Shown here: piece by piece, positions 1 to 64,000 of the stretch
How the letters are laid out: the number at the start of each line of letters is the position of its first letter
Position numbering within the stretch: position 1 is the first letter of the stretch
DNA from: Bryobacterales bacterium
GTDB lineage: Bacteria > Acidobacteriota > Terriglobia > Bryobacterales > UBA6623
NCBI GenBank assembly: GCA_965242705.1
Contig: OZ251486.1
Span: 333,945-397,944 of the forward strand
Reading direction: 5' to 3'
Length of the DNA: 64,000 nt
Notes under the pieces: model-generated
What the model saw: only the letters and a program-made list of their open reading frames with translations
Database searches by the model: none
What the model was told of the DNA's origin: nothing
Program-made: the position numbers and the translations under genes

Positions 1-126
1 CCCGCGGTGCGGAAAATCGTTCGCGCGCTCGAGGACGACGGCTTCCGGTTTCAGACGCTGCTGCGCGAGATCGTCTTCAGCTATCCTTTTCTTTACAAGC
101 AATCTCCCGAAGCGGAGGCCGATTGA
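1..126 (+). CDS. C-terminal fragment of the usual upstream partner of DUF1552 genes (DUF1592/DUF1585-type); 5' end lies outside the window
   Basis: Frame +1 is open from the window edge (..RKIVRALEDDGFRFQTLLREIVFSYPFLYKQSPEAEAD*). The TGA at 124-126 overlaps the ATG at 126 of the next gene. The family call rests on gene-pair context only. Confidence 0.45.
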   Translation, partial: PAVRKIVRALEDDGFRFQTLLREIVFSYPFLYKQSPEAEAD

Positions 127-1472
127 TGCTTCTGTCGAACCGCATTTCCCGCCGCCAGGTTTTGCGTTCCGCCGGCGCCGCGGTCGGTCTGCCTTTTCTG
201 GACGTCATGACGCCGCGGAGCTTGGCGCAGCCCAAGCCGACGACGCGGCTGGCCTATCTGTATTTTCCGAACGGGATTCCCCGCGGAACATGGGAACCGG
301 TCAGGACCGGTCCCGGCGGGCGCATCGAAAAACTCAACGAATGGATGAGCCCGCTGGAGCCGTTCAAGCGGGAACTGGTCATCCCGACGAACATCTGGAC
401 GCCGTTGGGAAACGGCCACGTCTCAGGCCCGCCGACCTGGTTGACCGGTTACGACTACGACCGGCACAAGATCGATGCCGGCGGCGTCTCGGCCGATCAA
501 TTGGCCGCGCGGCATATCGGCGGCGGCACGCTGCTGCCTTCGCTGGAACTCTCTCTGAAGGGCGAAGGCTTCATGTCGAAATCGCTCCCGCGAAACCACA
601 TCTCGTGGTCTGCGCCGAACAGGCCGCTGGCGCGCGAGGTCGAGCCGCGGGCGGTGTTCGACCGCATGTTCCGCCCGCCCGCGGGCGGGGCTTCGGACCG
701 CTCGGCGCTCGACATGGTATTGGCCGATGCGCGCTCGCTGCGGGACCGCGTGAGCCGCGCCGACCAAGCGCGCCTCGACGAGTATTTCGAATCGATTCGC
801 TCGCTTGAGAAACGTATTGCGTTTTCCGAAGCCCGGGCGAAGCAGACGGCGGACGACAAGGCGCTGACGGACACGTTGGCCAGGCCGTCCGCCGGGATTC
901 CGTCCGATCACAAGCAATACGTGCGGATCATGATGGATCTGCTGGTGCTGGCGTTCCAGTCCCGCGCCGCGCGCGTGGCCACTTTCATGCTCGATCACGG
1001 CCAATCGAACCGTTATTTCAATTTCATCGACGGGGTTCGCGGAACGTGGCATGCCCTTTCGCACTACAAGAACTTCTCCGGCCGCACCGAGGACGATGAC
1101 GGCGTGACTTCATGGGACTCCGTCGAGCAGAAGCGGGCGATGTTCGCTCGGGTGCAACTCTGGCATCACCAGCAAGTCGCCTACCTGCTGGAACGTATGC
1201 AATCGATCCGCGAGCCCGACGGCGGGACGCTGCTGGACAACGCGATGATTGTTTACGGTTCCGCGCTCGGCGACGGCAACGATCACGACAAGCACCATCT
1301 GCCCACTTTGCTCGCCGGCCGCGGCGGCGGCACGATCGCAGCGGGCCGGCTCATCGAGTACGCCAAGCCGATGAATCTGGCCGGCATCCATCTGGCCCTG
1401 CTGCAGAGGCTGGGCGTCCCGGTCGAGCGATTCGCCTCCGCCGACAGGCCGGCCGAGGAACTGGCCGGTTAA
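126..1472 (+). CDS. DUF1552 domain-containing protein with a Tat-type signal
   Basis: 449-aa ORF (track 123..1472; ATG at 126). N-terminus is SRRQVLRSAGAAVGLPFL (twin-arginine-like). Overall sequence is typical of DUF1552 proteins of Planctomycetes/Acidobacteria. Confidence 0.85.
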   Translation: MLLSNRISRRQVLRSAGAAVGLPFLDVMTPRSLAQPKPTTRLAYLYFPNGIPRGTWEPVRTGPGGRIEKLNEWMSPLEPFKRELVIPTNIWTPLGNGHVSGPPTWLTGYDYDRHKIDAGGVSADQLAARHIGGGTLLPSLELSLKGEGFMSKSLPRNHISWSAPNRPLAREVEPRAVFDRMFRPPAGGASDRSALDMVLADARSLRDRVSRADQARLDEYFESIRSLEKRIAFSEARAKQTADDKALTDTLARPSAGIPSDHKQYVRIMMDLLVLAFQSRAARVATFMLDHGQSNRYFNFIDGVRGTWHALSHYKNFSGRTEDDDGVTSWDSVEQKRAMFARVQLWHHQQVAYLLERMQSIREPDGGTLLDNAMIVYGSALGDGNDHDKHHLPTLLAGRGGGTIAAGRLIEYAKPMNLAGIHLALLQRLGVPVERFASADRPAEELAG

Positions 1473-1535
1473 GCGGATGATGCATCCGGGTATCTGCGCG
1501 AAACGGGCGGCGGCAAGGGAAATGCGGCAGGCGCG

Positions 1536-2504
1536 ATGAAGTTTCTGGTTGCCGGCGCCGGAGGATTCATCGGCCATCATCTCGTCAATCGGCTCAAGGC
1601 GGAAGGCCATTGGGTGCGCGGCGCGGACGTCAAGCGCCCCGAGTTCGCGTCGAGCGCGTGCGATGAGTTCCAGATCGCAGACTTGCGCTGCTTCGAGGCC
1701 TGCCGGCAAGCGGCGGACGGCATGGACGGCGTATGCCAACTGGCGGCCGACATGGGCGGGATCGGATACCTCACCTCGAATTACGCGCATCTCGTGCGCA
1801 ACAACACGCTGATCAACAGCCACATGCTCGAAGCGGCGCGAACCGCTCGGGCGGGCTCCTACCTGTTCACCAGTTCCGCTTGCGTTTATCCTGACCGCTT
1901 GCAGCAGAACGAGAACGTTACGCCGCTGCGCGAAGACCAGGTCCTGCCGGCGGCGCCGGAGAAGGGCTACGGCTGGGAAAAACTCTTTGCCGAGCAGCTT
2001 GTCGGCTATTACCGCGAGGAATTCGGCCTCGATTCGCGGGTCGTCCGCCTGCACAATGTCTATGGGCCGTTCGGCGTTTATGACGGCGGCAGGGAAAAGG
2101 CGCCGGCGGCGCTCTGCCGCAAGGCGGCCTTGGCCCGGGACGGCGGCAGCATAGAAATATGGGGCGACGGTTCGCAGACGCGCAGCTTCTGCTACATTGA
2201 CGATTGCATCGAAGGTCTGCGCCGGATCATGGCGTCGGATTGCACGGCGCCGATCAATCTCGGAAGCGAAGAATTGGTCAGCGTGGCTCGACTGGTCGAA
2301 ATGGTGTGCGCCGCCGCCGGCAAACGGCTTCGCCTGACGCATAACCTCGACAAACCGCAAGGCGTTCGAGGCCGCAACAGCGACAACGCCGGATTGCGGA
2401 AAGTTACCGGCTGGCAGCCGACAACGCCCTTGGCGGAGGGCATCCGACGCACTTATCGGTGGATTTCGGGGGAGATGGCGCGCCGAGCCGCCGGCGGGCG
2501 ATAG
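1536..2504 (+). CDS. NAD-dependent epimerase/dehydratase family protein (nucleotide-sugar epimerase-like)
   Basis: N-terminal Rossmann motif VAGAGGFIGHHLV. 322 aa, typical extended-SDR length and layout. Confidence 0.85.
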   Translation: MKFLVAGAGGFIGHHLVNRLKAEGHWVRGADVKRPEFASSACDEFQIADLRCFEACRQAADGMDGVCQLAADMGGIGYLTSNYAHLVRNNTLINSHMLEAARTARAGSYLFTSSACVYPDRLQQNENVTPLREDQVLPAAPEKGYGWEKLFAEQLVGYYREEFGLDSRVVRLHNVYGPFGVYDGGREKAPAALCRKAALARDGGSIEIWGDGSQTRSFCYIDDCIEGLRRIMASDCTAPINLGSEELVSVARLVEMVCAAAGKRLRLTHNLDKPQGVRGRNSDNAGLRKVTGWQPTTPLAEGIRRTYRWISGEMARRAAGGR

Positions 2505-2627
2505 ACGGGGTACGCAGGAAATGCGCCGGGCGAACGAGCGTCAGCCAAGCGTCTCGATAATTTTCCGAGGCGCATGGGTTGCCGCGGCGACTCGCGGCGG
2601 GCGCTCGGCGTTCAACGCAAACGATCC

Positions 2628-3650
2628 ATGACCTACGGCGAACCCCGTTTTTTACAGTATGAGGCGGCGGCGCCGGTAGTGGCCGGGCTGCTGCATCACG
2701 CTTCGAACCTCGAATTCCTGCTGCGCGAAGCGCATGCGACGGCAAGGCTGGCGATCCTTCCTCCGCTGCATTTCTCTCCGAAACACAACTTCGGCGTACG
2801 CCGCGAATGGCGCTGGGAGCACTATTTCGACTTCGCCGCAAGCAGCTTGACGGACGCCGACGGCCGGCGGTTTCCGCTGCCTATCGCGGATTGCCGCCCC
2901 GAGGCAGGCGCGCGAACGCTGCGCTTGCGGGGAAGAGAGGCCATGCCGGAGCGGGCGCGGAACTACCCGCTCGTCGTGCGGCGCATCTCCCATCCCGCTT
3001 TCGGAAGAGAGCTGCCGACGGACGGCTGGCCGGAGTCTGCGGTCGATCTGCGCCCTTCGGCGCGCGCGGCGGCGCTCGCCCGCCCGGTGGCGCGGCATCT
3101 CCGCTCGCTCGGCGGCGGCCGCTTCGCCGCCGTCCACGTCCGCCGCGGCGACCGCGTTGCCGCCGGATATGTGCCCGATCGACTGATGTCGCCGCCGCAT
3201 ATCCGGCAATGCCTGCAGCGCTGCGGCGCGGCCGACGGCGCGGTCGTGTATATCGCTTCGGACGAGCGCGATCCCGATTTCTGGAAGCCGCTGCAGGAGA
3301 CCTACCGGCTGTTTCGCTACGTCGATTTTCCGGAGCTCGAGGCGCTCATTTCAGGCGTCGACGAGGCGCCGGACAACTACTTGCTCTTTCAAGTCGAGCG
3401 CGAAGTGCTGCGGGAAGGCTATCCGCGCATCGGCGCCATGCCGAACCGGATGTGGGCGCACATGCACGACTGGCTCATCGACCGCGAGAACTGGCCGCCG
3501 CGTCCGAGTTTCAGCCGGCGGCTGGCGCTCGGGGTGCGGCGCCTCGGCCCGCGGATACGCCGCGTGGAGGAGCGCCTGCCGCAAAAGCCTTCGCAAATGC
3601 TCGCTTCGGCGCGGCTGTATGCTGCGTCCTTTCTGCGCAGACTTGGGTAG
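2628..3650 (+). CDS. Hypothetical protein, fucosyltransferase-like (HVRRGD motif), tandem paralog A
   Basis: ORF 2574..3650. The ATG at 2628 aligns with the start region of paralog B. The motif FAAVHVRRGDRV ... YIASDERDPDFW resembles the HxRRxD motif of the GT11/GT23/O-FucT superfamily. Confidence 0.7.
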   Translation: MTYGEPRFLQYEAAAPVVAGLLHHASNLEFLLREAHATARLAILPPLHFSPKHNFGVRREWRWEHYFDFAASSLTDADGRRFPLPIADCRPEAGARTLRLRGREAMPERARNYPLVVRRISHPAFGRELPTDGWPESAVDLRPSARAAALARPVARHLRSLGGGRFAAVHVRRGDRVAAGYVPDRLMSPPHIRQCLQRCGAADGAVVYIASDERDPDFWKPLQETYRLFRYVDFPELEALISGVDEAPDNYLLFQVEREVLREGYPRIGAMPNRMWAHMHDWLIDRENWPPRPSFSRRLALGVRRLGPRIRRVEERLPQKPSQMLASARLYAASFLRRLG

Positions 3651-3656
3651 GCATAC

Positions 3657-4712
3657 ATGGATTCGTCCGCGAATACCGCCAAGCCTGCGGCGCCCGGCGA
3701 AACGCGCTTTCTGCAGTACGAGATGCCGGCGCCGTCCGTGGACGGGCTGTTGTATCAGGCCTCGAACCTCGAATTCTTGCTGCGCGAGGCTCATGCGTCG
3801 GGAAGGCTGGCCATCCTGCCGCCGCTGAACCTGTCTCCGAAACTCAACCTCGGCGTGCGCCGCGAGTGGCGTTGGGAGCATTATTTCGACTTCGGGGAAA
3901 GCAGCTTGACGGATGCCCGCGGGCGGCGGCTTCCGCTGCCTATCGCGGATTGCCGCCCCGAGGAAGGCGCGCGAACGCTGAAGCTGCGGGGCGGAGAACC
4001 CATGCCGAAACGGGCGCGGGACTACCCCCTCGTGGTGCGGCGCATCTCGTACCCCTTTTCGTTCAGAAAAGAAATGACGATGGACGGCTGGCCGGAGTCT
4101 GCGGTCGATCTGCGCCCTTCAGCGCGGGCGGCGGCGCTCGCCCGCCCGGTGGCGCGGCGTCTCCGCTCGCTCGGCGGCGGCCGCTTCGCCGCCGTCCACG
4201 TCCGCCGCGGCGACCGCGTTGCCGCCGGACAGGTGCCCGATCGACTGACGTCGCCGCCGCATATCCGGCAATGCCTGCAGCATTGGGGCGCGGACGACGG
4301 CGCGGTCGTGTACATCGCCTCGGACGAGCGCGACCCCGATTTCTGGAAACCGCTGCAGGAGACCTACCGGCTGTTTCGCTACGTCGATTTTCCGGAGCTC
4401 GAGGCGCTCATTTCAGGCGTCGGCGAGGCGCCGGACAACTACTTGCTCTTTCAGGTCGAGCGGGAAGTGCTGCGCGAAGGCGATTTGCGCATAGGCACCA
4501 TGCCGAACTGGGCATGGGCGCACATGCACGACTGGCTCATCGACCGCGGGAACTGGCCGCCGCGGCAGAGTTTCAGCCGGCGTCTGGCGCTCGGCGTACG
4601 CCGCCTCGCGAGACCGCTGCGCCGCATCGAGGAATGCCTGCCGCAGACGCCTTCGCGAATGCTCGCCTCGGCGCGGCTGCGCACGGCGGCCTTTCTCCGG
4701 CGGTTCGAGTAG
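3657..4712 (+). CDS. Hypothetical protein, fucosyltransferase-like (HVRRGD motif), tandem paralog B
   Basis: 351-aa ORF starting 6 nt after the stop of paralog A. Long identical blocks are shared with A (e.g. FRYVDFPELEALISGV, AVVYIASDERDPDFWKPLQETYRL). Confidence 0.75.
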   Translation: MDSSANTAKPAAPGETRFLQYEMPAPSVDGLLYQASNLEFLLREAHASGRLAILPPLNLSPKLNLGVRREWRWEHYFDFGESSLTDARGRRLPLPIADCRPEEGARTLKLRGGEPMPKRARDYPLVVRRISYPFSFRKEMTMDGWPESAVDLRPSARAAALARPVARRLRSLGGGRFAAVHVRRGDRVAAGQVPDRLTSPPHIRQCLQHWGADDGAVVYIASDERDPDFWKPLQETYRLFRYVDFPELEALISGVGEAPDNYLLFQVEREVLREGDLRIGTMPNWAWAHMHDWLIDRGNWPPRQSFSRRLALGVRRLARPLRRIEECLPQTPSRMLASARLRTAAFLRRFE

Positions 4713-4782
4713 CCTCCAAGGGCGGATACTTGTCCACAAAACCTGCGAACGTCCGGTACAACGACCGGCATCAAGCAACGCG

Positions 4783-5544
4783 CTATCCTGCTCCGCTCTG
4801 AAGTGAACGAGACAAACAAGCAGGACAGTGACAGTCGTCCGCTGTGTGTTTACGATGCACCAAACCGTGCAATACTCCACCTTCTTTATCGAAGCGTCTT
4901 ACGATTCGATCGAAGTAGCGCGTGTCGTGATACTCGTAGCGCCTCCAGACCGCCCATGCCAGCATATCCGTGATCTGAATCGGCCGTGAAGCGGCAGAAT
5001 CCACGAACAACGGGACCTCGGCAAGATTTCGGAGCGTCCCCCATCTTGTGCCCTCCTCGCGAAAATGCCGCGCCAATCCTTGCAGAGTTTCCTCGTATTG
5101 TGATTTATCCATTACGATCAGTCCGCGCTGTTCGCCGTTCCCATTCCTGTACAAACGCCTGAGAAACAGATCGAAACGGTTGCAGATTTCCTCAAAGGCG
5201 TACTCAACAGGGTCATTAGGCGCTTCCGCATGCTTGTCCACGGCTACGGCGAAAGCGCTCACGCTCCAATGGGCATCGCGAAGCAGGCCCAGACCGCGCT
5301 CGATAGTGTCCAGGCGTTTTTGCCGCGCTATCCCTTTCCATGGAGCCTCACTTCCATTCGCCATCACGCTGCCGTGTAGTTCGACATCGTGAACGTTGCC
5401 CAACCCAAGAGAAGAAACAAATTGATCGGTTTTGGAAATGAGGTGATAAATCTGACGCTCGAATACGGCGATGCCGGCAAGGACGAAGTGACGTTCTTTC
5501 GGGTTTTTTACAGACCCGGACCCATCCAGGTAAAGCAAGTACAT
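4783..5544 (-). CDS. DUF3800 domain-containing protein
   Basis: ORF 4783..5679. The internal ATG at 5544 gives MYLLYLDGSGSVKNPKERHFVLAGIAVF, the characteristic DUF3800 N-terminus. GC is visibly lower than the flanks. Confidence 0.75.
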   Translation of the reverse strand: MYLLYLDGSGSVKNPKERHFVLAGIAVFERQIYHLISKTDQFVSSLGLGNVHDVELHGSVMANGSEAPWKGIARQKRLDTIERGLGLLRDAHWSVSAFAVAVDKHAEAPNDPVEYAFEEICNRFDLFLRRLYRNGNGEQRGLIVMDKSQYEETLQGLARHFREEGTRWGTLRNLAEVPLFVDSAASRPIQITDMLAWAVWRRYEYHDTRYFDRIVRRFDKEGGVLHGLVHRKHTADDCHCPACLSRSLQSGAG

Positions 5545-5723
5545 GGGAAGAGGCCGGGACGTGCGTGTTGTTCGGAAAAAACGCAGCCGGGTGGGGCACC
5601 TGGCCCCAGCGGACCGTGACTTCCACAGCCCTCCCAACCGCTGCAACCGATTTTCGCACGCAAAACGCCGAAAAGTCAACTTTTCCGTTTTTGCGGCGAT
5701 TTTTTCGGGAACAACCGGCGCTG

Positions 5724-5744
5724 CCTCTACGTACTACAATCCGA
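5724..5744 (+). promoter_or_regulatory. Conserved 21-nt motif GCCTCT(N1-3)CGTACTACAATCCGA, copy 1 (contains a TACAAT -10-like hexamer)
   Basis: cgtactacaatccga at 5730-5744, ending 5 nt before ATG 5750. The same 15-mer is at 6055-6069. Confidence 0.3.
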
Positions 5745-5749
5745 AAGGG

Positions 5750-5998
5750 ATGAATACGGTGCGGGGGCTGGTGGAATCCATCAAATTTCTGTTTACGGGT
5801 CCGCTGATTCTGATTATGCTGGGCGTCGTCGACTGGATGACGCCGCCGCCCGGCCTCCATTGGTTCCACTGGGCGGCGCTGGGCATCGGCATCGGCTGGT
5901 TCTTCAGTCTGCTCCGCGTTGTCTGGGCCGTCGTCGTATTCGGCGGCTTGGCGGCGCTGTTCGCCTACTGGCAGAGCCGAAAAGTCCGCATCCTCTGA
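5750..5998 (+). CDS. Small membrane protein (2TM-domain-like)
   Basis: ATG at 5750 preceded by aaaggga. 82 aa with two hydrophobic helices (LILIMLGVVDW.. / GIGIGWFFSLLRVVWAVVVFGGLAALFAYW). Confidence 0.55.
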   Translation: MNTVRGLVESIKFLFTGPLILIMLGVVDWMTPPPGLHWFHWAALGIGIGWFFSLLRVVWAVVVFGGLAALFAYWQSRKVRIL

Positions 5999-6046
5999 AA
6001 GCCCGGCAGCGCGGACCGCGGCGTTTCCCCGGGGGGCGGCCGGGCG

Positions 6047-6069
6047 GCCTCTCTCGTACTACAATCCGA
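6047..6069 (+). promoter_or_regulatory. Conserved motif GCCTCT(N1-3)CGTACTACAATCCGA, copy 2
   Basis: cgtactacaatccga at 6055-6069, ending 2 nt before GTG 6072. Confidence 0.3.
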
Positions 6070-6071
6070 GC

Positions 6072-8513
6072 GTGAGGAATCTTGCGCTTCTTTTCGTTGC
6101 GGCAGCGGCGGCCGCCGTTGCCGCCGAGCGGCTCTCTTCCCCCGAGGACTATGCCGATTACCCGTCAGCGGCGGTTGCTCCGAACGGCGATTTGTGGCTG
6201 GCGTTTCTCAGTTACGACGAGCGCGGCAGCGACGTGGTCAAAGTACGCCGGCGAACCGCCGACGGCTGGCAGCCCGCCGAGACGATCACCCCCGCGCCCG
6301 GAGACTTTCTGAAAACCGCCGCGGCAGCGACGGCCGACGGCGCGCTGTGGATTGCCTGGGCCGCGCAGGTCGAGGGGAACTTCGACATCTACGCCCGCGT
6401 GTTCGACGGCGGGCGCTGGTCGCCGATCCGCCGCCTCACCGAAACGCCCGGAGCGGATTTTCACCACCGCCTCGCGGCCGATTCGCGGGGCAATCTCTAC
6501 CTGGTGTGGCAATCGCTGCGCACCGGCGACGGGAACATCTATCTGAAAGTTTTCGACGGCATCCGCTGGTCGCAGGCGATAGCCGTCAGCAGCCACGAGG
6601 CGAGCGAATGGGAGCCGGCGGTCGCGATCGATTCCCAAGACCGGCTTTACATCGCTTACGACACTTATCGGCACGGCGACTACGACGTGTTCCTGCGCGT
6701 TTTCGAGAACGGCGCGCTGGGCGCCGAGATTCCGATCGCCGACTCGCCCGATTTCGAGGCCAGAGCGGCCATCGCCATCGACAAGCAGGACCGCGCCTGG
6801 ATCGCCTGGGACAACCAGGGGCCGAACTGGGGTCTCGACATGCCGCACTGGAACCTCGACAGCGCCGAGGGCGACTGGGGCGAGCCGGCCGACTGGACCG
6901 CGCCCGACCCGCGCGGGCGCGTCGGCCAAAAGGTCAGCCTGCGCTATACCCAGAGCATCGGCATGGCCGTCTATGCGCAAGGCCGCCGTTGGACGCCGAA
7001 GGCGTCGGTCGTATCGGTGCTGCCCGACGAGCCGCCGGCGGGCGTTCTGGAGATTCCCCGCCTTGCCGTCGATGGAGCGGGCGTCCCCTGGTTGTTTTTC
7101 CGGCGTTGGCTGCGGCGCAACGACGGCGGCGGGATGGCCGAGCGGCCGATGGGCTGGCGCATTTACGCTTCGGCTTACGAAACCGACCGCTGGAGCGAGC
7201 CGATTGTGCTGGAAGACAGCGCGGGCAGCAACGACAACCGCCCTTCGATCGTGCTGCAGGACGGCAACGCGCTGGACGTCTTTTTCGCCGCCGACGGGCG
7301 TTACGACGCCGAGGCGAACCGCGTCAAGCCCATCGACGGGCGCCGCGGCTTCGTCGCGCACCGGAAAATCGAGCCGCGGCGCGGAACGGCGGCGCCGGAA
7401 CTGAAGCCGCTCGCGCCCGGCAAACCGCGCGGCCACCGGCACACGGCCGCCGCCGACCGCCGCAACGAGGTTGCCGCGGGCGCGAAACGCTACCGGCTCT
7501 ATTGGGGCGATCTCCACCGCCACACGGAAATTTCCGGCGACGGCGGTTACGACGGCTCCTTGTGGGATATGTACCGCTACGCCATCGACGCCGCCGAGCT
7601 CGACTTTATCGCTTCCACCGACCATTCCTACGGCGGCGCGGGCAAGGACGGGCTGCTGGAAACCTACGACTGGTGGCGGACGCAGAAACTCGCGGACGTT
7701 TTCCACCTGCCGGGCGTTTTCATGCCGCTGTTCGGCTACGAACGCACGCCGGCGTTTCCCTACGGCCACCGCAACGTGATTTCGCCGAACCGCGGCGCGG
7801 CCGCGGTTCCGATTACCGTTCCGGCCGAGGAGCGCAATACCCGATTCCCCCGCCGTCCGGACGAGTTGGCCTTGTGGAAGGCGCTCAAGGGTTCCGATGC
7901 GATCACCATTCCGCACACGATCGCCGCCGGCGGCGGCACGGATTGGAGCTATCACGACCCGGCGTTCCAGACGCTGCTCGAGATTTATCAGGGCTGCCGC
8001 CTGAGCTACGAAGGCCGCGGCGCCCCGCGCGTCAATTCCGCCGAGCGGTACGAAGTCGGCTATGCGCAGAACGCCTTGGCCAAAGGCTACAAGATGGGTT
8101 TCATCGCCTCGTCCGACCACCGCTCGACGCACGTTTCGTATGCGGCCGTTTATGCCGAGGAACCCACCCGGCAGGGGATTTTCCGGGCGCTGCGGCAACG
8201 GCACGCCTATGCCGCGACGGACAACATCGTCGTCGACGTCCGCGTGGGCGAGGCGATCATGGGCGATGAGGTTGCCGCGTCGGAGCCGCCGGTGATCCGC
8301 ATTGCCGTACGCGGCACGGCGCCGATCGACAACGTCCAGATCATCAAAAACGGGCAGCATCTTTACGCGCGGCGTCCGGCAACCCGCGAGGTTGCCTTCG
8401 CTTACAGGGACGACGCGGCCGAGCCGGGCGAGAGCTACTATTACGTGCGCTTGCAGCAGACGGACGGGCAGATGGCCTGGGCTTCGCCGATCTGGGTGGA
8501 CTACCGGCCCTAG
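6072..8513 (+). CDS. Secreted repeat (BNR/beta-propeller-like) protein fused to a PHP/CehA-McbA-like (DUF3604-like) metallohydrolase domain
   Basis: ORF 5919..8513. The in-frame GTG at 6072 gives a signal-like VRNLALLFVAAAAAAVAA. There are repeated ..G.LW(I/L)A(W/F).. units. The C-terminal half has YWGDLHRHTEISGDG ... FIASTDHS metal-binding motifs. Confidence 0.8.
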   Translation: MRNLALLFVAAAAAAVAAERLSSPEDYADYPSAAVAPNGDLWLAFLSYDERGSDVVKVRRRTADGWQPAETITPAPGDFLKTAAAATADGALWIAWAAQVEGNFDIYARVFDGGRWSPIRRLTETPGADFHHRLAADSRGNLYLVWQSLRTGDGNIYLKVFDGIRWSQAIAVSSHEASEWEPAVAIDSQDRLYIAYDTYRHGDYDVFLRVFENGALGAEIPIADSPDFEARAAIAIDKQDRAWIAWDNQGPNWGLDMPHWNLDSAEGDWGEPADWTAPDPRGRVGQKVSLRYTQSIGMAVYAQGRRWTPKASVVSVLPDEPPAGVLEIPRLAVDGAGVPWLFFRRWLRRNDGGGMAERPMGWRIYASAYETDRWSEPIVLEDSAGSNDNRPSIVLQDGNALDVFFAADGRYDAEANRVKPIDGRRGFVAHRKIEPRRGTAAPELKPLAPGKPRGHRHTAAADRRNEVAAGAKRYRLYWGDLHRHTEISGDGGYDGSLWDMYRYAIDAAELDFIASTDHSYGGAGKDGLLETYDWWRTQKLADVFHLPGVFMPLFGYERTPAFPYGHRNVISPNRGAAAVPITVPAEERNTRFPRRPDELALWKALKGSDAITIPHTIAAGGGTDWSYHDPAFQTLLEIYQGCRLSYEGRGAPRVNSAERYEVGYAQNALAKGYKMGFIASSDHRSTHVSYAAVYAEEPTRQGIFRALRQRHAYAATDNIVVDVRVGEAIMGDEVAASEPPVIRIAVRGTAPIDNVQIIKNGQHLYARRPATREVAFAYRDDAAEPGESYYYVRLQQTDGQMAWASPIWVDYRP

Positions 8514-8540
8514 CGCGGCCGGGGCGGCTGCGCCGTCGGT

Positions 8541-8606
8541 CGGGCCGCGCTTTGCGCGGCGGTCACGGGTCGGCGGGTCGCGAGTCGGGCCGCTTCGCGG
8601 CGTCAC
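8541..8606. repeat. REP-like element (GC hairpin + GGGTC tracts + second hairpin)
   Basis: gccgcgc-ttt-gcgcggc hairpin at 8544-8560, then ggtcacgggtcggcgggtcgcgagtcggg, then a ccgc-ttc-gcgg hairpin. Lies between convergent gene ends. Confidence 0.7.
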
Positions 8607-8618
8607 TCGACGGCGCCC

Positions 8619-11600
8619 TTATTCAACGGCGATCGTGGCGTCGGACTGGCTGATGCGGCTGGCGACGGCGAGGCGCAACTCGGCGGCGTTTGACGGGGTG
8701 AGGTTGCGCGGGACTTCCACGACCACCAAGTTGACCCCGGCCATGTCCGGGGCCAGTCCCGAAAAGCGGACGTTCTCCGCGGGCAAGGGCCAAACGCCGA
8801 TCCAGACCCGCGGGCGCGCCGCCGTATGCCGCAGCACGGCGTTCGAGCCGTCTTCGAGGCAGACGCCGTCCGGGGCGCATGAGTTCATCCCGTCGACCAA
8901 CGGCGGCTCCACCGCGCCCAGACCCGTCGCGTAGATCTCCAGCACGTCGCCGGCGCGCGCCGGGCGGCTGCCCGCGCTGAAACCCAGCGGCGCCGCCAAG
9001 TCGGTCGTGCCCGCGAACAACGCCAGCGCTTGGCCTTGCCCCGTGCCCGACGCCGTGAACACGCCCGGCGCATAGGGGCCGACCCAGAAGCGCCGCGGCC
9101 AACTGCTCTCGCCGCCGGACTCCACCACCACGCTCGCCAAAGCCAAGCCGCCCGCCGCTGTCTCTTCGCCGCCCAACTCCCAGGGCAACTGCGCCTCGAT
9201 GCGCCGCGGCCCCACCGAAAACAGAGGAACCGCCGCCCCGTCGAACAACACGCGCGCGCCGCCCAGGCTCGTCGGCAGCGGGAAGCCCTCGGCCATGACC
9301 GGCTCGCCGGATGCGAAGTTCACGCCCTGCACGACCACCAGCGAACCCGGCGACACGGGCAGCAACTGCGGCCCGAACAGCCCCGCCTCGCCGTAGGCGC
9401 TCGCCCGCGCCGCGTCGAACACGCCGCCGCTCTCCGATACGTCCGGCCCCGTCGGCGGGGGGACTTCCAGCACGATATTCACTCTGGCCGTGAGGCGTCC
9501 GCCGGCGCGGATGTACAGCCGTCCGCGGTGAGTTCCCGGCCGCAGCCCCAGCGGATTGACGGTCACGAGCAGGGTGATCGTCTCGCCGTCGGCCAGGCGG
9601 CCTCTCCACTGGGCAGCGCTGCCCTCCGCCCGCGAGACCTGGATCCAGCGCGCGCTGGGCAGCGCCTGGAAGTCCGTTGCGCCGCCTTCGGCGCGCAGCG
9701 TCAGCGTCTGCGACATCGGCTCGCCCGGGTCGGCGTTCGGCGCCGGCGCGAACGACAACTCGGAAACGCCCACCGGCTCCACCGACGGCCCCGGAGCCCC
9801 CGGTTGTTGCGGTGGTTCCGATACGGGTACGAGTTTGGGTTCGAAAATGGTTATGCGGCACGGCCCGAGAGGATCGCTGCCCGGCGGCTGCGGGCTGACC
9901 TTGCGGATGCGGTTGTTGAGCCTGTCGGCGACGTAGAGATTGCCCGCGCCGTCCACCGCCACGCCCGAGGGTTGGCGCAGGCGTGCTGCGGTCGCGGCGC
10001 ATTCATCCCCGTTGTGGCCGGATTGGCCGCTTCCCGCGACGGTGGAGATATTGCCCGTAGAAGCGTCCACTTTGCGGATGCGGTTGTTGTTCCTGTCGGC
10101 GATGTAGAGATTGTTCGACGAGTCCACGGCCACGCTGTAGGGTTGGTTGAGGCGCGCCGAAGCGGCCGCTCCGCCATCCCCGCTGAAGCCGACGAGGGAG
10201 TAGCTTCCCGCGACCGTAGAGATGACGCCCGTGGAGGCGTCCACCTTGCGGATGCTGTGGCTGGCGTTTGCGGCGATGTAGAAGTTGCCCGCCGAGTCCA
10301 CGGCCACGTCCTGGATCTCGAAGAGCCGCGCCGCCGTCGCCGCGCCCCCGCCGCCGACCGTTGTCCCGCCTCCCGCGACGGTGGTAATCACGCCTGCCGT
10401 ATCCACTTTGCGAATTCGGAAGCTGTAGCGGTCAACGAAGTAGATGTTGCCCGAGCCGTCCACGTCCAGGCCGTAGGGGAATCTGAGGTTCGCCGAAACG
10501 GCTGGTCCGCCGTCGCCGCTGTAGCCGTACGTCCCGCTTCCCGCCACGGTGGAGATGACGCCCGTGGAGGCGTCCACTTTGCGGATGCGGTTGTTTCTGG
10601 TATCGGCGACGTACAGGTTGCCCGCCGAGTCCGCCGCTACGTCGCGGGGCAAGGCGAGTTGCGCCGACGAGGCCGCGCCGCCGTCGCCGCTGTAGCCGTA
10701 CGTCCCGTCTCCCGCGACGGTGGAGATGATGCCCGTGGAGGCGTCCACCTTGCGGATGCGGTTGTTCCACGTATCGGCGACGTAGAGGTTGCCCGCCGAG
10801 TCCGCGGTTACCTCTTGGGGCAAGGCGAGTTGCGCCGCCGGGGCCGCTTCGCCGTCGCCGATATTGCTCGTTCCCGCGACGGTGGAGATGGCGCCCGAAG
10901 CATCCACCTTGCGGATGCGGTGGTTGCCCCGGTCGGCGACGTAGAGGTTGCCCGCCGAGTCCGCCGCTACGCCGTAGGGCAAGAAGAGTTGCGCCGCCGT
11001 TGCTGCGCCCCCATCGCCGCTGTAGCCGCCCGTCCCGTCTCCCACGACGGTGGAGATGGCGCCCGAAGCATCCACCTTGCGGATGCGGTGGTTGTTGGCA
11101 TCGGCGATGTAGATGTTGCCCGCGCGGTCCACCGCTACGCCGCGGGGCCGTGAGATCCGCGCCGCCGTTCCCGCGCCGCCGTCCCCGTTGTAGCCGGACG
11201 TCCCGGTTCCCGCGACGGTGGAGATGATGCCCGTGGAGGCATCCACCTTGTAGACGAGGAAACTGAGCGTAACAGCGATGTAGAGGTTGCCCCTGCCGTC
11301 CACCGCTACGTCGTTGGGATCTGAGAGATGCGTCGCCGTCGCCAGCCTGCCGGCTGGGTCTATGCTGCGAATCCCGGTGCCTGCGACGGTAGAGACGTTG
11401 CCCGAAGCATCCACCCTGCGGATGCGTTGGTTGAACGTATCGGCGATGTAGATGTTGCCCGCCGAATCCACGGCCACGCCGCTGGGGCCGTCGAATTGCG
11501 CCGCCGCCGCCGGTCCGCCGTCCCCGCCGTAACCGCGCGTCCCGTCTCCCGCGACGGTGGAGATGGCGCCCGTAGAAGCGTCCACCTTGCGGATGCGGTC

Positions 11601-11960
11601 GTTCTGCTGATCGGCGATGTAGAGATTGTTCGACGAGTCCACGGCCACGCCGCTGGGGAAGGAAAGCTGCGCCGCCGCCGCCGCGGCCCCATCGCCGCTG
11701 TAGCCGCCCGCCCCGGTTCCCGCGACGGTGGAGATGGCGCCCGAAGCATCCACCTTGCGGATGCGGTGTGCGTACGTATCGGCGATGTAGAGGTTGCCCG
11801 CGCCGTCCACGGCCACGCCGCTGGGGAAGCGCAGGGATGCCGCCGCGGCCGCGCCGCCGTCGCCTACGCCCCTGCTGCCCGCGACCGTCTGGATGACGGC
11901 GTCGCTTTGCGCCGCCAAGCGGGGAGTGAAGAGCGGCGCGTGGAGAGCGATCGCCGCCAA
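8619..11960 (-). CDS. NHL-repeat protein with Solibacter-type (TIGR03437-like) C-terminal domain, paralog 1
   Basis: 1113-aa ORF. More than 15 NHL-type units (GNLY(I/V)AD..N.RIRKVDA.G.ISTVAG). The C-terminal about 420 aa are nearly identical to the 35232..37655 gene and end ..PRNLTPSNAAELRLAVASRISQSDATIAVE. Only a TTG start (11960) is available. Confidence 0.85.
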   Translation of the reverse strand: MAAIALHAPLFTPRLAAQSDAVIQTVAGSRGVGDGGAAAAASLRFPSGVAVDGAGNLYIADTYAHRIRKVDASGAISTVAGTGAGGYSGDGAAAAAAQLSFPSGVAVDSSNNLYIADQQNDRIRKVDASTGAISTVAGDGTRGYGGDGGPAAAAQFDGPSGVAVDSAGNIYIADTFNQRIRRVDASGNVSTVAGTGIRSIDPAGRLATATHLSDPNDVAVDGRGNLYIAVTLSFLVYKVDASTGIISTVAGTGTSGYNGDGGAGTAARISRPRGVAVDRAGNIYIADANNHRIRKVDASGAISTVVGDGTGGYSGDGGAATAAQLFLPYGVAADSAGNLYVADRGNHRIRKVDASGAISTVAGTSNIGDGEAAPAAQLALPQEVTADSAGNLYVADTWNNRIRKVDASTGIISTVAGDGTYGYSGDGGAASSAQLALPRDVAADSAGNLYVADTRNNRIRKVDASTGVISTVAGSGTYGYSGDGGPAVSANLRFPYGLDVDGSGNIYFVDRYSFRIRKVDTAGVITTVAGGGTTVGGGGAATAARLFEIQDVAVDSAGNFYIAANASHSIRKVDASTGVISTVAGSYSLVGFSGDGGAAASARLNQPYSVAVDSSNNLYIADRNNNRIRKVDASTGNISTVAGSGQSGHNGDECAATAARLRQPSGVAVDGAGNLYVADRLNNRIRKVSPQPPGSDPLGPCRITIFEPKLVPVSEPPQQPGAPGPSVEPVGVSELSFAPAPNADPGEPMSQTLTLRAEGGATDFQALPSARWIQVSRAEGSAAQWRGRLADGETITLLVTVNPLGLRPGTHRGRLYIRAGGRLTARVNIVLEVPPPTGPDVSESGGVFDAARASAYGEAGLFGPQLLPVSPGSLVVVQGVNFASGEPVMAEGFPLPTSLGGARVLFDGAAVPLFSVGPRRIEAQLPWELGGEETAAGGLALASVVVESGGESSWPRRFWVGPYAPGVFTASGTGQGQALALFAGTTDLAAPLGFSAGSRPARAGDVLEIYATGLGAVEPPLVDGMNSCAPDGVCLEDGSNAVLRHTAARPRVWIGVWPLPAENVRFSGLAPDMAGVNLVVVEVPRNLTPSNAAELRLAVASRISQSDATIAVE

Positions 11961-12112
11961 GGCGGCCGCCGCCCGCAGCGAGTGAAGAACACAACTCCCG
12001 CGCCCGCGCGAAAGCCCCGCCTTGGCGGCGGCAAGCAGGGCGCGGAGAGCAGACGGAAGAGAAAGAAGAAGCCGCGGGTCAGAGAGCGCGGCGAGCGCGC
12101 TTCTCCTTATAC

Positions 12113-12224
12113 GGGCTGACGGGCTGACGGGCTGACGGGCTGACGGGCTGACGGGCTGACGGGCTGACGGGCTGACGGGCTGACGGGCTGACGGGCTGAC
12201 GGGCTGACGGGCTGACGGGCTGAC
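12113..12224. repeat. Perfect tandem octamer array (GGGCTGAC)x14
   Basis: 112 bp of uninterrupted GGGCTGAC units read directly. Located 150 bp 5' of NHL paralog 1. An identical array is at 37995..38106. Confidence 0.97.
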
Positions 12225-12232
12225 CTCTTCTC

Positions 12233-12262
12233 ATGATACATCCTTCTCGCCTCTCATCGCAA
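12233..12262 (-). promoter_or_regulatory. Candidate sigma70-type promoter (TTGCGA-N18-TATCAT) firing into the octamer array toward NHL paralog 1
   Basis: On the minus strand, TTGCGA (12262-12257), an 18-nt spacer, TATCAT (12238-12233). A homologous TTGCAC-N18-TATACT sits at the same offset from the second array. Confidence 0.4.
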
Positions 12263-12437
12263 CAAAAAATTCGCGGCGACCCCAAAAACCATCCAAGCCG
12301 CCGATGAAACCCTATTTTCCCCTTCCCGCGCCGCCTTGTCAACAGCGCGGCGCATTTCCCGAGTCTTTTGGAAGGTCTGAACAAGCGCGGGCAGCCGGCC
12401 TGCCCGGGCAGGGCCAATGCGTCGATTTTCTTCTGCA

Positions 12438-12652
12438 GGGCTTCGGATCGGAAGGCGCTGAACGCATCCGGTCGATTTTCGGCGGCGCGATGCAAAAATA
12501 AGTGATCATTGGTGAACATTGGCGAGCAAGGTGAACAATCCGTGCATGAAGCCCTTCTTTTAACTGCATGAACCCCGTCACGCTTGACGGCTGCGCCGTG
12601 ATTGCGCTTCGGGGTTTCTGCGTCGGGGGCTGCGAGTCGGGCGGCTGCGCCC
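12438..12652 (+). repeat. About 210-bp conserved non-coding element, copy A (inverted copy at 44460..44676)
   Basis: 30/30 identical block gctgaacgcatccggtcgattttcggcggc (12457-12486 vs revcomp of 44631-44660). Further identical blocks include attggcgagcaaggtgaacaatcc, catgaaccccgtca and gcttgacgg. Indels break any common reading frame. Confidence 0.75.
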
Positions 12653-12705
12653 GCCGCCGGCGCCGGCTTGCGCGGAGCTTTCTCAACTATCCGCTCACGG
12701 CCGGG

Positions 12706-13893
12706 CTATCCGCATTTGTTGTTGTCGCAGGGGCGGTGGCAGACGACCTTGTGGTCGGGCGTCAGGGTGCAGCCCACGGCGTCTTCGTCGCTCTGGCCGC
12801 AGCGGAAGAAGCATTCCGGCTCGCCGGGCGGGTTCTGGTTGGCGCGTGGGGGGCGGTTGCCGCCGCGGCCTCCCAGGGCTTCCCGCAGCGCGTTTTCGGC
12901 GATGCCGAGCGTCCGCGCCGCCGCGGCCATGTTTACCGGCTTGATGCTGCCGGGCTCGACGCGCAAGGCCTCGGCGACCTTGCCGCTGTCGATGCCCAGG
13001 GCCGCCGCGGCTTTGGAGACCTGCTCGGCGCCCGGGCGCGGGCCGCCGCCCGGCTCCCGCCGCGGCCGGCGGACGGGGCGGTTTTCGCTGACCGCGGGGC
13101 GCGACCGCCCGCGGTTGCGCATGCCCAGCGGCTCGCCGGAATAGCAGCCGATGATATAGGGCCACGTTTCCGTGGCGTGGTAGTGGTAATCGCCCGAATC
13201 GTCGGTATGGCCGTTGCAGGCGTCGAGGTATTCGGGGCCGTCTTTGGCGACATAGTCCCAGGCGTCCCAGGAATCGGTGTCGGGATTGCCGACTTTTTCC
13301 CAACTGCTTTTGAATTTCACGACGTCGGCGCAGTCGGCGTCGAGGCAGCCCCAGGGGCCGCGGATGGCGAAGCCGTCGTAGGCGAAACCGAGGATCGGCG
13401 AGCGTTCGCCTTCCCGCGCGCCGCTCAAGCAGCGCTGCACCAGCGCGTGGTAGTGGTATTCGAGCGCCGTATGCCCCATGCAGGCGTCCATGATGGAGTG
13501 CATCACCGGGTCGCCGAACTCGGCTTCCTGCGGCACCGGGCCTTCATTGGGTCCGAAAATGGCCAGCCCGCCGATGCTGAAGCCTTCGCTGCCCAGCAGC
13601 GGGATGGGGGTCGGCCTGTCGGCTTTTTGCGGATTCAGGGGAACGCGGAATTCGTAGTTCTGCTCGATCAGGGGATTGGGCGTGACCTGAATGAACTCGT
13701 AGTGCGGGATGCCGTTGGAGCGGACGACCAGCTCATCGCCTTCGCAGGAGGCTTCGAGGCGCGGCTTGGGGTATTCGGGTCCGGCGCCCTCGTATTTCGA
13801 GACGTCGAGGAAAACGTCGGTCGGGCAGGGCTTCCGTTGAGCCGGGACCAGGGCCGCGGCGAGAGCGAGGAAAACGCCCAGTCGGAACGTCAT
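12706..13893 (-). CDS. YHYH domain-containing secreted protein with a Cys-rich C-terminal tail
   Basis: ORF 12706..13944. The ATG at 13893 (ATGA overlap with the upstream stop) gives the signal MTFRLGVFLALAAALVPAQ. Motifs HTALEYHYHA and GDYHYHATE are present. Confidence 0.8.
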   Translation of the reverse strand: MTFRLGVFLALAAALVPAQRKPCPTDVFLDVSKYEGAGPEYPKPRLEASCEGDELVVRSNGIPHYEFIQVTPNPLIEQNYEFRVPLNPQKADRPTPIPLLGSEGFSIGGLAIFGPNEGPVPQEAEFGDPVMHSIMDACMGHTALEYHYHALVQRCLSGAREGERSPILGFAYDGFAIRGPWGCLDADCADVVKFKSSWEKVGNPDTDSWDAWDYVAKDGPEYLDACNGHTDDSGDYHYHATETWPYIIGCYSGEPLGMRNRGRSRPAVSENRPVRRPRREPGGGPRPGAEQVSKAAAALGIDSGKVAEALRVEPGSIKPVNMAAAARTLGIAENALREALGGRGGNRPPRANQNPPGEPECFFRCGQSDEDAVGCTLTPDHKVVCHRPCDNNKCG

Positions 13894-14738
13894 GGCTTGC
13901 GGGCCTCCAGGTGTTCGCGCAGAAAGTCGATGGTGAGCGGCCAAGCCGCTTGCGCGGCGGCCAGGTTGGCTCCGCCGCGGGCCTTTTGCTGCCGCAGGAA
14001 GGCGTGTCCCGCGCCGTCGAAAATATGCGGGGCATAGCTTTTGCCGAGTTGGCGCATGACGCGCGCCGCTTCGGGAATCGCAGCGTTGACGCGGGCGTCG
14101 TCCGCGCCGTAGAGGCCGAGCACGGGGGCGCGTATCCGCCCCAGGGTCTTGCGCTCCGGCGACGTTCCGTAATAGACGACCGCGGCGCCCAGCCGGTCTT
14201 CGTTGCCGGCGAACTCGAAGCTCGCCGCCCCGCCCCAGCAGAAGCCGATGCAGCCGTACCTGCCGTTGGAGGCGGGCAGGGAGGCCGCCCAGCGCGCCGT
14301 CGAGGTCAGCCGGCGCGCCACGTCTTCGGTGCGGCGCCCGCGGATCAGCTTGACCGCCTCTTGCGCGTCGTCGGGCGTTCGGCTGGCGGGGCCGTAGCCG
14401 CTCAGCAGGTCGGGCGCAACGGCGATGAAGCCCGCGGCGGCGAGCTGGTCGGCGACGGCGCGAACCCAGTCGGTCAGGCCGAAGATTTCATGGATGACGA
14501 TGACGGCCGGAGCGCGGGTCGCCCGTTCGGGATACGACACCCAGGCGTGAACCGAATCGCTCCACGAATCGCTGCGGCCTTCGCGGATTTCGATCCATTC
14601 GCCATGGCGCGGGGATGCGTTCAGGCGGGCAACGGCGGATTCGGCGTCGGCGGGCAGCTCATCTTCCCCGCCGCGGGCAGCGGCCCAAGCAAAGGCCGCG
14701 GCGGCGAGCAGTGCCGCCGGCAAGATGCGGAGTTTCAT
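13890..14738 (-). CDS. Dienelactone hydrolase family protein
   Basis: 282 aa with a signal peptide. Motifs VIVIHEIFGLTDWVR..AD.LA..GF.A.APDL and CIGFCWGG are typical of the DLH family. Confidence 0.85.
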   Translation of the reverse strand: MKLRILPAALLAAAAFAWAAARGGEDELPADAESAVARLNASPRHGEWIEIREGRSDSWSDSVHAWVSYPERATRAPAVIVIHEIFGLTDWVRAVADQLAAAGFIAVAPDLLSGYGPASRTPDDAQEAVKLIRGRRTEDVARRLTSTARWAASLPASNGRYGCIGFCWGGAASFEFAGNEDRLGAAVVYYGTSPERKTLGRIRAPVLGLYGADDARVNAAIPEAARVMRQLGKSYAPHIFDGAGHAFLRQQKARGGANLAAAQAAWPLTIDFLREHLEARKP

Positions 14739-14786
14739 ACGAACCGCCGCCGCTCATCATAGCGCGGACAGCGGGGCAAGCGCATT

Positions 14787-16322
14787 CTACAGCGTTTTTT
14801 CGCGCTCGTGCTCATAGACGACGTTGCCGTCAACGTCATGGAAGCGGAAGGCGATTTTGCTCTTGTCGAGCATTTTCTCGGCGGTTACCGAGAGGAAACC
14901 GCCGGCCACGCGGTGGAAGCGGTGGTAGTCGCCGTCTTCGCCCGGGCTGCCGCCGGCATGTTCGTCCGTCGCCGGCCCGGATGAAAATTCGTTGACGCCC
15001 GTTGCCGGATGCACCGAATGGTACTGCCAATGCCGGTCGCCGCAGGCGATGAAGAAGTTGTCGGGCAGGTTTTCGGCGAACCATTGGCGCATTTCGTCCC
15101 CTTCGCGGGTGAAGCCCTTGTTGGCGTGGTTGTCGTTTTTGTTGCTGCGGTCGGGGCCGACGATCGGCGTCGGGCTGACGAGCACTTTCCAATCGGCGTT
15201 GCTTTCGAGCAGCGTTTGCTTGAGCCAGCTTTTTTGCGTTTCGCCCCAAATGCTCTTGCCGGGGCCGTCTTCCATGGTGTTGGGCGAACGAAAATCGCGC
15301 CCCTCGACTACCCATACCTGCAAGCCCTTGCCCCAGCGGAAGGTGCGGTACGGCAATTCGCTCATCGGCGCCTGCTCGCTGTACACCTTCAGCCCCTGTT
15401 CCCAACTGAAGGTTCCCATGTACCAGCGGCTCATGCCCGGCCAGTTGTCGTTGTGGTATGAGTCGTGGTCGTCTTTTTCCCAGTAGCCCGGCACGCTGAG
15501 ATGGAATTCCAGAATGGTCGGGAAGCTGTACATGCGATGCCAATGGAAGCGCGCCAAGTCGATTGAGGTGGCCAGCGGCGCGTCGCTGTCGTAATAAACC
15601 GTGTCGCCCGTGGGCACGATGAACTTCGGCGCGAGCTTGAGCATGGACGGATAGATCTTGAAGCCGTCGGGGTGGTCGTGGTCGTGGTTGGACTGCCCGG
15701 TGACCACGGTGAAAGTCACGGCGGCGTATTCGTCTTCGGGCGGCGCGGTTTCGAAGCGCGCGTTCAGCGGCTTGTGCAGCACCGCGCCCGCGGCGTCGGA
15801 AGTTTCGGTCTCGACGTAATAGACGGTCGCGGGCTTCAGGCCGCTGAGCTTGAAGTGGTGCGTGTAGTCGTCTTCGGCGCCGACTTCGAACCATTCGCTC
15901 TCGACGGGGTCGAAGAAATTGACGTTGTCCGCGTAGCGCAGGCGCACGCGGCCGGGGGCGCCGGGAACGGAGTGCTGCAAGCCGCTCGGGTCGAGTTGAT
16001 TGTGCAACAGCCGGACGCCGCCGTCATTGTCCTGCAGGCCGGAATGCTGCGAGTCTCTCGGCTCATGCTGCACGACAAGTTTGTTTTCATGCCCGGCGGG
16101 CGGCTCTTCGTACTTCGGCTTGACCACGCGGGCGCGGATGGGCGTTCCGTCGGCGCGGCGGCCGGCGGCGGCGGTAACCCGCGTCCAGACGACCGCCGCG
16201 GTCGAGGTGACTTCGCCGATCTTGACGCCGGTCGCCTGCCGGGATTCCTGCAAGTACTCGACGTCGGAACCGCAGCTTGCGGCGGCGGCGAGGGAAAGAA
16301 CGACCGCGGGGAAACAGCGCAT
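14787..16322 (-). CDS. PhoD-like alkaline phosphatase/metallophosphatase (lipoprotein-type signal)
   Basis: 511 aa. N-terminus LSLAAAASCGS. Metallophosphatase motifs PTGDTVYYD, WEKDDHDSYHNDNW, GDRHWQYHS. Confidence 0.85.
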   Translation of the reverse strand: MRCFPAVVLSLAAAASCGSDVEYLQESRQATGVKIGEVTSTAAVVWTRVTAAAGRRADGTPIRARVVKPKYEEPPAGHENKLVVQHEPRDSQHSGLQDNDGGVRLLHNQLDPSGLQHSVPGAPGRVRLRYADNVNFFDPVESEWFEVGAEDDYTHHFKLSGLKPATVYYVETETSDAAGAVLHKPLNARFETAPPEDEYAAVTFTVVTGQSNHDHDHPDGFKIYPSMLKLAPKFIVPTGDTVYYDSDAPLATSIDLARFHWHRMYSFPTILEFHLSVPGYWEKDDHDSYHNDNWPGMSRWYMGTFSWEQGLKVYSEQAPMSELPYRTFRWGKGLQVWVVEGRDFRSPNTMEDGPGKSIWGETQKSWLKQTLLESNADWKVLVSPTPIVGPDRSNKNDNHANKGFTREGDEMRQWFAENLPDNFFIACGDRHWQYHSVHPATGVNEFSSGPATDEHAGGSPGEDGDYHRFHRVAGGFLSVTAEKMLDKSKIAFRFHDVDGNVVYEHEREKTL

Positions 16323-16355
16323 AGAGGCATTGTAAAGGAAGCGCCGGCGCGGTTG

Positions 16356-17120
16356 TCAGTCACGCGGCCCGCGGCGGCGGCTGTCCGCGCGCATTTCTTC
16401 GAGAATCGCTTCGATCCGCTCCAGGCGCTCGCGCAGTTCCTGGCGCTTGGCGTCTTCGCCGACGAAGTATGCGCCGATGGCGGCGGTCAGCGTGGAGAGC
16501 AGCCCCAAGCCCGAGACCATCAGCACGACGGCCAGCAGGCGGCCCGCCGTCGTCTGCGGAACGAGATCGCCGTAGCCGACCGTGCTGACCGTGACCAGCG
16601 CCCACCATAGGCCGTCGAGAAAGCTGTGGTTGACGGTCTGCGGCTCGAGAACGACCAGCAGCGCCGCGCCCAGGGCGGCCAGGGTCAAGCTGAGGATGCT
16701 CATGTAGATCAGGCTTTGGACGCCGACCATGCGGCGCAGCGAGCGGATGCCGCGCAGGAGGGCCGCCGACACACGCATCAGCCGGAGCAGGCGCGCCGCC
16801 CTGGCGATGCGCGCGACGCGCACCGAGGCGAGCAGATCGGGCAGCAGCGGGAAGGAAAGGACGACGATGGCCAAGCCGAGGAAATTGCGCAGGCAGTAGC
16901 GCGCGCGGTCGGCGGCGGCAAGGAACATCAAGCCGAAGTCCAGCACGAAAACGGCCCAGACCGCCCAGTCGGCAAGGGCGATCCACGGCTCCGGTCGGCC
17001 CATCTCCTGGGCGACGACGATCGGAACCGTGGCCAGCGCGGCCATGACCACCATCAGGTCGAGGGGTCTTTCCATGCGCTTGCGCAGCGTTTCGTATTGG
17101 GGCCGGGTGTTGCCGCTCAT
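16356..17120 (-). CDS. Potassium channel protein (ion transport family)
   Basis: ORF 16356..17366. The ATG at 17120 gives MSGNTRPQYETL... K+ selectivity filter TVSTVGYGD. Multiple TM helices, including an Arg-rich S4-like RVARIARAARLLRLMR. Confidence 0.8.
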   Translation of the reverse strand: MSGNTRPQYETLRKRMERPLDLMVVMAALATVPIVVAQEMGRPEPWIALADWAVWAVFVLDFGLMFLAAADRARYCLRNFLGLAIVVLSFPLLPDLLASVRVARIARAARLLRLMRVSAALLRGIRSLRRMVGVQSLIYMSILSLTLAALGAALLVVLEPQTVNHSFLDGLWWALVTVSTVGYGDLVPQTTAGRLLAVVLMVSGLGLLSTLTAAIGAYFVGEDAKRQELRERLERIEAILEEMRADSRRRGPRD

Positions 17121-17156
17121 GCCGGGTTTTCTCGATGACAAGGATATACTTTTGAC

Positions 17157-17621
17157 ATGCGCGCCGTTTGCGCCGCCGTTGCCTTGTCGCTTTGCGCGAG
17201 CTCCGCCGCGCAACTCAAGCGGCCCGACGAGCGGCCCGAGGCGCCGCCGCCGGCGATGGCCGATGAAGACGAAGAATTCGTCGCTCCGACCGCATACGTC
17301 TTCAACCCGATCCGGGCGCAGCGCGAGATGAAGGTCGGCGATCACTACGCCAAAAAGGGCAGCCACCGCGCCGCCGTGGGCCGCTATATCGAGGCTACCC
17401 GCTGGAACCCTTCCTTCGCGCCGGCGTTCTGGAAGCTGGGCCGCTCGCGCGAGAAACTCGATCAGCCGGCGCAGGCGCTGGAGGCGTACAGGATTTTTCT
17501 GGGGCTGGAGAGCGCGGGCAATCGGGCCAAGCAGGTTCGCCGGAAGGTGGCGGAACTGGAGAAAGCGGTCGAAGCGCAGCCGCCCGCCGCCCCCGCTTCA
17601 GGATACTCCAGCCCCAACTGA
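17157..17621 (+). CDS. TPR-like small secreted protein
   Basis: 154 aa with signal MRAVCAAVALSLCASSAAQ. TPR-like helices (GDHYAKKGSHRAAVGRYIEATRWNPSFAPAFWKLGRS..). Confidence 0.6.
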   Translation: MRAVCAAVALSLCASSAAQLKRPDERPEAPPPAMADEDEEFVAPTAYVFNPIRAQREMKVGDHYAKKGSHRAAVGRYIEATRWNPSFAPAFWKLGRSREKLDQPAQALEAYRIFLGLESAGNRAKQVRRKVAELEKAVEAQPPAAPASGYSSPN

Positions 17622-17851
17622 CAACGGCGGATGGGAACCAAGCCTGTTTTCAGCCTGCTTGCCGACCGGCAGGCGCGCTGCCGGTTTCGATGGGCTACCG
17701 GGTGCTCAACGTTTTGTCTTTCTCCGTTTTGAACGTGCAGCGATGGGTTCCCGGAATCGCCGGAGTTTACGTCGAGAAGTCCACCTTCCCATGTTCTCCA
17801 CGCCACGATTGCTTGCAGACCGGTTGCCGGCATATTTGCAGAGGCGGATCA

Positions 17852-18928
17852 TCACTGCGCCTGCTCAGTGTTAACAGTCTGACTACAGACTATCGTAACA
17901 TCAACATCGTTGGTGGTGCTGTTCCAACTTTCCTCTTCCTTGCAATTTCTGCCGGAAAGATTTTTTACTCTGTTCTTGATGTTCTCAAACTCATTATTCG
18001 AGAGAGCATACGCTCCTTTGTCCGGGAGAAACGGCATTCTCCTTGAAATATCACGAACTCTACCCTTTTCCATCGGGTGAGAGCTGAGAAAAGGCGTAAC
18101 CTTTCTTTTTGACTTCTTGTTTTTTGCCGCAATTCTCTCAAAGAACGCCAGCATAACAGAGGGATCGTATCCAGCCTTGTACATATACTGAATGCCAAGC
18201 CAGTCGGCTTTTCTCTCGAAGTCCCTTCCGAACTTGAGGAAAACAAGCTGTCCCATCGCACTTGAGAGATTCGCTATGGAATGGCCAAGACGCCAGTTTT
18301 TGGTGCTTGCCGCAACAGCGCCCGCAGCGGCTGCTCCGATTTGTTGCCACATCATGGCTTTCGAGAGCTTTCGGGTTCCATGCCTTCCAGCGATATGGGC
18401 AATCTCATGCCCAAGAACGCCTGCAAGCTCCGCTTCGTTTTCGACAAAATCAATAAGCCCCGTGTTGACGTAGAAGAAACCGCAGGGCAAAGCAAATGCG
18501 TTCGTCGAACTATCTTCAATGGTTTTGACGTAGAAGTGATTATCCTTCCAGTCCGAGTTTTTCACGAGATTGTTAGCGATCCTGCTAACGTACTCGGAAA
18601 TGACTTCATCCTCTACCATTTTGGCGCGCCGCTCAACTTGGTTTGCCAATTCCCTTCCAATCCTGCATTCCTGAGAAGGATTGAAATACTGAACGGAACC
18701 GGTAATCTTTCGGTTACCGATCTTGTGGACATTTTCCCAGTCGAGAGGTTTCTTTTCTCCCATCGCCGGCGTGATGAACACCGCGAGCAATCCGAGCAGC
18801 AAGACGAGCGCCATATCCAAATTCCTGCCGGTCCGCGGGCGGGAAAACTCAGCCTCCCGCTCAATGATCAAGTCGGTCTGGCCGAAGAGGGAAACCCCGC
18901 TGAGCGCGAAGATGCTCAATGCTTTCAT
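17852..18928 (-). CDS. M48 family zinc metalloprotease
   Basis: HEIAHIAGRH (HExxH) zinc motif. ORF 17852..18946. Alternative starts at 18928 or 18814 (MALVLLLGLLAVFITPAMG signal). GC is clearly below the window average. Confidence 0.8.
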   Translation of the reverse strand: MKALSIFALSGVSLFGQTDLIIEREAEFSRPRTGRNLDMALVLLLGLLAVFITPAMGEKKPLDWENVHKIGNRKITGSVQYFNPSQECRIGRELANQVERRAKMVEDEVISEYVSRIANNLVKNSDWKDNHFYVKTIEDSSTNAFALPCGFFYVNTGLIDFVENEAELAGVLGHEIAHIAGRHGTRKLSKAMMWQQIGAAAAGAVAASTKNWRLGHSIANLSSAMGQLVFLKFGRDFERKADWLGIQYMYKAGYDPSVMLAFFERIAAKNKKSKRKVTPFLSSHPMEKGRVRDISRRMPFLPDKGAYALSNNEFENIKNRVKNLSGRNCKEEESWNSTTNDVDVTIVCSQTVNTEQAQ

Positions 18929-18980
18929 GACGCTATGATAGAGCATCCGCGGCGGCGTCTCGGCTATACTGACACAAGCG

Positions 18981-21900
18981 ATGCCGCTGCGGAAGTTGCT
19001 GTTTCGGTCGCTGGTCCACTACCGTTCGATGCATGCCGCGGTTACCTGCGGGGTTGCGGTGGGCGCGGCGGTGTTGGCGGGCGCGCTGCTGGTCGGCGGC
19101 TCGGTGCGCGGAAGCCTGCGCGGCTTGACGCTCGACCGCCTGGGCGCAATCGACCACGCGCTGGTGGCCGAGCGTTACGTCCGCGAGGAGCTTGCGGCCG
19201 AGATCGCCGGATTCGAGCGCGTTTCCGCCGCCGCCGTCATTCGCGGCAGCGCCGAGAACGCGCAGACGGGGGCGCGCGCTTCCAGGGTCAATATCCACGG
19301 CGTCGATGAGACTTTCTGGGGTTTCTACGGCATGCCCGCGCCCGAGATCGGCCGGCGGGAGATCGTGGTCAACGCGATGCTGGCGCGCGAATTGGGCGCG
19401 GCGGAGGGCGATGCGGTCGTGCTGCGCTTTCAGGCCGACACGCTGATTCCCGCCGAATCGGTGATGGGGCGCAAGACGGACGGCGCTTTGCTGCTGCGGC
19501 TGAGGGTAGCCGGGATACTTCCCGACCGCGGGCCGGGCCGTTTCGGCCTTTCGCCGAATCAACAGTTGCCCTTCAACGTCTTCGTCAACCGCGAGGCCTT
19601 GCAGCAAAGCCTGGAGCAGCCGGGGCGCGTCAATGCCCTTTTCGTTGCGGGCGGAAGCGTCGAAGACCTGCGCAAGGCGTTTGCCGAGGCGGTTTCTTTC
19701 GACGATCTGGAAATCGACGTGCGCGCGCTCGACGACGGGCGGCGCCTCGCGGCGCAGACCGGGCGCATCGTTCTCGAGCGGCATGCCGCCGCGTGGCTCG
19801 AAAACGCCGCCGAGGCGGCGGGCCTCGACTCCGTGCAGACGCTCACCTACCTGGCGAACGCCATCGAATCGGGCGGGCGCTCGATTCCCTATTCGACGGT
19901 GACTGCGCTCGAACGCCTGCCCGCGGGGCTGCGCCTCGCCGACGGCTCGCCCGCGCCCGCGCTTGCCGCGGACGACCTGCTGCTCAACCGCTGGGCGGCG
20001 GACGATTTGCAGGCGAAGCCCGGCGATGAAGTCGTCCTGAGCTACTACGAGTTGGGTCCCGGCGGAGCGCTGGTTACGGGGCGGCGGGGGTTCCGCCTGA
20101 AAGGGATCGCCGCGATGTCGGGCGCGGCGCTCGACCGCGGGCTTGCCCCGGAATACTCGGGGCTCTCGGACGCCGAGCGCATCGGCGATTGGGACCCGCC
20201 GTTCCCGGTCGATCTCGGCCTGATCCGCGACAGGGACGAAGACTATTGGGATCGCTACCGCACCGCGCCCAAAGCCTGGGTTGCGTTGGAGACGGCGAAG
20301 CAACTGTGGTCGAACCGCTTCGGGCAGCTTACTTCGCTGCGGCTCGGTCCGGTCGAGGACGCGGACGTCGGCCGGGCCGCCGCGCGGTTTGAGCGGGAAG
20401 CGCGGAAACGCCTCGACCCGGCGGCGTTCGGCCTGGTGTTTCAGCCGGTGAAGCAACAGGGGCTCGAGGCGTCGGCGGGCGCGACCGATTTTTCGGGGCT
20501 GTTCGTCGGTTTCAGCATGTTTCTCATCGCCTCGGCGGCGCTGCTCGCGGCGCTGCTTTTCCGGCTCGGCGTCGAGCGCCGCGCGAAAGAGATCGGGTTG
20601 CTGCTGGCCGTCGGGCAAAAGCCGGCGCGCGTGCGGCGGCTGCTGTTGGCGGAAGGCGCGCTGACCGCCGCGGCGGGCTGCCTGATCGGCGTTCCCGGCG
20701 CCGTTGCTTACGCGGCGCTGATGGTTTACGGCCTGCGCACGTGGTGGAGCGCCGCCGTCGGCGGCTCGTTTCTCGAGTTGCACGTCGAGCCCGGCGCCCT
20801 GATTTTCGGCGCGGCGGGCGCGTTCCTGCTGATGTTTTTTTCCGTCTGGTTTTCGCTGCGCAAGCTGGAGCGCCTGGCGCCGCGCGCGCTGCTGTCGGGC
20901 GCGGCGGAGCCCCCGGCGTGGGGCGAAGGCCGCCGCAAGAGCGTCAAGCGCTTGCAGCGCACCGCGCTTGCCGCGGCGCTGCTCGCCTTGGGCATGGCCG
21001 CGGCAGGGGCTTTGCCGAGCGACGGCGCAAGCGCCCGGCTGGGGGCGTTTTTCGGCGCGGGAACTCTCGCCCTGGCGGCCGCGCTGATCTGGTTCCGCGG
21101 CATGCTGCTCGCTCCGGCGCGATCCGCGGCGCCGGACGTCGGCATCTTCCGGCTGGGCATGCGCAACGGCGCGCGCCACCCGACGCGCAGCCTGCTCTCG
21201 GCGGCGCTGGTCGCCTGCGCCGCGTTTCTGCTCACGACGGTGGCCATGTACCGCCAGGACGCGGCTTCGCAAGAGCCCGCGCGCGATTCGGGCGACGGCG
21301 GGTTTCGCTGGATCGCCGAGTCGGATCTGCCGCTTTTCCGCAATCGGCTCGAGGACGAAGACCTCGGCGCCATGACCGTGTTTCCTTTGCGCCGCAAAGC
21401 GGGGGAAGACGCCAGTTGCCTCAACCTGTACCAGCCTTCGCAACCGACCTTGCTGGGCGTCCCGCCGGAACTGATCGCCCGCGGCGGCTTCGCCTTTCAA
21501 TCTACGTTGGCCGAAACGGAGGCCGAGAGGGAAAACCCCTGGCTGCTGCTGGAAAAGGATTTCGACGGCGCGATCCCCGTTTTCGGCGATATGAACTCGG
21601 TCACGTGGATTCTGCATCTCGCGCTCGGCAGCGAATTGACCGTAACCGACGACTCCGGGCGGGAGAGGCGCTTGCGCATCGCCGGGCTGCTGACGCACAG
21701 CATCTTTCAGTCGGAGTTGCTCATGTCGGAGGAAAATTTCCTGCGCATGGCGCCGGGGCGCAGCGGATTCCATACGCTGCTGGTCGAGACGGACGCGGCG
21801 GACGCGGCGCTTGCGCTCGAGGAAAGGTTCGCCGACCGCGGTCTCGACGCCGCGCGCTCCGCCGACCGCCTGGCCGGTTTCCTGGTTGTGCAGAATACTT

Positions 21901-22280
21901 ACCTCAGCACGTTTCAGACGCTGGGCGGACTGGGCTTGCTGCTCGGCGTCCTGGGGCTTGCCGTGGTCATGATCCGCAACGTGCTGGAGCGCCGCGGCGA
22001 ACTGGCGCTGCTGCAAGCGGTCGGTTTCGCGGAAAGCTCGATCGCCCGGCTGGTGTTGTCGGAGAACTCGTTTCTACTGCTTTTCGGCTTGGCGGTGGGC
22101 AGCCTGGCCGGGTTGCTCGCGGCCGCGCCGCATCTTGCCGGCGGGGCGGCCGACCCGCCCTGGCTTTCTTTGGCGGCGATGCCGGCCGCCATCGCCGCCG
22201 CCGGACTGACGGCCGGCGCCGGCGCGGCGGCGGTCAGTCTGCGCGCGCCGCTGCTCGAAACGCTGCGCCGCGACCCATGA
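18981..22280 (+). CDS. ABC transporter permease, MacB/FtsX-like, double FtsX domain
   Basis: 1099 aa. N-terminus MPLRKLLFRSLVHYRSMHAAVTCGVAVGAAVL. Two 4-TM FtsX-type blocks are separated by large periplasmic regions. Confidence 0.85.
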   Translation: MPLRKLLFRSLVHYRSMHAAVTCGVAVGAAVLAGALLVGGSVRGSLRGLTLDRLGAIDHALVAERYVREELAAEIAGFERVSAAAVIRGSAENAQTGARASRVNIHGVDETFWGFYGMPAPEIGRREIVVNAMLARELGAAEGDAVVLRFQADTLIPAESVMGRKTDGALLLRLRVAGILPDRGPGRFGLSPNQQLPFNVFVNREALQQSLEQPGRVNALFVAGGSVEDLRKAFAEAVSFDDLEIDVRALDDGRRLAAQTGRIVLERHAAAWLENAAEAAGLDSVQTLTYLANAIESGGRSIPYSTVTALERLPAGLRLADGSPAPALAADDLLLNRWAADDLQAKPGDEVVLSYYELGPGGALVTGRRGFRLKGIAAMSGAALDRGLAPEYSGLSDAERIGDWDPPFPVDLGLIRDRDEDYWDRYRTAPKAWVALETAKQLWSNRFGQLTSLRLGPVEDADVGRAAARFEREARKRLDPAAFGLVFQPVKQQGLEASAGATDFSGLFVGFSMFLIASAALLAALLFRLGVERRAKEIGLLLAVGQKPARVRRLLLAEGALTAAAGCLIGVPGAVAYAALMVYGLRTWWSAAVGGSFLELHVEPGALIFGAAGAFLLMFFSVWFSLRKLERLAPRALLSGAAEPPAWGEGRRKSVKRLQRTALAAALLALGMAAAGALPSDGASARLGAFFGAGTLALAAALIWFRGMLLAPARSAAPDVGIFRLGMRNGARHPTRSLLSAALVACAAFLLTTVAMYRQDAASQEPARDSGDGGFRWIAESDLPLFRNRLEDEDLGAMTVFPLRRKAGEDASCLNLYQPSQPTLLGVPPELIARGGFAFQSTLAETEAERENPWLLLEKDFDGAIPVFGDMNSVTWILHLALGSELTVTDDSGRERRLRIAGLLTHSIFQSELLMSEENFLRMAPGRSGFHTLLVETDAADAALALEERFADRGLDAARSADRLAGFLVVQNTYLSTFQTLGGLGLLLGVLGLAVVMIRNVLERRGELALLQAVGFAESSIARLVLSENSFLLLFGLAVGSLAGLLAAAPHLAGGAADPPWLSLAAMPAAIAAAGLTAGAGAAAVSLRAPLLETLRRDP

Positions 22281-23410
22281 CCCCCAACCCCCGACCCGCG
22301 ACCCGTGGCCGCCGCGCTTCGCGCGGCCTGATGCGCGCCGTCGTTCTCACGCTTGCTCTTGCCGCCGCCGCGCAAGCGGCCATGCCCTGCCTCGACGCCG
22401 AAGGCAAGACGCGCTACCCGCTCGGCCTCCGGTTGTACGAGGACAAGGACTTCTGGAACAGCCGCGTCCTGCACATGATCAAGATTCCCACCAGCGAAGC
22501 GAAAACGCAAAGCGTCCAAGCCGTCCTGGGCCTTTCGAGGAACGAAGCGAACCAAGCCATCGCACAGGGCCGCCGCGAACACGGCTGGCGCATGGTAACC
22601 GGATCATCCGGCATGGCCTTCGTCGGCGTGCCCCTCCAGCTTGGCCGCCACTCCGAAGTCACCATCCAATGGACGCTCTGCATGTCCACGAATCTGGGCA
22701 TCGTCTTTTGCAACGAAAATCACAAGCTTTGCAGGTATCCCATCTACTACGACAAGAAGAACGGGCAAGTCATCCAATTCATCCAGGCCAGACGAGTGGA
22801 CAAGAAGAAGAAGCAAAGCGACCCGCACCTGATCGTCTTCAAGGAAATCAAGGTTGCCGGAAAACTCGACGAAAGCAAGTCGAAGGTTTCCATCGCCGGA
22901 ACCCGCAACAACAGCGTCCACGAGTTCACCGGCGAAATCAACTCCGAGAAAGTCCAATCGACGATCGCCTACGAGAGCGATGAACCCCGCACGCGAAATC
23001 CGGCAAGGGTGCTGCGGCCCAGGCTGCCGGCCGGAACAGCCGCCCGACCCGCGACCCGCGACCGCCGCGCACAGCGCGGCCCGTCAGCCGCAACTAACGG
23101 CGATTCCGCCGCCGGCAAAGTTTACCCCTTCGATAGCGACGAAATTTCAAAACCGCGCCTGCTGAGCAAGGTCGAGCCTGCGTACCCCAAAGAAGCGCGC
23201 AAAGCGAAAATCAGCGGCAACGTCATGCTTGCCATCGAGATTTGGGAAGACGGCCTTGCGCACAACATCCGCGTGGAAAAAGGAATCGGGCATGGCCTGG
23301 ATGAGGCTGCGATAGAGGCCGTGCGCCGGTGCCGCTTCGCCCCGGGCACGAAAGACGGCAAGCCGGTCCGAGTCGCCTCTCAATACCAAGTCAGCTTCAG
23401 CCTGCTGTAA
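22277..23410 (+). CDS. TonB C-terminal domain protein with a low-GC N-terminal region of unknown function
   Basis: The ATG at 22277 overlaps the permease stop (ATGA); an alternative ATG is at 22331. C-terminus KVEPAYPKEARKAKISGNVMLAIEIWEDGLAHNIRVEKGIGHGLDEAAIEAVRRCRFAPG is a TonB_C signature. Confidence 0.7.
   Translation: MTPNPRPATRGRRASRGLMRAVVLTLALAAAAQAAMPCLDAEGKTRYPLGLRLYEDKDFWNSRVLHMIKIPTSEAKTQSVQAVLGLSRNEANQAIAQGRREHGWRMVTGSSGMAFVGVPLQLGRHSEVTIQWTLCMSTNLGIVFCNENHKLCRYPIYYDKKNGQVIQFIQARRVDKKKKQSDPHLIVFKEIKVAGKLDESKSKVSIAGTRNNSVHEFTGEINSEKVQSTIAYESDEPRTRNPARVLRPRLPAGTAARPATRDRRAQRGPSAATNGDSAAGKVYPFDSDEISKPRLLSKVEPAYPKEARKAKISGNVMLAIEIWEDGLAHNIRVEKGIGHGLDEAAIEAVRRCRFAPGTKDGKPVRVASQYQVSFSLL
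22281..22328. repeat. REP-like element translated as the N-terminus of the TonB-C protein
   Basis: cccccaacccccgacccgcgacccgtggccgccgcgcttcgcgcggcc. Hairpin gccgcgc-ttc-gcgcggc at 22310-22326. Confidence 0.65.
23043..23082. repeat. REP-like element embedded in frame inside a CDS (linker of the TonB-C protein)
   Basis: ccgacccgcgacccgcgaccgccgcgcacagcgcggcc. Hairpin gccgcgc-aca-gcgcggc. Translated as RPATRDRRAQRGP. Confidence 0.65.
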
Positions 23411-23444
23411 CAACCGGAGTCAACAACAGAGAAGGAGCCTCCCA

Positions 23445-23816
23445 ATGCCCCCCTCTTCCCTAACCCCTAATCCCCAACCCCTGACCCCTGCCGCGCTTCG
23501 CGCGGCCCTGCTCTTGCTGCCGCTGTTTCATGCGCTTTGGGCGCAACAGGCGCCCAGGCCGCGCATGACGCTCGACCGCCGGCTCGCCGCCATCGAAGCC
23601 CGCCTCGCCGCCATCGAAAAGCGCGTTGCCGAGCCGCCGCCGGCGGCCGCCGCCGCCAGCCTCGACCAGGCAAAGCTCGACCGGCTCGAGGCGCGGGTGA
23701 TCCGCCTCGAAGAGAGCCCGGAACGCCAAATCGGGGCCGTCGTATCCGTGCGCGATCTCGAAGCGCGCATCCGCTCGCTCGAGCGCCAGGTCGCCCGGCT
23801 GCGCCGCGACCCGTGA
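23445..23816 (+). CDS. Small secreted coiled-coil protein
   Basis: ATG at 23445 with gaaggag 8 nt upstream. 123 aa. Heptad-like LAAIEARLAAIEKRV.. The N-terminal signal is encoded by a REP-like element. Confidence 0.5.
   Translation: MPPSSLTPNPQPLTPAALRAALLLLPLFHALWAQQAPRPRMTLDRRLAAIEARLAAIEKRVAEPPPAAAAASLDQAKLDRLEARVIRLEESPERQIGAVVSVRDLEARIRSLERQVARLRRDP
23455..23503. repeat. REP-like element, CCCTAA-type variant, translated as a signal peptide N-region
   Basis: ttccctaacccctaatccccaacccctgacccctgccgcgcttcgcgcggcc. Confidence 0.6.
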
Positions 23817-23850
23817 CCCGTGACCGCCGCGCGAAGCGCGGCCCGACCCC
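23806..23850. repeat. REP-like element supplying the stop codon of the coiled-coil gene
   Basis: cgcgacccgtgacccgtgaccgccgcgcgaagcgcggcccgacccc. Hairpin gccgcgc-gaa-gcgcggc. Confidence 0.7.
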
Positions 23851-23851
23851 C

Positions 23852-24415
23852 ATGACCGAACGATTCGACGATGCGCTCGTCTTCGCCTGCCGCCTGCACC
23901 GGCAACAGGCGCGCAAGGGCTCGGGCGTTCCCTACATATCCCATTTGCTGGCCGTCGCCGCGCTTGTCATCGAGGCCGGCGGCGATGAAGACGAGGCCGT
24001 CGCCGCCCTGCTGCACGACGCCGTCGAAGATCAGGGCGGCCCCCCAACGCTGCGGGAAATAGGCGAACGCTTCGGCGCGCGAGTCGCCGCTATCGTCGCC
24101 GGCTGCTCCGACGCCGACGGCCCCCCCAAGCCGCCCTGGAAGCAGCGCAAGCTCGACTATATCGCCCGCCTGGCCGGCGCCGCCCCTTCCGTGCTGCTGG
24201 TTTCGTCCGCCGACAAGCTGCACAACGCCCGCTCCATCCTGGCCGACTACCGCAGAATCGGCGAAGGCGTTTGGGAGCGCTTCAGCGGCCGCCGCGAGGG
24301 GACGCTGTGGTACTACCGCGCCGTCACTGACGCCATCCGCGATGCCGGCGGCACGCCCCTTTCCGCCGAATTGGAGCGCACCGTCGCCGCGCTCGAGCGC
24401 ATCGCCGCCGCATGA
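23852..24415 (+). CDS. HD domain-containing protein (RelA/SpoT-hydrolase-like)
   Basis: In-frame ATG at 23852 of ORF 23537..24415. PYISHLLAVAALV ... ALLHDAVED is the HD motif. Confidence 0.8.
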   Translation: MTERFDDALVFACRLHRQQARKGSGVPYISHLLAVAALVIEAGGDEDEAVAALLHDAVEDQGGPPTLREIGERFGARVAAIVAGCSDADGPPKPPWKQRKLDYIARLAGAAPSVLLVSSADKLHNARSILADYRRIGEGVWERFSGRREGTLWYYRAVTDAIRDAGGTPLSAELERTVAALERIAAA

Positions 24416-24540
24416 CAGCTTGGCGAAAACCGCCGCGCGCGGTTTCCGCCAAGCTCATTGTGCTATCCGTCCGGGGATTCACTGCCGACAAAGCAACCTG
24501 CCGGCGGTGGATTGCGCTTTTGTGTCAGAATAGGCAAATC

Positions 24541-25983
24541 ATGTTCAGATTCATCGTTTTCGTGCTTATTTGCGCTTTGCAGTGCTTCGGACAAATCAAT
24601 CTGTCCGAATTGTACGAAAAGACGCAACAGAGCGTCGTTCGCGTCGAAACGGAAACCGGCCACGGTTCAGGGTTTCTGGTTGACGAAAAAGGCTGGATCG
24701 TAACGAATCACCATGTGGTGCGCCTAGGGCGGGGAATTTGCAAATATATTTCCGTCATTCTGCAGGATTCGACTCGAGTCGGAGCGATGTTGCTGGCTCA
24801 TGATCCGCGGAATGATCTTGCCGTTCTTCAAATCCATCCGAAGTTCGTTCAGAACATTGCGCCATTGGAGTTATCAAGAAAAGATCCGAAACCCGGCCAA
24901 TTTGTCGCCGCGTTCGGCTCGCCGCTATCTCTTGACGCGCAGGTAACCCGCGGCATCATCTCGGCTGTCCAGGAGAAGACGATTACCGGCGATTATCTGA
25001 TTCAACCCGGCAATTCCGGCGGCCCGACGGTCTTGGAAAACGACGGTTCTGTGATTGGAGTTTCGACATTTGGGGTTGGGAGAACTTCCGGCTCTGTCAG
25101 GGCTTCATTCGCGGAGAACTTGATTGCGACAATCCAACGCCCGCTTTCCGCAAACCCAATCCCGTTGCGCCGTTTCACGGTTCCCGGAAACTTCCCTCAA
25201 GACAAGTTGGTTCGGCTTGTCAAAGACGCTTTCGAAAACCGCAAGCAAAGAAGAAAAGCCAGACAATACTCTGAAAACGCATCCATGAAGGGTTCGTTCT
25301 TCGAGTGGTATTCAACGGACAGATTCCATGTTTCGATTATTACGCCGGTTACGGCGATGTATTATGCCGTGGAAGACGAGTTGCTGCAAATCGAAAAACG
25401 CCGCAAGAGGCGTGGAAAGAAAATTGACGATCCTACCTATAGCGAAGACATCGCTATGTGGGATTGGTTCAATGCCGTCAAGGAAAATGACAAAATTCTT
25501 TCCAATTCCATATTGATTTATGTAACTCCGAAAATCGGATTAACGACGGCCAGCAAGATCGTTAATGCGGTTGCCGCCGGCGCTTCAATAGCGGGTTCGA
25601 TTGCGGTATCTCAGGGCAATTACGGATGGGGATCCATAGGGTGGGCTGTTGGAGATACCATGCAATCATTGCCGGAAGGGTATGAATTCAAAGGCGAATT
25701 CGATAGACTTTTTGTTTCGAGAGACATGGAAGGAGCCGAGAAACTACAGCCGGTTTACGTCGGAAAAAGACTCACGGAGGGACTGCTTCACTCGCCTACA
25801 GCGAAGTTCATCGACGAAGCTTACGCAGGGCTTTATTGGTTCGATCATTCCGATTTCATGCAAGGCGATGAATTTTACATTCATTTGTACGACGCCAGAA
25901 CTCCGGAAGGAAAGCGGCATGGTAGAAAGAAAATTGAATCCGGCAGTGAAGTTGTGAAACAGATACGGAAGGCTTTTCAGTAA
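24541..25983 (+). CDS. Trypsin-like (S1/PA clan) serine protease with an uncharacterised C-terminal half
   Basis: ATG at 24541 gives the signal MFRFIVFVLICALQCFGQ. Motifs TNHHVV (His), NDLAVL (Asp), GNSGGP (Ser). Markedly low GC. Confidence 0.8.
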   Translation: MFRFIVFVLICALQCFGQINLSELYEKTQQSVVRVETETGHGSGFLVDEKGWIVTNHHVVRLGRGICKYISVILQDSTRVGAMLLAHDPRNDLAVLQIHPKFVQNIAPLELSRKDPKPGQFVAAFGSPLSLDAQVTRGIISAVQEKTITGDYLIQPGNSGGPTVLENDGSVIGVSTFGVGRTSGSVRASFAENLIATIQRPLSANPIPLRRFTVPGNFPQDKLVRLVKDAFENRKQRRKARQYSENASMKGSFFEWYSTDRFHVSIITPVTAMYYAVEDELLQIEKRRKRRGKKIDDPTYSEDIAMWDWFNAVKENDKILSNSILIYVTPKIGLTTASKIVNAVAAGASIAGSIAVSQGNYGWGSIGWAVGDTMQSLPEGYEFKGEFDRLFVSRDMEGAEKLQPVYVGKRLTEGLLHSPTAKFIDEAYAGLYWFDHSDFMQGDEFYIHLYDARTPEGKRHGRKKIESGSEVVKQIRKAFQ

Positions 25984-26024
25984 ACACTCATTCGCGAACC
26001 TCAGGAACCGGAGACAGATACGCT

Positions 26025-26801
26025 CTACAGTCCGATTTCGGTTTCGAGCGCGCGCAGGAGTTCCGGGTCGAGGTCGGCGAGTGCTTGGCGGGCGCGGTCG
26101 AGTTCGCGCTGGGCGGCTTCGGTCTCGCTGCCGACGCGCTTGCGCAGTTCCACGATCAGGTTGCGGCCCATGCCGCGGGCGGCTTCGGCTTCGCGCTTGA
26201 TTTCGGCCAGCGGCGAGGCGTGAAGCTCGCCGAGGGCGGCATGCATTTCGCGGATGCGGTAGCGCGTCCAGGCGATTTGCCGGTCGATGCGCGCCGCCGG
26301 CGCATGGGGACCGCCGCCGGCGGCGGCCGGGCCGTGCTGCGCCTGCCAGTGTTCGAGCAGCCATTGCAGCCGCCGCGAGTCGTTGGCGCGGTACGCGAGC
26401 GTGGCTTCGGCCATGAACTCGTGGCGCCGTTCGCGGTCTTCGCCGTCCGCGGCCAGGTCGGGGTGGATGCGGCGGGCGAGATCGCGGAACAGGCGGCGAA
26501 GCTCGCCGTCGGGTCGGAATATGTCCGCTTGCGGCTCTTGCGGCGGCGCCGCTTGCGGGGCGCGGCCGCGGCGCAGGGTTTCCCAGGCGCGGTCGATCTT
26601 CGCGCGCAGCCGCTCCAACTCGTCGTAGCGCGCGCCGACGGCGGGCTTGTAGCGGCGCTCGAATTGTCGCAGCGCGGCGGCCTCGGCGTTGTATTCGTCT
26701 TCGAGCGCGCGCAGCTTGCGGCGCAACTCGACCAGCAGCAGCCGGCGCGCCGGCAAAGCGCCGCCGCGCGCGGGCTCGCAGCGGACAAGGGCGGTGCTCA
26801 C
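26025..26801 (-). CDS. J-domain-like protein (HPD motif)
   Basis: The GTG at 26801 overlaps the upstream TGA (GTGA). LFRDLARRIHPDLAADGEDRERRHEFMAEATLAYR carries the HPD tripeptide. Coiled-coil flanks. Confidence 0.65.
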   Translation of the reverse strand: MSTALVRCEPARGGALPARRLLLVELRRKLRALEDEYNAEAAALRQFERRYKPAVGARYDELERLRAKIDRAWETLRRGRAPQAAPPQEPQADIFRPDGELRRLFRDLARRIHPDLAADGEDRERRHEFMAEATLAYRANDSRRLQWLLEHWQAQHGPAAAGGGPHAPAARIDRQIAWTRYRIREMHAALGELHASPLAEIKREAEAARGMGRNLIVELRKRVGSETEAAQRELDRARQALADLDPELLRALETEIGL

Positions 26802-27403
26802 GCCGCGCCTCCGGCGAGCGCCCGGCGCACCGCGCCGCGGATGACGGGCGGCACGGCGCTCCAGCGGCCCTGCTCGCGCACGGCGGTTGCCGATACGGCG
26901 TCGTAATCGGGCGAAATCTCGAAAGGATGGATGCGCCCGGCGTAGCGCGGCGCGGGAACGTAGGCTCCCCCGCGCGAGCCGACCAGCAGCCGAAAATGCC
27001 GCAACTGTTCGTCGAACGAGGGCGCGCCGCCGTAGTCCCACGATACGAAGCGCTCGGCGGCGTCGCGGCCGCCGATGACGCACAACTCGACGGAGGCGGG
27101 GATTTGGGCGCGGAATTCGCGGACGATCTCGCCGACCAGGCTGCGCTCGCACGAGGCGGCCAGCCGTGCGGCGTCGCCGCGGACGAGCAGCTCGAGCCAC
27201 TCCAGGCGCTGCGCGAACTCGCCGCGGTCGAGCCGTTTGTGCGGCAAGGTTTCCGGCAGCGCGAAGACCACCTGCTCGAGCGCGAAGCGCTTTTGCGCCG
27301 CGTCGGCCAGGGCGACGTGGGCGACGGTCGGCGGATGGAACGCCGCGGGCAGAACGCCCAAGCGCTTTTGCGCGGTTAATTTCCCTTCGACGAAGCGGAT
27401 CAC
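26798..27403 (-). CDS. Cytidylyltransferase-like nucleotidyltransferase (NadD-like)
   Basis: The GTG at 27403 shares its G with the upstream TAG. GVLPAAFHPPTVAHVAL resembles the (T/H)xGH nucleotidyltransferase motif. Confidence 0.6.
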   Translation of the reverse strand: MIRFVEGKLTAQKRLGVLPAAFHPPTVAHVALADAAQKRFALEQVVFALPETLPHKRLDRGEFAQRLEWLELLVRGDAARLAASCERSLVGEIVREFRAQIPASVELCVIGGRDAAERFVSWDYGGAPSFDEQLRHFRLLVGSRGGAYVPAPRYAGRIHPFEISPDYDAVSATAVREQGRWSAVPPVIRGAVRRALAGGAA

Positions 27404-28392
27404 TACTCGAGGTAGGGGCCGAGGACGCGGTCGATCTCGGCGTCGGTCCATTCGTTGACGGCAACGCCCTTATGCAGCGACCAGACTTCCAGATGATCGC
27501 TCGATTCGCCGGGCTGCAGCGTGCGCAGCGGCCCGAGCGTCTCGAGTTCGAGGAACCGCTCGTTGGCGAAGGTTTCGTACGAGGCGCCCATGTCGGGGTA
27601 TTCCAGGCCGGGCTCGGCGCGGTATTTCTTGACGAAGAGGTTGCCGTCGAGCAGGTAGGCGCCGCGCGTTTCGGGGTTGAACAGGCCGATTTTTTCGGGG
27701 TCGGCGTTGTTGGCGTCCTGGCGCAGCACGATATATTTTTCGAGCCAGGTCCAGCGCGGATCGCTCATGTTGGTAAAGGCGAAGACGATCAGCGGATTGG
27801 TCGGCGCCAGCGCTTCGGGATGGGTTCCGCGCGGCGGCAGGGTGGTCACCGCGGCGCCGCCCGGCGCCATCATCGAGAGCACCCAGGGGGCGATGCGCAG
27901 CGGCCAGATCGTCTTGTTGGTCAGGCGGTGGCGCACCTGAACCTCGCCGCCCGTTTCGGCGAGCTCGATCTCGATTTGCTTGCGGACGCCGGTATGCTCG
28001 ACGGGCGCGCGCGCCGTGAGGACATTGCCCGCGATATGCGCGTCCACCGGCTCGTTGTCCGCGCCGTAGCTGTAAACCGGGTCTTCGGGGCCGACCCAGA
28101 GGCGGCTTCCGCCGAACAGGCGCCATTGGCCGCCGCCGGTCTTGCCCAGGTCTTCCTCGAGCTCGACGAACATGTTGCGGCCGCCGACGAAGCCGTAGCG
28201 GATGATGCGCGGGCCGACGTCGGCGGTGACGATCAACTCGACCTCGCCGTTGGTCACGCGGTAGCAGTTCGGCCAGCCTCGGTAGGCGATTTTTTCGATG
28301 GTCACGGCGGCGGAAGACGGCGGAGCGGCAAGCACGGCAAGCAGAAAAGACCCGGAAAGCAGAAAAGAAACGAAAAGGACTCTCGTCTTCAC
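27403..28392 (-). CDS. Hypothetical secreted protein (mutarotase/DUF4380-like; tentative)
   Basis: ORF 27403..28443. The GTG at 28392 gives VKTRVLFVSFLLSGSFLLAVLAAPPSSAA, a signal peptide. The codon usage looks like real coding sequence. Product is not confidently recognised. Confidence 0.6.
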   Translation of the reverse strand: MKTRVLFVSFLLSGSFLLAVLAAPPSSAAVTIEKIAYRGWPNCYRVTNGEVELIVTADVGPRIIRYGFVGGRNMFVELEEDLGKTGGGQWRLFGGSRLWVGPEDPVYSYGADNEPVDAHIAGNVLTARAPVEHTGVRKQIEIELAETGGEVQVRHRLTNKTIWPLRIAPWVLSMMAPGGAAVTTLPPRGTHPEALAPTNPLIVFAFTNMSDPRWTWLEKYIVLRQDANNADPEKIGLFNPETRGAYLLDGNLFVKKYRAEPGLEYPDMGASYETFANERFLELETLGPLRTLQPGESSDHLEVWSLHKGVAVNEWTDAEIDRVLGPYLE

Positions 28393-28414
28393 GGCGAAAT
28401 CGGTCAGGAATCGG

Positions 28415-29176
28415 TCAATAGGTCGCGCGGCCGCCGCTGACATCGTAGCATTGGCCGGTGACGAAAGAGCAGTCGGGGGAAGCCAGAAAATGCGCGACCG
28501 CGGCGACTTCTTCGATCGTGCCCGTGCGGCCTCGGGGGATTTTCGAGGTCATGTAGGCGACTTGCTCCGCCGTAAGCTGGTCGAGTATCGGCGTGCGGAT
28601 TACCGTCGGACTGACGGCGTTGACGCAGATACCGCAGCCGGCGGTTTCTTTCGCCAGCGATTTCGAGAGGGCGATGACCCCGGACTTGGAGGCCGAGTAG
28701 GCGCTCATGTTGGGGTTGCCTTCCTTGCCGGCCAACGAGGCGATATTGACGATCCGCCCGTAGTCGTTGGCGATCATGTGCGGCATGACGGCGCGGCAGC
28801 AATAGAAGACGCCGTTGAGGTTGACGGCGATGACGGAATGCCAATCGTCGTCGCTCTGTTCCTGGACGGGAGCGGCTTTTCCGGCGATGCCGGCGCAATT
28901 GACGAGGACGTGGATTTGTCCGTGCGCCTCGATGAGGCGGGCGAACACGGCGGCAACGTCCGCGCCGTCGGCAACGTCGAGCGCCGCGGCGGCGGCGCGC
29001 AGCCCTTCGGCGCGCAAGGCTTCGGCTGTCGCTTCCGCGCCCGACGAGTTGCGGTCGGCGGCGATGGCCGTTGCCCCGGCGCGGGCCAGTCGCCGGGCGA
29101 TGCCGGCGCCGATGCCGCGGGCGGCGCCGGTGACCACGGCCGTCTGGCCGGAGAGATCGAAAAAGCCGGCGGTCAC
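28415..29176 (-). CDS. SDR family oxidoreductase (FabG-like)
   Basis: TGAARGIGAGIA Rossmann motif, NCAG, and the YSASKSG catalytic Y-x3-K. The GTG start overlaps the rplI stop (GTGA). Confidence 0.9.
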   Translation of the reverse strand: MTAGFFDLSGQTAVVTGAARGIGAGIARRLARAGATAIAADRNSSGAEATAEALRAEGLRAAAAALDVADGADVAAVFARLIEAHGQIHVLVNCAGIAGKAAPVQEQSDDDWHSVIAVNLNGVFYCCRAVMPHMIANDYGRIVNIASLAGKEGNPNMSAYSASKSGVIALSKSLAKETAGCGICVNAVSPTVIRTPILDQLTAEQVAYMTSKIPRGRTGTIEEVAAVAHFLASPDCSFVTGQCYDVSGGRATY

Positions 29177-30231
29177 GCCGCGCCGTCCTCCCGCGCCTCC
29201 GCGGCGCCGGCCGCGGCTTCAGCCGGCTCGGCGCCCTCGGTTTCCGCCGGCTCGGCCTCGGCGGCCGCGGCCGATTCGGTCTCCGCGCTTTCTACCGGCG
29301 CGGGCTCCGCGGCTTCGACGGCTTCAACCGGCTCGTTGTCCGCGGTCTCTGCGGCTTCGGCTTCAGCGGCGTCAACCGGCTCGTTGTCCGCGGCCTCTGC
29401 GGCTTCGGCTTCAGCGGCTTCAACCGGCTCGTTGTCCGCGGGCTCTGCGGTCTCGGCTTCAGCGGCTTCAACCGGCTCGTTGTCCGCGGTCTCTGCGGCT
29501 TCGGCTTCAGCGGCGTCAACCGGCTCGTTGTCCGCGGCCTCTGCGGCTTCGGCTTCAGCGGCTTCAACCGGCTCGTTGTCCGCGGGCTCTGCGGTCTCAG
29601 CTTCAACGGCTTCAACCGGCTCGTTGTCCGCGGGCTCCGCCGTTTCGACTTCGGCGGCTTCAGCAACTTCGGCGGGCTCGCTCTGCGCGGCTTCGGCCGA
29701 TTCGGCGTCCGCCGTTTCCACCGGCGCGCTTTCCGCGGCTTGGCTTTCCGCGGCTTCGACGGCGGCGGGCGGTTCGTCTTCGCGGCCTTCGGCGCGGACT
29801 TCGACCTTGACCGTCGCCTCCACGTCTTTGTAGAAGCGGATGGGAACCTCGTAGTCGCCGACGACGCGCAGAGGCGTTTTCAGGTCGATGCGGTGGCGGT
29901 CGATGGCCAGCCCCTGTTCGGCGAGCTCGGCGGCGATGTGGCGGTTGGTGACCGAACCGAAGAGTTGATCTTCGCGGCCGGCGCGGGCCGTCACGCGGAC
30001 AACGACGCCTTCGAGCGCCGCGGCCTGTTTCCGAGCGTCGCCGCGCAGGCGAACCGCCTCGCGCTGCGCCGCCGCCCGCATCTCGGCGAGTTGCTTGAGG
30101 CTGCCCTTGTCGGCGGGGATGGCCAGCTTTTGCGGATAGAGGAAATTGCGGGCGTAGCCGTCGGCGACCTTGACCACCTGACCGCGGTCGCCCAGCTTGT
30201 CGATGTCTTTTTTGAGGATGACTTCGAGCAT
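29173..30231 (-). CDS. rplI: 50S ribosomal protein L9 with an acidic tandem-repeat C-terminal extension of about 200 aa
   Basis: N-terminal 150 aa MLEVILKKDIDKLGDRGQVVKVADGYARNFLYPQKLA.. is canonical L9. It is followed by the E/A/D-rich repeats (ADNEPVEAAEAE..). Confidence 0.85.
   Translation of the reverse strand: MLEVILKKDIDKLGDRGQVVKVADGYARNFLYPQKLAIPADKGSLKQLAEMRAAAQREAVRLRGDARKQAAALEGVVVRVTARAGREDQLFGSVTNRHIAAELAEQGLAIDRHRIDLKTPLRVVGDYEVPIRFYKDVEATVKVEVRAEGREDEPPAAVEAAESQAAESAPVETADAESAEAAQSEPAEVAEAAEVETAEPADNEPVEAVEAETAEPADNEPVEAAEAEAAEAADNEPVDAAEAEAAETADNEPVEAAEAETAEPADNEPVEAAEAEAAEAADNEPVDAAEAEAAETADNEPVEAVEAAEPAPVESAETESAAAAEAEPAETEGAEPAEAAAGAAEAREDGAA
29311..29646. repeat. 7 x 48-bp tandem repeat inside rplI (16-aa unit E(A/T)AE(T/P/A)ADNEPV(E/D)A(A/V)EA)
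   Basis: Unit boundaries read directly: 29311-29358 encodes EAAETADNEPVEAVEA and 29599-29646 encodes ETAEPADNEPVEAVEA. There is a higher-order 144-bp periodicity. Confidence 0.9.
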
Positions 30232-30237
30232 TGCCGC

Positions 30238-30654
30238 TTACCCCTGCTTGCCTTTTTTGATTTCGCCGGCGAAGGGCAGCAGCGCGATGTTGCGCGCGCG
30301 CTTGACGGCCCGCCGCAACTGACGCTGGTGGTGCGAGCTCAAGCCGGTGTGCCGGCGGGGCAGAATCTTGCCGCGGTCGCCGAGAAACTGCTTCAGGTTT
30401 TCGATGTCCTTGTAATTGATGTCGTCGATCTTGTTGACGCTGAAGTAGTCAACCTTGCGGCGCCGGAAGAAGCGTTTGCCTCCGGGGCCTCCCTGCCGCG
30501 GGCGGCGGTCGCCGGCCGGTTTCGGCGGCCGGGGCGCGGCGCTTTCGCCGGACGTCTTTTCCGCGCGCGGCGCAGCGGCGGCGGACTGTTCTCCGCCGGC
30601 GGGCGCGGAGGCCTCGGCGGCCGGAGTTGCGGTGGATTCCTGATTTTCAGCCAT
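30238..30654 (-). CDS. rpsR: 30S ribosomal protein S18 with a low-complexity N-terminal extension of about 60 aa
   Basis: C-terminal core [48 protein letters not shown] is canonical S18. Confidence 0.9.
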
Positions 30655-30671
30655 TTCGTTTCTCCCGGTTG

Positions 30672-31130
30672 CTATTCGTCACTTTTGGTCTGCGCCGCCG
30701 CCGGCGGGGCGGGAGCGGCCGGTTTGGCGGGAACCGGCGCGCGCGGGGCGGCGGGCGCCGCCGGGCGCGCGGAGCTCTGCGGCGCGCGCGCCGCCCGTTT
30801 CTCCCTGCGTTTCTTGAGCTTTTCGAGCCGCCGCAAGTCTTCGTCGATGCGCACGGTCATGAACTTGATGACGGCGTCGGAAACGCGCAGCCTGCGCTCG
30901 ATTTCGCGCGGCAGCGAAGATTTGTCCTCAGCCGAGTATTGCACGAAAACATAGTGCCCGTCGGCAAAGCCGCGGACGGGGTAGGCCAAGCGGCGCTTGC
31001 CCCATTCGTCCACCTTGTCGATCTCGGCGCCGCCTTCCGTCAGCGCCGCGCGGACCTGTTCGACAGCGGCCCGGGTTTCCTCTTCGAGGAGGTCGGGCTT
31101 GACGATAAACACCAATTCGTAGATTCTCAT
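30672..31130 (-). CDS. rpsF: 30S ribosomal protein S6 with a Pro/Ala-rich C-terminal tail
   Basis: ATG at 31130 preceded by aagaggaacc. [24 protein letters not shown] is canonical S6. Confidence 0.9.
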
Positions 31131-31750
31131 GGTTCCTCTTTTTGTTGCCCGCGGGCGCGGCGGTTGCAATCCGCCATGGTCTTTTCGGCGCCCTCGGCAA
31201 GCAGCCGGCGGACAAAGTCCGCCGCTCGGTTTACAATCGCATCCGCCTCGCCGCGCTGCTCGCGGCGCAACGGACGCAGCAGAAAATCGGCGCCGCTTGC
31301 GAGGCGGCGGCCGGGGTGAATGCCGATGCGCAAGCGCGCGAAATCGGACGAACCCAGCGAACCGATAATGGATTTCATGCCGTTATGCCCCGCCGCCGAC
31401 CCCTTGAGCTTGATGCGCAGGGTTTCCCACGGCAGGTCCAGATCGTCGTAAACGATCAGGAGCCGGTCGAGCGTTACATCGTAGCGCCGCAACAGCCCCT
31501 TGACCGGCCCTCCGCTCAAGTTCATGAACGAGAGGGGTTTGGCCAGAACGACGGACTTGCCGCCGATCGGGCCGAGTCCGACGAGTGCATTTTCTTCGGG
31601 GCGGGTTACCCGAATGCCCTCGTCCTCCGCCAGGCGGTCGATCGTCATATAGCCCAGATTGTGGGGCGTATGCCGATACTCTTCGCCCGGATTGCCCAAG
31701 CCGACGACGAGAAACTCCCCGCCGGTTTTTTGACTGCGCCGCCAAAACAT
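31127..31750 (-). CDS. pth: Peptidyl-tRNA hydrolase
   Basis: FLVVGLGNPGEEYRHTPHNLGY ... GHNGMKS motifs. The stop overlaps the rpsF ATG (ATGA). Confidence 0.9.
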   Translation of the reverse strand: MFWRRSQKTGGEFLVVGLGNPGEEYRHTPHNLGYMTIDRLAEDEGIRVTRPEENALVGLGPIGGKSVVLAKPLSFMNLSGGPVKGLLRRYDVTLDRLLIVYDDLDLPWETLRIKLKGSAAGHNGMKSIIGSLGSSDFARLRIGIHPGRRLASGADFLLRPLRREQRGEADAIVNRAADFVRRLLAEGAEKTMADCNRRARGQQKEEP

Positions 31751-31783
31751 GGCCGCCTCGGCCGGCAAGAGCCGGCGCCGGGA

Positions 31784-32434
31784 TTATCCATCGCCTTTCC
31801 TGGCCTTCGCCTCGCCGCCGTCTTCGGCGGCCTCCTGCCCGCCGCCGTCTTCCTCTTCGGCCGTTGTCTCCGCGGCGCTGGTTTTCGCGGCCATGATGTG
31901 CAGCAGCAGCTTGCTTTCGTCCTCGGCCAGCTTGTAATTGCCGCCGGCCGGGATATCGCCGGCGCGGACGGCCTGGCCGACGCGCAGTTCGGAGATGTCG
32001 ATCTCGATTTTCTCCGGGATGTCGAGCGGCAGGCACTCGACCATGACTTCGCGGCTGACCATTTCCTCGAAACCGCCCTGATTCTTGACGCCGAAAGCCG
32101 TGCCGACGGGCGCGACGGGCACCGCGACGGTGACCGGTTTCTGCAGATCGATCCGCTGCAAATCGACGTGCAGCAGCGCGTGGCTCACGGGGTCGATCTG
32201 GTAATCGACGGCCATGACCGATTCGCCGCCGCCCTTCAGGTTGAGAATGCTGTTGCGTCCGGCGGAGCTTTCGAGCAGCCGGGTCATGCGTCTGGTATCG
32301 ACGGCGATCACGCGCGGCTCCTTGCCCAAACCGTAAACGACGCCGGGCGTCCGGCCGGAAGAGCGCAGGCGCCGCGCTTCGTTCTTGCCGCGCGTCCCGC
32401 GTTCGGAAACTTCCAATTCGACTTGTTGTTGCAT
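31784..32434 (-). CDS. rplY: 50S ribosomal protein L25 / general stress protein Ctc
   Basis: RGTRGKNEARRLRSSGRTPGVVYG.. is the L25/Ctc N-terminal signature. Acidic C-terminal tail. Confidence 0.9.
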   Translation of the reverse strand: MQQQVELEVSERGTRGKNEARRLRSSGRTPGVVYGLGKEPRVIAVDTRRMTRLLESSAGRNSILNLKGGGESVMAVDYQIDPVSHALLHVDLQRIDLQKPVTVAVPVAPVGTAFGVKNQGGFEEMVSREVMVECLPLDIPEKIEIDISELRVGQAVRAGDIPAGGNYKLAEDESKLLLHIMAAKTSAAETTAEEEDGGGQEAAEDGGEAKARKGDG

Positions 32435-32507
32435 CGCAATTCGTCCGCTCTCTTTTTGCCGGGCGCGACGGCCGTTCGCAATCGGAGCGCTCCCAAATCC
32501 TCTTTGT

Positions 32508-33455
32508 TTATTCGAACAATACGCTGATCGAAGTCTCGTCGTGGATCGAGGCGATCGCCTTGGCCAGCAGCGGCGCTACGCTCAACTGGCGGATTTTGCC
32601 GCACTCGCGGGCCTGCGCCGAGAGCGGGATCGAGTCGGTAACCACGATCTCGGTCAGCCCCGATTCCTTGATTTTAGCGACAGCGGAGCCGGAAAGCACG
32701 GCGTGTGTGCAGCTTGCGTAAACCGCGCCCGCTCCTTTTTCGAGCAGCGCCTCGACGCCCTGCACCAGCGTTCCGGCGGTATCGACCAGATCGTCCACGA
32801 TCAGGCAGGTGCGGCCCTTGACCTCGCCGATGACGTGCATGACCTCGGCGACGTTGGCTTCCTGGCGGCGCTTGTCGATGATCGCCAGCGGCGCCTTGAG
32901 GCGCGCGGCGAGAGCGCGGGCGCGCCGCGTGCCCCCGGCGTCGGGCGAAACCACCGTCAAATGCGGCAGTTTGAGTTGCGAGAGGTAATCGACCATGACC
33001 GGGCGGCCGTAAAGATGGTCAACCGGAACGTCGAAGAACCCCTGGATTTGCGCCGCGTGCAGGTCGAGCGTCAGCACGCGGTCCGCGCCCGCGGTGACCA
33101 GCAGGTTGGCCGCCAGCTTGGCCGAGATGGGGACGCGCGGCCTGTCTTTGCGGTCTTGCCGCGAATAGCCGTAGTAGGGCAGCACCGCGGTGATGCGTTT
33201 CGCCGACGAGCGGCGCAGCGCATCGAGCATCAGCAGCAACTCCATCAAATGCTTGTCCACGGGCGTACAGGTCGATTGGACGACGAAAACATCCATGCCG
33301 CGGACGTTCTGCTCGATTTGCAGATAGATTTCGCCGTCGGAAAACGTCTGCAGCAGGTGCTTGCCCGGCTTGACCCGCAGGCAGTCGCAGATGCTGCGGG
33401 TCAGCTCCGGGTTGGCGGAGCCGCTGAACACGCTCAGACGCTTGCGATCGGCCAT
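32508..33455 (-). CDS. prs: Ribose-phosphate pyrophosphokinase
   Basis: 315 aa. LSVFSGSANPEL.., DLHAAQIQGFF, and the PRPP-binding loop LIVDDLVDTAGT. Confidence 0.95.
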   Translation of the reverse strand: MADRKRLSVFSGSANPELTRSICDCLRVKPGKHLLQTFSDGEIYLQIEQNVRGMDVFVVQSTCTPVDKHLMELLLMLDALRRSSAKRITAVLPYYGYSRQDRKDRPRVPISAKLAANLLVTAGADRVLTLDLHAAQIQGFFDVPVDHLYGRPVMVDYLSQLKLPHLTVVSPDAGGTRRARALAARLKAPLAIIDKRRQEANVAEVMHVIGEVKGRTCLIVDDLVDTAGTLVQGVEALLEKGAGAVYASCTHAVLSGSAVAKIKESGLTEIVVTDSIPLSAQARECGKIRQLSVAPLLAKAIASIHDETSISVLFE

Positions 33456-33476
33456 GGCAAAACTCCCGCTCAGCGT

Positions 33477-34403
33477 TCAGGCAATCGGCGCCGGCGCGCC
33501 CGGGTATTCGGCGCGGGGCAGGAACCGGCAGGCGGCGGCGTCGAGTCCTTCGGCGGCGCACGAGCGAGCCGCGTCGTCCGCCTGTTTCCCGGACTCGAAA
33601 ATTGCGAACAACGCCGAGCCGCTGCCGGACATCAGCGCGAGGCGCGCCCCGGCGGCGAGCAGCCGTTGCTTGATGTTTTCGAGTTGCGGGAATTGACGAA
33701 AAACAATCGGCTCGAAGTCGTTGACGGCCGTCCCTGCAAGGTTCGCCGCGCCCCCGGCGTCGTATGCGCGAACCGTTGAGCGGAAACTATTCATGATACG
33801 GCGTTGCGCGGCGGGTGTCAATTTTTCGTCCGTCCGCCGGGCGAACGCGCGGTAGGCCCAGGCGGTCGAGACGGCGGCGCCGGGAACGGCGGCGACGACG
33901 ACGGGGGCGGCGGGCCGGTCGGCGAGCGGATAGACCTCTTCGCCGCGGCCGATGCCCAGCGCCGCGCCGCCGACGAGGAAAAAGGGCACGTCGCTGCCCA
34001 GGCCGGCCGCAACGTCGTACAGCGCGGCCTCGTCCGGGGCGGACGGCAGCAGCCCGCCGAGCGCCGTCAGCACGGCCGCCGCGTCGCTCGACCCGCCGCC
34101 CAGGCCGGCGCCGCAGGGGATGTTCTTGCGCAGCCGGATGCGCACGCGGGCGGTCAGCCCCAGGCGCTGCAGCAAGGCCCTCGCCGCGCGCGCGGCGAGG
34201 TTGCCGTCGTTTTCGAGCTCGGGGCGGTTGCAGCGCAGCTCGACGCGGGTTTCGGCGGCCGGCTCGCAGGCGATTTCCAGCCGGTCGGCGAGCGAAATCG
34301 TTTGCAGGATCGTGCGCAACTCGCGGTAGCCGTCGGGGCGCCGGTCGAGCAGGCGCAGGCACAGATTGATCTTGGCCGGAGCCTGCCGGATGACCGTCGG
34401 CAT
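33477..34403 (-). CDS. ispE: 4-diphosphocytidyl-2-C-methyl-D-erythritol kinase
   Basis: ATG at 34403. APAKINLCLRLL..R.DGY and the GHMP kinase motif IPCGAGLGGGSSDAAA. Confidence 0.9.
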   Translation of the reverse strand: MPTVIRQAPAKINLCLRLLDRRPDGYRELRTILQTISLADRLEIACEPAAETRVELRCNRPELENDGNLAARAARALLQRLGLTARVRIRLRKNIPCGAGLGGGSSDAAAVLTALGGLLPSAPDEAALYDVAAGLGSDVPFFLVGGAALGIGRGEEVYPLADRPAAPVVVAAVPGAAVSTAWAYRAFARRTDEKLTPAAQRRIMNSFRSTVRAYDAGGAANLAGTAVNDFEPIVFRQFPQLENIKQRLLAAGARLALMSGSGSALFAIFESGKQADDAARSCAAEGLDAAACRFLPRAEYPGAPAPIA

Positions 34404-34425
34404 GGGAATCCGCCCGGGCGTCCGC

Positions 34426-34971
34426 CTACGAGTCGTAGCGCAGCAACGCGGCGACGTCATGGCCGTCGAGCTTGGCGCGGCCGTTGAGGAAGCCGAGTTC
34501 GATGACGAACGACAGCCCGGCGACCGTCCCGCCCAGGCTTTCGATCAATTCGACGGCGGCGGCGGCGGTTCCCCCGGTCGCCAGCAGGTCGTCCACGATG
34601 AGCACGCGCTGCCCGGGCTCGACGGCGTCGGTATGAATCTCGAGCGTATCGCTGCCGTATTCCAGTTCGTAGCTGACTTGCGTCGTCTCCGCCGGCAGCT
34701 TGCCGGGCTTGCGCACCGGCGCGAACCCCGTGCCGAGATCGGCCGCCAGTTGCAGGCCGAACAGAAAGCCGCGGGATTCGATGCCCGCGACCAGGTCGGG
34801 GTTCAGCCCGCGCGCCTGCTCGGCCAGCGCATAAGCGATGAGCTTGAGGCCTTTCGCGCTCTTCAGGGCGGTGGTGATGTCGTAGAACAGGATGCCCGGC
34901 TTGGGGAAGTCCGGCACTTCGCGGATCAGAGATTTCAGTTCGTCCATAGCGCTGCGGCCCGAAGCGTCCAT
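34426..34971 (-). CDS. apt: Adenine phosphoribosyltransferase
   Basis: [22 protein letters not shown].. and [13 protein letters not shown]. Start at 34971 or 34947. Confidence 0.9.
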
Positions 34972-34980
34972 GATAACCGA

Positions 34981-35015
34981 GCGGCCGACCCGCGACCCGC
35001 CGGGCCGCGCTTTGC
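34981..35015. repeat. Degenerate REP-like element
   Basis: ggccgacccgcgacccgccgggccgcgctttgccgc: a GACCCG tandem motif plus a decayed GC hairpin. Confidence 0.5.
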
Positions 35016-35110
35016 CGCTATTTTCCATCCGCCGGCGCTTGACACAGGAAAAGGCTTGTGTGAAAATTGAATTGAATGATGCGCCCACGAGTTCCTGCGA
35101 GTACTCGTGG

Positions 35111-35147
35111 AAAAATTATGGCCCGCGGGAATCCGCGGGCCATTTTT
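35111..35147. terminator. Bidirectional rho-independent terminator downstream of NHL paralog 2
   Basis: Perfect 11-bp stem ATGGCCCGCGG (35118-35128) / CCGCGGGCCAT (35133-35143), GAAT loop, flanked by AAAAATT on the left and TTTT on the right. Confidence 0.75.
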
Positions 35148-35231
35148 ACAGGAGCGCCCATGGGGATTCGCTATCTGCCGTGAGACCGCTCCGCGCCCTC
35201 ACTCTACGGCGTTCTTATTCAACGGCGCCCG

Positions 35232-37655
35232 CTATTCAACGGCAATCGTGGCGCCGGACTGGCTGATGCGGCCGGCTAGGGCGAGGCGCAACTCGGCGGC
35301 GTTTGACGGGGCGAGGTTGCGCGGGATTTCCACGATGACCAGGTTGACGCCGGCCATGTCCGGGGCCAGGCCGGAAAAGCGGACGTTCTCCGGGGACACC
35401 GCGTATGCGCCGATCCAGACCCGCGGGCGCGCTGCGGTATGCCGCAGCACGGCGTTCGAGCCGTTCGCCAAGCAGACGCCGTTCGGGGCGCATGAGTTCA
35501 TGCCGTCGGCGAGCGGCGGCTCCACCGCGCCCAGGCCCGTCGCGTAAATCTCCAGCACGTCGCCGGCGCGCGCCGGGCGGCTGCCCGCGCTGAAACCCAG
35601 CGGCGCGGCCAAGTCGGTCGTGCCCGCGAACGTCGCCAGCGCCTGTCCCTGGCCCGCGCTCTGTCCCTCGCCCGAGACCGTGAACACGCCCGGCGCGTAG
35701 GGGCCGACCCAGAAATGCCGCGGCCAACTGCTCTCGCCGCCGGATTCCACCACCACGCTCGCCAACGCCAAGCCGCCCGCCGCTACGGCTTCGCCGCCCA
35801 ACGCCCAGGGCAACTGCGCCTCGATGCGCTGCGGGCCTACGGCCATCAGCGGAACCGCCGCGCCGTCGATCAGCACCCGCGCCCCGCCCAGCATCGTCGG
35901 CAGCGGAAAGCCCGCCGCTTCCATGCGCTCACCCGAAGCGAAGTTCACGCCCTGCACGACCACCGCGGCGCCCGGCGCCAGCGGCAGCAACTGCGGCCCG
36001 AACAGCCCGCGCTCGCCGTAGGCGCTCATGCGCGCCGCACTGAATACGCCGCCGTTCTCCGACACCGCCGGCCCCGTCGGCGGGGGAACTTCCAGCACGA
36101 TGCGGATCGCGGCCGTGACGCGCCCGCCGGCGCGGATGTACAGCCGCCCGCGGTGGGTTCCCGGGCGCAGCCCCAGAGGGTTGACGCTTACGCGCAGGGT
36201 AGTCGTCTCGCCATCGGCCAAGCGGCCTCTCCATTGGGCAACGTTGCCGTCCGCCGACGAGACCTGTATCCAGCGGGCGCTGGGCAGCGCCTGGAAGTCC
36301 GTTGCGCCGCCTGCGGCGCGCAGCGTCAGCATCTGCGGCGCCGGCGCGGAGGAGTCGGCGTCCGGCGCCGGCGCGAACGACAACTCGGAAACGCCCACCG
36401 GCTCCACCGACGGCCCCGGATCCCTCGGTTTCGGCCCGGTCGGCGGCGGCGGAGGCGGCAGGAAGAAGGTCACCTTGCGGATGCGGTGGTTGCTCGAATC
36501 GGCGATGTACAGGTTGCCCAACCCGTCCACCGCCAAGCCGCGGGGGTGGTAGAGTCGGGCCGCTGTTGCCGCGCCGCCGTCCCCGCCGTATTCGCCCGGC
36601 GAAACTCCCGAAATCTGGGTAGGCCCCGATCCCGCAACCGTGGTAATCACCCCGGCCGCATCCACTTTGCGGACGCGGTTGTTCCACGTATCGGCGATGT
36701 ACAGGTTGCCCAATCCGTCCAGCACCACGCCGCGGGGGGCTCTCATTTCGGCCGAAACGGCCGGGCCGCCGTCCCCGCTGAAGCCGCGCGTCACCGTTCC
36801 CGCGACCGTGGTAATCACCCCGGCCGCATCCACCTTGCGGATGCGGCGGTTGCCCGAGTCGGCGATGTAAAAGTTGCCCAATCCGTCCAGCGCCACGCCG
36901 CCGCGGAGAAGGGACATTTGGGCGGACGTGGCTTGGCCGCCGTCGCCGGTGAAGCCGCTGCCCCCCCCCACTCCCGCTACGGTGGTAATCACTCCCGCCG
37001 CGTCCACCTTGCGGATGCGGTAGTTGAAGGTATCGGCGATGTAGATGTTGCCCGACCCGTCCGCGGCTACTCTGAAGGGGTTGTTGAGTTGGGCGGACGC
37101 GGCCGAGCCGCCGTCCCCGCTGTAGCCTTGCGTCGTTCCCGCGACGGTGGTAATCACCCCGGCCGCGTCCACCTTGCGGATGCGATGGTTGCTCGAATCG
37201 GCGATGTACAAGTTGCCCAATCCGTCCAGCGCCACGCCGCGGGGGGTGTTGAGTTGGGCTGATGTTGCTGCGGCGCCGTCGCCGCCGTAGCTGGCGACTC
37301 CCGTTCCCGCGACGGTGGTAATCATCCCGGCCGCGTCCACCTTGCGGACGCGTTCGTTGTCCGTCTCAGCGATGTACAGGTTGCCCGCCCCGTCCACCGC
37401 TACGCCGTGAGGGTTGTTGAGTTGGGCCGATGCGGCCGGGACGTTGTCGCCCAACGCCGATCCGCCTCCCGCGACCGTCTCGATGGTCGGGACAGCGACC
37501 GGGATGCCCTGCGCCGAGGCGGCCGCCGCCGCCAAGTGGAGGGCGAAGAGCGCAAGTCCCGCCTTGCCGGCGGCAAGCCGGGCGCGGAAAGAAGACGGGA
37601 AGGAAAGAGAAGGCTGCGTGGCGGAGCGTATGGCGATCATGCGTGTGGCGGTCAT
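35232..37655 (-). CDS. NHL-repeat protein with Solibacter-type (TIGR03437-like) C-terminal domain, paralog 2
   Basis: ORF 35232..37793. The ATG at 37655 gives MTATRMIAIRS..LALFALHLAAAAASAQG, a signal peptide. NHL units are present. The C-terminal half is nearly identical to 8619..11960. Confidence 0.85.
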   Translation of the reverse strand: MTATRMIAIRSATQPSLSFPSSFRARLAAGKAGLALFALHLAAAAASAQGIPVAVPTIETVAGGGSALGDNVPAASAQLNNPHGVAVDGAGNLYIAETDNERVRKVDAAGMITTVAGTGVASYGGDGAAATSAQLNTPRGVALDGLGNLYIADSSNHRIRKVDAAGVITTVAGTTQGYSGDGGSAASAQLNNPFRVAADGSGNIYIADTFNYRIRKVDAAGVITTVAGVGGGSGFTGDGGQATSAQMSLLRGGVALDGLGNFYIADSGNRRIRKVDAAGVITTVAGTVTRGFSGDGGPAVSAEMRAPRGVVLDGLGNLYIADTWNNRVRKVDAAGVITTVAGSGPTQISGVSPGEYGGDGGAATAARLYHPRGLAVDGLGNLYIADSSNHRIRKVTFFLPPPPPPTGPKPRDPGPSVEPVGVSELSFAPAPDADSSAPAPQMLTLRAAGGATDFQALPSARWIQVSSADGNVAQWRGRLADGETTTLRVSVNPLGLRPGTHRGRLYIRAGGRVTAAIRIVLEVPPPTGPAVSENGGVFSAARMSAYGERGLFGPQLLPLAPGAAVVVQGVNFASGERMEAAGFPLPTMLGGARVLIDGAAVPLMAVGPQRIEAQLPWALGGEAVAAGGLALASVVVESGGESSWPRHFWVGPYAPGVFTVSGEGQSAGQGQALATFAGTTDLAAPLGFSAGSRPARAGDVLEIYATGLGAVEPPLADGMNSCAPNGVCLANGSNAVLRHTAARPRVWIGAYAVSPENVRFSGLAPDMAGVNLVIVEIPRNLAPSNAAELRLALAGRISQSGATIAVE

Positions 37656-37790
37656 GTGGCTTTTCCAATTACTGACAAATCGAACTTTTTTATATTTTAC
37701 CTTACTTATTCTTTTTAATATGTACTTTACAATACATAAGAACTCTCGGCTGTTGCGTTTTTGCCGGCTGGGAGCAGGAAACGGGGAACC
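37656..37790 (-). promoter_or_regulatory. Strongly AT-rich 5' region immediately upstream of NHL paralog 2 (candidate promoter/UP region)
   Basis: About 130 bp of AT-rich sequence (ttatattttaccttacttattctttttaatatgtactttacaatacataag) in an otherwise GC-rich locus. Absent from the paralogous locus 1. Confidence 0.35.
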
Positions 37791-37994
37791 CACCAGCGGA
37801 ACGGCGCTTGCCGTCCGCGTTGCCGGCTACATTGCCGGCGGGGCGCCGGCGGCGCCGCCGGCGAGTGAAGAGCGCGAGCTCCGCGCCCGCGTGAAAGTCC
37901 CGCCTTGCCGGCTGCAAGCGGGGCGCGGAGAATCGAAAAAAGGAAGGAAGCGCCGCAGGCCGGGGAGCGCAGCGAGCGCGCTTCTCCTTATGAC

Positions 37995-38106
37995 GGGCTG
38001 ACGGGCTGACGGGCTGACGGGCTGACGGGCTGACGGGCTGACGGGCTGACGGGCTGACGGGCTGACGGGCTGACGGGCTGACGGGCTGACGGGCTGACGG
38101 GCTGAC
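37995..38106. repeat. Perfect tandem octamer array (GGGCTGAC)x14, second copy
   Basis: 112 bp, same unit and same copy number as 12113..12224. The flanks are homologous (gcgagcgcgcttctccttat | array | ctcttctca.tatacatc). Confidence 0.97.
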
Positions 38107-38114
38107 CTCTTCTC

Positions 38115-38144
38115 AGTATACATCTCTCTCGCCTCTCTGTGCAA
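38115..38144 (-). promoter_or_regulatory. Candidate sigma70-type promoter (TTGCAC-N18-TATACT) firing into the octamer array
   Basis: On the minus strand, TTGCAC (38144-38139), an 18-nt spacer, TATACT (38120-38115). Same position relative to the array as at locus 1. Confidence 0.4.
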
Positions 38145-38224
38145 CATGGTCCTTATTTTGAAACAAAACGACTTGCTTTGCAATAATTTTGCAACAGAAA
38201 ATTGCGGCAACCCCAAAAATATCA

Positions 38225-38372
38225 TCCGGGCCGCGCGAAGCGCGGCGGTCACGAGTCGCGGGTCAAGCCGCAGCGGCGAAGCCGCCCGCGACTGCCGCGC
38301 CGCAAGGCGCGGCCCCCTAACCCCCAACCCCTGGCCCCTAACCCCTGCCGCGCCGCAAGGCGCGGCGTCTTT
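38225..38372. repeat. Composite REP-like cluster (three GC hairpins plus a CCCTAA-like C-tract block)
   Basis: gccgcgcgaagcgcggc, gccgcgccgcaaggcgcggc (x2) and ccccctaacccccaacccctggcccctaacccct. Confidence 0.7.
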
Positions 38373-39126
38373 CTTCGCGGCGTCTGCGTTTCCATTCCTT
38401 TTCATCGACGATTTCGAGATTGAAGAGGACTTCGATATTGGTGATGACTTCCACGATTTGGCCGTTCAGACGGGTGGGCGTGTAGCGCCATTGGCGCACG
38501 GCCTCGACGGCCGCCGGCGCGAGCAGCGGGTGGCCGCTGATGAGCTTGAGGTCGCGGATCGCGCCGTCGAACGACACGACCGCCTCGAGCTCGACCTTGC
38601 CGCTGATTTGCGCCTCGATCGCCTCGGGCGGATATTCGGGCGCGACGCGGCGGGTCAGCCGCGCGTTCTGCACCCGGCCGCCGACGCGGATCGGCAGCGG
38701 CGGGGGCGGCGCGAACGAGTCCGACGGCATGCCGTGCAGGACGCCCCCGGCCAAGCCGCCGGGCAAGCCGCCCGGCATCCCCGCGCCGGCGGCCGCGGAG
38801 ACGAGTCCGACCGGCGCGGCGCCCTTGTCGTCGATGAGCGCGACCTTGTCGGGGATGGCCGCCGGTTGGCGGATGATTTCGCTGAAGCGGTCGGGCGCGG
38901 GGGGCGCGGCGGTTATTTTCGCCTGGGGCGGCGGCGCGGGCGGAGGCGGGGCGGGCGGCGCGGTCAGCAGCGCCGTTGCCGCCCAGGCGTCCAATGGAAT
39001 CTCGTAGGTGAACACCAGGGGGATCGCCAGGATCAGGCCGAGCGCCAGGATTTGCGCCGCGAACGAAAAGGCGAAACTCCACCCGCGGCGCCGGCCGGCG
39101 CTCTCGACAATGGCCTGTTCGAACAT
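38338..39126 (-). CDS. Energy transducer TonB family protein
   Basis: ATG at 39126 (MFEQAIVESAG..), one TM helix, a Pro-rich linker (APPAPPPPAPPPQ), and TonB_C (VAPEYPPEAIEAQISGKVELEAVVSFDGAIRDLKLISGHPLLAPAAVEAVRQWRY). Confidence 0.75.
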   Translation of the reverse strand: MFEQAIVESAGRRRGWSFAFSFAAQILALGLILAIPLVFTYEIPLDAWAATALLTAPPAPPPPAPPPQAKITAAPPAPDRFSEIIRQPAAIPDKVALIDDKGAAPVGLVSAAAGAGMPGGLPGGLAGGVLHGMPSDSFAPPPPLPIRVGGRVQNARLTRRVAPEYPPEAIEAQISGKVELEAVVSFDGAIRDLKLISGHPLLAPAAVEAVRQWRYTPTRLNGQIVEVITNIEVLFNLEIVDEKEWKRRRREERRRALRRGRG

Positions 39127-39167
39127 CTGCGAACCCGTTGATTCAGGCAGCGGCGGGCAGGGGCAGG

Positions 39168-39875
39168 TTACTTGCGCGGCGGCCGGCTGGGGCGCATCTC
39201 GACCCGGCTGGCCAGATTGCGTTCGGGCATTCGCATCAAATGCACGGCCGCGGCGGCGATTGCGGCCGGGTCCAACTTCCAATCGGCGCCCTCGATCGTT
39301 GCCGAGAACTCGGTTTGCACGCTGCCGGGCATGATCTGGGCGACGCGGATATTGTCGCGCCGCAAGTCGAGCATGGCCGCTTCGGTGAACCCGTTGAGTC
39401 CGAACTTGGAAGCGTTGTAGGCCGCGCCCGAGGCGAACGAGTGCTTGCCGGCGAGGCTGCCGATATTGAGGATGAACCCGCCGCCGCGCCGCTTCATGCG
39501 CGGCGCCGCGAGGCGCGTGCAGTAGAACGGTCCGCTGAGATTGGTGTCGATAACGTTGCGCCAGTCGTCGAGGCCGAGCTCGTCCACGGGGGCGAACGCG
39601 CCGACGCCGGCGTTGTTCACCAGCACCGCCGGGCTGCCGAGTTTTTCGTCGCAGTACTGGAAAAATTCCTCGACCTCTTCGCAGCGGCCTACGTTGCAGA
39701 CCCGTCCGTATATTTCGCCTTGGGGCTCCAGGGCTTGCAGCGCCCGGGCGAGGCTTGCTTCGGAGCGCGCGCAGATCGCCGCGCGGGCGCCCTCGCGCAG
39801 CAGAGCTTCGGCGACGGCGAAGCCGATGCCCCGCGCGCCGCCCGTGACGATTGCCGATTTGCCGTGCAGATCCAT
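39168..39875 (-). CDS. SDR family oxidoreductase
   Basis: ATG at 39875. GKSAIVTGGARGIGFAVA, NNAG, and YNASKFG (Y-x3-K). Confidence 0.85.
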   Translation of the reverse strand: MDLHGKSAIVTGGARGIGFAVAEALLREGARAAICARSEASLARALQALEPQGEIYGRVCNVGRCEEVEEFFQYCDEKLGSPAVLVNNAGVGAFAPVDELGLDDWRNVIDTNLSGPFYCTRLAAPRMKRRGGGFILNIGSLAGKHSFASGAAYNASKFGLNGFTEAAMLDLRRDNIRVAQIMPGSVQTEFSATIEGADWKLDPAAIAAAAVHLMRMPERNLASRVEMRPSRPPRK

Positions 39876-39959
39876 GCTGAGACTCCCTTCGCGGCTGCCG
39901 AAACAAGGATATTTTCTCACAGGCGGGGCGCCGCCTTATCAGGGTAAAATACTATCCAG

Positions 39960-40664
39960 GTGCATGAAAACGAACCCACCCCCGCGCCGCCTGAAGAGGC
40001 TCCTCAGGCGGAGCAGGCGGCCCGCGGGCCCGTAGCCGCGGAGCGGCAGGACGAGATCGACGAGCTTTGCGCCGGCCTTGCCGCGGATCTGCGCGGTTGT
40101 CTGGAGCAGCTTGCGGCGGCAAGCCGCGCGCGCGAGGCCCGGGCGGTCGCCGAAGCCAGGGCGGACGGACTGGAGCTGCTCGCGCGGGCTATCGGGCGCA
40201 TCCGCGCCGAGCAGTCCGTTCCGGCGGCGGCGGCGGCGCTGATCGACGCATGCGCGCTGTTCTGCGGCCGCGCGGTCTTGCTGATTCATCAGGGCGAGAA
40301 AATGTCGGGGTTCCATGCCGCCGGCGGCGGCGCGCGGCCCAACGACGATGCGCTGCGCCGGTTGACGTTCGATATAGCTTCGGCGGCGGCGGTGGAGCGG
40401 GCGATCGTCGAAGGGGAAATCGTGGCGGCGACGGGGGCGGCGGCCGATCTTTCCGCCGAGGCCGCCGCCGCTTTCGGATACGGCGAGAGCGATCGCGTGC
40501 TGGTGTATCCCTTGCGGCTGCGCGGCAAGGCGCTGGCCGTCGTGCTGGTTGACGAGAGCGCAGGCGCCCCGATTGAGTCCGCGGCGGTGGAAGCCCTGAT
40601 CGCCGCGGGGGAGGCATGGCTCGAAGCCGTCGGCGCCCGCCGGAAAATCGCGGCGGCCGCTTGA
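39960..40664 (+). CDS. Hypothetical protein (possible GAF-like C-terminal half)
   Basis: 234-aa ORF with a coding-like composition. No motif recognised. Confidence 0.5.
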   Translation: MHENEPTPAPPEEAPQAEQAARGPVAAERQDEIDELCAGLAADLRGCLEQLAAASRAREARAVAEARADGLELLARAIGRIRAEQSVPAAAAALIDACALFCGRAVLLIHQGEKMSGFHAAGGGARPNDDALRRLTFDIASAAAVERAIVEGEIVAATGAAADLSAEAAAAFGYGESDRVLVYPLRLRGKALAVVLVDESAGAPIESAAVEALIAAGEAWLEAVGARRKIAAAA

Positions 40665-40687
40665 CGGACCGGGGGATCGGAGGTCGT

Positions 40688-42946
40688 ATGCGGCGTTTGT
40701 TTTCCAAGGACGGCTTGCAGGCCGGCGAAGCCGTTTCCGCCGGCGGGGCGCGGCTGACGCGGCGCGCGGCCCTGCCGGCTTTCCTGCTGCTCGCGGCCTC
40801 GGCGGGCAGCCTGCCGGCGAGCCCGGTATCCGCCGAGCTGCGCGAACTGAGCCGCAAGGCCGCTTCCGCGAACACGGCGGAGAACCGCGCTGCGCTCGGC
40901 GCGTTCGCCGAGCGCGCCGGGGGAGTCGAGAAAGGCATGGCGCTGCTGGCGCTGGGCATGGCCGAGTACGAGAGCAACGACTACGCCCGGGCCGCGCGGA
41001 CGCTCGCGGGCGCGGCGGCGGACGCCGGGGTTGTGGGCGAGTACGCCGCCTATTACCGCGCGCGCAGCTTGGCGCTGGCTGAGGACTTCGAGGCTTCGCT
41101 CGGGCCGCTGCGCTCGTTTCTCGCCGCCTGGCCGGACAGCCGCTTGCGCAAGCCGGCGGGCCGTCTGATTGCCGAAAGCCTGATCCGTCTGGGCCGTTTC
41201 GCGGAAGCCCGCGAAGCCCTCTCGGGCGATTTGCCGATGGAACCCGCGGGCAGGGGCTATCTGTTGGCGCGCATCACGCACGTCGAAGGCAATCTGCTGC
41301 AAGCCGTGCCGCTCTACCGCGCGGTTTACTACGGCTTTCCCGCCGGCGAAGAGGCGGCGGCCGCGGAGGATCGACTGGACGAGATTCGGCGCGCTCTCGG
41401 CGCCCGCTATCCGCAAGCCCCGGCGAAGCAGCGCCTGGGCCGCGCCGACCTGCTCTACAAGGCGGGAGATTACGCGAAAGCCTCCGCGGAGTACGGGCGC
41501 GCGGCGGCCGCCGGGCTGCGCGGGGCGGAACGCGGGCGCGCGCTGCTGCGCAAGGCCGTTGCCGACTACCGCCGCGGCGCGGCTTCCGCCGCCTACGATG
41601 CGCTGGCCGCGTTGAAGACGGACGACCCCAAGCGCGGCGCCGAGCGCCTCTACTACCTCGGCGCCGCGGCGCGCCGCAAGGGGTCGATTTCGCGCTTTCT
41701 TGCCGTGGTCGAGGAACTGGGCGCGAAGCACCCCGCCTCGCCATGGCGCGAGGAAGCGCTTTTCGCCGCGGGCAACCATTATCTGCTGCGCAACGAACCG
41801 GCGAAGTACCGCGAGTATTACGGCCGCCTGGTGCGCTTGTTTCCGCGGGGCAAGCATGCCGCGGCCGCGCACTGGAAAATCGTCTGGCGGGCCTGCCTCG
41901 ACGACGACCCGCGCCGCGGGCAATTGCTGCGCGAGCACGTCGACCGCTACCCCGCCGCCTCGACCGCCGCGGGCGCGCTGTACTGGCTGGGGCGCGCCGC
42001 GGAACGGGAAGGCCGCGCCGGCTACGCCCGCGGCCTTTACGACCTGACCGCCGCGCGCTTCCCGCATTACTATTACGCCGTAATGTCCCGCCGCCGCATC
42101 GACGCCCTGGGCGGCGCCGCGCCGGCGCGGACGCGCGAGGAGGAAAGCCGCCTCGCCGCCGCCGCCGAGCGGCTGCCCGCGGTCAGGCGGCTCGCGGCCA
42201 AGCCTTCCGCCGCAACCGCGGCGCTGATCGAGCGCGGCGGCCTGCTCCATGCGCTCGGCCTCGACGAGCCGGCTTTCCAGGAGTTGAGCACGGCCGATTA
42301 TCGGCCGCGCGACGCCTATCTGGTCGGAATGGAGATCGGCCGTCAAAGCACCGCGCGCGGCGACCGCTTCCGCGCCATGCGCGCCATGAAGCGTTACGGC
42401 TACGGATATCTGCGCTTTCCGCTGGAATCGGTGGGCCGCGAGTTCTGGGAGTATCTCTACCCCTTGGGCTGGGAGAAACCGCTGCGCGCGCGGGCCGCCC
42501 GCCACAAGCTCGACCCGTATCTGGTCGCCGCGCTCATCCGCCAGGAATCGGAGTTCAATCCGTCGGCGCGCTCCCGCGCGGGCGCGCTGGGGTTGATGCA
42601 GATCATGCCCGCGACGGGCGCGCAGCTTTTCCGGCGCCTGGGCATTCCCAACTTCGCCCGCCGCAAGCTGACCCAGCCGGATATCAGCCTGCGGCTGGGC
42701 ACGTTTCATCTGAAGGAAGTCCTCGACCGCTTCGAATGGAACCTCGAATACGCTCTGGCCGGCTACAACGCCGGCGAGCGCCGCGTCGAGCAGTGGCTTC
42801 CTTTCGGCGAATTCGACGAGCCCGGCGAGTTTGCCGAGACCATCCCGTTCAGCGAAACGCGCGGCTACGTGCAATCGGTCATCCGCCATCGGGAGATGTA
42901 TCGGCGGCTGTACGGCGCGGACCAGGGCCGGCGCGGCGCAAAATAG
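40688..42946 (+). CDS. Soluble lytic murein transglycosylase (Slt70-like)
   Basis: ATG at 40688 with a signal peptide. Long superhelical TPR-like N-terminal region. SLT catalytic block LVAALIRQESEFNPSARSRAGALGLMQIMPATG. Confidence 0.85.
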   Translation: MRRLFSKDGLQAGEAVSAGGARLTRRAALPAFLLLAASAGSLPASPVSAELRELSRKAASANTAENRAALGAFAERAGGVEKGMALLALGMAEYESNDYARAARTLAGAAADAGVVGEYAAYYRARSLALAEDFEASLGPLRSFLAAWPDSRLRKPAGRLIAESLIRLGRFAEAREALSGDLPMEPAGRGYLLARITHVEGNLLQAVPLYRAVYYGFPAGEEAAAAEDRLDEIRRALGARYPQAPAKQRLGRADLLYKAGDYAKASAEYGRAAAAGLRGAERGRALLRKAVADYRRGAASAAYDALAALKTDDPKRGAERLYYLGAAARRKGSISRFLAVVEELGAKHPASPWREEALFAAGNHYLLRNEPAKYREYYGRLVRLFPRGKHAAAAHWKIVWRACLDDDPRRGQLLREHVDRYPAASTAAGALYWLGRAAEREGRAGYARGLYDLTAARFPHYYYAVMSRRRIDALGGAAPARTREEESRLAAAAERLPAVRRLAAKPSAATAALIERGGLLHALGLDEPAFQELSTADYRPRDAYLVGMEIGRQSTARGDRFRAMRAMKRYGYGYLRFPLESVGREFWEYLYPLGWEKPLRARAARHKLDPYLVAALIRQESEFNPSARSRAGALGLMQIMPATGAQLFRRLGIPNFARRKLTQPDISLRLGTFHLKEVLDRFEWNLEYALAGYNAGERRVEQWLPFGEFDEPGEFAETIPFSETRGYVQSVIRHREMYRRLYGADQGRRGAK

Positions 42947-42979
42947 AGGCAAAATAGAGTCGGAATCGGAGTCGAAGCC

Positions 42980-44431
42980 ATGACGCGGTTTGCCCTGTAT
43001 CTCGCCTTTCTCGCCTGCCTTGCGGTTTTCGCGGTTGCCGCGCCGGGCGCGCCGCCGCTCAACGTCATCGTCGTGCTGGTGGACGATCTCGGCTGGAAAG
43101 ACCTGGGCTGCCAAGGGTCGGACTTCTACCGCACGCCCAACATCGACAGGCTCGCCGCCGGCGGCATGCGCTTTACCGACGGGTACGCCTCCTGCGCGGT
43201 CTGTTCGCCGACCCGCGCCGCGCTGATGACGGGGCGCTCGCCCGCCCGCCTGGGCGTCACCGACTGGATTCGGGCGGAGTTCCAGCTTCAAGGCCGCCAA
43301 TGGCCGAACGTCCGCGAACGCAACGGCTACCACCGGCCGGCGGATGCGCGGCGCAAGCGGATCACGCCGGTCAACCGGCAGGCGCTGCCGCACGCTGAAA
43401 TCACGCTTGCGGAAATGGTCAAGCCGCTCGGCTACCGCAGCGCCTACGTCGGCAAATGGCACCTCGGCGGCAAGGGTTGGCTGCCGACCGATCAGGGGTT
43501 CGATGAAAACTACGGCGGATGGGATTACGGTCAGCCGCCTTCCTATTTCGACCCCTACGCCGTTCCGCAGTGGCTGCCGATGGGCATTCCCACGCTGGCG
43601 CCGCGCGCGCCGGGCGAATACCTTACCGACCGCGAAGCCGACGAGGCCGCGGCCTTCATCGACCGCAACAGGGCGGGGCCTTTCCTGCTTTACGTCGCGC
43701 ATTACGCGGTGCATACGCCGATTCAGGCGAAAGCGGACGTCGAGGCGCGGTACGAGAAGCTCCGCGACGGCAAGGGGCAGGACGACGCCGCCTACGCGGC
43801 GATGGTGCATAGCGTGGATGAAGCGATGGGGAAAATACTCGACGCGCTCGAGCGCAACGATCTGACCGAGCGCACCATGGTCGTTTTTACCGGCGACAAC
43901 GGCGGCCTCGACCGCGGCGGCCGGCCGACGGAGAACGCTCCGCTGCGCAGCGGCAAGGGTTACGCCTACGAGGGCGGCCTGCGCACGCCGTGGATCGTCC
44001 GCCTGCCCGGCGTGACCCCGCCGGGGGCGGTTTCGGCGGAGCCGGTCATCAGCGTGGACCTGATGCCGACGCTCGCCGCCGCGCTGGGTACGCGCCCGCC
44101 GCTCGACCGCGCCTCAGACGGCCTCGATCTGACGCCGGCATTGCGCGGCGGGACGCTGCCCGAGCGCTCGCTCTACTGGCACTTTCCGCACTACCGGCAC
44201 GGGCCGGGCCACGACCCCTATTCGGTCGTGCGCAGGGGAAAATGGAAGCTGATCGAGTTTTACGATCCGCCGCGGACGGAACTGTACGATCTGGCCGCCG
44301 ACCTGTCGGAAACGACCGACTTGGCCGAGCGGGAACCGGAAAAACTGCGCGAGCTGCGGCAGGATCTGCAGCGGCATCTGGAATCGGTCGGCGCGAAATT
44401 GCCGCTGCCGCGCGCCGCGGCGGCGAAGTGA
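42980..44431 (+). CDS. Sulfatase (formylglycine-dependent arylsulfatase family)
   Basis: Signal peptide. VVLVDDLGW and the CSPTRAALMTGR sulfatase signature. Confidence 0.9.
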   Translation: MTRFALYLAFLACLAVFAVAAPGAPPLNVIVVLVDDLGWKDLGCQGSDFYRTPNIDRLAAGGMRFTDGYASCAVCSPTRAALMTGRSPARLGVTDWIRAEFQLQGRQWPNVRERNGYHRPADARRKRITPVNRQALPHAEITLAEMVKPLGYRSAYVGKWHLGGKGWLPTDQGFDENYGGWDYGQPPSYFDPYAVPQWLPMGIPTLAPRAPGEYLTDREADEAAAFIDRNRAGPFLLYVAHYAVHTPIQAKADVEARYEKLRDGKGQDDAAYAAMVHSVDEAMGKILDALERNDLTERTMVVFTGDNGGLDRGGRPTENAPLRSGKGYAYEGGLRTPWIVRLPGVTPPGAVSAEPVISVDLMPTLAAALGTRPPLDRASDGLDLTPALRGGTLPERSLYWHFPHYRHGPGHDPYSVVRRGKWKLIEFYDPPRTELYDLAADLSETTDLAEREPEKLRELRQDLQRHLESVGAKLPLPRAAAAK

Positions 44432-44459
44432 GCGCCGCGCAAGCGGGCGCAGCCCCGGC

Positions 44460-44676
44460 CAAGGAAACTCCACGCAAACAGGCGCAGCCGCCCGGCTCAC
44501 CACCCGAATCACAAGCACGGCGCAACCGTCAAGCATGACGGGGTTCATGGAACGAAAAGAAGCGCTTCATGCATGGATTGTTCACCTTGCTCGCCAATGA
44601 TCGCCTGAGATCACTTATTTTCGACGCCTTGCCGCCGAAAATCGACCGGATGCGTTCAGCTCTTTCTTCACTGAAG
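44460..44676 (-). repeat. About 210-bp conserved non-coding element, copy B (inverted relative to 12438..12652)
   Basis: The reverse complement aligns block by block with copy A. Lies between the convergent 3' ends of the two sulfatase genes. Confidence 0.75.
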
Positions 44677-44685
44677 CCGTGCGGT

Positions 44686-44735
44686 TCCCCCTAACCCCTC
44701 AATCCCTGACCCCCGCGGCGCGGCCCCCCTTCCCT
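44686..44735. repeat. REP-like element, CCCTAA-type variant
   Basis: ttccccctaacccctcaatccctgacccccgcggcgcggcccccc. Confidence 0.6.
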
Positions 44736-46485
44736 AACGTCCCGGATAACGGACGATCACGTTCCCTTCGCGGCTGTTGTCCGCGGTCAGCTTGCGCGGC
44801 TTGCCCCGAGCCTGCACCCAGACGTCGATTTGCGCCGGGCCGGCGGGCAAGTCGAACTCGGCCCGCGTTTCGCCCGGTTGCAGCGGCTGCGCCCATTCGT
44901 TGCCGCCGATGGGGCCGCCGCCGGGGCCGTCGATGCGCAGGCGCATTTCCTCGGCCGGGGTTTGCTCGGCGCGGACTTCGAATTCGTAGGTTCCGGCGCG
45001 TTCGACGAACACCGACCAGGTCGTCGGCTTGCCGTCCACGTAGGTTGAGTCCTGATAGCGGCTCAACAGGACGGGGTTTTCCTTGTCCGAACCGAGATGG
45101 ATGACGCCGGGCGCGAACCCCCTTGAGTCCCGCGCATCGGCGAACCAGGTTTCGTAAGCGGACTTGAGATCGGCAACGATTTGGGGATGCGCCGCGGCAA
45201 GGTCGCGCTGCTCGCCCGGGTCTTCGGCGAGGTCGTAGAGCGCCGGCGGGAGCGCGGCGCCGGGGTCCCAGTCCGCATCGCTGAACGCGCGCGGGTTCAT
45301 GGCCAGCTTGTAGCGCTCGGCGACGACCGCGGCGTTGCGGTAAAGCGTCGGCGTCAGCCCTCGATGGCACTGGAAAAACAGCTTGCGCTCGGGCGGGCCG
45401 GCGGCGCCGTCGAGCAGCGGCAGCAGGTTCTCGCCGTCGAACGCCGGTTTCTCGGGCGGCTGCGCTCCGGCCGCGGCGAGCAGCGTGGGGGCGACGTCGA
45501 TGTGGGCGGCGGGGCGCGGCTCCCGTTTCGGGCCGCTCCAACGGCGCGGCCACTGCCAGAAGCTCAACGCGCGGATGCCGCCCTCGTAAACCATCGACTT
45601 GCGCCCGCGCAGGCCGGCCGCGTAGCGCTCTTGCTGCGGCCCGTTGTCGCTGAGGAAAACGATCAGCGTGTCGGCGCGGCGGCCTTTGCTTTCGAGCGCC
45701 GCCAGCAGGCGGCCCAGGTTGTCGTCGATGTTTTCGACCATGCCGTAAACCCTGGCCGTCGTTTCGTCGAGTCCGCGCTCGGCGTAAGGTCGCCAGTACT
45801 TTTCGGCGACGAGCAGCGGCGTATGCGGCGCGTTGGTCGGCAGGTAGATGAAAAACGGCCGCGGGTCTTCCGCTTCGGCGAAGGCGGCGGCCGCGTCGAA
45901 AAAGGCGTCGGTGCAGTAGCCTTGCAGCCGGACCGGCGCGCCGTTATGTACGACTTCGTCGTCGAAATAATCGTTGGTTTCGGGGTTCGGGTTCTGGTCG
46001 ATGCCGCCGGCCTTGTGCGTCAGCGATTCCTCGAAGCCCTGGTCCATCGGCCGCAGCGGATAGTTGTCGCCGAGATGCCATTTGCCGAAGATGCCGGTGC
46101 GGTATCCGGCGGCGCGCAGGCGCTCGGCCAGGGTTGTTTCGCCGCCGTGCATTTTCGCGCCGCCGCGGGAGGTATGGATCACGCCGGTGCGGTAGTAGTA
46201 GCGCCCGGTCATCAGGCTCGCCCGCGTCGGCGCGCAGACGGGGCTGACGTAGAAGCGCGTCATCTCGATGCCTTCGCGGGCGAAGCGGTCGAGGTTGGGC
46301 GTGCGGATGCGCTCGTTGCCGTGGACGCCGACATCGCCGTAGCCCTGATCGTCGGTCAGGATCAAGATGATGTTCGGCCGGCTGTCCGGCTCATTTCCGC
46401 CGCAGGCCGCCGCGAGCGCCGCGGCCGCCGCAAGCGCCGCGGCCCATGGGCGGATTGCCGGCGGCTTTCGCGCGGAAACGGTCAT
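44734..46485 (-). CDS. Sulfatase (formylglycine-dependent)
   Basis: The ATG at 46485 overlaps the MFS stop (ATGA). ILILTDDQGYGD and the CAPTRASLMTGR signature. Confidence 0.9.
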   Translation of the reverse strand: MTVSARKPPAIRPWAAALAAAAALAAACGGNEPDSRPNIILILTDDQGYGDVGVHGNERIRTPNLDRFAREGIEMTRFYVSPVCAPTRASLMTGRYYYRTGVIHTSRGGAKMHGGETTLAERLRAAGYRTGIFGKWHLGDNYPLRPMDQGFEESLTHKAGGIDQNPNPETNDYFDDEVVHNGAPVRLQGYCTDAFFDAAAAFAEAEDPRPFFIYLPTNAPHTPLLVAEKYWRPYAERGLDETTARVYGMVENIDDNLGRLLAALESKGRRADTLIVFLSDNGPQQERYAAGLRGRKSMVYEGGIRALSFWQWPRRWSGPKREPRPAAHIDVAPTLLAAAGAQPPEKPAFDGENLLPLLDGAAGPPERKLFFQCHRGLTPTLYRNAAVVAERYKLAMNPRAFSDADWDPGAALPPALYDLAEDPGEQRDLAAAHPQIVADLKSAYETWFADARDSRGFAPGVIHLGSDKENPVLLSRYQDSTYVDGKPTTWSVFVERAGTYEFEVRAEQTPAEEMRLRIDGPGGGPIGGNEWAQPLQPGETRAEFDLPAGPAQIDVWVQARGKPRKLTADNSREGNVIVRYPGR

Positions 46486-47732
46486 GCCTCGCTCTCCGCG
46501 GGCAGCAGCGGCTTGGTCGGGTCGATCTTGAGCCAGCACAGCGCCGAAACGAACGACAGCGAGGCGATCAGCGCCAAGGGGACGTTCCAGCCGTAGGTTT
46601 CAACCAGAGACCCGTAGCCGATGCTCATCGCCGCGCCGCCGATTTGCCCCGCCGTGTTCATGGCGCCGCTGACCGAGCCGGAGGCTTCGCGGCCGACGTC
46701 GACGCAGACCGCCCAGCTTGCCGGCAGCATGAAGTCCGAGGCGGCGAAGCCCAACGCCAGCAGCAGGCTGGCGGCCGCGCGGTCTTCGACGGCCAGCGAA
46801 AGCAGGATCAGCGCTCCGGCGGTTCCCGCGCCGGCCATGCCGACGATGCGCCGCCCCCACTTGAGGCCGATCTTGCCGGCGAGCCGGTCGCTCAGCGAGC
46901 CGCCCGCCCAGTCGGCGCAGGCGGCCAGCAGGAAAGGCAGGGCGGTATAGGCGGCGAGTTCGGATTTCCGCCAGCCCTTTTCGGAGGCGAGGTAGCTTGC
47001 CGTCCAGAAGAGATACCAGTTCGAGGCGTAGGCGAAGAAATGGTACGCGCCGAGGATGGCCCAGAAGTTGCCGCTCTTGAGCAGCGCGCCGAGCGGCAGA
47101 CGGGAGACGCGGGCGGGCGGCGGGCCGATCAGGTTTTGCTCGGCTTCGCTGACGCGGGGGTTGTCGCGCGGGTAGTCGCGGAAGCTGCGCCGCCACCAGA
47201 CGGCCCAGACGATGCCGGGCGCGCTGAAGGCGTAGAAGACGCTGCGCCAGCCCCACCGCGCGATCAGCGGATAGACGAGGAAGGGCGAGAGCGCCCCGCC
47301 GATGCGGCCGGCCATCCAGACGACGCCCTGCGCCCGGCCGCGCTCCCGCGGCGGGAACCAGCGCGAGACGACGCAAGAGGCGTTGGGATAAGCGCCGGCT
47401 TCACCCGCGCCGAACAGGGCGCGCACGATCAGCAGCGAGGCGTAGCCGCGCACCGCGCCGGTCAACGCCGTGAAGACCGACCACCAGACCACGATGCGGG
47501 TCAGGATGAGGCGCGGCCCGAAACGGTCGCCCAGCCAGCCGCCGGGCACTTCGAACGCGCCGTAGGTCAGCAGGAAGGCGCTGACCACGTAACCCCATTG
47601 AGTCGTCGAAAGCCCGAGATCGCGCTGCATTTCCGGCCCGGCGGAATTGATGCAGACCCTGTCGAGGTAGGTAATGGTGGAAAGCAGAAACAGCCCGAAG
47701 AGCACCTCTCGTCGGACGTTGCCGGCGCGCAT
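46482..47732 (-). CDS. MFS transporter
   Basis: 416 aa, 12 predicted TM segments. MFS-type loop motif G.L.DRFGPR. Confidence 0.85.
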   Translation of the reverse strand: MRAGNVRREVLFGLFLLSTITYLDRVCINSAGPEMQRDLGLSTTQWGYVVSAFLLTYGAFEVPGGWLGDRFGPRLILTRIVVWWSVFTALTGAVRGYASLLIVRALFGAGEAGAYPNASCVVSRWFPPRERGRAQGVVWMAGRIGGALSPFLVYPLIARWGWRSVFYAFSAPGIVWAVWWRRSFRDYPRDNPRVSEAEQNLIGPPPARVSRLPLGALLKSGNFWAILGAYHFFAYASNWYLFWTASYLASEKGWRKSELAAYTALPFLLAACADWAGGSLSDRLAGKIGLKWGRRIVGMAGAGTAGALILLSLAVEDRAAASLLLALGFAASDFMLPASWAVCVDVGREASGSVSGAMNTAGQIGGAAMSIGYGSLVETYGWNVPLALIASLSFVSALCWLKIDPTKPLLPAESEA

Positions 47733-47748
47733 GGCGATTGATTATGGC

Positions 47749-47826
47749 ACAGCGCGCTTTGCGCGCGGCCGCGGGTCGGCGGGTCACGGGCCGCGGGTCG
47801 GGCGCGCGTTTTGCGCGGCGGCGCAG
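47749..47826. repeat. Composite REP element: hairpin, G-tract core, hairpin
   Basis: gcgcgctttgcgcgc | ggccgcgggtcggcgggtcacgggccgcgggtcggg | cgcgcgttttgcgcg. Near-identical architecture at 54866..54945 and 63893..63965. Confidence 0.75.
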
Positions 47827-49079
47827 ACGTCCTGATTTTGTTGCAGCCATTCCAGCAGGGCTTCGGCGGCCCAGCGGTGGCCGTCGGCGTTCCAGTGGAA
47901 ATCGTGGCGCCATTGCGCGTCGCTGAGCGCGGCGCCTTGACGCAGGATGTAGTCGGCCTGATCGATGACGGGGATATCGAGCGCCGCGGCCATGGCGCTC
48001 ATCCGCTCGAAAACGAGGGGACCGTGGAGCTTCGCGGTGTGCGCGGCCAGGATGACCAGCGCCGCTCCGTCGCGGTCGGCGCGCTGTTTGAATTGCTCGA
48101 GGGCGAAGGCCGTGTAGTCGAGGGCGTCCTCGAAGGCGGGCGGCAGATCGCTTGCGGCGAATACTTGGTGCATGTTCAGCAGCTCGATCGGCGGCCAGCG
48201 TTCGAGCAGCGCGGCATAGCGCGGGCGTTGGCGCAGCGTTTCCACCCAGAAAGGCAGCTTGCGGGGGTTCGGTGCGCAGTTAGCGGGAATATGTACGCAC
48301 ATTTGCGCATCCAGCCGGCGGGCGAACCAAGAGAACTTGGCCGCTCGCCACAGGATGCGCAGGTACCAGGGGTCCGGCGCGCCGGGCGGGGGGCGCGGCA
48401 AGGTGAATTGCGCGGCGTCAGGATGGGGAGGGCGCAGCTCGATTTTTCCGTCGGGGCGCCTTGCCGCATGGATCTCGGGTATGTAGTCCGGGTCGAAACC
48501 GCGACTCAATGAACGCAGCAGGGGATGGTTGTCGAGAAAGTCGTTGCGGACGAAAACCAGCACGACCAGTTTGGGGCGCAAGCGCCGGGCAAAGTCCCAG
48601 TAGGGCAGTTGATGGATTTGGCCGAGGCCGCTGTGGCCGAAGGCCGATGCCGTAACGTTCAGACGGGGCAGGGCGGCGGCGGCGAGCGCTTCGAGGCGGA
48701 CGTGGGATTTTTGGGCGATGGGCACGTCCTTTGCCTCGACGAAGGAGTCGCCGATGAAGGCGATACGGCAGCCCGCCGCGGCGCGTTCGGGTCTGGGCGG
48801 TTCGCGGTCGAGAAAGCCCAGGCTGTTGGCGCGCGAGACGGTCCAGAAGTCGAGCCGGTTCGTATGGCGGATCTCCGTGTGCGGTTTCCAGATATAGGTT
48901 CCTCGGTAAGGCATTACAGGGGGAAAAGATGTCGTCATGAACGGCTTGGTCCGCCGCAACCAAGTCTCGCCGGCGATCGCGATCATCGCCGCAGCGGCGG
49001 CAAGCAGTGCTGCATTCCAGGCGATCAGGCGCAGCGCGCGGCGGAGCCAATTGTGCGGGGGGAGGGGGGTATGGGTCAC
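47784..49079 (-). CDS. Membrane-anchored SGNH/GDSL-like hydrolase/acyltransferase, paralog P9
   Basis: The GTG at 49079 overlaps the P8 TGA (GTGA) and gives VTHTPLPPHNWLRRALRLIAWNAALL (TM). IAFIGDSFVEA; WRHDFHWNADGHRW. The C-terminus reads into the REP element. Confidence 0.8.
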   Translation of the reverse strand: MTHTPLPPHNWLRRALRLIAWNAALLAAAAAMIAIAGETWLRRTKPFMTTSFPPVMPYRGTYIWKPHTEIRHTNRLDFWTVSRANSLGFLDREPPRPERAAAGCRIAFIGDSFVEAKDVPIAQKSHVRLEALAAAALPRLNVTASAFGHSGLGQIHQLPYWDFARRLRPKLVVLVFVRNDFLDNHPLLRSLSRGFDPDYIPEIHAARRPDGKIELRPPHPDAAQFTLPRPPPGAPDPWYLRILWRAAKFSWFARRLDAQMCVHIPANCAPNPRKLPFWVETLRQRPRYAALLERWPPIELLNMHQVFAASDLPPAFEDALDYTAFALEQFKQRADRDGAALVILAAHTAKLHGPLVFERMSAMAAALDIPVIDQADYILRQGAALSDAQWRHDFHWNADGHRWAAEALLEWLQQNQDVCAAAQNARPTRGP

Positions 49080-50332
49080 GGGTCGGGCGCGCAGACTTGC
49101 GGGTTTTGTTGCAGCCATTCTAAGAGGGCTTCGGCGGCCCAGCGGTGGCCGTCGGCGTTCCAGTGGAAATCGTGGCGCCATTGCGCATCGCTGAGCGCGG
49201 CGCCTTGGCGCAGGATGTAGTCGGTCTGATCGATGACGGGGATATCGAGCGCCGCAGCCATGGCGCTCATCCGCTCGAAAACGAGGGGGCCGTGGAGCTT
49301 CGCTGTGTGCGTGGCCAGGATGACCAGAGCCGCTCCGTCGCGGTCGGCGCGCTGCTTGAATTGCTCGAGGGCGAAGGCCGTGTAGTCGAGGGCGTCCTCG
49401 AAGGCGGGCGGCAGATCGCTTGCGGCGAATACTTGGTGCATGTTCAGCAGCTTGATCGGCGGCCAGCGTTCGAGCAGCGCGGCATAGCGCGGGCGTTGGC
49501 GCAGCGTTTCCACCCAGAAAGGCAGCTTGCGGGGGTTCGGTGCGCAGTTAGCGGGAATATGCAAGCACATTTGCGCATCCAGCCAGCGGGCGAACCAGGA
49601 GAACTTGACCGCTCGCCACAGGATATGCACGTACCAGGGGTCCGGCGCGCCGGGCGGGGGGCGCGGCAAGGTGAATTGCGCGGCGTCAGGATGGGGAGGG
49701 CGCAGCTCGATTTTTCCGTCGGGGCGCCTTGCCGCATGGATCTCGGGTATGTAGTCCGGGTCGAAATCGCGATCCAATGAATGCAGCAGGGGAGAGTTGT
49801 CGAGAAAGTCGTTGTCAACGAAGACCTGCACGACCAGTTTGGGGCGCAAGCGCCGGGCAAAGTCGTAGTAGGGCAGTTGCTGGATTTGGCCGTTGCCGCT
49901 GTAGCCGAAAGCCGAGGTCGTAACGTTCAGACGGGGCAGGGCGGCGGCGGCGAGCGCTTCGAGGCGGACGTGGGATTTTTGGGCGATGGGCACGTCCTTT
50001 GCCTCGACGAAGGAGTCGCCGATGAAGGCGATATGGCAGCCCGCCGCGGCGCGTTCGGGGCTGGGCGGTTCGCGGTCGAGAAAGCCCAGGCTGTTGGCGC
50101 GCGAAACGGCCCAGTAGTCGAGCCGGTTCGTATAGCGGATCTCCGCGTGGGGTTTCCGGAGCCAGGTTCCTTGGTAGCTGACTCCAGGGGGAAAAGAGAG
50201 GGCCATGAACGGCTTGGTCCGCCGCAACCAGGTTTCGCCGGCAACCGCGATCAGCGCCGCAGCGGCGGCAAGCAGTGCTGCATTCCAGGCGATCAGGCGC
50301 AGCGCGCGGCGGAGTCGATGGGGGGGGATCAT
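49076..50332 (-). CDS. Membrane-anchored SGNH/GDSL-like hydrolase/acyltransferase, paralog P8
   Basis: The ATG at 50332 overlaps the stop of the 742-aa gene (ATGA). MIPPHRLRRALRLIAWNAALL; IAFIGDSFVEA; DFHWNADGHRW. Confidence 0.85.
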   Translation of the reverse strand: MIPPHRLRRALRLIAWNAALLAAAAALIAVAGETWLRRTKPFMALSFPPGVSYQGTWLRKPHAEIRYTNRLDYWAVSRANSLGFLDREPPSPERAAAGCHIAFIGDSFVEAKDVPIAQKSHVRLEALAAAALPRLNVTTSAFGYSGNGQIQQLPYYDFARRLRPKLVVQVFVDNDFLDNSPLLHSLDRDFDPDYIPEIHAARRPDGKIELRPPHPDAAQFTLPRPPPGAPDPWYVHILWRAVKFSWFARWLDAQMCLHIPANCAPNPRKLPFWVETLRQRPRYAALLERWPPIKLLNMHQVFAASDLPPAFEDALDYTAFALEQFKQRADRDGAALVILATHTAKLHGPLVFERMSAMAAALDIPVIDQTDYILRQGAALSDAQWRHDFHWNADGHRWAAEALLEWLQQNPQVCAPDP

Positions 50333-52557
50333 TGCCGGAGCAGCTTCTTGCCCAAGCCGGCGTTGCCGGCGCGGTCGCGGACGCGCAGCACGATCAGGCG
50401 CTCGGCTTGGCCCGGCGGGCCGCTCAGCTTGACGGTGAACGATTCCGTTTGGGAGTCGATCACGCCGTCATCGGCGTTCAGCGGACGCCATTCGCCCGCG
50501 TCGACGGCGTACTCGGCGCTGCGCAGGCCGGAGGTTGCGTCGGACGCTTCGAAGCGGATGCCTGCGCCCGTCTGCTCCGCGGCCAAGCGGATGCGGGGCG
50601 GCGTATGGTCGATGACCACCGGGCCGCTGATTTTTTCGCCGCTCAAGGCGCGGTCCGCCGGGTTGACGCCGCCGTCATCGACGATGACGCGGAAGCGGTA
50701 GCGCCCGTCGGCCAGCGCGTCGCCGTCGATGGTCAGCTTGGCCGCGTCGATGCCGCGCTCGATGGTTTTCCAAGCGGTTTCGCCTTCGCCGCGGAAGGCG
50801 ACCGCGGCGCGCAAGGCGTCGCCGTCGGGGTCTTCGGCTTTCCAGCTTACAGCCAGCTTGCGCTGCGAGCCGCGCCCCAGTTCCAGGGCTTTCGTGCTGC
50901 TGACGGGGGCGGAGGCGTCCCCGGAGGCCGTAACGGTGATGCTGTAGCTGCTTGTCGTATCGGCCGCGGCGGACTTCGCGCCGTCCGCGGCGCCGGCTGC
51001 GGCGGTTTCGGGCAATACGCTGACCGCCGCCACCACCGGGCGGGAGTTTTGCGGCAGGTAGGTCAGGCGCACGGAGTCGAGCGCGGCGGCGCCCGCGAGG
51101 GTCGCCCGCCACTGGATGAACCGCGCGTCCGGCGAAGCGATCGCGGCGCCTTCGGCTGCGCTGACGGGTTCGGACCAGGGGCTCCATGCGGCATCGGGCC
51201 GGTAGGAGTTTCCGCTGCGCGTACGCACGGCGATCGCCGCCCCCTCGGGCGCCGCGCCCCGCCAACTGAGCCGGCCCCAGCGCGACACGCCGCCGCTGTC
51301 GTGGACAGCCGTTTCGAAGACTCCGCTTTGGGCCGGCTCGTCGGCCAGGCGCAGCAGGTCGCCTCCGTGCGCCGAGCCGAGCAGCACGCCGCGGGCGGCG
51401 CGCAGCATGGCGGTGATTTGCGGGCGGTTGGTCTGCGCGGCGATGCTGAGCCGCCGCTGCGGGTCGATTTCGTAGATCCGTCCGCCTTGGCCGCCGGCGA
51501 AGAGCGCTTGCGCGCCTTGGGGGTCTTTGAGCAGGAGGCCGAGGACGTTTTCCTGGGTCGAAGACCAGAGTTTCTCGACCGCGCGGCCCGGCTGCAGCCG
51601 CAGCACCGCGGCGCGTTCGAGGCCGTAGCTTACCGTCGGTTGGGCGAAGCTGACGGTTGCCGAAGTCTGCGCCGCGGCGGCCGGCGCGGGCGCGGTTCCG
51701 GCCTTGACCGCCGGCGCGGCCTGCGCCGCGGCTTGTTGCGCCGCGGCCGCGGCCTTGACGTTTTGCAGCACGCGGTCGATGCCGCCGCCCATGGCGGCGA
51801 AGTAGATCGCGCCGTCCCGCGCGGCGGCGATGGAACGGATTTCCGGCAGATCGGAATCGTAGAGAGCGAAAGCGCGCCCGCGGCTTTCGACGCGGTAGAG
51901 GACGCCCGCCGGGTCGGTTCCCGCCAGCAGCCGGCCCTGCGCGTCGAGCGCCAGGCTCATCACGTGGCGCTGCCCGGAGTCGAACCAAAGCTCGCCTTTG
52001 CCTTGCGCATCGACGCGGTAGATTTTCCCCTTGCCGCCGGTACCGACCAGCAGCCCGCCTTCGCGATCGAACGCGAGCGACCAGATATAGGTTTCGCCCG
52101 GGTCGAAGAACGGTTCGGCCTTGCCGGATTTTTCCAGGCGATAGACCTTCCCGTTGGGCGACGCGCCGGCGTACAGGCGGCCGTCCGGCCCCAGGGCCAG
52201 GGCGAACACCTCGATTTCCGGCGCTTTCCAGATTTGCTTCGCCCTGTTTTCTCCGGCGCCTTGCCCGGCAACCGAGAAAACGGCGCCCTGATGCCCCGTG
52301 CCGAAATAGACGGCGCCGTCGGCGTCTTCGACGATCGACCAGATAACCGACTGATCGGTTTTGCAGAGCGTGGACAGGGCGGGGGCGGGGCGCAGGCGGC
52401 CTTCGCGGTCGAGCGCGATGCTTTCGAACTTGCCGCTGAGGAAGTCGGCATAGTCGGCGAGCTCCCAGACGCGGGTCGAAGAAGCGCGCAGCGGGCCGCC
52501 GGGAACCGCCGCGGCGGCGATGAGGAGTCCGATGGCGGCAGCCGGGCGCAGCTTCAA
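50329..52557 (-). CDS. Secreted beta-propeller-like repeat protein with Ig/FN3-like C-terminal region (uncharacterised)
   Basis: 742 aa with a signal peptide. Repeated units of the type D..G.(L/V)Y.G(T/A)...G.(V/I)(Y/F)R(V/L). 4-nt overlaps with both neighbouring genes. Confidence 0.75.
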   Translation of the reverse strand: MKLRPAAAIGLLIAAAAVPGGPLRASSTRVWELADYADFLSGKFESIALDREGRLRPAPALSTLCKTDQSVIWSIVEDADGAVYFGTGHQGAVFSVAGQGAGENRAKQIWKAPEIEVFALALGPDGRLYAGASPNGKVYRLEKSGKAEPFFDPGETYIWSLAFDREGGLLVGTGGKGKIYRVDAQGKGELWFDSGQRHVMSLALDAQGRLLAGTDPAGVLYRVESRGRAFALYDSDLPEIRSIAAARDGAIYFAAMGGGIDRVLQNVKAAAAAQQAAAQAAPAVKAGTAPAPAAAAQTSATVSFAQPTVSYGLERAAVLRLQPGRAVEKLWSSTQENVLGLLLKDPQGAQALFAGGQGGRIYEIDPQRRLSIAAQTNRPQITAMLRAARGVLLGSAHGGDLLRLADEPAQSGVFETAVHDSGGVSRWGRLSWRGAAPEGAAIAVRTRSGNSYRPDAAWSPWSEPVSAAEGAAIASPDARFIQWRATLAGAAALDSVRLTYLPQNSRPVVAAVSVLPETAAAGAADGAKSAAADTTSSYSITVTASGDASAPVSSTKALELGRGSQRKLAVSWKAEDPDGDALRAAVAFRGEGETAWKTIERGIDAAKLTIDGDALADGRYRFRVIVDDGGVNPADRALSGEKISGPVVIDHTPPRIRLAAEQTGAGIRFEASDATSGLRSAEYAVDAGEWRPLNADDGVIDSQTESFTVKLSGPPGQAERLIVLRVRDRAGNAGLGKKLLRQ

Positions 52558-54311
52558 TTTTGAGTCACCGTGAATTGCAGATCGACGCGGCCGCGGACGA
52601 GGCTGTCGAACTCGCCGACGACGGCTTCGGCCAGCGTCAGGGAGAGGTCTTGGGCCGCGCCCGCGCCGCGCCCTTCAGCCGTGGACAAGACCGCCCGCAG
52701 CGACGCCGGGGGCGAGGGCAGGCGCTCGGACTGCACCCACAGCGATTGTTTTTGCCGCCAGACGCGGACGTAGGCGCGGTCGCTGCGGCGCAACCGGTTG
52801 ACCAGGCGGATCAACTCGGCCGGGCCGCGCGATTTGCGTCCGGCGAGCAGCCCCTTCCATTCGAGGAAGTTCAGCGAGGCGGCGTCGGACGCGGCGGCAT
52901 GGACCGCGCCCGGCGGCATGGAAAGCGGAACGGGCCAGCGGAAACTGCGCTGCGTTTCCCTGCCGTCGGGGCCTTTCAGCACGACGGCGATTTCGACGGT
53001 ATCGCCCGGGCGCGCCGCCGCCGGCGACGCCCAGGCGCGCACGATCTCGCTGTAGCGGTCTTGCGCGGCGGTTTCGACGGCGACATCGATGGAGGCGGCG
53101 CGCAGGCCGGCGAAGCCGCTTTGCAGGAGGAACGCCGCCGGAACGGCGGTTCCCAGCGCCGCCGCGGCGCCCACGCCGGCGGCGCCGGCGTAGATATCGT
53201 CGAGAACGAGATCGGGCAGGCCGTCTGCGAAGCGCACGGTTCCCTTGACGGCGGCGGTCAGGGGGCCCAGCGTCCGCTGCGTGGCGTCGATCGCCGAGAA
53301 TACGGCGAGTTGCAGCAGGAAGGGCGTAAGCTGCGCATCGCGCGCCAGTTCCAGATTGTAGGCATGGGTTTCGCCGTCCGCGGCGCGCAGGCGGATGACG
53401 CAGGGGACGAGATCGGGCTCGGCGCCGAGTTCGCCGGCGACGCCCGTCTCGCGGTCGAGAAAAATCTTGCCGACGGGGCCGCCGGCGCCGCTGAGCTTGA
53501 ACGAATTTTCGAGGCTGGGCACGAGGGCGAGAACCGAGGCGCGCATCATCGGCAACTCGACTCCGCCGCTCGACAGGAAGCGGTGGCCGAAGGCGAACAG
53601 GCGCTTGCCGTCAACGTGCGTGACCGTTCCCGAGGCGTTGACCTGCAGGTCGCCGCGGATGAGTCCGACGGCGATCATCGATCCCGGCTCGATCGGCCCA
53701 TCCGGGTCTTCGCGCAGTCCTCCGCCCGCGCCCTGCACGGGGCGCAGCCCGAGGCTGCGCAGCCGCGGGGCGAAGACTTCGGCTGCGCGCGCGCTGACCC
53801 CGGCCAGCGACACCGGCGTTGCGATGGGCAGGAAGTCCGTTGCGGCGGCGGCGGGGTCGGCGGACGGGGATTCGATGCCGAGCGTTTCGCGCAACTCGGC
53901 GAGCAGGTCGAGCGGCGCGGCCCGCGCGGCGCTCGCCGGCTCGTCGAAACCGGCGACCATTTGCGCGATCGGCCGGATGCCCGCCAGCGGCTCGGTGGCG
54001 AAAGGGAAGGTGAAGGCCACGGCTCCGGCGAGTTTGCCGTCGATGTACACCGGGCTGCCGCTCATGCCCGCGGGCACGCCGATTTTCTGCAGGGGGCCGC
54101 CCGCCAGCCGCCCGACGATCAGCGACTGTTTCGGGCCGACGTTTTCCAGTACGCCGAGGATTTCGACGTCGAATTCCTCGATGCGCGTTCCGGCGAAAAC
54201 CGTGCGGCCGACCGCCTTCATGCCGGCTTCGACGGCTTCGAGAGGGAAGAACTGCTGGGCCGGCAGGAGAACCGCCGCCGCTGCCGCCGCCGGGATCGCC
54301 GCGCGAAGCAC
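52554..54311 (-). CDS. PA-clan serine peptidase, SpoIVB/S55-like
   Basis: 585 aa with a signal peptide. GVPAGMSGSPVYIDGKLAGAVAF resembles the S55/SpoIVB active-site Ser block. Confidence 0.7.
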   Translation of the reverse strand: MLRAAIPAAAAAAVLLPAQQFFPLEAVEAGMKAVGRTVFAGTRIEEFDVEILGVLENVGPKQSLIVGRLAGGPLQKIGVPAGMSGSPVYIDGKLAGAVAFTFPFATEPLAGIRPIAQMVAGFDEPASAARAAPLDLLAELRETLGIESPSADPAAAATDFLPIATPVSLAGVSARAAEVFAPRLRSLGLRPVQGAGGGLREDPDGPIEPGSMIAVGLIRGDLQVNASGTVTHVDGKRLFAFGHRFLSSGGVELPMMRASVLALVPSLENSFKLSGAGGPVGKIFLDRETGVAGELGAEPDLVPCVIRLRAADGETHAYNLELARDAQLTPFLLQLAVFSAIDATQRTLGPLTAAVKGTVRFADGLPDLVLDDIYAGAAGVGAAAALGTAVPAAFLLQSGFAGLRAASIDVAVETAAQDRYSEIVRAWASPAAARPGDTVEIAVVLKGPDGRETQRSFRWPVPLSMPPGAVHAAASDAASLNFLEWKGLLAGRKSRGPAELIRLVNRLRRSDRAYVRVWRQKQSLWVQSERLPSPPASLRAVLSTAEGRGAGAAQDLSLTLAEAVVGEFDSLVRGRVDLQFTVTQN

Positions 54312-54315
54312 GCCT

Positions 54316-54852
54316 TTATTTTAGTCGAGGGACGGCGGGTTCGGCGGTTTGGCCGGGCGCCGCCGCCGTCCGTTCGTGCTCGAGCAGGAAGCGCTTGCGC
54401 TCGATGCCGCCCGCGTAGCCGGTCAGTTTGCCCGCCGCGCCGATGACGCGGTGGCAGGGCACGAAGATCGAGAGGGGGTTGCGGCCGACCGCCGCGCCGA
54501 CGGCGCGGCTGCCGCCCGGGCTGCCCAGCCGGCCGGCGAGCTCGCCGTAGGCGCGCGTTTCTCCGGGGGGGATGGTTTCGAGCAGGCGGCGGACCTGCTG
54601 TTGAAAGGGCGTTCCGCTCGGCGTCAGCGCCACGCGGGGAGGCGCGAAGTCTCCCGCGAAATAGCATTTGAGGAACGCCTCGGCCCGCGGCAGCCAGAGG
54701 TTGCCGTTCGCCGGCCGTCGGTTTTGCAAGGGAAACCGGCGCTCCATGTCGGCGGCCTGCGCATCGAAAAACGCCGCGGCCAGCCCGTCGCGGCTTGCCA
54801 ACAGATGGATGCCGCCAATCGGACTGTGAAAGCAACTGCGCTCGAACTCCAT
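54316..54852 (-). CDS. ogt: Methylated-DNA--protein-cysteine methyltransferase
   Basis: ATG at 54852 (MEFERSCFHSPIGG..). Active-site PCHRVIG. Helix-turn-wing YGELA..LG.PGGSRAVG.A.G.NP. Confidence 0.9.
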   Translation of the reverse strand: MEFERSCFHSPIGGIHLLASRDGLAAAFFDAQAADMERRFPLQNRRPANGNLWLPRAEAFLKCYFAGDFAPPRVALTPSGTPFQQQVRRLLETIPPGETRAYGELAGRLGSPGGSRAVGAAVGRNPLSIFVPCHRVIGAAGKLTGYAGGIERKRFLLEHERTAAAPGQTAEPAVPRLK

Positions 54853-54865
54853 GCGGTTTATTTTC

Positions 54866-54945
54866 GCATGGCGGGACGCGCTTTGCGCGGCGGCCGCGGG
54901 TCGGCGGGTCACGGGTCGAGCGGGCGCGCGCTTTGCGCGTCTGCG
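54866..54945. repeat. Composite REP element: hairpin, G-tract core, hairpin
   Basis: gacgcgctttgcgcggc | ggccgcgggtcggcgggtcacgggtcgagcggg | cgcgcgctttgcgcg. Forms the 3' end of paralog P7. Confidence 0.75.
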
Positions 54946-56237
54946 CAGACGTCCTGATTTTGTTGCAGCCATTCGAGCAGGGCTTCGGCGGCCCAGCGGT
55001 GGCCGTCGGCGTTCCAGTGGAAATCGTGGCGCCATTGCGCATCGCGGAGCGCGGCGCCTTGGCGCAGGATGTAGTCGGTCTGATCGATGACGGGGATATC
55101 GAGCGCCGCAGCCATGTCGCTCATTCGATCGAAAGCGAGGGGGCCATGGAGCTTCATGAGGTGCGAAGCCAGGATGACCAGCGCTGCGCCGTCGCGGTCG
55201 GCGCGCCGTTTGAATTGCTCGAGGGCGAAGGCCATGTAGTCGAGGGCGTCCTCGAAGGCGGGCGGCAGATCGCTTGAGGCGAATACTTGGTGCATGTTCA
55301 ACTGCTTGATCGGCGGCCAGTCCGCAAGCAGCTTGATCGGCGGCCAGCGTTCGAGCAGCGCGGCATAGCGCGGGCGTTGGCGCAGCGTTTCCACCCAGAA
55401 AGACAGCTTGCGGGGGTTCCCTACGCAGTTAGCGGGAATATGTACGCACATTTGCGCATCCAACCAGTGTGCGAACCAGGAGAACTTGACCGCTCGCCAC
55501 AGGATATGCACGTACCAGGGGTCCGGCGCGCCGCCGGGCGGGGGGCGCGGCAAGGTGAATTGCGCGGCGTCAGGATGGGGAGGGCGCAGCTCGATTTTTC
55601 CGTCGGGGCGCCTTGCCGCATGGATCTCGGGTATGTAGTCCGGGTCGAAACCGCGATTCAATGAACGCAGCAGGGGATGGTTGTCGAGAAAGTCGTTGTG
55701 GACGAAGACCAGCACGACCAGTTTGGGGCGCAGGCGCCGGGCAAAGTCATAGTAGGGCAGTTGCTGGATTTGGCCGATGCGCATATGACCGAAGGCCGAT
55801 GTCGCAACGTTCAGACGGGGCAGGGCGGCGGCGGCGAGCGCTTCGAGGCGGACGTGGGATTTTTGGGCGATGGGCACTTCCATCGCCTCGACGAAGGAGT
55901 CGCCGATGAAGGCGATACGGCAGCCTGCCGCGGCGCGTTCGGAGCTGGGCGGTTCGCGGTCGAGAAAGCCCAGGCTGTTGACGCGCGAGACGGTCCAGAA
56001 GTCGAGCCGGTTCGTATAGCGGATCTCCGCGTGGGGTTTCCAGAGCCCGGTTCCTTGGTAGCTGACTACAGGGGGAAAAGAGGTCGTCATGAACGGCTTG
56101 GTCCGCCGCAACCAGGTTTCGCCGGCAACCGCGATCAGCGCCGCAGCGGCGGCAAGCAGTGCTGCATTCCAGGCGATCAGGCGCAGCGCGCGGCGGATTC
56201 GATTGCGGGGGGGGGGGGGGTATGGGTCACGAGTCAC
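54909..56237 (-). CDS. Membrane-anchored SGNH/GDSL-like hydrolase/acyltransferase, paralog P7
   Basis: The GTG at 56237 gives MTRDPYPPPPRNRIRRALRLIAWN via the C14 tract. IAFIGDSFVEA; DFHWNADGHRW. Internal duplication WPPIKLLADWPPIKQL. Confidence 0.85.
   Translation of the reverse strand: MTRDPYPPPPRNRIRRALRLIAWNAALLAAAAALIAVAGETWLRRTKPFMTTSFPPVVSYQGTGLWKPHAEIRYTNRLDFWTVSRVNSLGFLDREPPSSERAAAGCRIAFIGDSFVEAMEVPIAQKSHVRLEALAAAALPRLNVATSAFGHMRIGQIQQLPYYDFARRLRPKLVVLVFVHNDFLDNHPLLRSLNRGFDPDYIPEIHAARRPDGKIELRPPHPDAAQFTLPRPPPGGAPDPWYVHILWRAVKFSWFAHWLDAQMCVHIPANCVGNPRKLSFWVETLRQRPRYAALLERWPPIKLLADWPPIKQLNMHQVFASSDLPPAFEDALDYMAFALEQFKRRADRDGAALVILASHLMKLHGPLAFDRMSDMAAALDIPVIDQTDYILRQGAALRDAQWRHDFHWNADGHRWAAEALLEWLQQNQDVCADAQSARPLDP
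56207..56220. repeat. G14 homopolymer (C14 on the coding strand) in codons 6-11 of P7
   Basis: Counted directly: 56207-56220 are all G. Confidence 0.95.
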
Positions 56238-56247
56238 GAGTTGAGGG

Positions 56248-57510
56248 TCACGGGTCGGGCGCGCAGACTTGCGGATTTTGCTGCAGCCATTCTAACAGGG
56301 CTTCGGCGGCCCAGCGGTGGCCGTCGGCGTTCCAGTGGCCGTCGCGGGGCAATTGCGCATCGCTGAGCGCGGCGCCTTGGCGCAGGATGTAGTCGGCCTG
56401 ATCGATGACGGGGATATCGAGCGCCGCAGCCATGGCGTTGAGTCGGTCGAAGATGCGGTTTCCATGGAGCTTCGCGGTGTGCGAGGCCAGGATGACCAGA
56501 GCCGCTCCGTCGCGGTCGGCGCGCTGCTTGAATTGCTCGAGGGCGAAGACCGTGTAGTCGAGGGCGTCCTCGAAGGCGGGCGGCAGATCGCGTGCGGCGA
56601 ATACTTGGTGCATGTCGTACCGCCCGACCGGCGGCCAGCGTTCGAGCAGCGCGGCATAGCGCGGGCGTTGGCGCAGCGTTTCCACCCAGAGAGGAAACTT
56701 GAGAGGGTTCTCTGTACAGTGAACGGGAACAAGTTTGCATATTGGATTACTCAGCCAGCGGGCGAACCAGGAGAACTTGGCCGCTCGCCACAGGATGCGC
56801 AGGTACAGGGGGTCCGGCGGGCCGGGCGGGGGGCTCGGCAAGGTGAATTGCGCGGCGTCAGGATGGGGAGGGCGCAGCTCGATCTTTCCGTCGGGGCGCC
56901 TTGCCGCATGGATCTCGGGTATGTAGTCCGGGTCGAAACCGTGAATCAATGAACGCAGCAGGGGGTGGTTGTCGAGAAAGTCGTTGTGGACGAAAACCTG
57001 CACGACCAGTTTGGGGCGCAGGCGACGGGCAAAGTCGTCGTAGTAGGGCAGTTGATGGATTTGGCCGATGCCGCTGCGGCTGAAGGCCGATGCCGCAACG
57101 TTCAGACGGGGCAGGGCGGCGGCGGCGAGCGCTTCGAGGCGGACGTGGGATTTTTGGGCGATAGGCACTTCCTTTGCCTCGACGAAGGAGTCGCCGATGA
57201 AGGCGATACGGCAGCCTGCCGCGGCGCGTTCGGGGCTGGGCGGTTCGCGGTCGAGAAAACCCAGGCTGTTGACGCGCGAGACAGCCCAGAAGTTGAGCCG
57301 GTTCGTATAACGGATCTCCGTGTGGGGTTTCCAGAGATAGGTCCCTCGGTAACGAATTACAGGGGGAAAAAAGCTGGCCATGAACGGCTTGGTCCGCCGG
57401 AGCCAAGCCTCGCCGGCGATCGCGATCAGCGCCGCAGCGGCGGCAAGCAGTGCTGCATTCCAGGCGATCAGGCGCAGCGCGCGACGGAGTCGATTGTGTG
57501 TGTGGGGCAT
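56248..57510 (-). CDS. Membrane-anchored SGNH/GDSL-like hydrolase/acyltransferase, paralog P6
   Basis: ATG at 57510, 3 nt after the P5 stop. MPHTHNRLRRALRLIAWN, encoded through a (CA)5 repeat. IAFIGDSFVEA; RDGHWNADGHRW. Confidence 0.85.
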   Translation of the reverse strand: MPHTHNRLRRALRLIAWNAALLAAAAALIAIAGEAWLRRTKPFMASFFPPVIRYRGTYLWKPHTEIRYTNRLNFWAVSRVNSLGFLDREPPSPERAAAGCRIAFIGDSFVEAKEVPIAQKSHVRLEALAAAALPRLNVAASAFSRSGIGQIHQLPYYDDFARRLRPKLVVQVFVHNDFLDNHPLLRSLIHGFDPDYIPEIHAARRPDGKIELRPPHPDAAQFTLPSPPPGPPDPLYLRILWRAAKFSWFARWLSNPICKLVPVHCTENPLKFPLWVETLRQRPRYAALLERWPPVGRYDMHQVFAARDLPPAFEDALDYTVFALEQFKQRADRDGAALVILASHTAKLHGNRIFDRLNAMAAALDIPVIDQADYILRQGAALSDAQLPRDGHWNADGHRWAAEALLEWLQQNPQVCAPDP

Positions 57511-57513
57511 GGG

Positions 57514-58788
57514 TCACGGGTCGGGCGCGCAGACTTGCGGGTTTTGCTGCAGCCATTCTAAGAGGGCTTCGGCGGCCCAGCGGTGGCCGTCGGCGTTCCA
57601 GTGGAAATCGTGGCGCCATTGCGCATCGCTGAGCGCGGCGCCTTGGCGCAGGATGTAGTCGGTCTGATCGATGACGGGAATGCCCAGCGCCGCGGCCATG
57701 GCGCTCATCCGCTCGAAAACGAGGGGACCGCGGAGCTTCGCGGTGTGCGAGGCCAGGATGACCAGAGCCGCTCCGTCGCGGTCGGCGCGCTGCTTGAACT
57801 GTTCGAGGGCGAAGGCCGTGTAGTCGAGGGCGTCCTCGAAAACGGGCAGCGGATCGTTTGCGGTGAATACTTGTTCCACGAATACTTGGTGCATGTTTTG
57901 CTGCGTGACCGGCGGCCAGTCTGCAAGCAGCGCGGCATAGCGCGGGCGTTGGCGCAGCGTTTCCACCCACAAAGGCAATCTGAGGGGGTTCCCTGCGCAG
58001 TTAGCGGGAATATGCAAGCACATTTGCGCATCCAGCCAGCGTGCGAACCAGGAGAACTTGACCGCTCGCCACAGGATATGTACGTACCAGGGGTCCGGCG
58101 GGCCGGGCGGGGGGCGCGGCAGGGTGAATTGCGCGGCGTCAGGATGGGGAGGGCGCAGCTCGATTTTTCCGTCGGGGCGCCTTGCCGCATGGATCTCGGG
58201 TATGTAGTCCGGGTCGAAACCGCGCTCCAATGAATGCAGCAGGGGATGGTTGTCGAGAAAGTCGTTGTGGACGAAAACCTGCACGACCAGTTTGGGGCGC
58301 AAGCGCCGGGCAAAGTCGTCGTAGTAGGGCAGTTGATGGATTTGGCCGATGCCGTTGTAGCCGAAGGCCGACGTCGTAACGTTCAGACGGGGCAGGGCGG
58401 CGGCGGCGAGCGCTTCGAGGCGGACGTGGGATTTTTGGGCGATGGGCACGTCCTTTGCCTCGACGAAGGAGTCGCCGATGAAGGCGATATGGCAGCCCGC
58501 CGCGGCGCGTTCGGGGCTGGGCGGTTCGCGGTCGAGAAAGCCCAGGCTGTTGGCGCGCGAGACGGCCCAGAAGTCGAGCCGGTTCGTATAGCGGATCTCC
58601 GTGTGGGGTTTCCGGAGATAAGCCCCTCTGTAACGAATTTCTTCAGGGGGAAAAGAGTTCGTCATGAACGGCTTGGTCCGCCGCAACCAGGTTTCGCCGG
58701 CAACCGCGATCAGCGCCGCAGCGGCGGCAAGCAGTGCTGCATTCCAGGCGATCAGGCGCAGCGCGCGGCGGATTCGATTGGGGGGCAT
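57514..58788 (-). CDS. Membrane-anchored SGNH/GDSL-like hydrolase/acyltransferase, paralog P5
   Basis: ATG at 58788, 3 nt after the P4 stop. MPPNRIRRALRLIAWN (C6 tract). IAFIGDSFVEA; DFHWNADGHRW. Confidence 0.85.
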   Translation of the reverse strand: MPPNRIRRALRLIAWNAALLAAAAALIAVAGETWLRRTKPFMTNSFPPEEIRYRGAYLRKPHTEIRYTNRLDFWAVSRANSLGFLDREPPSPERAAAGCHIAFIGDSFVEAKDVPIAQKSHVRLEALAAAALPRLNVTTSAFGYNGIGQIHQLPYYDDFARRLRPKLVVQVFVHNDFLDNHPLLHSLERGFDPDYIPEIHAARRPDGKIELRPPHPDAAQFTLPRPPPGPPDPWYVHILWRAVKFSWFARWLDAQMCLHIPANCAGNPLRLPLWVETLRQRPRYAALLADWPPVTQQNMHQVFVEQVFTANDPLPVFEDALDYTAFALEQFKQRADRDGAALVILASHTAKLRGPLVFERMSAMAAALGIPVIDQTDYILRQGAALSDAQWRHDFHWNADGHRWAAEALLEWLQQNPQVCAPDP

Positions 58789-58791
58789 GGA

Positions 58792-60084
58792 TCACGGGTC
58801 GGGCGCGCAGACTTGCGGATTTTGTTGCAGCCATTCTAGCAGGGCTTCGGCGGCCCAGCGGTGGCCGTCGGCGTTCCAGTGGAAATCGTGGCGCCAGTGC
58901 GCATCGCTGAGCGCGGCGCCTTGGCGCAGGATGTAGTCGGCCTGATCGATGACGGGAATGCCCAGCGCCGCAGCCATGGCGCTCATCCGCTCGAAAACGA
59001 GGGAGCCTTGGATCTTCGTGAGGTGCGAGGCCAGGATGACCAGCGCGCTGCCGCCGCGGTCGGCGCGCTGCTTGAACTGCTCGAGGGCGAAGGCCGTATA
59101 GTCGAGGGCGTCCTCGAAAACGGGCGGCAGGCTGCTTTCCGAGAACATCCAGTAAAGGTCTTCCCGCGTGGTCGGCCGCCAGTCTGCGAGCAGCGCGGCA
59201 TAGCGCGGACGTTGGCGCAGCGTTTCCACCCAGAAAGGCAGCTTGCGGGGGTTCGTTGCGCAATTAGCGGGAATATGTACGCACATTTGCGCATCCAGCC
59301 GGCGGGCGAACCAGGAGAACTTGACCGCTCGCCACAGGATATGTACGTACCAGGGGTCCGGCGGGCCGGGCGGGGGGCGCGGCAAGGTGAATTGCGCGGC
59401 GTCAGGATGGGGAGGGCGCAGCTCGATTTTTCCGTCGGGGCGCCTTGCCGCATGGATCTCGGGTACGTAGTCCGGGTCGAAACCACCCAATGAACGCAGC
59501 AGGGGATGGTTGTCGAGAAAGTCGTTGGGGACGAAGACCAGCACGACCAGTTTGGGGCGCAGGCGCCGGGCAAAGTCGTCGTAGTAGGGCAGTTGCTGGA
59601 TTTGGCCGTGGCTTCTGTGGCCGAAGGCCGATGTCGTAACATTCAGACGGGGTAGCGCGGCGGCGGCGAGCGCTTCGAGGCGGACGTGGGATTTTCGGGC
59701 GATAGGCACTTCCATCGCCTCGACGAAGGAGTCGCCGATGAAGGCGATATGGCAGCCCGCCGCGGCGCGTTCGGGGCTGTGCGGTTCGCGGTCGAGAAAG
59801 CCCAGGCTGTTGACGCGCGAGACGGTCCAGAAGTCGAGCCGGTTCGTATAGCGGATCTCCGCGTGGGGTTTCCGGAGATAAGTCCCTCGGTAACGAATTA
59901 CAGGGGGAAAAAAGCTGGCCATGAACGGCTTGGTCCGCCGGAGCCAAGTTTCGCCGGCAACCGCGATCAGCGCCGCAGCGGCGGCAAGCAGTGCTGCATT
60001 CCAAGCGATCAGGCGCAGCGCGCGGCGGATTCGATTGTGCGGGGGGGGGGGGGGGGGGGCACGAGTCGAGAGTTGCGGGGTCAC
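58792..60084 (-). CDS. Membrane-anchored SGNH/GDSL-like hydrolase/acyltransferase, paralog P4
   Basis: The GTG at 60084 overlaps the P3 TGA and gives MTPQLSTRAPPPPPPHNRIRRAL via the C19 tract. IAFIGDSFVEA; DFHWNADGHRW. Confidence 0.85.
   Translation of the reverse strand: MTPQLSTRAPPPPPPHNRIRRALRLIAWNAALLAAAAALIAVAGETWLRRTKPFMASFFPPVIRYRGTYLRKPHAEIRYTNRLDFWTVSRVNSLGFLDREPHSPERAAAGCHIAFIGDSFVEAMEVPIARKSHVRLEALAAAALPRLNVTTSAFGHRSHGQIQQLPYYDDFARRLRPKLVVLVFVPNDFLDNHPLLRSLGGFDPDYVPEIHAARRPDGKIELRPPHPDAAQFTLPRPPPGPPDPWYVHILWRAVKFSWFARRLDAQMCVHIPANCATNPRKLPFWVETLRQRPRYAALLADWRPTTREDLYWMFSESSLPPVFEDALDYTAFALEQFKQRADRGGSALVILASHLTKIQGSLVFERMSAMAAALGIPVIDQADYILRQGAALSDAHWRHDFHWNADGHRWAAEALLEWLQQNPQVCAPDP
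60041..60059. repeat. G19 homopolymer (C19 on the coding strand) in codons 9-15 of P4
   Basis: Counted directly: 60041-60059 are all G. Confidence 0.95.
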
Positions 60085-61376
60085 GGGTCAGGCGCGCAGA
60101 CTTGCGGGTTTTGTTGCAGCCATTCTAACAGGGCTTCGGCGGCCCAGCGGTGGCCGTCGGCGTTCCAGTGGCCGTCGTGGCGCCATTGCGCATCGCTGAG
60201 CGCGGCGCCTTGGCGCAGGATGTAGTCGGCCTGATCGATGACGGGGATATCGAGCGCCGCAGCCATGGCGATCATCCGCTCGAAAACGAGGGAGCCATGG
60301 AGCTTCGCGGTGTGCGCGGCCAGGATGACCAGAGCCGCTCCGTCGCGGTCGGCGCGCTGCTTGAACTGTTCAAGGGCGAAGGCCGTGTAGTCGAGGGCGT
60401 CTTCGAAAACGGGCGGCGGATCGTTTGCGGCGATTACTTGTTCCACGAATGCTTGTTCCATGTTTTGCAGCTTGATCGGCGGCCAGCGTTCGAGCAGCGC
60501 GGCATAGCGCGGGCGCTGGCGCAGCGTTTCCACCCAGAAAGGCAACTTCAGGGGGTTCTCTGTGCAGTGAACGGGAACAAGTTTGCATATTTGATCACTC
60601 AGCCGGCGGGCGAACCGGGAGAACTTGGCCGCTCGCCACAGGATGCGCAGGTACCAGGGGTCCGGCGGGCCGGGCGGGGGGCGCGGCAAGGTGAATTGCG
60701 CGGCGTCAGGATGGGGAGGGCGCAGCTCGATTTTTCCGTCGGGGCGCCTTGCCGCATGGATCTCGGGTATGTAGTCCGGGTCGAAACCGCGACTTAATGA
60801 ACGCAGCAGGGGATGGTTGCCGAGAAAGTCGTTGGGGACGAAGACCAGCACGACCAATTTGGGGCGCCGGCGCCGGGCAAAGTCGTCGTAGTAGGCCAAT
60901 TGATGGATTTGGCCGATGTCACTGAAGCCGAAGGCCGATGTCGTAACGTTCAGACGGGGCAGGGCGGCGGCGGCGAGCGCTTCGAGGCGGACGTGGGATT
61001 TTTGGGCGATGGGCACTTGCAGCGCCTCGACGAAGGAGTCGCCGATGAAGGCGATACGGCAGCCTGCCGCGGCGCGTTCGGGGGCGGGCGGTTCGCGGTC
61101 GAGAAAGCCCAGGCTGTTGACGCGCGAGACGGTCCAGAAGTCGAGCTGGTTCGTATAGTGGATCTCCGCGTGGGGTTTCCAGAGATAGGTCCCTCGGTAA
61201 CGAATTACAGGGGGAAAAGAGGTCAGCAAGAACGGCTTGGTCCGCCGCCGCAACCAGGTTTCGCCGGCGATCGCGATCAGCGCCGCAGCGGCGGCAAGCA
61301 GTGCTGCATTCCAGGCGATCAGGCGCAGCGCGCGGCGGATTCGATTGTGCGGGGGGGGGGGGGGGGTATGGGTCAC
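60081..61376 (-). CDS. Membrane-anchored SGNH/GDSL-like hydrolase/acyltransferase, paralog P3
   Basis: The track ORF 60081..61829 runs on upstream only because that frame lacks stops. The GTG at 61376 overlaps the P2 TGA and gives VTHTPPPPPHNRIRRAL via the C16 tract. The ATG seen in other junctions is ATA here. Confidence 0.8.
   Translation of the reverse strand: MTHTPPPPPHNRIRRALRLIAWNAALLAAAAALIAIAGETWLRRRTKPFLLTSFPPVIRYRGTYLWKPHAEIHYTNQLDFWTVSRVNSLGFLDREPPAPERAAAGCRIAFIGDSFVEALQVPIAQKSHVRLEALAAAALPRLNVTTSAFGFSDIGQIHQLAYYDDFARRRRPKLVVLVFVPNDFLGNHPLLRSLSRGFDPDYIPEIHAARRPDGKIELRPPHPDAAQFTLPRPPPGPPDPWYLRILWRAAKFSRFARRLSDQICKLVPVHCTENPLKLPFWVETLRQRPRYAALLERWPPIKLQNMEQAFVEQVIAANDPPPVFEDALDYTAFALEQFKQRADRDGAALVILAAHTAKLHGSLVFERMIAMAAALDIPVIDQADYILRQGAALSDAQWRHDGHWNADGHRWAAEALLEWLQQNPQVCAPDP
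61351..61366. repeat. G16 homopolymer (C16 on the coding strand) in codons 4-9 of P3
   Basis: Counted directly: 61351-61366 are all G. Confidence 0.95.
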
Positions 61377-62518
61377 GAGTCGGGCGCGCAGACTTGCGGA
61401 TTTTGCTGCAGCCATTCTAGCAGGGCTTCGGCGGCCCAGCGGTGGCCGTCGGCGTTCCAGTGGCCGTCGTGGAGCCATTGCGCATCGCTGAGCGCGGCGC
61501 CTTGACGCAGGATGTAGTCGGCCTGATCGATGACAGGGATATCGAGCGCCGCGGCCATGGCGCGCATCCGCTCGAAAACGAGGGGACCATGGATCTTCGC
61601 GGTGTGCGAGGCCAGGATGACCAGCGCTGCGCCGTCGCGGTCGGCGCGCTGCTTGAACTGCTCGAGAGCGAAGGACGTATAGTCGAGGGCGTCCTCGAAA
61701 ATGGGCGGCGGATCGTTTGCGGCGAATACTTGTTCCACGAATACTCGTTCCATGTTTTCCTGCGTGACCGGCGGCCAGCGTTCGAGCAGCGCGGCATAGC
61801 GCGGGCGTTGGCGCAGCGTTTCCACCCACAAAGGCAATCTGAGGGGGTTCCCTGCGCAGTTAGCGGGAATATGTACGCACATTTGCGCATCCAACCAGTG
61901 TGCGAACCAGGAGAACTTGACCGCTCGCCACAGGATATGCACGTACCAGGGGTCCGGCGGGCCGGGCGGGGGGCGCGACAGGGTGAATTGCGCGGCGTCA
62001 GGATGGGGAGGGCGCAGCTCGATTTTTCCGTCGGGGCGCCTTGCCGCATGGATCTCGGGTATGTAGTCCGGGTCGACCCCGCGCTCCAATGAACGCAGCA
62101 GGGGATGGTTGTCGAGAAAGTCGTTGTGGACGAAAACCAGCACGACCAGTTTGGGGCGCAGGCGCCGGGCAAAGTCGTAGTAGGGCAGTTGCTGGATTTG
62201 GCCGATGCCGTTGTAGCCGAAGGCCGACGTCGTAACGTTCAGACGGGGCAGGGCGGCGGCGGCGAGCGCTTCGAGGCGGACGTGGGATTTTTGGGCGATA
62301 GGCACTTCCTTTGCCTCGACGAAGGAGTCGCCGATGAAGGCGATACGGCAGCCCGCCGCGGCGCGTTCGGGGCTGGGCGGTTCGCGGTCGAGAAAGCCCA
62401 GGCTGTTGACGCGCGAGACGCCCCAGAAGTCGAGCCGGTTCGTATAGCGGAGCTCCGTGTGGGGTTTCCGTAGCCAAGTTCCTTGGTAGCTGACTACAGG
62501 GGGAAAAGAGTTCGTCAT
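61373..62518 (-). CDS. SGNH/GDSL-like paralog P2; the TM-anchor-coding 5' segment (to 62635) is in frame but is disconnected from its ATG (62657) by the C18 tract
   Basis: The family frame (..YKRLRRALRLIAWNATLLAAAAALIAVAGETWLRRTKPFMTNSF..) is open from the tract. ATG + C18 + G puts the ATG in the +1 frame, and the first in-frame start is ATG 62518. Possibly phase-OFF, or a homopolymer sequencing error. Confidence 0.7.
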   Translation of the reverse strand: MTNSFPPVVSYQGTWLRKPHTELRYTNRLDFWGVSRVNSLGFLDREPPSPERAAAGCRIAFIGDSFVEAKEVPIAQKSHVRLEALAAAALPRLNVTTSAFGYNGIGQIQQLPYYDFARRLRPKLVVLVFVHNDFLDNHPLLRSLERGVDPDYIPEIHAARRPDGKIELRPPHPDAAQFTLSRPPPGPPDPWYVHILWRAVKFSWFAHWLDAQMCVHIPANCAGNPLRLPLWVETLRQRPRYAALLERWPPVTQENMERVFVEQVFAANDPPPIFEDALDYTSFALEQFKQRADRDGAALVILASHTAKIHGPLVFERMRAMAAALDIPVIDQADYILRQGAALSDAQWLHDGHWNADGHRWAAEALLEWLQQNPQVCAPDS

Positions 62519-62636
62519 GAACGGCTTGGTCCGCCGGAGCCAGGTTTCGCCGGCAACCGCGATCAGCGCCGCAGCGGCGGCAAGCAGTGTTGCATTCCAG
62601 GCGATCAGGCGCAGCGCGCGGCGGAGTCGCTTGTAC

Positions 62637-62654
62637 GGGGGGGGGGGGGGGGGG
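62637..62654. repeat. G18 homopolymer (C18 on the coding strand) immediately after the P2 ATG
   Basis: Counted directly: 62637-62654 are all G. cat (ATG) at 62655-62657. Confidence 0.95.
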
Positions 62655-62660
62655 CATGGA

Positions 62661-63929
62661 TCACGGGTCGGGCGCGCAGACTTGCGGGTTTTGTTGCAGC
62701 CATTCTAACAGGGCTTCGGCGGCCCAGCGGTGGCCGTCGGCGTTCCAGTGGACGTCGTGGAGCCATTGCGCATCGCTGAGCGCGGCGCCTTGACGCAGGA
62801 TGTAGTCGGCCTGATCGATGACGGGAATGCCCAGCGCCGCGGCCATGGCGCTCATCCGCTCGAAAACGAGGGGGCCATGGATCTTCGCGGTGTGCGAGGC
62901 CAGGATGACCAGCGCTGCGCCGTCGCGGTCGGCGCGCTGCTTGAACTGCTCGAGAGCGAAGGCCGTATAGTCGAGGGCGTCCTCGAAAACGGGCGGCAGG
63001 CTGCTTTCCGAGAACGTCCGGTAAAGGCCTTCCCGCGTGGTCGGCCGCCAGCCTGCGAGCAGCGCGGCATAGTCGGGCCGGCGGCGCAGCATATCCGCAT
63101 GCATGAGCAGCGCGGGGTCATGGCCGGCGCGGAACAGCACGTCTTTCTTGGCGTCCAACCAGTTGGCGAACCAGGAAAGCTTGACGGCCTGTTTGAGGCG
63201 GACGACCCAGGCCGGCCGGCGGTTCGGCTTGGCCGGCCGCGGCAGCAAGACCTCTTCCGCGCGGTCGGGGTGAGGCGGACGCCACTCGATCCGCCCGTCG
63301 GGAAGCCTTGCCGCGCCGGGTTCCGGCGGAGGGTACTGCGGGTCCCGCCCCTCGAGCAAGGCGCGCAGGACGGGCGAATTGTCGGCGAAGTCGTTGGAGA
63401 CAAAAACCAGCACGAGCAGCTTGGGGCGCAGATGCCGGGCGTATTCGTCGTAGAACGGCATTTGCTGTATCTGGCCGGTGTTGGCGCGGGCGAAGGCCGA
63501 GGCGGCGAGCTCGAGATGGGGCAGCGCCTCGGCGGCGAGCGTTTCGAGCCGCACATGGAATTTCCGAGAGATGGGAGACAACAGCTTCGCCTCGACATAA
63601 GAATCGCCGATGACGGCGGCGCGGCAGCCTGCCGCGGCGCGTTCGGGGTTGGGCGGTTCGCGGTCAACGAAGCCCAGGCTGTTGGTGCGCGAGACGGCCC
63701 AGTAGTCGAGCCGGTTGGTGAAGCGTATCTCGGCGTTGGGTTCCCAGAGCAGCCCCACCTTGGGGACGAACTCCTTCCCGGGACTTTGCGGCGTCATGAA
63801 CGGCTTGGCAAGCCGAAACCAAGTCTCGCCGGCAACCGCGATCAGCGCCGCGCCGGCGAAGAGCATCAGCGCATTCCAGGCGATGAGGCGGGCCGCGCTT
63901 TGCACGGCGGTCGCGGGTCGGCGAGTCAC
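62661..63929 (-). CDS. Membrane-anchored SGNH/GDSL-like hydrolase/acyltransferase, divergent/chimeric paralog P1
   Basis: The GTG at 63929 overlaps the P0 TGA (alternative GTG at 63905; track ATG at 63998). AAVIGDSYVEA; HDVHWNADGHRW. The N-terminal two thirds are divergent. The last about 130 codons are near-identical to P4/P2. Confidence 0.8.
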   Translation of the reverse strand: MTRRPATAVQSAARLIAWNALMLFAGAALIAVAGETWFRLAKPFMTPQSPGKEFVPKVGLLWEPNAEIRFTNRLDYWAVSRTNSLGFVDREPPNPERAAAGCRAAVIGDSYVEAKLLSPISRKFHVRLETLAAEALPHLELAASAFARANTGQIQQMPFYDEYARHLRPKLLVLVFVSNDFADNSPVLRALLEGRDPQYPPPEPGAARLPDGRIEWRPPHPDRAEEVLLPRPAKPNRRPAWVVRLKQAVKLSWFANWLDAKKDVLFRAGHDPALLMHADMLRRRPDYAALLAGWRPTTREGLYRTFSESSLPPVFEDALDYTAFALEQFKQRADRDGAALVILASHTAKIHGPLVFERMSAMAAALGIPVIDQADYILRQGAALSDAQWLHDVHWNADGHRWAAEALLEWLQQNPQVCAPDP

Positions 63930-63965
63930 GGGGCGCGGGTCACGGGACGGCGCGCGCTTTGCGCG
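63893..63965. repeat. Composite REP element: hairpin, G-tract core, hairpin
   Basis: gccgcgctttgcacggc | ggtcgcgggtcggcgagtcacggggcgcgggtcacggg | cgcgcgctttgcgcg. Spans the P0/P1 junction. Confidence 0.7.
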
Positions 63966-64000
63966 TCTGCGCAGACCTCCCGATTTTCTTGCAGCCATTC
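63926..64000 (-). CDS. C-terminal fragment of a further SGNH-like paralog (P0); the rest lies beyond the window
   Basis: The minus frame from 64000 reads EWLQENREVCADAQSARRPVTRAP*, matching the ..LEWLQQNQDVCADAQSARP.. ends of P7/P9. TGA at 63928-63926. Confidence 0.6.
   Translation of the reverse strand, partial: EWLQENREVCADAQSARRPVTRAP

Follow-up and report, generated by a model that had tools for sequence, protein, structure and literature searches.

Two paralogous genes on the minus strand of the 64-kb stretch of DNA analysed here (the window), NHL-1 and NHL-2, encode NHL-repeat/TIGR03437 proteins and are accompanied by two octamer arrays. A regular-expression search of the window located GGGCTGAC in 14 perfect and uninterrupted copies at 12113–12224 (array 1) and 37995–38106 (array 2), and no other run of at least two units. 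Tandem Repeats Finder placed the same arrays at 12111–12224 (period 8, 14.2 copies, score 228) and 37991–38106 (period 8, 14.5 copies, score 232), each with 100% matches and no indels, which bears out the original prediction of twin 14-copy arrays 26 kb apart. The three-unit pattern matched 24 times, compared with 0.00 expected from 100 dinucleotide-preserving shuffles. The predicted homology of the flanks was likewise confirmed, with 124 of 155 positions (80%) identical downstream, 33 of 40 identical upstream, and the first 20 nt directly past the array the same at both loci. Although these flanks are only ~80% identical, all 28 units across the two arrays are free of substitutions, suggesting that slippage and homogenisation are ongoing. 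On the gene (minus) strand, which is the C-rich strand present in the mRNA, the unit reads GTCAGCCC; it lacks stop codons in all three frames, and three units encode QPVSPSAR. The plus strand carries a TGA in each unit. At both loci the period of 8 is not a multiple of 3, as is required of a unit for translational phase variation mediated by simple sequence repeats (SSR).

NHL-1 was listed from a TTG at 11960 (gene body 8619–11960, minus strand) and comprises an intact open reading frame (ORF) of 1113 aa with strong coding GC3 (0.86). The product possesses a signal-peptide-like hydrophobic core, NHL beta-propeller repeats (PF01436, 245 bits), and a C-terminal TIGR03437 domain (124 bits), with both scores above the curated cut-offs. 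The listed TTG is the first in-frame start after array 1 and falls within the hydrophobic core of the signal peptide, and the true start of NHL-1 must therefore lie upstream. The intervening leader (11961–12110, minus strand) opens with ATA and continues as IRRSALAAL...KAGLSRGRG... to the signal-peptide core, and its 50 codons from array 1 to the signal peptide include no in-frame ATG, GTG or TTG. Array 1, which is stop-free in every frame, is continuous with the NHL-1 reading frame, and this frame remains open on the gene strand until it is shut upstream of the array by a TGA at 12233–12231. The two wrong frames end past array 1 at TAA 12109–12107 or TGA 12081–12079. The original prediction had regarded the array as non-coding, on the grounds that the ORFs reading through it have unrelated flanks at the two loci. 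That description applies to the plus strand only, and the conclusion does not survive on the gene strand, where three frames are open, ATGs closely precede the array, and a canonical start past it is lacking.

The ATA that opens the leader occupies the ATG position of array-less homologs. In both NHL-2 and L113 (encoding P0003), this ATG sits exactly at the array/leader junction, and the window sequence ATAAGG-AGAAGCGCGCTCGCC aligns with ATGAAGCAGAAGCACGCTCGCC of L113. A homology search with the hypothetical in-frame N-terminus returned mostly spurious ORFs over unrelated arrays, P0003 being the only true relative, and an exhaustive HMMER search with the leader and signal peptide recovered P0003 again and nothing else. 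Metagenome scans gave no match, either with the signal-peptide stretch common to NHL-1 and L113 or with the unit plus conserved flank as query.

Directly after array 1 lies a GC hairpin (12081–12106, minus strand; GGAGA-AGCGCG-CTCGC-CGCGCT-CTCU), of which 15 nt are invariant in six modules, third codon positions included. This invariance, together with the hairpin itself, points to a function at the nucleic-acid level that the frame model set out below would leave unexplained. In related modules, the hairpin past the array is accompanied by a weak U-tract, making an intrinsic terminator plausible there; none was called in the window, where the hairpins are indistinguishable from shuffles (z = –0.8 and –0.6) and no U-tract is adjacent. 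A Shine–Dalgarno-like TAAGGAG past the array was also considered as a ribosome-binding site, and rejected because no start follows it; this purine run encodes the Lys/Arg n-region and pairs inside the hairpin.

Two promoters are predicted upstream of array 1 on the minus strand. The –10 element of the proximal sigma-70-like promoter (12233–12262; TTGCGA-N18-TATCAT) is separated from the array by 8 nt (GAGAAGAG), a geometry common to all related modules, and its predicted counterpart in module 2 (38115–38143, minus strand; TGCACA-N17-TATACT) also ends 8 nt before array 2. The upstream promoter (12314–12342; TTGACA-N17-GAAAAT) contains a TTGACAAGGCGGCG block homologous to the upstream promoter of related modules. 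The proximal promoter of the relatives is near consensus (TTGACG-N18-TATAAT, 11/12), with hexamers that are conserved while the spacer varies, and by sequence it looks functional; transcripts from it would begin with the array, leaving out the upstream ATGs. Two such ATGs are candidate start codons for array 1 (12232–12241, minus strand), located 10 and 17 nt from the array in the two non-NHL frames, both of which are open into the array. ATG 12241–12239 (MYHEKRSAR...) has GAGAGG-N8 in front, the product of ATG 12234–12232 begins MRRGQPV..., and the pair overlaps the –10 of the proximal promoter. Since –10-like hexamers are common 6–10 nt before start codons in this genome, an upstream –10-N8-ATG is a plausible leaderless start. 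A divergent-promoter reading of locus 1 was rejected, as 12706–13944, 13890–14738 and 14787–16322 are all minus-strand genes by GC3.

Module 2 is built differently around its array. Array 2 (minus strand) consists of 14 GTCAGCCC units followed by a partial unit, GTC, and forms the core of a duplicated, truncated module. The module-2 ORF (37827–38123, minus strand) begins at ATG 38123 (MYTEKRSAR...), carries array 2 in frame, continues into a leader remnant (IRRSALAALPGLRRF...) and terminates at TAG 37829–37827; it is a stranded or decayed 5′ end. NHL-2 (35232–37655, minus strand; 807 aa; PF01436 128 bits and TIGR03437 117 bits, again above curated cut-offs) has its own ATG (37655 or 37640) and its own array-less leader copy, with an AT-rich promoter-like segment at 37660–37760 upstream. 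The original placement of the arrays 5′ of the minus-strand paralogs thus holds for both, with the correction that array 2 is not directly before NHL-2: ~340 nt separate it from the ATG at 37655, including the truncated leader copy (to TAG 37827) and the AT-rich segment. With a separate ATG available to NHL-2, array 2, part of an incomplete second copy of the module, probably has no gating role in the translation of this gene. Relatives with 95–98% identical Prs carry DUF885 in place of NHL-2 and module 2.

Homologous modules with matching flanks occur in related contigs whose Prs is 88% identical to that of the window, and whose nearest named relatives are Bryobacterales. These modules carry a different octamer, GTCAATCC, at 26, 23 and 7 copies. 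Period 8 and position are therefore conserved between lineages and the unit sequence has changed. Past the array, the related modules are free of start codons for 92, 81 and 43 codons. A conserved upstream ATG stands exactly 95 nt before the array with its frame open into it, and the two wrong frames end immediately past the array (TAA, TAG). Leaders differ from one another by indels in multiples of 3 and show conservation at the protein level; each of the five array modules keeps an ATA where array-less homologs have the ATG. Counted over homologous modules from different loci and genomes, copy numbers are 7, 14, 14, 23 and 26, with one degenerate remnant in addition. Copy number therefore varies among homologous modules, and the earlier suggestion of a hypermutable spacer subject to phase or rheostat variation, lying between promoter-like sites and the NHL bodies, is of the right class. 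The degenerate array belongs to L124 (encoding P0026), in which an in-frame fusion runs from the upstream ATG via the leader into the NHL domain, as in a copy locked ON; the L124 gene body is fragmented and may be decaying.

The best explanation for these features, in which we place moderate confidence, is a slipped-strand contingency switch of the Opa type. The arrays are most likely slippage-prone on/off (or dimmer) switches as in pathogens, rather than G-quadruplex elements, and may well be the hypermutable part of a conserved 5′ switch module before a narrow, putatively secreted NHL-repeat/TIGR03437 family of Bryobacterales (Acidobacteriota). Read along the gene strand, the proposed module would comprise an upstream promoter, the start codon(s), a second promoter with its –10 8 nt before the repeat, the perfect octamer array, the ATA, a Lys/Arg-rich leader with the GC hairpin, the signal peptide, and the NHL propeller. 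The signal peptide is reached from the array without a canonical start on the way, and the unit length of 8 is no multiple of 3, so that adding or dropping a single unit shifts the upstream ATG(s) relative to the frame of the gene. Slipped-strand mispairing in replication would in this way connect those ATG(s) to the NHL frame or disconnect them from it, resulting in translational ON/OFF phase variation of the kind produced by CTCTT repeats within the leader-peptide region of Neisseria opa genes. Specifically, NHL-1 would be OFF at the 14 copies of the window, and ON at 13 or 16 copies via ATG 12241 or at 12 or 15 copies via ATG 12234; in the relatives, frame would be restored at 24/27, 21/24 and 6/9 copies. 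The switch presupposes upstream ATGs that are transcribed and used, slippage at a useful rate, and a secreted NHL protein, all of which we infer. All four intact array-bearing genes are now out of frame, with a chance of ~0.1 under random copy number, which is compatible with mostly-OFF families such as opa rather than positive evidence for switching. Observations that speak against a frame switch include (i) the sigma-70-like promoter found in every module at 8 nt from the array, (ii) the overlap of both candidate ATGs of locus 1 with the –10 of that promoter, and (iii) the 31-codon upstream ORF, in which substitutions are distributed 31/32/35 over the codon positions and are mostly non-synonymous, so that a coding signature is absent and the upstream peptide is unconserved.

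In opa, the frame sets expression ON or OFF, and at a given moment the majority of copies are OFF (PMC3960869). The modules described here similarly place a perfect non-triplet repeat between a start codon, putative in this case, and the signal-peptide region of a multi-copy family of presumed surface or secreted proteins; in the window, the wrong frames also stop right past the array, and no alternative start is available downstream. They differ from opa in their 8-nt unit, which encodes a hydrophilic pre-signal extension rather than part of the hydrophobic core, in the conserved promoter-like site that abuts the repeat within the putative upstream ORF, and in their host, a free-living, soil-type Acidobacterium as opposed to a host-adapted pathogen.

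The conserved sigma-70-like promoter 8 nt before every array makes the main rival a rheostat acting through the transcribed leader, as in hmw1A/hmw2A or uspA2. The proximal promoter would then be the working one, and the mRNA would open with the 112-nt array as a C-rich leader free of structure, whose copy number gradually tunes transcript level, stability or ribosome loading instead of frame; translation would initiate at a non-canonical site, either the ATA as a weak near-cognate start or some other. We regard this as possible, but only tentatively so. The sense RNA of the 112-nt array is indeed essentially unstructured (–7.2 kcal/mol), and the conservation of the promoter hexamers, their fixed 8-nt gap to the array, the ATA, and the hairpin nucleotides would all be accommodated. 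Precedent also exists in paralogous adhesin genes: more copies of the 7-bp repeat (ATCTTTC) in the hmwA promoter give less mRNA (PMC2424069), and in H. influenzae biogroup aegyptius, hmw1A and hmw2A are each preceded by 12–15 copies of the octamer GCATCATC (PMC3309571). As in that system, two paralogous genes for large, putatively secreted proteins here share a repeat at similar copy number near promoters. However, the hmwA and uspA2 repeats precede a normal start, and those of hmwA act in a graded manner on transcript level, whereas the present arrays have promoter-like sites upstream and only an ATA downstream, are in phase with the reading frame of the gene, and are followed by 43–92 codons devoid of a canonical start in every intact member. 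A rheostat also leaves unexplained why array-bearing copies have lost the ATG that array-less homologs keep. Moreover, poly-C tracts at the equivalent pre-signal-peptide position in L113 (ATG...C11, in frame) and L128 (a promoter, GGGGAG-N7-GTG, 32 codons, C25, leader and signal peptide, off by one nt) lie inside clearly started ORFs, and would act by frame rather than leader length. A further precedent for a rheostat, and for non-triplet short tandem repeats in 5′ gene regions of free-living bacteria, is the TAACTGA heptamer, which forms arrays of up to 43 copies shortly before the start codons of genes in Beggiatoaceae, Cyanobacteria and Bacteroidetes, with a suggested post-transcriptional role (PMC4679880). 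That repeat is a single conserved sequence spread over many unrelated genes and contains stops (TAA, TGA), in contrast to the lineage-specific units seen here, which are stop-free on the gene strand and confined to one protein family.

Alternatively, the arrays could be neutral microsatellites that expanded 5′ of start-less silent or decaying paralogs, or their length and identity could have been distorted by assembly, both of which we consider unlikely. Decay is evident in places, as module 2, clearly a remnant left by truncation, retains a perfect array, L124 looks fragmented, and the NHL homologs L127 and L129 carry plain frameshifts; the out-of-frame state of all intact members would also fit. 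In addition, a three-unit GGGCTGAC scan of the genome collection returned, among the matches listed, chance-like short arrays of 3–12 units with unrelated flanks in many unrelated GC-rich genomes, mostly of Actinomycetota and Proteobacteria. Neutrality is nevertheless difficult to reconcile with the intact, strongly coding ORFs of NHL-1 and related genes, or with the persistence of the module, promoters included, in lineages whose Prs proteins differ by ~12%, at a constant period of 8 despite the altered unit sequence. With respect to assembly, the largest k-mers in usual use are 119–141. The periodic stretches at loci 1 and 2 (114 and 116 nt) are shorter, and a collapse artefact is therefore unlikely to account for the identical copy number, which may reflect either conversion or selection, as first proposed; related arrays reach 208 bp on contigs whose names suggest long-read (hifiasm-type) assembly.

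Recognition of the repeat as DNA or RNA, whether as a template-strand G-quadruplex, an array of regulator sites, or a repeat sRNA titrating an RNA-binding protein, appears very improbable. The plus strand does satisfy the quadruplex rule named in the original prediction, G3-N5 occurring 14 times where at least four G3 tracts with 1–7-nt loops suffice. The G4Hunter score, which had been recommended as a check, is 0.99, below the usual threshold of 1.2, and is reached by 4% of 25-nt windows in this GC-rich sequence; the plus strand of the 64-kb window alone holds 20 canonical G4 motifs. The complement of the relatives' GTCAATCC unit, GGATTGAC, lacks any G3 run, so homologous arrays preserve neither the potential for a G4 nor one particular binding sequence. 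We therefore rejected the G-quadruplex element and, because the unit sequence is unconserved between lineages, also a CsrA-type sponge or fixed binding site; the suggested array of regulator-binding sites fails for the same reason. The hairpin and weak U-tract past the array in related modules could make promoter, array and hairpin a unit for a short transcript, although the window hairpins, within the shuffle range and lacking an adjacent U-tract, argue against this. No Rfam family matched either array at the gathering threshold. The sole Rfam match in the window is a DUF3800-VI RNA at 5584–5640.

Repeat-driven phase variation is textbook biology of host-adapted pathogens, and to our knowledge is almost undescribed in the abundant, hard-to-culture phyla of soil and freshwater. 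Full-text literature searches found no report of it in Acidobacteria or Solibacter, and the frame switch favoured here is a known type of repeat switch in a phylum for which no described case was found. If the modules switch, Acidobacteria would hedge their cell-surface or secreted repertoire stochastically, with phage, predators and attachment niches as likely pressures. A broader and more doubtful proposal is a lineage-wide contingency system in free-living Bryobacterales, in which secreted NHL and membrane-anchored GDSL/SGNH families are switched stochastically by interchangeable pre-signal-peptide repeats (drifting octamers or poly-C), the octamer module being two-layered. In such a module, the frame set by the repeat would decide whether ribosomes pass from an upstream, possibly leaderless, start through the GC hairpin, and this translation state would be coupled to transcription or read-through from the promoter adjoining the repeat. 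There are also consequences for annotation. Gene callers placed the starts of L121, L125, L126 and L128 at internal codons, a systematic truncation of genes with 5′ repeats, and metagenome “pseudogenes” bearing such repeats may be genes in the OFF state. The module is a compact and testable object.

Poly-C/poly-G contingency loci in 5′ coding regions are known from, for example, Neisseria, Campylobacter and Haemophilus. The C11 of L113, the C25 of L128, and the C16–C19 tracts of GDSL/SGNH paralogs in the window resemble them, but this likeness concerns sister loci, whereas the element described here is an octamer array. In line with a frame switch, the window GDSL/SGNH paralogs, arranged in tandem, carry C19, C16 and C18 (at 60041, 61351 and 62637) immediately behind the start codon; in one of the paralogs the reading frame does not match that of its ATG, and another bears a C6 that is short and stable.

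Tandem Repeats Finder returned two period-8 repeats in the window with 100% matches and no indels (12111-12224, 14.2 copies; 37991-38106, 14.5 copies), and a regular expression resolved each into 14 full GGGCTGAC units (array 1, 12113-12224; array 2, 37995-38106; gene strand minus for both), with no further run of at least two units elsewhere in the window. Both searches thus bear out the two perfect 14-unit arrays of the original prediction; the three-unit pattern matched 24 times against 0.00 expected from shuffles, and the window has a G+C content of 66.6%. The genes downstream, NHL-1 (8619-11960, minus strand, limits taken from the first canonical codon) and NHL-2 (35232-37655, minus strand, from its own ATG), both carry many NHL repeats and a TIGR03437 "Solibacter C-terminal" domain above curated cut-offs; these shared domains and a protein identity of 69% (76.5% for DNA over 2.3 kb) confirm them as paralogs. 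Upstream of array 1, GC3 analysis placed the genes for a YHYH protein (12706-13944), a dienelactone hydrolase (13890-14738) and a PhoD-like phosphatase (14787-16322) all on the minus strand, so that the region is co-directional and a divergent promoter region at array 1 is ruled out. The arrays are real, and the 5′ module of which they are part, a probable switch, is conserved, specific to the lineage and attached to a family of NHL proteins predicted to be secreted.

The array had been judged non-coding, a view that its gene strand does not support: the minus-strand unit, GTCAGCCC, has stops in none of the three frames (three units reading QPVSPSAR), and the NHL-1 frame continues without a stop from the gene body into the leader and across the entire array, closing only at TGA 12233-12231, 6 nt 5′ of array 1. 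The plus strand has a TGA in every unit. No in-frame ATG, GTG or TTG occurs in the 50 codons between array 1 and TTG 11960; that codon sits midway through the predicted signal peptide's hydrophobic core (AAAALAAIALHAPLF) and so cannot be the true NHL-1 start. Directly 5′ of array 1, ATGs occur in both non-NHL frames: ATG 12241 (MYHEKRSARQPV..., preceded by GAGAGG-N8), whose frame ends at TAA 12109-12107, and ATG 12234 (MRRGQPV...), whose frame ends at TGA 12081-12079. With 14 units neither is in frame with NHL-1; frame calculation joins the former to NHL-1 at 13 or 16 units, and the latter at 12 or 15. Gain or loss of units by slippage would bring these upstream starts into or out of the NHL frame. 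In array-less NHL-2 (MTATRMIAIRSATQPSLSFPSSFRARLAAGKAGL...) and the metagenomic ortholog P0003 on contig L113 (MKQKHARRSLRVAPPPKAGF...), an ATG stands exactly at the position of the array/leader junction; ATAAGG-AGAAGCGCGCTCGCC of the window aligns with ATGAAGCAGAAGCACGCTCGCC of L113, and the array-bearing copies have ATA where the array-less homologs have ATG. Judged from these sequences, the array-less homologs fix this junction ATG as the ancestral start.

Scans of the metagenome collection gave no matches, and a genome scan gave only unrelated short GGGCTGAC-type runs among the matches listed; homologous modules 5′ of NHL genes have a different unit, GTCAATCC. The key comparisons came from contigs on which close homologs of Prs are encoded, and from NHL homologs with truncated called N-termini. 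Four of the contigs (L121, L124, L125 and L126) come from ENA assembly ERZ19489113, in which contig names suggest long-read assembly, and share the same flanks, each before a different NHL gene, with GTCAATCC in 26 (L121), 23 (L126) and 7 (L125) copies and as a degenerate remnant of about one unit in L124. On the gene strand, these modules comprise: (i) an upstream promoter, TTGACA-N18-TATCTT, followed after 8 nt by an ATG, (ii) a proximal promoter, TTGACG-N18-TATAAT (-10 TGTAAT in L125), 57 nt after the ATG and 8 nt before the array, and (iii) a post-array segment, GTCA-ATA-AAG-AGG-AGT-AGC-GCG-CTC, then leader, signal peptide and W(I/T)IETVAG. The window modules follow the same plan, with an upstream promoter TTGACAAGGCGGCG... 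(TTGACA-N17-GAAAAT, 12342 to 12314, minus strand, module 1) and minus-strand proximal promoter-like sites TTGCGA-N18-TATCAT (12262 to 12233, module 1) and TGCACA-N17-TATACT (38143 to 38115, module 2), both -10s ending 8 nt before the array. Every array of the relatives is likewise read through by the NHL frame without a stop, with no canonical in-frame start after it for 92 (L121), 81 (L126), 43 (L125) and 77 (L124) codons; a constant 95 nt separates the upstream ATG from the array, into which its frame is open, and the two wrong frames stop immediately after the array (TAA, TAG). The arrays of 26, 23 and 7 units are all out of frame, and 24/27, 21/24 and 6/9 units, respectively, would be in frame. 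The degenerate L124 copy is fused in frame and called as a single protein, P0026, and its gene body looks split further downstream. The leaders show conservation at the protein level, with indels of 3 or 9 nt.

Between lineages, period 8, a stop-free gene strand and position are kept and the unit sequence differs, which argues against an array of regulator binding sites and, likewise, against a specific protein- or RNA-binding repeat; Rfam gave no match at either array. The plus strand of the arrays does satisfy the G3-N1-7 quadruplex rule, as proposed, but a control role is unsupported. The G4Hunter score is 0.99 (usual threshold, 1.2), with 4% of 25-nt windows in the window scoring at least 1.0 and 20 canonical motifs on its plus strand; the decisive point is that the unit of the homologous arrays is GTCAATCC, and its complement, GGATTGAC, is without a G3 run.

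Array 2 is in a decayed duplicate. The two arrays have flanks of about 80% identity (124/155 downstream, 33/40 upstream; the first 20 nt directly after the array are identical), a divergence close to that between NHL-1 and NHL-2, which makes the module and the gene duplication equally old; the absence of any substitution in the 28 units despite such flanks is as expected for a repeat continually homogenised by slippage. ATG 38123 (MYTEKRSAR...) is in frame across array 2 into a leader homolog, which has one extra nucleotide (GTCATAAGG vs GTATAAGG), then a 2-nt deletion, then diverges and ends at TAG 37829-37827; NHL-2, which lies beyond an AT-rich segment, has an ATG and an array-less leader copy of its own. 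This makes module 2 a partial duplicate that has been left stranded. Upstream of the NHL-2 ATG (37656-37829), the NHL-2 frame has no stop for 57 codons across the AT-rich segment, where the other two frames contain 3 and 6 stops; it is the same frame as that of the module-2 ORF, from which the single TAG (37829-37827) splits it. Chance and a fusion broken only recently are both conceivable explanations. Module 2 also has an insertion of ~50 nt relative to module 1 (38146-38200, TTGCAAAATTATTGCAAAGCAAGTCGTTTTGTTTCAAAATAAGGACC) with repeated TTGCAA motifs and a plus-strand promoter-like site, TTGAAA-N18-AATAAT (38158-38187). Prs of the window (32508-33455) is 73-76% identical to that of Bryobacterales MAGs, near which it places the organism, with closer relatives at 88-98%; in relatives with 95-98% identical Prs (L114-L120) a DUF885 gene stands in the place of NHL-2 and module 2 (window 34426-38330), so the NHL-2 locus is accessory (strain- or species-specific).

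The conserved repeat module gives good support to phase or rheostat variation as a class of role, that is, to a slippage-prone repeat varying expression. Within this class, we regard frame switching from the upstream starts, of the opa type, as the most likely mechanism, at about even odds. An SD-like motif precedes 9 of 28 window genes (about a third), and several starts follow a -10-like hexamer by 6-10 nt (TACAAT-N6-ATG, CATAAT-N8-ATG, TAAAAT-N6-GTG and TATACT-N10-ATG, starts 16322, 47732, 54311 and 18981); leaderless mRNAs may thus be common in this organism, which makes the -10-N8-ATG of the related modules a credible start. A leader-length rheostat driven from the promoter abutting the array is a serious, if rather doubtful, rival. 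Against simple frame switching, the upstream ORF (31 codons) of the related modules shows substitutions spread uniformly over the codon positions (31/32/35), most of them non-synonymous; what stays conserved is a pattern of hexamer, variable spacer and hexamer, so the proximal promoter looks functional, and its transcripts would begin at the array, without the upstream ATGs. The array sense RNA is essentially unstructured, and each array is followed by a GC hairpin, AGCGCG(C)-N3-5-(G)CGCGCT with a GGAG/CUCC extension, with 15 nt invariant in six modules, third codon positions included. Compared with shuffles, the hairpin of the AT-richer relatives has significantly better folding (z = -3.4, -2.7), and that of the window versions does not (z = -0.8, -0.6). 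These features would fit a leader-level mechanism as in hmw1A/hmw2A, in which 7-bp repeats lie upstream of both paralogous adhesin genes, as do the arrays of NHL-1 and NHL-2, and more repeats give less mRNA (PMC2424069); in biogroup aegyptius the repeat is an octamer, GCATCATC, in 12-15 copies (PMC3309571). However, a canonical start after the array is absent in every intact member, with only the conserved ATA there.

Homopolymers also occur at this position. L113 has a C11 tract (10038-10048) inside the leader, in frame after the ATG, and L128, from a different assembly, reads TTGACA-N16-TAGAGT (promoter), GGGGAG-N7-GTG (a well-formed start), 32 codons, C25 (2237-2261), leader and signal peptide, with no start codon after the tract and a frame 1 nt off, although the C25 length may be assembly-uncertain. 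As C25 occupies the same pre-signal-peptide position as the octamers, three repeat types (two octamers and poly-C) share this site in one gene family. Single-base frameshifts break other NHL-family genes of related assemblies, in L127 (~2478-2492) with C7 vs C6 in adjacent repeat copies and in L129 (~2400-2425) directly after a normal signal peptide; pseudogenes, errors of assembly and variation of short tracts are all possible explanations. At the 3′ end of the window (57514-63998), at least five GDSL/SGNH (AlgX-like) paralogs stand in tandem on the minus strand and have a common N-terminal anchor (RIRRALRLIAWNAALL...); in three of them a gene-strand poly-C tract comes directly after the start codon, at 60041-60059 (C19), 61351-61366 (C16) and 62637-62654 (C18), and the copy at 57514-58788 has only C6, in frame. 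ATG 62657 with its C18 does not share the frame of the gene body (61373-62518), for which C17 or C20 is needed, and alternative GTG starts in other frames overlap the stop of the preceding gene. By their sequence, these tracts look like homopolymer contingency loci, and they count as same-genome support for a switching role of the octamer arrays.

The octamer arrays probably belong among contingency loci, a known kind; phylum, octamer unit and promoter-plus-hairpin arrangement are what is notable. In full-text literature searches, no account of phase-variable repeats came up for Acidobacteria or Solibacter, and the leader family has almost no representatives in protein databases. Elsewhere, heptamer repeats (CCCCTAA/CCCTAAC-like, 4-5 copies) at 38290-38370, flanked by two GCCGCGCCGCAAGGCGCGGC copies that each form a GC hairpin, and at 23458-23489 look like REP-like or terminator-like intergenic elements, and a similar AATCCCA-type run lies upstream of the L125 module. 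The sole Rfam family in the window is DUF3800-VI RNA (5584-5640, minus strand; 55.3 bits vs a gathering score of 35). A 48-nt tandem repeat at 29310-29662 (7.4 copies, 91% matches, higher-order period 144 nt) is probably a coding repeat of a minus-strand gene.

Follow-up and report, generated by a model that had tools for sequence, protein, structure and literature searches.

Three composite elements, E1 to E3, stand at the 3' ends of SGNH hydrolase genes in the 64,000-nucleotide stretch of Bryobacterales DNA analysed here (the window). Are they signals particular to the hydrolase array or copies of a sequence found elsewhere, and what can they do at a gene end? Our reading, which we consider probable, is that they are the largest local members of a lineage-specific mosaic family of short interspersed repeats.

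Composite elements at the ends of SGNH hydrolase genes

In E1, E2 and E3, two GC palindromes enclose a tract that consists on the plus strand of G-rich CGGGTC(R)(S) units, and each element is adjoined by the 3' end of a minus-strand Lipase_GDSL_2/SGNH paralog:

E1, 47749-47826, minus strand (the gene strand): palindrome, CGGGTC-type repeats, palindrome
E1 proximal palindrome, 47802-47819: within the C-terminus of paralog Pa
E1 heptamer/octamer tract, 47767-47801: holds the Pa stop codon, TGA at 47784-47786
E1 distal palindrome, 47752-47766: GCGCGC-AAA-GCGCGC on the minus strand, GCGCGC-TTT-GCGCGC on the plus strand
E2, 54866-54945, minus strand: palindrome, CGGGTC-type repeats, palindrome
E2 proximal palindrome, 54923-54941: codes for ..CADAQSAR..
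E2 tract, 54892-54922: the Pc stop codon TGA (54909-54911) overlaps a GTG (54910-54912) in frame with an MGMT ORF
E2 distal palindrome, 54875-54891: GACGCGC-TTT-GCGCGGC on the plus strand
E3, 63893-63965, minus strand: interpreted as a join-point where an upstream paralog, which continues past the end of the window, meets Pi, a diverged paralog (62661 to approximately 63929)
E3 distal palindrome, 63892-63908: GCCGCGC-TTT-GCACGGC on the plus strand, inside the Pi N-terminus
E3 second palindrome, 63949-63967

The first-pass annotation described three near-identical elements of about 80 bp, each placed where a run of SGNH paralogs ends. The coordinates and architecture agree with this description, but pairwise identities are only 77, 72 and 66%, with indels. 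Similarly, each element does lie at a paralog 3' end, but E3 is an internal boundary, with two more paralogs upstream of it in the relative L110. The last paralogs do read into the elements, as had been noted: Pa ends in ..QNQDVCAAAQNARPTRGP and Pc in ..QNQDVCADAQSARPLDP, each followed by the stop codon, whereas internal paralogs end in ..QNPQVCAPDP.

Beyond E1, the ATG of an MFS gene (47730-47732) follows after 19 nt; beyond E2 there is an ATG for the MGMT gene at 54850-54852. At E3, the stop codon of the upstream paralog (TGA, 63926-63928) overlaps a GTG at 63927-63929, the probable start of Pi. E2 is kept in the relative L111 (at 2466-2545), and E3 has orthologs at L110:8690-8790 and L118:9890-9985. 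Within E1, and likewise within E2, base pairing between the proximal and distal palindromes is also possible.

A mosaic family of short repeats

The family is built from two modules: tandem C-rich heptamers, GACCCGY or the alternative type CCCYRAC, and a 17-nt GC palindrome with a constant 3' flank, GCCGCGC-NNN-GCGCGGC-CCG. The composite form is palindrome, heptamers, palindrome, and individual copies contain between one and three palindromes, with 2-6 repeat units. The 64-kb window holds at least 12 copies in unrelated contexts, far beyond chance. The motif GCCGCGCNNNGCGCGGC occurs six times in the window against an expectation of 0.11, and GACCCGYGACYCG six times against 0.03. A covariance model built from the copies (R1) has 10 matches in the window, at 35-67 bits, and no match of at least 35 bits in 763 kb of unrelated high-GC control DNA seeded with the motif 18-mer. 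The copies other than E1-E3, with their model scores where given, are:

copy a, 8541-8606, minus strand: palindrome, four repeat units, palindrome (67 bits); between the convergent DUF3604 (plus) and NHL-repeat (minus) genes, sense to the NHL gene
copy b, 22268-22327, plus strand: heptamers and GCCGCGC-TTC-GCGCGGC; the MacB/FtsX stop codon TGA (22278-22280), in the heptamers, overlaps an ATG (ATGA) in frame with a TonB-like ORF
copy c, 23040-23082, plus strand: heptamers and palindrome, translated in frame in the linker of the TonB-like protein (ORF 22331-23410)
CCCTAAC-type copy, 23455-23506, plus strand: heptamers and GCCGCGC-TTC-GCGCGGC (35 bits); codes for the N-terminal portion of a small secreted protein (ATG 23446)
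copy d, 23804-23842, plus strand: two GACCCGT heptamers and GCCGCGC-GAA-GCGCGGC; the upstream stop codon TGA (23814-23816) overlaps a GTG (23813-23815; GTGA) in frame with an HD_4 gene
copy e, 34984-35015, plus strand: degenerate, GACCCGCGACCCGCCGG and GCCGCGCTTTGCCGC, antisense to the flanking minus-strand genes; weak (12.6 bits)
copy f, 38229-38372, minus strand: complex mosaic with a GACCCG-type module at 38224-38274, which is sense to the minus-strand genes, followed by CCCTAAC-type heptamers between two 8-bp palindromes, GCCGCGCC-GCAA-GGCGCGGC
CCCTAAC-type tract with degenerate palindrome, 44687-44730, plus strand: the stop codon TAG of a minus-strand sulfatase gene lies in its G-rich strand (22 bits); kept in L111 at 11419-11471
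heptamer-only paralog junction, 49073-49087, minus strand: GACCCGTGACCC; Pb and Pa overlap here in a GTGA stop/start
further junctions similar to 49073-49087: 56224-56256, 57511-57525, 60078-60092 and 61373-61376

At copy f, the TonB-like gene at 38338-39126 has its stop codon in the G-rich strand of the heptamers. All six loci that had been listed as simpler relatives of E1-E3 are real, but 8541-8606 is not simpler: it has the full palindrome-repeats-palindrome structure of a composite, in a context unrelated to the paralogs. The genes beside the copies are unrelated to one another (DUF3604/NHL, MacB/TonB, small secreted protein, HD_4, second TonB, sulfatase, MFS and MGMT), and a 40-nt core is conserved across the copies (alignment A3). 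We call the family dispersed on the basis of one 64-kb window and approximately 60 kb from relatives.

This distribution bears on an alternative, that there is no family and E1-E3 are alike merely as paralog 3' ends copied along in segmental duplication. The flank to the right of E1, E2 and E3 is indeed homologous paralog sequence, and E1 and E2 have recently exchanged sequence. However, the 40-nt core is also found beside unrelated genes at 8541, 22268, 23040, 23804 and 38229, and in relatives it occurs 5' of the first paralog, with no paralog to its left. The non-paralog copies refute this explanation, and we regard it as extremely improbable.

A scan of a 596-Gb collection of public genome contigs with the 18-mer GCGCGGCGGTCRCGGGTC, a pattern too short for the purpose, returned at least 109 loci, almost all of them chance matches in high-GC genomes. 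Among the matches listed, only L002 looked family-like, and its model score of 27.7 bits falls within the range of the control. A metagenome scan with a 28-mer returned one uninformative contig (L113). Between them, these scans yielded virtually no additional copies.

Variation among related genomes

Relatives at 83-90% identity differ in the presence of copies, the number of modules and the number of heptamers; two relatives that are further removed have no copies in the loci that were compared. Copies b, c and d and the copy at 23455 are found in the window and in L114 but are absent from L115 and, where comparable, from the outgroup L119. At b, where L114 carries one extra palindrome module and L115 has no copy, filled and empty sites appear to differ by replacement of a 62-nt spacer rather than by a clean insertion. 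Copy c is a 57-nt in-frame insertion, present in P0124 and P0125 and absent from P0126 (L115) and from the outgroup P0127 (L119). L115 has approximately 200 nt of unrelated sequence at the 23455 site. At d, L114 is longer by 15 nt (two units), and synteny with L115 stops exactly there. In the paralog arrays of a relative at 62% amino acid identity, the junctions are plain ..GATAGATAATG and the covariance model finds no family match.

Comparison of the filled and empty sites at b and c reveals no clear TSD or TIR of the kind expected of a MITE. The family may have a target preference, for example for CTGCGCCGCGAC.

Stop and restart codons at gene junctions

Copies are usually found at cistron junctions and sense to the genes (8/8 GACCCG-type matches are sense to flanking genes). 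The heptamer holds a TGA, and because its period of 7 places TGA and GTG in every reading frame, it often provides the upstream stop codon together with an overlapping GTGA or ATGA. Heptamers contain the stop codon in copies b and d, in E1-E3 and in the internal paralog junctions; GTGA or ATGA overlaps join successive cistrons across the paralog array as well as at b and d. The reading frame of the overlapping start matches that of the downstream ORF at b, d, E2, E3 and the 5' composite of L110/L118, but not at E1 (a post hoc tally of small numbers). Gene calls in relatives begin at such overlaps (L114 at 4462 and 5998, L110 at 6192). The conserved RLIAWN residues of Pi are encoded upstream of its first ATG; Pi must therefore start at the heptamer GTG.

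Apart from the TGA, neither palindromes nor heptamers hold stop codons; the peptides they encode are rich in Ala, Arg, Pro and Thr and are harmless additions that allow copies to survive inside reading frames. E3 is entirely coding, and the proximal palindromes of E1 and E2 are inside paralog C-termini. The indels separating the window from L114, 24 nt at b and 15 nt at d, have lengths divisible by 3. Across copies the palindrome is read in two frames (RRAxRG and AAxxAA), so conservation acts on the DNA or RNA and not on the protein.

Gene callers disagree on starts near copies, one example being an N-terminal extension, MTPNPRPATRGRRASRGL-, on the TonB-like protein. Predicted restart peptides that run through the palindrome are MTRRPATAVQSAAR.. 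(Pi), MTPNPRPATRGRR.. (TonB-like) and VTRDRRAKRGPTP.. (HD_4). Annotators should be aware of this disagreement, and of the element-encoded C-termini of the terminal paralogs.

A tentative proposal, to which we assign a low probability, is that the heptamer-palindrome unit is a portable, self-spreading 'stop-restart cassette' at or near gene ends. Such a unit would end the upstream ORF and restart translation through the palindrome, thereby creating or maintaining translational coupling. It would also alter protein termini and, through recombination between copies, seed the tandem amplification of genes. If this is true, the family would have an active part in shaping the operon junctions and paralog arrays of this acidobacterial lineage, beyond being passive junk, and the stop-restart property would make it a neat case of selfish DNA pre-adapted to operon junctions.

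RNA signals and G-quadruplexes

A rival reading is at the RNA level: the GC stem-loops of the elements could be functional intercistronic signals. They would insulate the array from downstream genes as terminators (factor-independent or leaky), as attenuators or as barriers to 3'-exonucleases. REP/BIME hairpins play such roles in the malEFG and nrdAB transcripts. The palindromes here fold at -7 to -13 kcal/mol (-17 kcal/mol for the 8-bp variant), and the sense-oriented copies lie 9-30 nt past stop codons; REPs within 15 nt of a stop codon have been reported to stall ribosomes and lower translation (PMC12306157). The palindrome variants are all self-complementary and of (GC)n type, in which compensatory change is not separable from plain palindromy; the single informative change, a substitution in E3, is G-U compatible only on the mRNA strand. 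However, the terminator or insulator role proposed by the first-pass annotation is not supported at E1-E3, where there is neither a U tract nor a sense-strand terminator call: the sequence past the distal palindrome is CUGUGCCAUAAUC in E1 and CCCGCCAUGCG in E2, unlike the U tract of an intrinsic terminator. Downstream starts lie within the element or 15-20 nt past it, too close for a promoter to fit in between were transcription to end there. In relatives, the first paralog has this composite in its 5' leader, upstream of the array, and palindromes lie within coding sequence at copy c, E3 and the proximal halves of E1 and E2. Minimum free energies are no better than those of dinucleotide shuffles (z +0.2 to -1.2), a comparison that is powerless at 67-80% GC. 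In Rfam 15 no family matches E1-E3 at the gathering threshold, and nothing matches 54800-55000 at E<=1. We consider a role as RNA signals unlikely. A Rho-utilisation site was also considered and dropped: the sense RNA is C-rich yet not G-poor.

Another reading gives the G-rich strand a role of its own: at the boundaries of the array, G-quadruplex (G4) DNA, or an i-motif on the opposite strand, would control replication, transcription or recombination. The claim that all three elements satisfy the G4 rule is correct for E1 (five G3 tracts with loops of 5, 4, 4 and 2 nt) and E2 (four tracts with loops of 5, 4 and 6 nt), both of which fit G3N1-7, but E3 fails it with a 12-nt loop. The window as a whole has 20 G4 motifs, against 5.8 +/- 2.5 in shuffles, many of them in the family, in CCCTAAC-type tracts or in two (GGGCTGAC)14 arrays. 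Nevertheless, copies c, d and e have at most three G3 tracts and, with E3 also falling short, G4 capacity is not a property of the family. The motif arises automatically from four or more GGGTCRC units, and G4 potential is a by-product of the heptamers. In addition, the G-rich strand is the template strand, so that the G-rich sequence is absent from mRNA, and a G4 would face competition from the flanking perfect palindromes and a duplex of 67% GC. We consider a regulatory G4 highly improbable.

Origin of the SGNH hydrolase array

The suggestion that the elements are recombination boundaries is supported both by the structure of E3, which is that of a tandem-duplication join-point, and by the point at which E1 and E2 cease to be similar. 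In E3, the shared core connects an E2-type left flank (a paralog 3' tail) with the right flank known from the 5' composite (a paralog N-terminus; alignment A5). Similarity between E1 and E2 ends at the distal palindrome: the left part of E1 is E2-like, and its right part has exactly the sequence of L111's resident palindrome and MFS leader (alignment A4). The tail AATCAGGACGTC is common to E1 and E2 of the window, whereas E2 of L111 has AATCCGCAAGTC instead. The paralogs are themselves mosaics, and the final 150 nt of Pa are closest to Pc.

A probable course of events can be reconstructed from the three present-day element types. The family would have spread and expanded at the DNA level, with a trans-acting transposase, template switching or recombination between GC-rich microhomologies as candidate agents, and its copies would then have served as portable 40-75-nt homologies for ectopic recombination. 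Elements up- and downstream of an ancestral single SGNH gene may have recombined unequally, generating the tandem array and leaving E3 as a hybrid join-point; the palindromes would have been lost from later unit junctions. A recent sequence exchange, whose tract ended at the distal palindrome, appears to have involved the Pa and Pc tails together with E1 and E2. At the E1 site, a paralog may have been gained in the window lineage, or one may have been lost in that of L111. On this reading the elements delimit sub-arrays because they are recombination joints and non-homogenised outer edges, not insulators. With E3 as join-point and the E1/E2 exchange, this provides a sequence-level account of the origin of an SGNH hydrolase array of nine or more copies.

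Comparison with known repeat systems

The first-pass annotation assigned the elements to a dispersed REP family. Copies do occur beside unrelated genes, but a strict definition of REP does not cover them: neither a GTAG nor a CGTC tag is present, several copies lie inside genes, and no RAYT/Y1 transposase is encoded in the window. GTAG-type REPs are extragenic palindromes of 20-40 nt, present in many copies, with a GTAG tetranucleotide at one end (PMC3733652). The family has at least 12 copies in 64 kb; the flanks of its 17-nt perfect palindrome are ..GYGRCC-palindrome-CCG with GTAG in no copy, and the palindrome occurs in the TonB linker (copy c), in coding sequence (E3) and in the C-termini at E1 and E2. 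CGTC-tagged REPs and Rickettsia palindromic elements (RPEs) have a terminal CGTC (or TGTC/CCTC), an 8-9-bp stem starting with A-T pairs and a 4-5-nt loop (PMC3733652). The family has instead a GGTC flank on the G-rich strand, a 7-bp stem of G-C pairs only and a 3-nt loop.

These differences weigh on the possibility that the family is a classical REP/REPIN moved by a RAYT (Y1, IS200-like) transposase whose gene lies in another part of the genome. In its favour are the many short GC palindromes at gene ends, often paired in composites, and their variable presence among relatives. Against it are the palindrome flanks, GRCC and CCG with neither tag adjacent (alignment A3), the perfect 7-bp palindrome with a 3-nt loop and none of the typical REP bulges, and the copies inside ORFs. 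A search for Y1_Tnp/RAYT among the approximately 45 genes of the window found none, and the one Y1_Tnp seen was a weak match in a distant genome, L112, that itself has no family copies. We therefore think a RAYT-mobilised REP improbable. Nor is a dedicated transposase known for the CGTC class.

Our preferred reading, a lineage-specific mosaic repeat family, nonetheless has clear parallels. Like REP/BIME repeats, the copies are short GC-rich palindromes, numerous, located at gene ends and inside operons, and arranged in mosaic arrays with short conserved linker motifs that vary from strain to strain. Here, palindromes and linker motifs vary in number, as in the extra palindrome at b and the two extra units at d in L114. 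BIME motifs proper are E. coli-specific, and the likeness is functional only. Shyamala, Schneider and Ames reportedly described REPs in 1990 as join-points of tandem duplications. REPs near a stop codon also affect upstream translation (PMC12306157). Unlike REP/BIME, the family has a perfect palindrome with a 7-bp stem and 3-nt loop in place of an imperfect one of 20-40 nt, an obligatory heptamer microsatellite, several translated copies, no GTAG and no RAYT seen in the window.

RPEs are palindromic repeats located in frame inside protein-coding genes, where they are tolerated as added peptide segments (PMC3733652); the 57-nt segment of copy c in coding sequence is a case of this kind. RPEs differ in being 100-150 bp long and AT-richer with a terminal CGTC, whereas this family has a GGTC/GACC flank, all-G-C stems and a tandem heptamer module.

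The heptamers have a counterpart in STRRs, tandem 7-nt repeats (CCCCAGT, CCCCAAT) that Mazel et al. are said to have described in 1990 as dispersed in intergenic regions of heterocystous cyanobacteria. The CCCTAAC/CCCCAAC tracts here look similar, but STRRs come from another phylum with a different GC content and are not known to be linked to a fixed palindrome or to supply stop and start codons. ATGA/GTGA coupling junctions likewise link successive cistrons, as the overlaps do throughout the array and at copies b and d; here, however, the overlap sits in a repeated, apparently portable module followed by a palindrome, rather than in a unique in-place junction. Integron attC sites, with the inverse-core consensus RYYYAAC, were also considered and rejected: CCCTAAC does not fit it, and the array consists of tandem paralogs, not cassettes.

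A literature search for a described family of this kind in Acidobacteria or Bryobacter found nothing, and REP families are not listed for the phylum Acidobacteria in PMC3733652. The family is not a fundamentally new kind of element and resembles the REP/BIME and RPE repeats of other bacteria; it adds a family of that kind to a phylum with none listed in PMC3733652 or found by our search, and has an unusual feature in its heptamer module, which gives both a stop codon and an overlapping restart codon and is tolerated in proteins.

Layout of the paralog array and its elements

The gene map of the window (GC content ~67%) was built from codon usage and then annotated with Pfam. Tandem paralogs of approximately 420 aa each, with Lipase_GDSL_2/SGNH matches and designated Pa to Pi, occupy the minus strand from 47.8 to 64 kb in this order:

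Array order on the minus strand
Beyond window end, minus, paralog, then element E3 (63893-63965, minus)
62661 to ~63929, minus, Pi, a diverged paralog
Six further paralogs, minus, the last being Pc (54909-56237), then element E2 (54866-54945, minus)
After E2, minus, MGMT/Ogt gene, S55-like peptidase and Reg_prop protein
47784-50332, minus, Pb and Pa, two more paralogs, then element E1 (47749-47826, minus)
After E1, minus, MFS transporter

The first-pass annotation described E1-E3 as near-identical composites. Their palindrome/repeats/palindrome layout is present at all three, but at a pairwise identity of only 66-77% they are not near-identical. As it also described, the last paralogs of runs read into the elements, giving element-encoded C-terminal ends (..QDVCAAAQNARPTRGP and ..QDVCADAQSARPLDP) in place of the ..QVCAPDP* of internal paralogs.

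Several paralogs carry poly-C tracts of 14-19 nt (poly-Pro codons) on the coding strand at their 5' ends (window 56207-56226, 60041-60059, 61351-61366 and 62637-62654; 11295-11348 and 11215-11269 in the relative loci L110 and L118). In Ph (61373-62518), ATG and C18 are one base out of frame with the body, which points to either phase variation in the off state, pseudogene status or a homopolymer sequencing error. In relatives, two contigs terminate within poly-C runs (≥50 nt) at comparable sites.

A modular repeat family

Aligning the copies by repeat orientation (A3) gave a conserved core of approximately 40 nt: (GACCCGY)n-GRCC-GCCGCGC-NNN-GCGCGGC-CCG. A second heptamer type (CCCTAAC/CCCCAAC/CCCTGAC) is joined to the same palindrome at 23455-23506, 38281-38372 and 44687-44730. 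The palindrome occurs 6 times in the window (0.11 expected), as does the double heptamer (0.03 expected). A covariance model (R1) scored 10 copies in the window at 35-67 bits, plus three that were weaker; in 763 kb of unrelated high-GC control loci, each seeded with a motif 18-mer, it gave no match of at least 35 bits. Together, these results place the family well above chance.

The proposed simpler relatives of E1-E3 are all real, but one of them, copy a (8541-8606), has the full layout of palindrome, repeats and palindrome. It lies between a DUF3604 and an NHL-repeat gene, so composites of this kind are not confined to the SGNH array. In a 76% GC Acidobacteriota MAG, a similar composite (L002:4580-4680) consists of palindromes, then GTGACCGACCCGTGACC, then GCCGCGCC-TGC-GGCGCGGC, and its GTGACC unit holds a gene's stop codon. 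It is possibly a distant family member, but seeded controls reach similar scores by chance.

Stop and start codons within the heptamer

On the codon-usage gene map, each of the eight GACCCG-type copies has the sense orientation relative to its flanking genes. The heptamer contains TGA.

Stop codons inside the heptamer
22278-22280, MacB-like gene
23814-23816, small secreted protein
Pa, Pc and the paralog upstream of E3
Every internal paralog, APDP* being encoded by CCC GAC CCG TGA

These stops mostly overlap a start codon, as GTGA (23813, 49076, 54909, 61373 and 63926) or ATGA (22277). The frame from the overlap start is open across the palindrome and matches the downstream ORF in most cases: at copies b (22268-22327) and d (23804-23842), E2, E3 and the composite upstream of the relatives' first paralog. 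At E1 the frames differ. Gene calls made independently for relatives begin at overlap starts (4462 and 5998 in L114; 6192 in L110). In Pi, conserved residues of the transmembrane segment (..RLIAWN..) lie upstream of the first ATG, and the heptamer GTG is the sole in-frame start that is conserved. This conservation strongly suggests that Pi begins there, in which case E3 would contain no non-coding base.

Copy c (23040-23082), judging by its reading frame, is translated as part of the linker in a TonB-like protein. Different copies encode different peptides at the palindrome (RRAxRG or AAxxAA), so the conservation is of nucleotide sequence and not of a peptide.

Presence and absence of copies among relatives

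Close relatives from one metagenome series were compared, with the TonB region (window 22.1-24.5 kb) aligned to L114 (~90% identity) and L115 (~85%). Copy b is shared with L114, which has one additional 24-nt palindrome module; L115 instead has an ordinary spacer of 62 nt that includes a Shine-Dalgarno sequence. Copy c is shorter in L114 and corresponds to a precise 57-nt in-frame gap in L115; in a protein alignment (A2), this segment is missing from P0126 and from the 57% outgroup P0127. The CCCTAAC element at 23455 is shared with L114, and approximately 200 nt of other sequence occupies its place in L115. At copy d, L114 has two additional repeat units, and L115 synteny stops exactly there, the HD_4 gene being missing. 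The R1 scan found no family matches in L115 (13.9 kb), L112 or the 62% aa relatives L116 and L117, and paralog junctions in the latter two are plain (..GCGGATAGATAATG..). The differences among close relatives, and the absence of copies from distant ones, thus indicate a young, lineage-restricted and dynamic family.

A Trypsin_2 peptidase gene (24412-25983) lies in a 54% GC stretch, against the window average of 67%, and is absent from L114, where HD_4 directly precedes the ortholog of 26025-26801. It is probably a recent insertion.

Probable recombination at the elements

That copies act as recombination boundaries, as had been proposed, is supported by two alignments. Upstream of the first paralog in L110 and L118, between divergent genes, there is a composite; that paralog starts at a heptamer GTG. 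This 5' composite, E3 and E2 have a common core of approximately 75 nt (A5), and E3 has the paralog 3' tail of E2 on its left and the paralog N-terminus of the 5' composite on its right. Such a pattern would be expected of a tandem-duplication join-point, with E3 produced by unequal crossing-over between elements upstream and downstream of a single ancestral gene. Internal junctions retain the heptamers alone and could derive from an E2-type tail that lost approximately 21 nt in frame and, with them, the proximal palindrome (as read on the gene strand).

The similarity of E1 to E2 runs from the paralog tail to the distal palindrome; from there, E1 instead follows the palindrome and MFS leader resident at this site in L111 (A4), which has one paralog there versus two in the window and only a short degenerate tract. 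The tail AATCAGGACGTC is common to the window's E1 and E2, versus AATCCGCAAGTC in E2 of L111, and the exchange was therefore recent and intragenomic. The paralogs are mosaic, the last 150 nt of Pa being closest to Pc.

G-quadruplex motifs and proposed RNA-level roles

Of the three elements, all described as G4-capable, E1 and E2 carry a predicted G4 motif and E3 does not. The window contains 20 G4 motifs (5.8 ± 2.5 in shuffles). Within the family, G4 capacity is an incidental by-product of repeated GGGTCRC. Copies with two or three repeat units have no G4 motif, and the G-rich strand of the elements is the template strand.

Much of the window's excess comes from GGGGTCCGGCGGGCCGGGCGGGGGG, a template-strand motif encoding ..PPPGPPDPW.. 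inside five paralog bodies, Pd-Ph (56808-56833, 58090-58124, 59353-59377, 60657-60681 and 61949-61983). At the corresponding position, Pa, Pb and Pc have a GGCGC variant (48381, 49649 and 55533) that is not called as a G4 motif. A pair of octamer arrays, (GGGCTGAC)14, at 12111-12224 and 37991-38106 are strongly G4-capable on the plus strand; both consist of 14 perfect copies, and their flanks are homologous. Each array lies ~150-200 nt upstream of one of two paralogous NHL-repeat genes on the minus strand (8619-11960 and 35232-37793). That both are perfect and have the same number of copies suggests recent conversion or constraint.

A terminator or insulator role, also proposed, is not supported. 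E1-E3 have no sense-strand terminator-like site or U tract, downstream starts lie 15-20 nt from the element or within it, a composite of the same kind occurs in a 5' leader in relatives, and element folding energies equal those of shuffles. Individual stems are stable (-7 to -13 kcal/mol). A modest RNA-level effect may occur, for example ribosome stalling, which is reported for E. coli REPs when no more than 15 nt separate the stop from the stem (PMC12306157); at copy d, the stop-to-stem distance is 9 nt.

Other window features

A DUF3800-VI RNA motif (Rfam RF02915, 55 bits; 5584-5640, minus) lies upstream of a DUF3800 gene (4783-5679), its expected, ordinary context. A 48-nt tandem repeat (29310-29662; 7.4 copies, 91% matches) within the ribosomal protein L9 gene (29173-30231) encodes a repetitive C-terminal extension of an unusually long protein (352 aa).

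Relationship to known repeats

A weak Y1_Tnp (IS200-like) match (25.5 bits) occurs at L112:14897-15409 (minus), a 21-kb locus of a distant relative that is rich in glycosyltransferase genes and yielded no family repeats.

The family is dispersed across the window, as the first-pass annotation held, but it is not a classical REP family: its copies have no GTAG or CGTC tag, and Pfam identified no transposase among the window genes. Sequence comparison marks its copies as recombination boundaries. Among known repeats it comes nearest to REP/BIME mosaics and to in-frame palindromic elements of the RPE type, from which it is distinguished by the coupling of a palindrome to a heptamer microsatellite bearing a stop/restart.

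Follow-up and report, generated by a model that had tools for sequence, protein, structure and literature searches.

Candidate slippage switches at the 5′ ends of tandem SGNH hydrolase paralogs in an uncultured, GC-rich bacterium

The question raised by this locus is why four long G/C homopolymers (14-19 nt) form the 5′ ends of four among nine tandem minus-strand paralogs, and whether they could switch the genes that follow them. The paralogs, which encode SGNH/GDSL hydrolases of ~420 aa with an N-terminal membrane anchor, were located as follows in the window (the whole 64 kb stretch of DNA that was analysed):

62661..63929, minus strand: P1, divergent paralog, ~65% identical to the others and with no tract; probable GTG start at 63929
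61373..62657, minus strand: P2, SGNH hydrolase gene with a frameshift at the tract and otherwise intact; frame open from 62705 to the stop at 61373
60081..61376, minus strand: P3, with a GTG start overlapping the TGA of P2 (GTGA)
58792..60084, minus strand: P4, with a GTG start overlapping the TGA of P3
57514..58788, minus strand: P5, 424 aa, the reference copy
56248..57510, minus strand: P6
54909..56237, minus strand: P7, final gene of the main array, with a different C-terminal tail
49076..50332, minus strand: P8, part of a second block that follows three unrelated genes
47784..49079, minus strand: P9

Upstream of P1 there is yet another paralog, of which the window contains the 3′ end (63926-64000); its TGA is overlapped by the probable GTG start of P1 at 63929. 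The tracts at the gene junctions, as read on the coding strand, were the following:

62637..62654, minus strand: C18 of P2, adjoining the ATG at 62657-62655 on its 3′ side
61351..61366, minus strand: C16 of P3, five prolines if read from GTG 61376
60041..60059, minus strand: C19 of P4, six prolines if read from GTG 60084
56207..56220, minus strand: C14 of P7, four prolines, in a frame matched only by GTG 56237, the second of three junction GTGs
58780..58785, minus strand: short tract C6 of P5, in frame with ATG 58788
57495..57504, minus strand: (CA)5 at the tract position of P6 ((TG)5 on the plus strand), in frame with ATG 57510
50320..50327, minus strand: C8 of P8, in frame with ATG 50332
49057..49069, minus strand: interrupted tract C6-T-C6 of P9 (G6-A-G6 on the plus strand), in frame with GTG 49079

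All the tracts that the earlier note had listed, the long and short ones as well as the (CA)5, were confirmed at these coordinates. The plus strand reads G14, G19, G16 and G18 at the four long tracts, and no other G/C run of the 64 kb exceeds a C9 (36961), followed by a G8 that is itself the P8 junction. For runs of at least 14 nt, ~0.0017 were expected under a first-order Markov model of the window and four were observed, all of them at paralog junctions. The C14-C19 tracts of the four paralogs fall within codons 1-15; the codon positions previously assigned to them are correct provided that the GTG starts 61376, 60084 and 56237 are used, and the in-frame long tracts do encode 4-6 prolines, as had been claimed (five in P3, six in P4 and four in P7). 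The flanking sequence had also been described as conserved, and it is so, although approximately, as both the 3′ flanks (GCACAATCGA, GTACAAGCGA and GCAATCGA) and the 5′ flanks (CCCATA, TCCATG and CTCGTG) differ among junctions.

The junctions follow a common order, in which the TGA of the upstream gene is overlapped by a GTG (GTGA), an ATG or ATA appears 7 nt downstream in another frame, and the C tract comes next, with the codons for (H)NRIRRALRL and then the membrane helix on its 3′ side. Each junction therefore has two start codons in different frames before the tract, a feature absent from the earlier note, so that the length of the tract determines which of the two frames, GTG or ATG, continues into the enzyme, if either does. 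We infer that the GTG codons are the junction starts; no Shine-Dalgarno-like sequence was visible for them, and the ATG of the P3 junction is mutated to ATA. The gene calls of P3 (P0004, public annotation), P4 (P0003) and P7 (P0006) begin with MTHTPPPPPHNRIRR, MTPQLSTRAPPPPPPHNRIRR and MTRDPYPPPPRNRIRR, respectively. P3 and P4 are ON, being in frame with the GTG that overlaps the TGA of the preceding gene, P7 needs an alternative GTG to be ON, and P5, P6 and P8, with short tracts, are fixed ON. As for P2, its C18 puts the gene out of frame with every possible start, a second point that had gone unremarked, and it is OFF because no ATG, GTG or TTG is found upstream in the true frame. P2 would be back in frame with the ATG at C17 or C20, and with the GTG at C16 or C19. 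The rest of P2 has no internal stop, keeps the GDS and HDxHW motifs, is 91% identical to P5 and shows a dN/dS that is not elevated, like that of its ON siblings. The public call of this gene (P0122) is a 381-aa truncation from the internal ATG 62518; the internal ATG of the OFF copy sits 3′ of the membrane-helix codons, and a product made from it would be neither anchored nor exported. Finally, no promoter-like or terminator-like sites were found at the junctions and, given this and the GTGA gene overlap, an OFF gene could have an effect on the gene that follows it.

Tract lengths were compared between related genomes, all of them assemblies and the long-read ones probably HiFi, as contig names suggest HiFi assemblers. 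The related metagenome scaffold PANK22 (93% identical) has a C13 at the site of the C18 of the window, which places the P2 orthologue there in the GTG frame; the P8 orthologue has C7 plus A (a substitution that leaves the length unchanged with respect to C8), and two further divergent paralogs lie upstream. Furthermore, a Nitrospirales array found in two assemblies with the same flanks presented tracts of 18/13/17/8 in one and 15/none/16/10 in the other, and proline runs of 4 and 9 were found in two assemblies between identical flanking peptides. Thus, the expectation that orthologous arrays would keep tracts at different lengths was borne out, and the tracts are not the artefact of one assembly, as many independent assemblies have them at the same protein position. 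Moreover, a short-read metagenome assembly breaks at or just downstream of the junction tracts, which is suggestive only as a sign of length heterogeneity.

A survey of ~1.05 Mb from MAGs of many phyla yielded 38 G/C runs of at least 9 nt, 28 of which were at the 5′ ends of the SGNH family (~1 expected). These were poly-C on the coding strand in 26 of the 28 cases, and the family tracts sit 5-26 nt upstream of an RRxLRL motif. The tract-bearing family appeared in MAGs of Acidobacteriota, Binatia, Nitrospirales, Chloroflexota, Gemmatimonadota, Latescibacterota, Proteobacteria and Ca. Entotheonella, while distant relatives (29-40% identity) had no tract. Genes without an in-frame start represented 9 of the 23 tract-bearing genes vs. 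2 of the 111 tract-less controls (p = 1.2e-6), and all nine retain ORFs of at least 400 codons. The remaining 14 (61%) were in frame, exceeding the one in three predicted from a single start codon, an excess that could be due to two start frames or to selection.

As the same family has 5′ C runs of differing lengths in many phyla, the tracts are very probably slippage switches. In particular, the sequences point, with a probability that we estimate at about 0.7, to hypermutable poly-C (template poly-G) SSRs (on the biology of SSRs, see PMC12721329) working as translational phase-variation switches for individual SGNH paralogs. This reading, advanced in the earlier note, is supported by the tract-length differences between assemblies, by the recurrence in independent assemblies and by the excess of frameshifts among tract-bearing genes. 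The marks of an SSR contingency locus were found in the form of a G/C homopolymer far above background in the 5′ coding region of four paralogs, of both frame states in otherwise intact genes (P2 out; P3, P4 and P7 in) and of length polymorphism between related strains with conserved flanks. Replication slippage would change the tract length by ±1 at high frequency, and the population would be a mix of expression patterns of enzymes differing in a few variable surface patches; the payoff may be a heterogeneous modification of the cell envelope or of host glycans in a host-associated (probably marine-sponge) community. The mechanism is classical, while the gene family and its spread across phyla are new.

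An unlikely alternative is that the tracts are a mutational by-product, in which runaway growth of C runs would be seeded by the Pro-rich, disordered cytoplasmic tail of a GC-rich, fast-duplicating, horizontally moving family, the frameshifted copies being young pseudogenes of a birth-and-death process. The family is indeed multi-copy and mosaic, with dN/dS of 0.45-0.71; degenerate or interrupted tracts occur, as in P9 and in a PANK22 copy (CCCCCTCAGCCTCAGCCCCCCTCCCC), start codons decay from ATG to ATA, and the Binatia copies also carry mid-gene tracts. However, such decay is hard to reconcile with the long ORFs kept by nine out of nine OFF copies and with the intact catalytic motifs and dN/dS of P2, with a tract position that is conserved across phyla and absent from distant relatives, and with the persistence of long pure tracts in the two strains of every pair.

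Very unlikely is the explanation that the real tracts are of fixed length and in frame, the differences and frameshifts being errors of homopolymer sequencing or assembly and the selected feature being an N-terminal polyproline tail. Homopolymers are error-prone and long ones are the weakest point of HiFi assemblies, so that some OFF calls could be ±1 errors; the PANK22 scaffold ends at a P4-type junction in a C52 that is obviously artefactual, and the 61% of tract genes in frame would also agree with errors. Nevertheless, the differences are often far beyond ±1 (18 vs. 13; 13 vs. 18 vs. 8; Pro4 vs. Pro9), and the C9-C12 tracts, easier to sequence, are still out of frame in 4 out of 10 cases. 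Moreover, were polyproline under selection, CCG and CCC should be used equally often; the proline number varies from 2 to 6 among the paralogs; and, as CCC represents just 39.5% of Pro codons, coding need does not account for the pure C runs.

Ribosomes lacking EF-P stall at three or more consecutive Pro codons, a motif that the long tracts present when in frame (4-6 Pro), and this would suit a last proposal, that recoding (RNA polymerase slippage or a +1 shift of tRNA-Pro on CCC-C) expresses all alleles, with tract length, EF-P and m1G37 tuning the output as a rheostat. Although slippage of tRNA-Pro by +1 on CCC-C has been documented (PMC4519876, PMC7577736) and the coding strand is almost always poly-C and not poly-G, we consider recoding highly improbable, as the length polymorphism is directly seen in DNA and sufficient by itself, and the strand bias can come from one family ancestor.

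Regarding the protein under the proposed phase-variable control, PF13472 scored 34.0 bits in P5 and 36.4 in P9, both above the cut-off (32.9), and 22.7 in P1, below it. The AF2 model of P5 (pLDDT 90) has an N-terminal helix at residues 3-38, and Foldseek matched it with probability 1.0 to many SGNH esterases (target-normalised TM 0.6-0.7). G105-D106-S107, N175-D176 and H396 were invariant among 16 diverse homologues, and the SGNH catalytic blocks were found in 9/9 window paralogs, block V being HDxHW (D-x-H as in AlgX, not D-x-x-H). The protein thus presents the traits of the SGNH/GDSL superfamily, with a Pfam score above the cut-off, the SGNH fold, the GDS serine, the block III asparagine and the block V Asp-His. 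Since a membrane helix precedes the SGNH domain, the product is probably extracytoplasmic; it is probably a membrane-anchored SGNH esterase or acyl-transfer enzyme. No match for the protein was found with PADLOC or NCBIfam, and no conserved partner gene was found across five neighbourhoods. The parallel previously drawn with phase-variable glycosyltransferases and O-acetyltransferases is retained as an analogy and not as an identity, the protein being an SGNH hydrolase.

The genes of this family are up to 92-93% nucleotide-identical between MAGs labelled Pseudomonadales, Gammaproteobacteria and Ca. Entotheonella. It can be tentatively suggested that the SGNH gene travels with its 5′ poly-C tract as a portable contingency module, which might have been passed on by recent horizontal transfer between co-resident symbionts, probably of marine sponges, that belong to at least eight phyla or classes, as a community-wide shared family of stochastic switches for envelope or host-glycan modification, in which stop-start coupling would make the switches of an array interdependent, not independent as had been proposed. 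To our knowledge, nearly all cases of phase variation by slippage come from cultured animal pathogens and commensals, while its signature is found here in uncultured, GC-rich bacteria and in a gene family recurring with its tract across phyla. If the phase-variation reading holds, contingency loci would commonly serve such symbiont communities for bet-hedging, this unstudied family of membrane-anchored SGNH enzymes would be a likely host- or phage-interaction factor, and truncated or frameshifted gene calls at homopolymer sites of long-read MAGs could be biology and not error.

Among known systems, the enzyme resembles DltD and the AlgX/AlgJ/PatB group in having an SGNH-like domain preceded by a membrane helix at the N-terminus, and DltD was a Foldseek match at rank 16 (SGNH esterases also matched). 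It differs from this group in placing the GDS serine block at the N-terminal end, like classical esterases, and no MBOAT (AlgI/PatA/DltB-type) partner was found in any neighbourhood examined, i.e. among the Pfam-annotated called genes of five neighbourhoods or the scanned ORFs of the window. An identity as AlgX/AlgJ-type polysaccharide O-acetyltransferase was not supported, as Pfam ALGX scored 21.0, 15.4 and 15.6 bits (cut-off 26.5), with a weak match restricted to the D-x-H-W region.

Poly-G/C contingency genes of Campylobacter jejuni occur in capsule, LOS and flagellar-glycosylation loci, paralogous families included (PMC8437040, PMC8355987, PMC3068675). The window shares with them the intragenic G/C homopolymers near the 5′ ends of neighbouring, partly paralogous genes, the ON/OFF frameshifting (predicted here) that would give combinatorial phasotypes, and a host-associated lifestyle. 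In contrast, its tracts exceed theirs in length (14-19 nt, with relatives reaching 24-31 nt), the genome has a high GC content (66.6%), the array is head-to-tail with the stop/start overlap GTGA, and the product is an SGNH hydrolase of uncultured bacteria known from assembled sequence. The phase-variable surface-modification genes of Neisseria, of the lgt, pgl/pgtA and pglI type, also have poly-G/C tracts (PMC5084427, PMC2193922). Here too the homopolymer is within the 5′ coding region, its length is polymorphic from strain to strain and the downstream ORFs are intact in both ON and OFF alleles, whereas the protein family is another one, the paralogs are in tandem array and the tract-bearing family is found in many phyla, not in one genus. 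The lic1 locus of Haemophilus influenzae has a tetranucleotide repeat and alternative ATG starts in different frames. In lic1-type loci and here alike, two starts in two frames precede the repeat, so that two of the three length classes can give product and the third gives none, although here the tract is mononucleotide and the starts are a stop-coupled GTG and a nearby ATG, the latter being lost (ATA) in several copies.

The paralogs P1 to P9, encoding SGNH/GDSL hydrolases, were arranged head-to-tail on the minus strand with a period of ~1.29 kb. These formed a main array and a second block, with three genes unrelated to the paralogs between them, of which one was MGMT-like, one weakly matched S55 peptidases and one encoded a Reg_prop protein. 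The positions were as follows:

54909-63929, minus strand: P1 to P7, main array
47784-50332, minus strand: P8 and P9, second block behind the three unrelated genes

Moreover, the 3′ end of one more copy was found at the window edge, beyond P1. Internal stops were absent and the GDS and HDxHW motifs were kept in all nine copies. The mutual identity of P2 to P9 ranged from 81 to 91%, with the differences clustered in a few patches and forming mosaic patterns of the kind typical of gene conversion, and the dN/dS among them was 0.45-0.71. A short protein tandem duplication (RWPPIKLLADWPPIKQ) was present in P7 (55000-55040 region, alignment columns about 293-306) and in none of the other paralogs. 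Apart from the array, the Rfam motif DUF3800-VI RNA (RF02915) was matched at 5584-5640 on the minus strand with 55.3 bits, the gathering score being 35.

The earlier note had reported long homopolymers at the 5′ ends of four paralogs, and these were recovered at the following positions; its shorter features were also located exactly where it had placed them:

56207-56220, plus strand: G14, the C14 tract of P7
60041-60059, plus strand: G19, the C19 tract of P4
61351-61366, plus strand: G16, the C16 tract of P3
62637-62654, plus strand: G18, the C18 tract of P2

The window has a G+C content of 66.6% and its run-length spectrum drops steeply (17 G6, one G7 and one G8), while only ~0.0017 G/C runs of at least 14 nt are expected under a first-order Markov model. 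Besides the four long tracts, the only runs of at least 8 nt were a C9 at 36961 and the G8, which corresponds to the P8 junction. Thus, the tracts are real features of the window sequence and their placement is not due to chance. The C9 (36961-36969), the sole other G/C run of at least 9 nt in the window, reads as G9 on the coding strand within an 853-aa NHL-repeat ORF (35232-37793, minus strand). Furthermore, CCC and CCG accounted for 39.5% and 52% of the proline codons in 18 window ORFs, so that five or six CCC codons in a row would be expected in <1% of proline runs, and the number of prolines varied among the paralogs instead of being conserved. Therefore, coding does not require poly-C.

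At each junction, comprising the stop of the upstream paralog and the start region and tract of the next one, the upstream gene ended in ...GAC CCG TGA, overlapped by a GTG (GTGA). An ATG in a different frame followed 7 nt downstream of this GTG, and the C tract came next. After the tract, the sequence (CAC) AAT CGA ATC CGC CGC... encoded the basic motif and the membrane helix. The state of each copy was assigned by walking the true frame upstream, ON and OFF denoting the presence or absence of a usable start codon upstream of the tract:

P5, minus strand: C6, in the frame of the ATG
P6, minus strand: (CA)5, in the frame of the ATG
P8, minus strand: C8, in the frame of the ATG
P3, minus strand: C16, in the frame of the stop-overlapping GTG
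P4, minus strand: C19, in the frame of the stop-overlapping GTG
P9, minus strand: C6TC6, in the frame of the stop-overlapping GTG
P7, minus strand: C14, in the frame of the second of three junction GTGs and of no other start
P2, minus strand: C18, no ATG, GTG or TTG in frame

According to this frame walk, the window already holds one OFF and three ON long-tract copies and, as there are two start frames, two thirds of the tract-length classes can give a product; the earlier note mentions neither point. In the case of P2, the ATG frame would be regained by C17 or C20 and the GTG frame by C16 or C19. Its public gene call (P0122) is a 381-aa truncation starting at an internal ATG located after the membrane helix, and the public calls of P3, P4 and P7 have GTG starts with 5, 6 and 4 prolines at the beginning, respectively. 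The junction ATG was changed to ATA in P3, P7 and P9 (61369-61367, 56223-56221 and 49072-49070). These copies, together with one on a related metagenome scaffold carrying the same array (PANK22; L001 10008-10010, L-numbers being loci from other assemblies), are in frame with an upstream GTG; the same change appeared in one Nitrospirales copy (L103, about 11520). Extra short stop-region repeats, CTCAACTCGTGACTCGTGACCCATA and CCCCGCAACTCTCGACTCGTG, were found at the P7 and P4 junctions (56221-56250 and 60060-60084), supplying more GTG codons in different frames, and the P4-type insert was common to the window and the PANK22 scaffold.

A scan for the sigma-70 consensus, which may not apply to this organism, detected no promoter-like sites, and the same scan gave only 6 terminator-like sites against 16 expected, none of them at the junctions. 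Since adjacent array genes also overlap by 4 nt, we infer that the array is probably co-transcribed and translationally coupled. The ATG frame of the OFF copy ends after 219 codons and, under such coupling, this copy could weaken its downstream neighbour.

If the tracts act as switches, as proposed in the earlier note, related arrays should keep them at differing lengths, and this was borne out in two comparisons. The array was also present, with the same flanking genes, in ENA ERZ23495932 (PANK22-1, scaffolds 54 and 1058), with 93% identity to the window over the P1-P2 region. At the P2 junction, the scaffold had ATA and C13 versus ATG and C18 in the window, which places the scaffold copy in the GTG frame and makes it ON. 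The second strain pair, from another phylum, comprised Nitrospirales arrays: OZ244060.1 had five copies (C18, C13, C17, C8 and C7AC6), and a HiFi-style contig from another sample had four (C15, no tract, C16 and C10TC3), with unchanged flanks and one ATG now being ATA. At the protein level, two assemblies differed as MTNAKTRGVKPPNS-P4-RRIRR (four prolines) versus the identical peptide with nine prolines.

A run of C52 at a P4-type junction (L001 11297-11348), regarded as artefactual, formed the end of scaffold 54, and scaffold 1058 started within the membrane-helix codons, just past a junction (L002 1-120); thus, the short-read assembly of the array broke at or just downstream of the junction tracts. 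The last PANK22 array copy carried an interrupted proline-rich remnant with no pure tract. Moreover, the second block comprised two paralogs in the window and one in L002 (7100-8353), so the copy number differs between relatives.

Scanning one genome per species with a profile yielded 73 loci whose proteins were 47-59% identical to P5. The labels of these metagenome-assembled genomes (MAGs) were Bryobacterales, Terriglobia, Vicinamibacterales, Binatia, Nitrospirales, Longimicrobiales/Gemmatimonadota, Chloroflexota/Dehalococcoidia, Latescibacterota, Alpha- and Gammaproteobacteria/Pseudomonadales and Ca. Entotheonella. A total of 38 G/C runs of at least 9 nt were found in the window and 75 loci (about 1.05 Mb), of which 28 fell in the zone from -60 to +120 nt around family-gene 5′ ends; this zone represents about 2.7% of the sequence, so that ~1 run would be expected there. 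Almost all of these 5′-end runs (26 of 28) were poly-C on the coding strand, and the tracts preceded the RRxLRL motif by 5-26 nt, the longest in the family being C21, C24 (twice) and C31. In contrast to the family, 25 relatives with 29-40% identity from a metagenome contig collection, which served as a tract-less outgroup, had no 5′-end run of at least 7 nt. The scan of metagenome contigs for the exact pattern of the junction flank gave nothing, and the profile scan of the same contigs returned only distant relatives. Single-copy family genes of other genomes also carried tracts (L007, L057 and L068), by which the tracts being scars of tandem duplication was rejected.

Among the remaining runs, two were inside family genes and one was the C52 contig end. 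In Binatia family genes, two tracts (L005, C10 at 8017-8026 and C11 at 9568-9578) were mid-gene and away from the 5′ end, sitting in the proline-rich linker before the SWFxxWL helix. Long tracts were also observed near family genes in the same MAGs: C16 (L018 3896-3911) and C13 (L019 12035-12047) at the starts of genes unrelated to the family, the one encoding another type of membrane protein and the other being a lipoprotein-like ORF, and the apparently intergenic G22 (L009 70-91) and G14 (L054 8541-8554). Such MAGs may hold many contingency loci.

A frame census, anchored on tblastn matches, covered 134 non-redundant family genes whose 5′ regions were complete. Of the 111 genes with C runs shorter than 9 nt, 109 had a start codon in frame upstream of the membrane motif, compared with only 14 of the 23 with runs of at least 9 nt (Fisher P = 1.2e-6). 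The OFF copies amounted to 4 of 10 at C9-C12 and 5 of 13 at C13 or longer. Gene-by-gene inspection upheld these calls and added one copy out of frame with the ATG that its paralogs conserve; all the inspected tract-bearing copies, ON and OFF, were open for at least 400 codons.

Overall, all the features by which slipped-strand contingency loci are recognized in silico appear in these sequences: the tracts are long, lie in the 5′ coding region and determine the frame, both ON and OFF alleles occur in genes that remain intact, and the lengths are polymorphic between conserved flanks. Genuine phase variation is thus considered the most probable reading (about 0.7). That the tracts are the non-adaptive hypermutable tail of a gene family evolving by birth and death is unlikely. 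Recoding on the C run, either by RNA polymerase slippage or because tRNA-Pro shifts +1 at CCC-C, a context documented as slippery (PMC4519876, PMC7577736), appears improbable as the sole explanation, although it could coexist with DNA switching; the earlier suggestion of control through EF-P belongs under this explanation. Assembly error at homopolymers that are in reality fixed and in frame is just as improbable, given the length differences of 5-15 nt, the OFF calls already at C9-C12 and the usage of CCC versus CCG.

With regard to the product of the putatively phase-variable genes, each copy encodes a ~420-aa protein. The Pfam GDSL_2 threshold (32.9 bits) was reached by P5 (34.0) and P9 (36.4), and the AlgX D-x-H-W region was a weak match under the cut-off of that model. 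The N-terminus reads R-I-R-R-A-L-R-L followed by ~22 hydrophobic residues, and would serve as a signal anchor placing the catalytic domain outside the cytoplasm. In the AlphaFold model (pLDDT 90, pTM 0.87), residues 3-38 formed a long N-terminal helix, after which came an SGNH core with insertions. Its Foldseek matches included SGNH esterases and acetyl-xylan esterases, and the membrane-anchored DltD ranked 16th. The NCBIfam and PADLOC searches had no match, and the PDB sequence-profile search gave one chance-level match only. In the neighbourhoods examined, neither an MBOAT partner nor any conserved neighbour gene was found. An AlgX-type acetyltransferase was rejected on the Pfam score and the lack of an MBOAT partner. 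Sequence and model together point to a general class only, a putative membrane-anchored SGNH esterase or acyl-transfer enzyme. In the window, the genes around the array encode sulfatases, an MFS transporter and NHL-repeat proteins, in a context that also includes DUF1552; therefore, a role on host glycans is as conceivable as one on the cell's own envelope.

Such a set of taxa, with Ca. Entotheonella among them, is presumably that of high-microbial-abundance marine sponges, and the study tag PANK22 may be that of the sponge microbiome study of Pankey et al. 2022. The naming of the contigs, for example s418.ptg000496c and ctg28396_49x_c, resembles hifiasm-meta and metaMDBG output. The nucleotide identity of family genes across phylum or class labels was about 83-93% (L014, L017, L030, L041, L029 and L022; ~1.3 kb each), with 92% over 1332 nt between Pseudomonadales OY282430 and Ca. 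Entotheonella OY282375, and 93.5% between Gammaproteobacteria OY282433 and Ca. Entotheonella. Such identities suggest recent inter-phylum transfer, unless the taxonomic labels are loose.

The literature search returned no paper that connects symbionts, of sponges or from other environments, to phase variation by simple sequence repeats or to this gene family. What is new here, with no report of it among the papers searched, is the gene family, the tandem and putatively coupled arrangement of its copies, and the fact that tract-bearing members recur across many phyla of uncultured bacteria. The two-start arrangement resembles that of lic1 of H. influenzae. The mechanism would be the classical one of the contingency loci of Campylobacter, Neisseria, Helicobacter and Haemophilus (PMC8437040, PMC5084427, PMC11868660), for which an excess of mononucleotide repeats near the N-terminus is a proposed genomic signature (PMC3315296). 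The mechanism itself would be a textbook one, and the pattern across phyla is unexpected.
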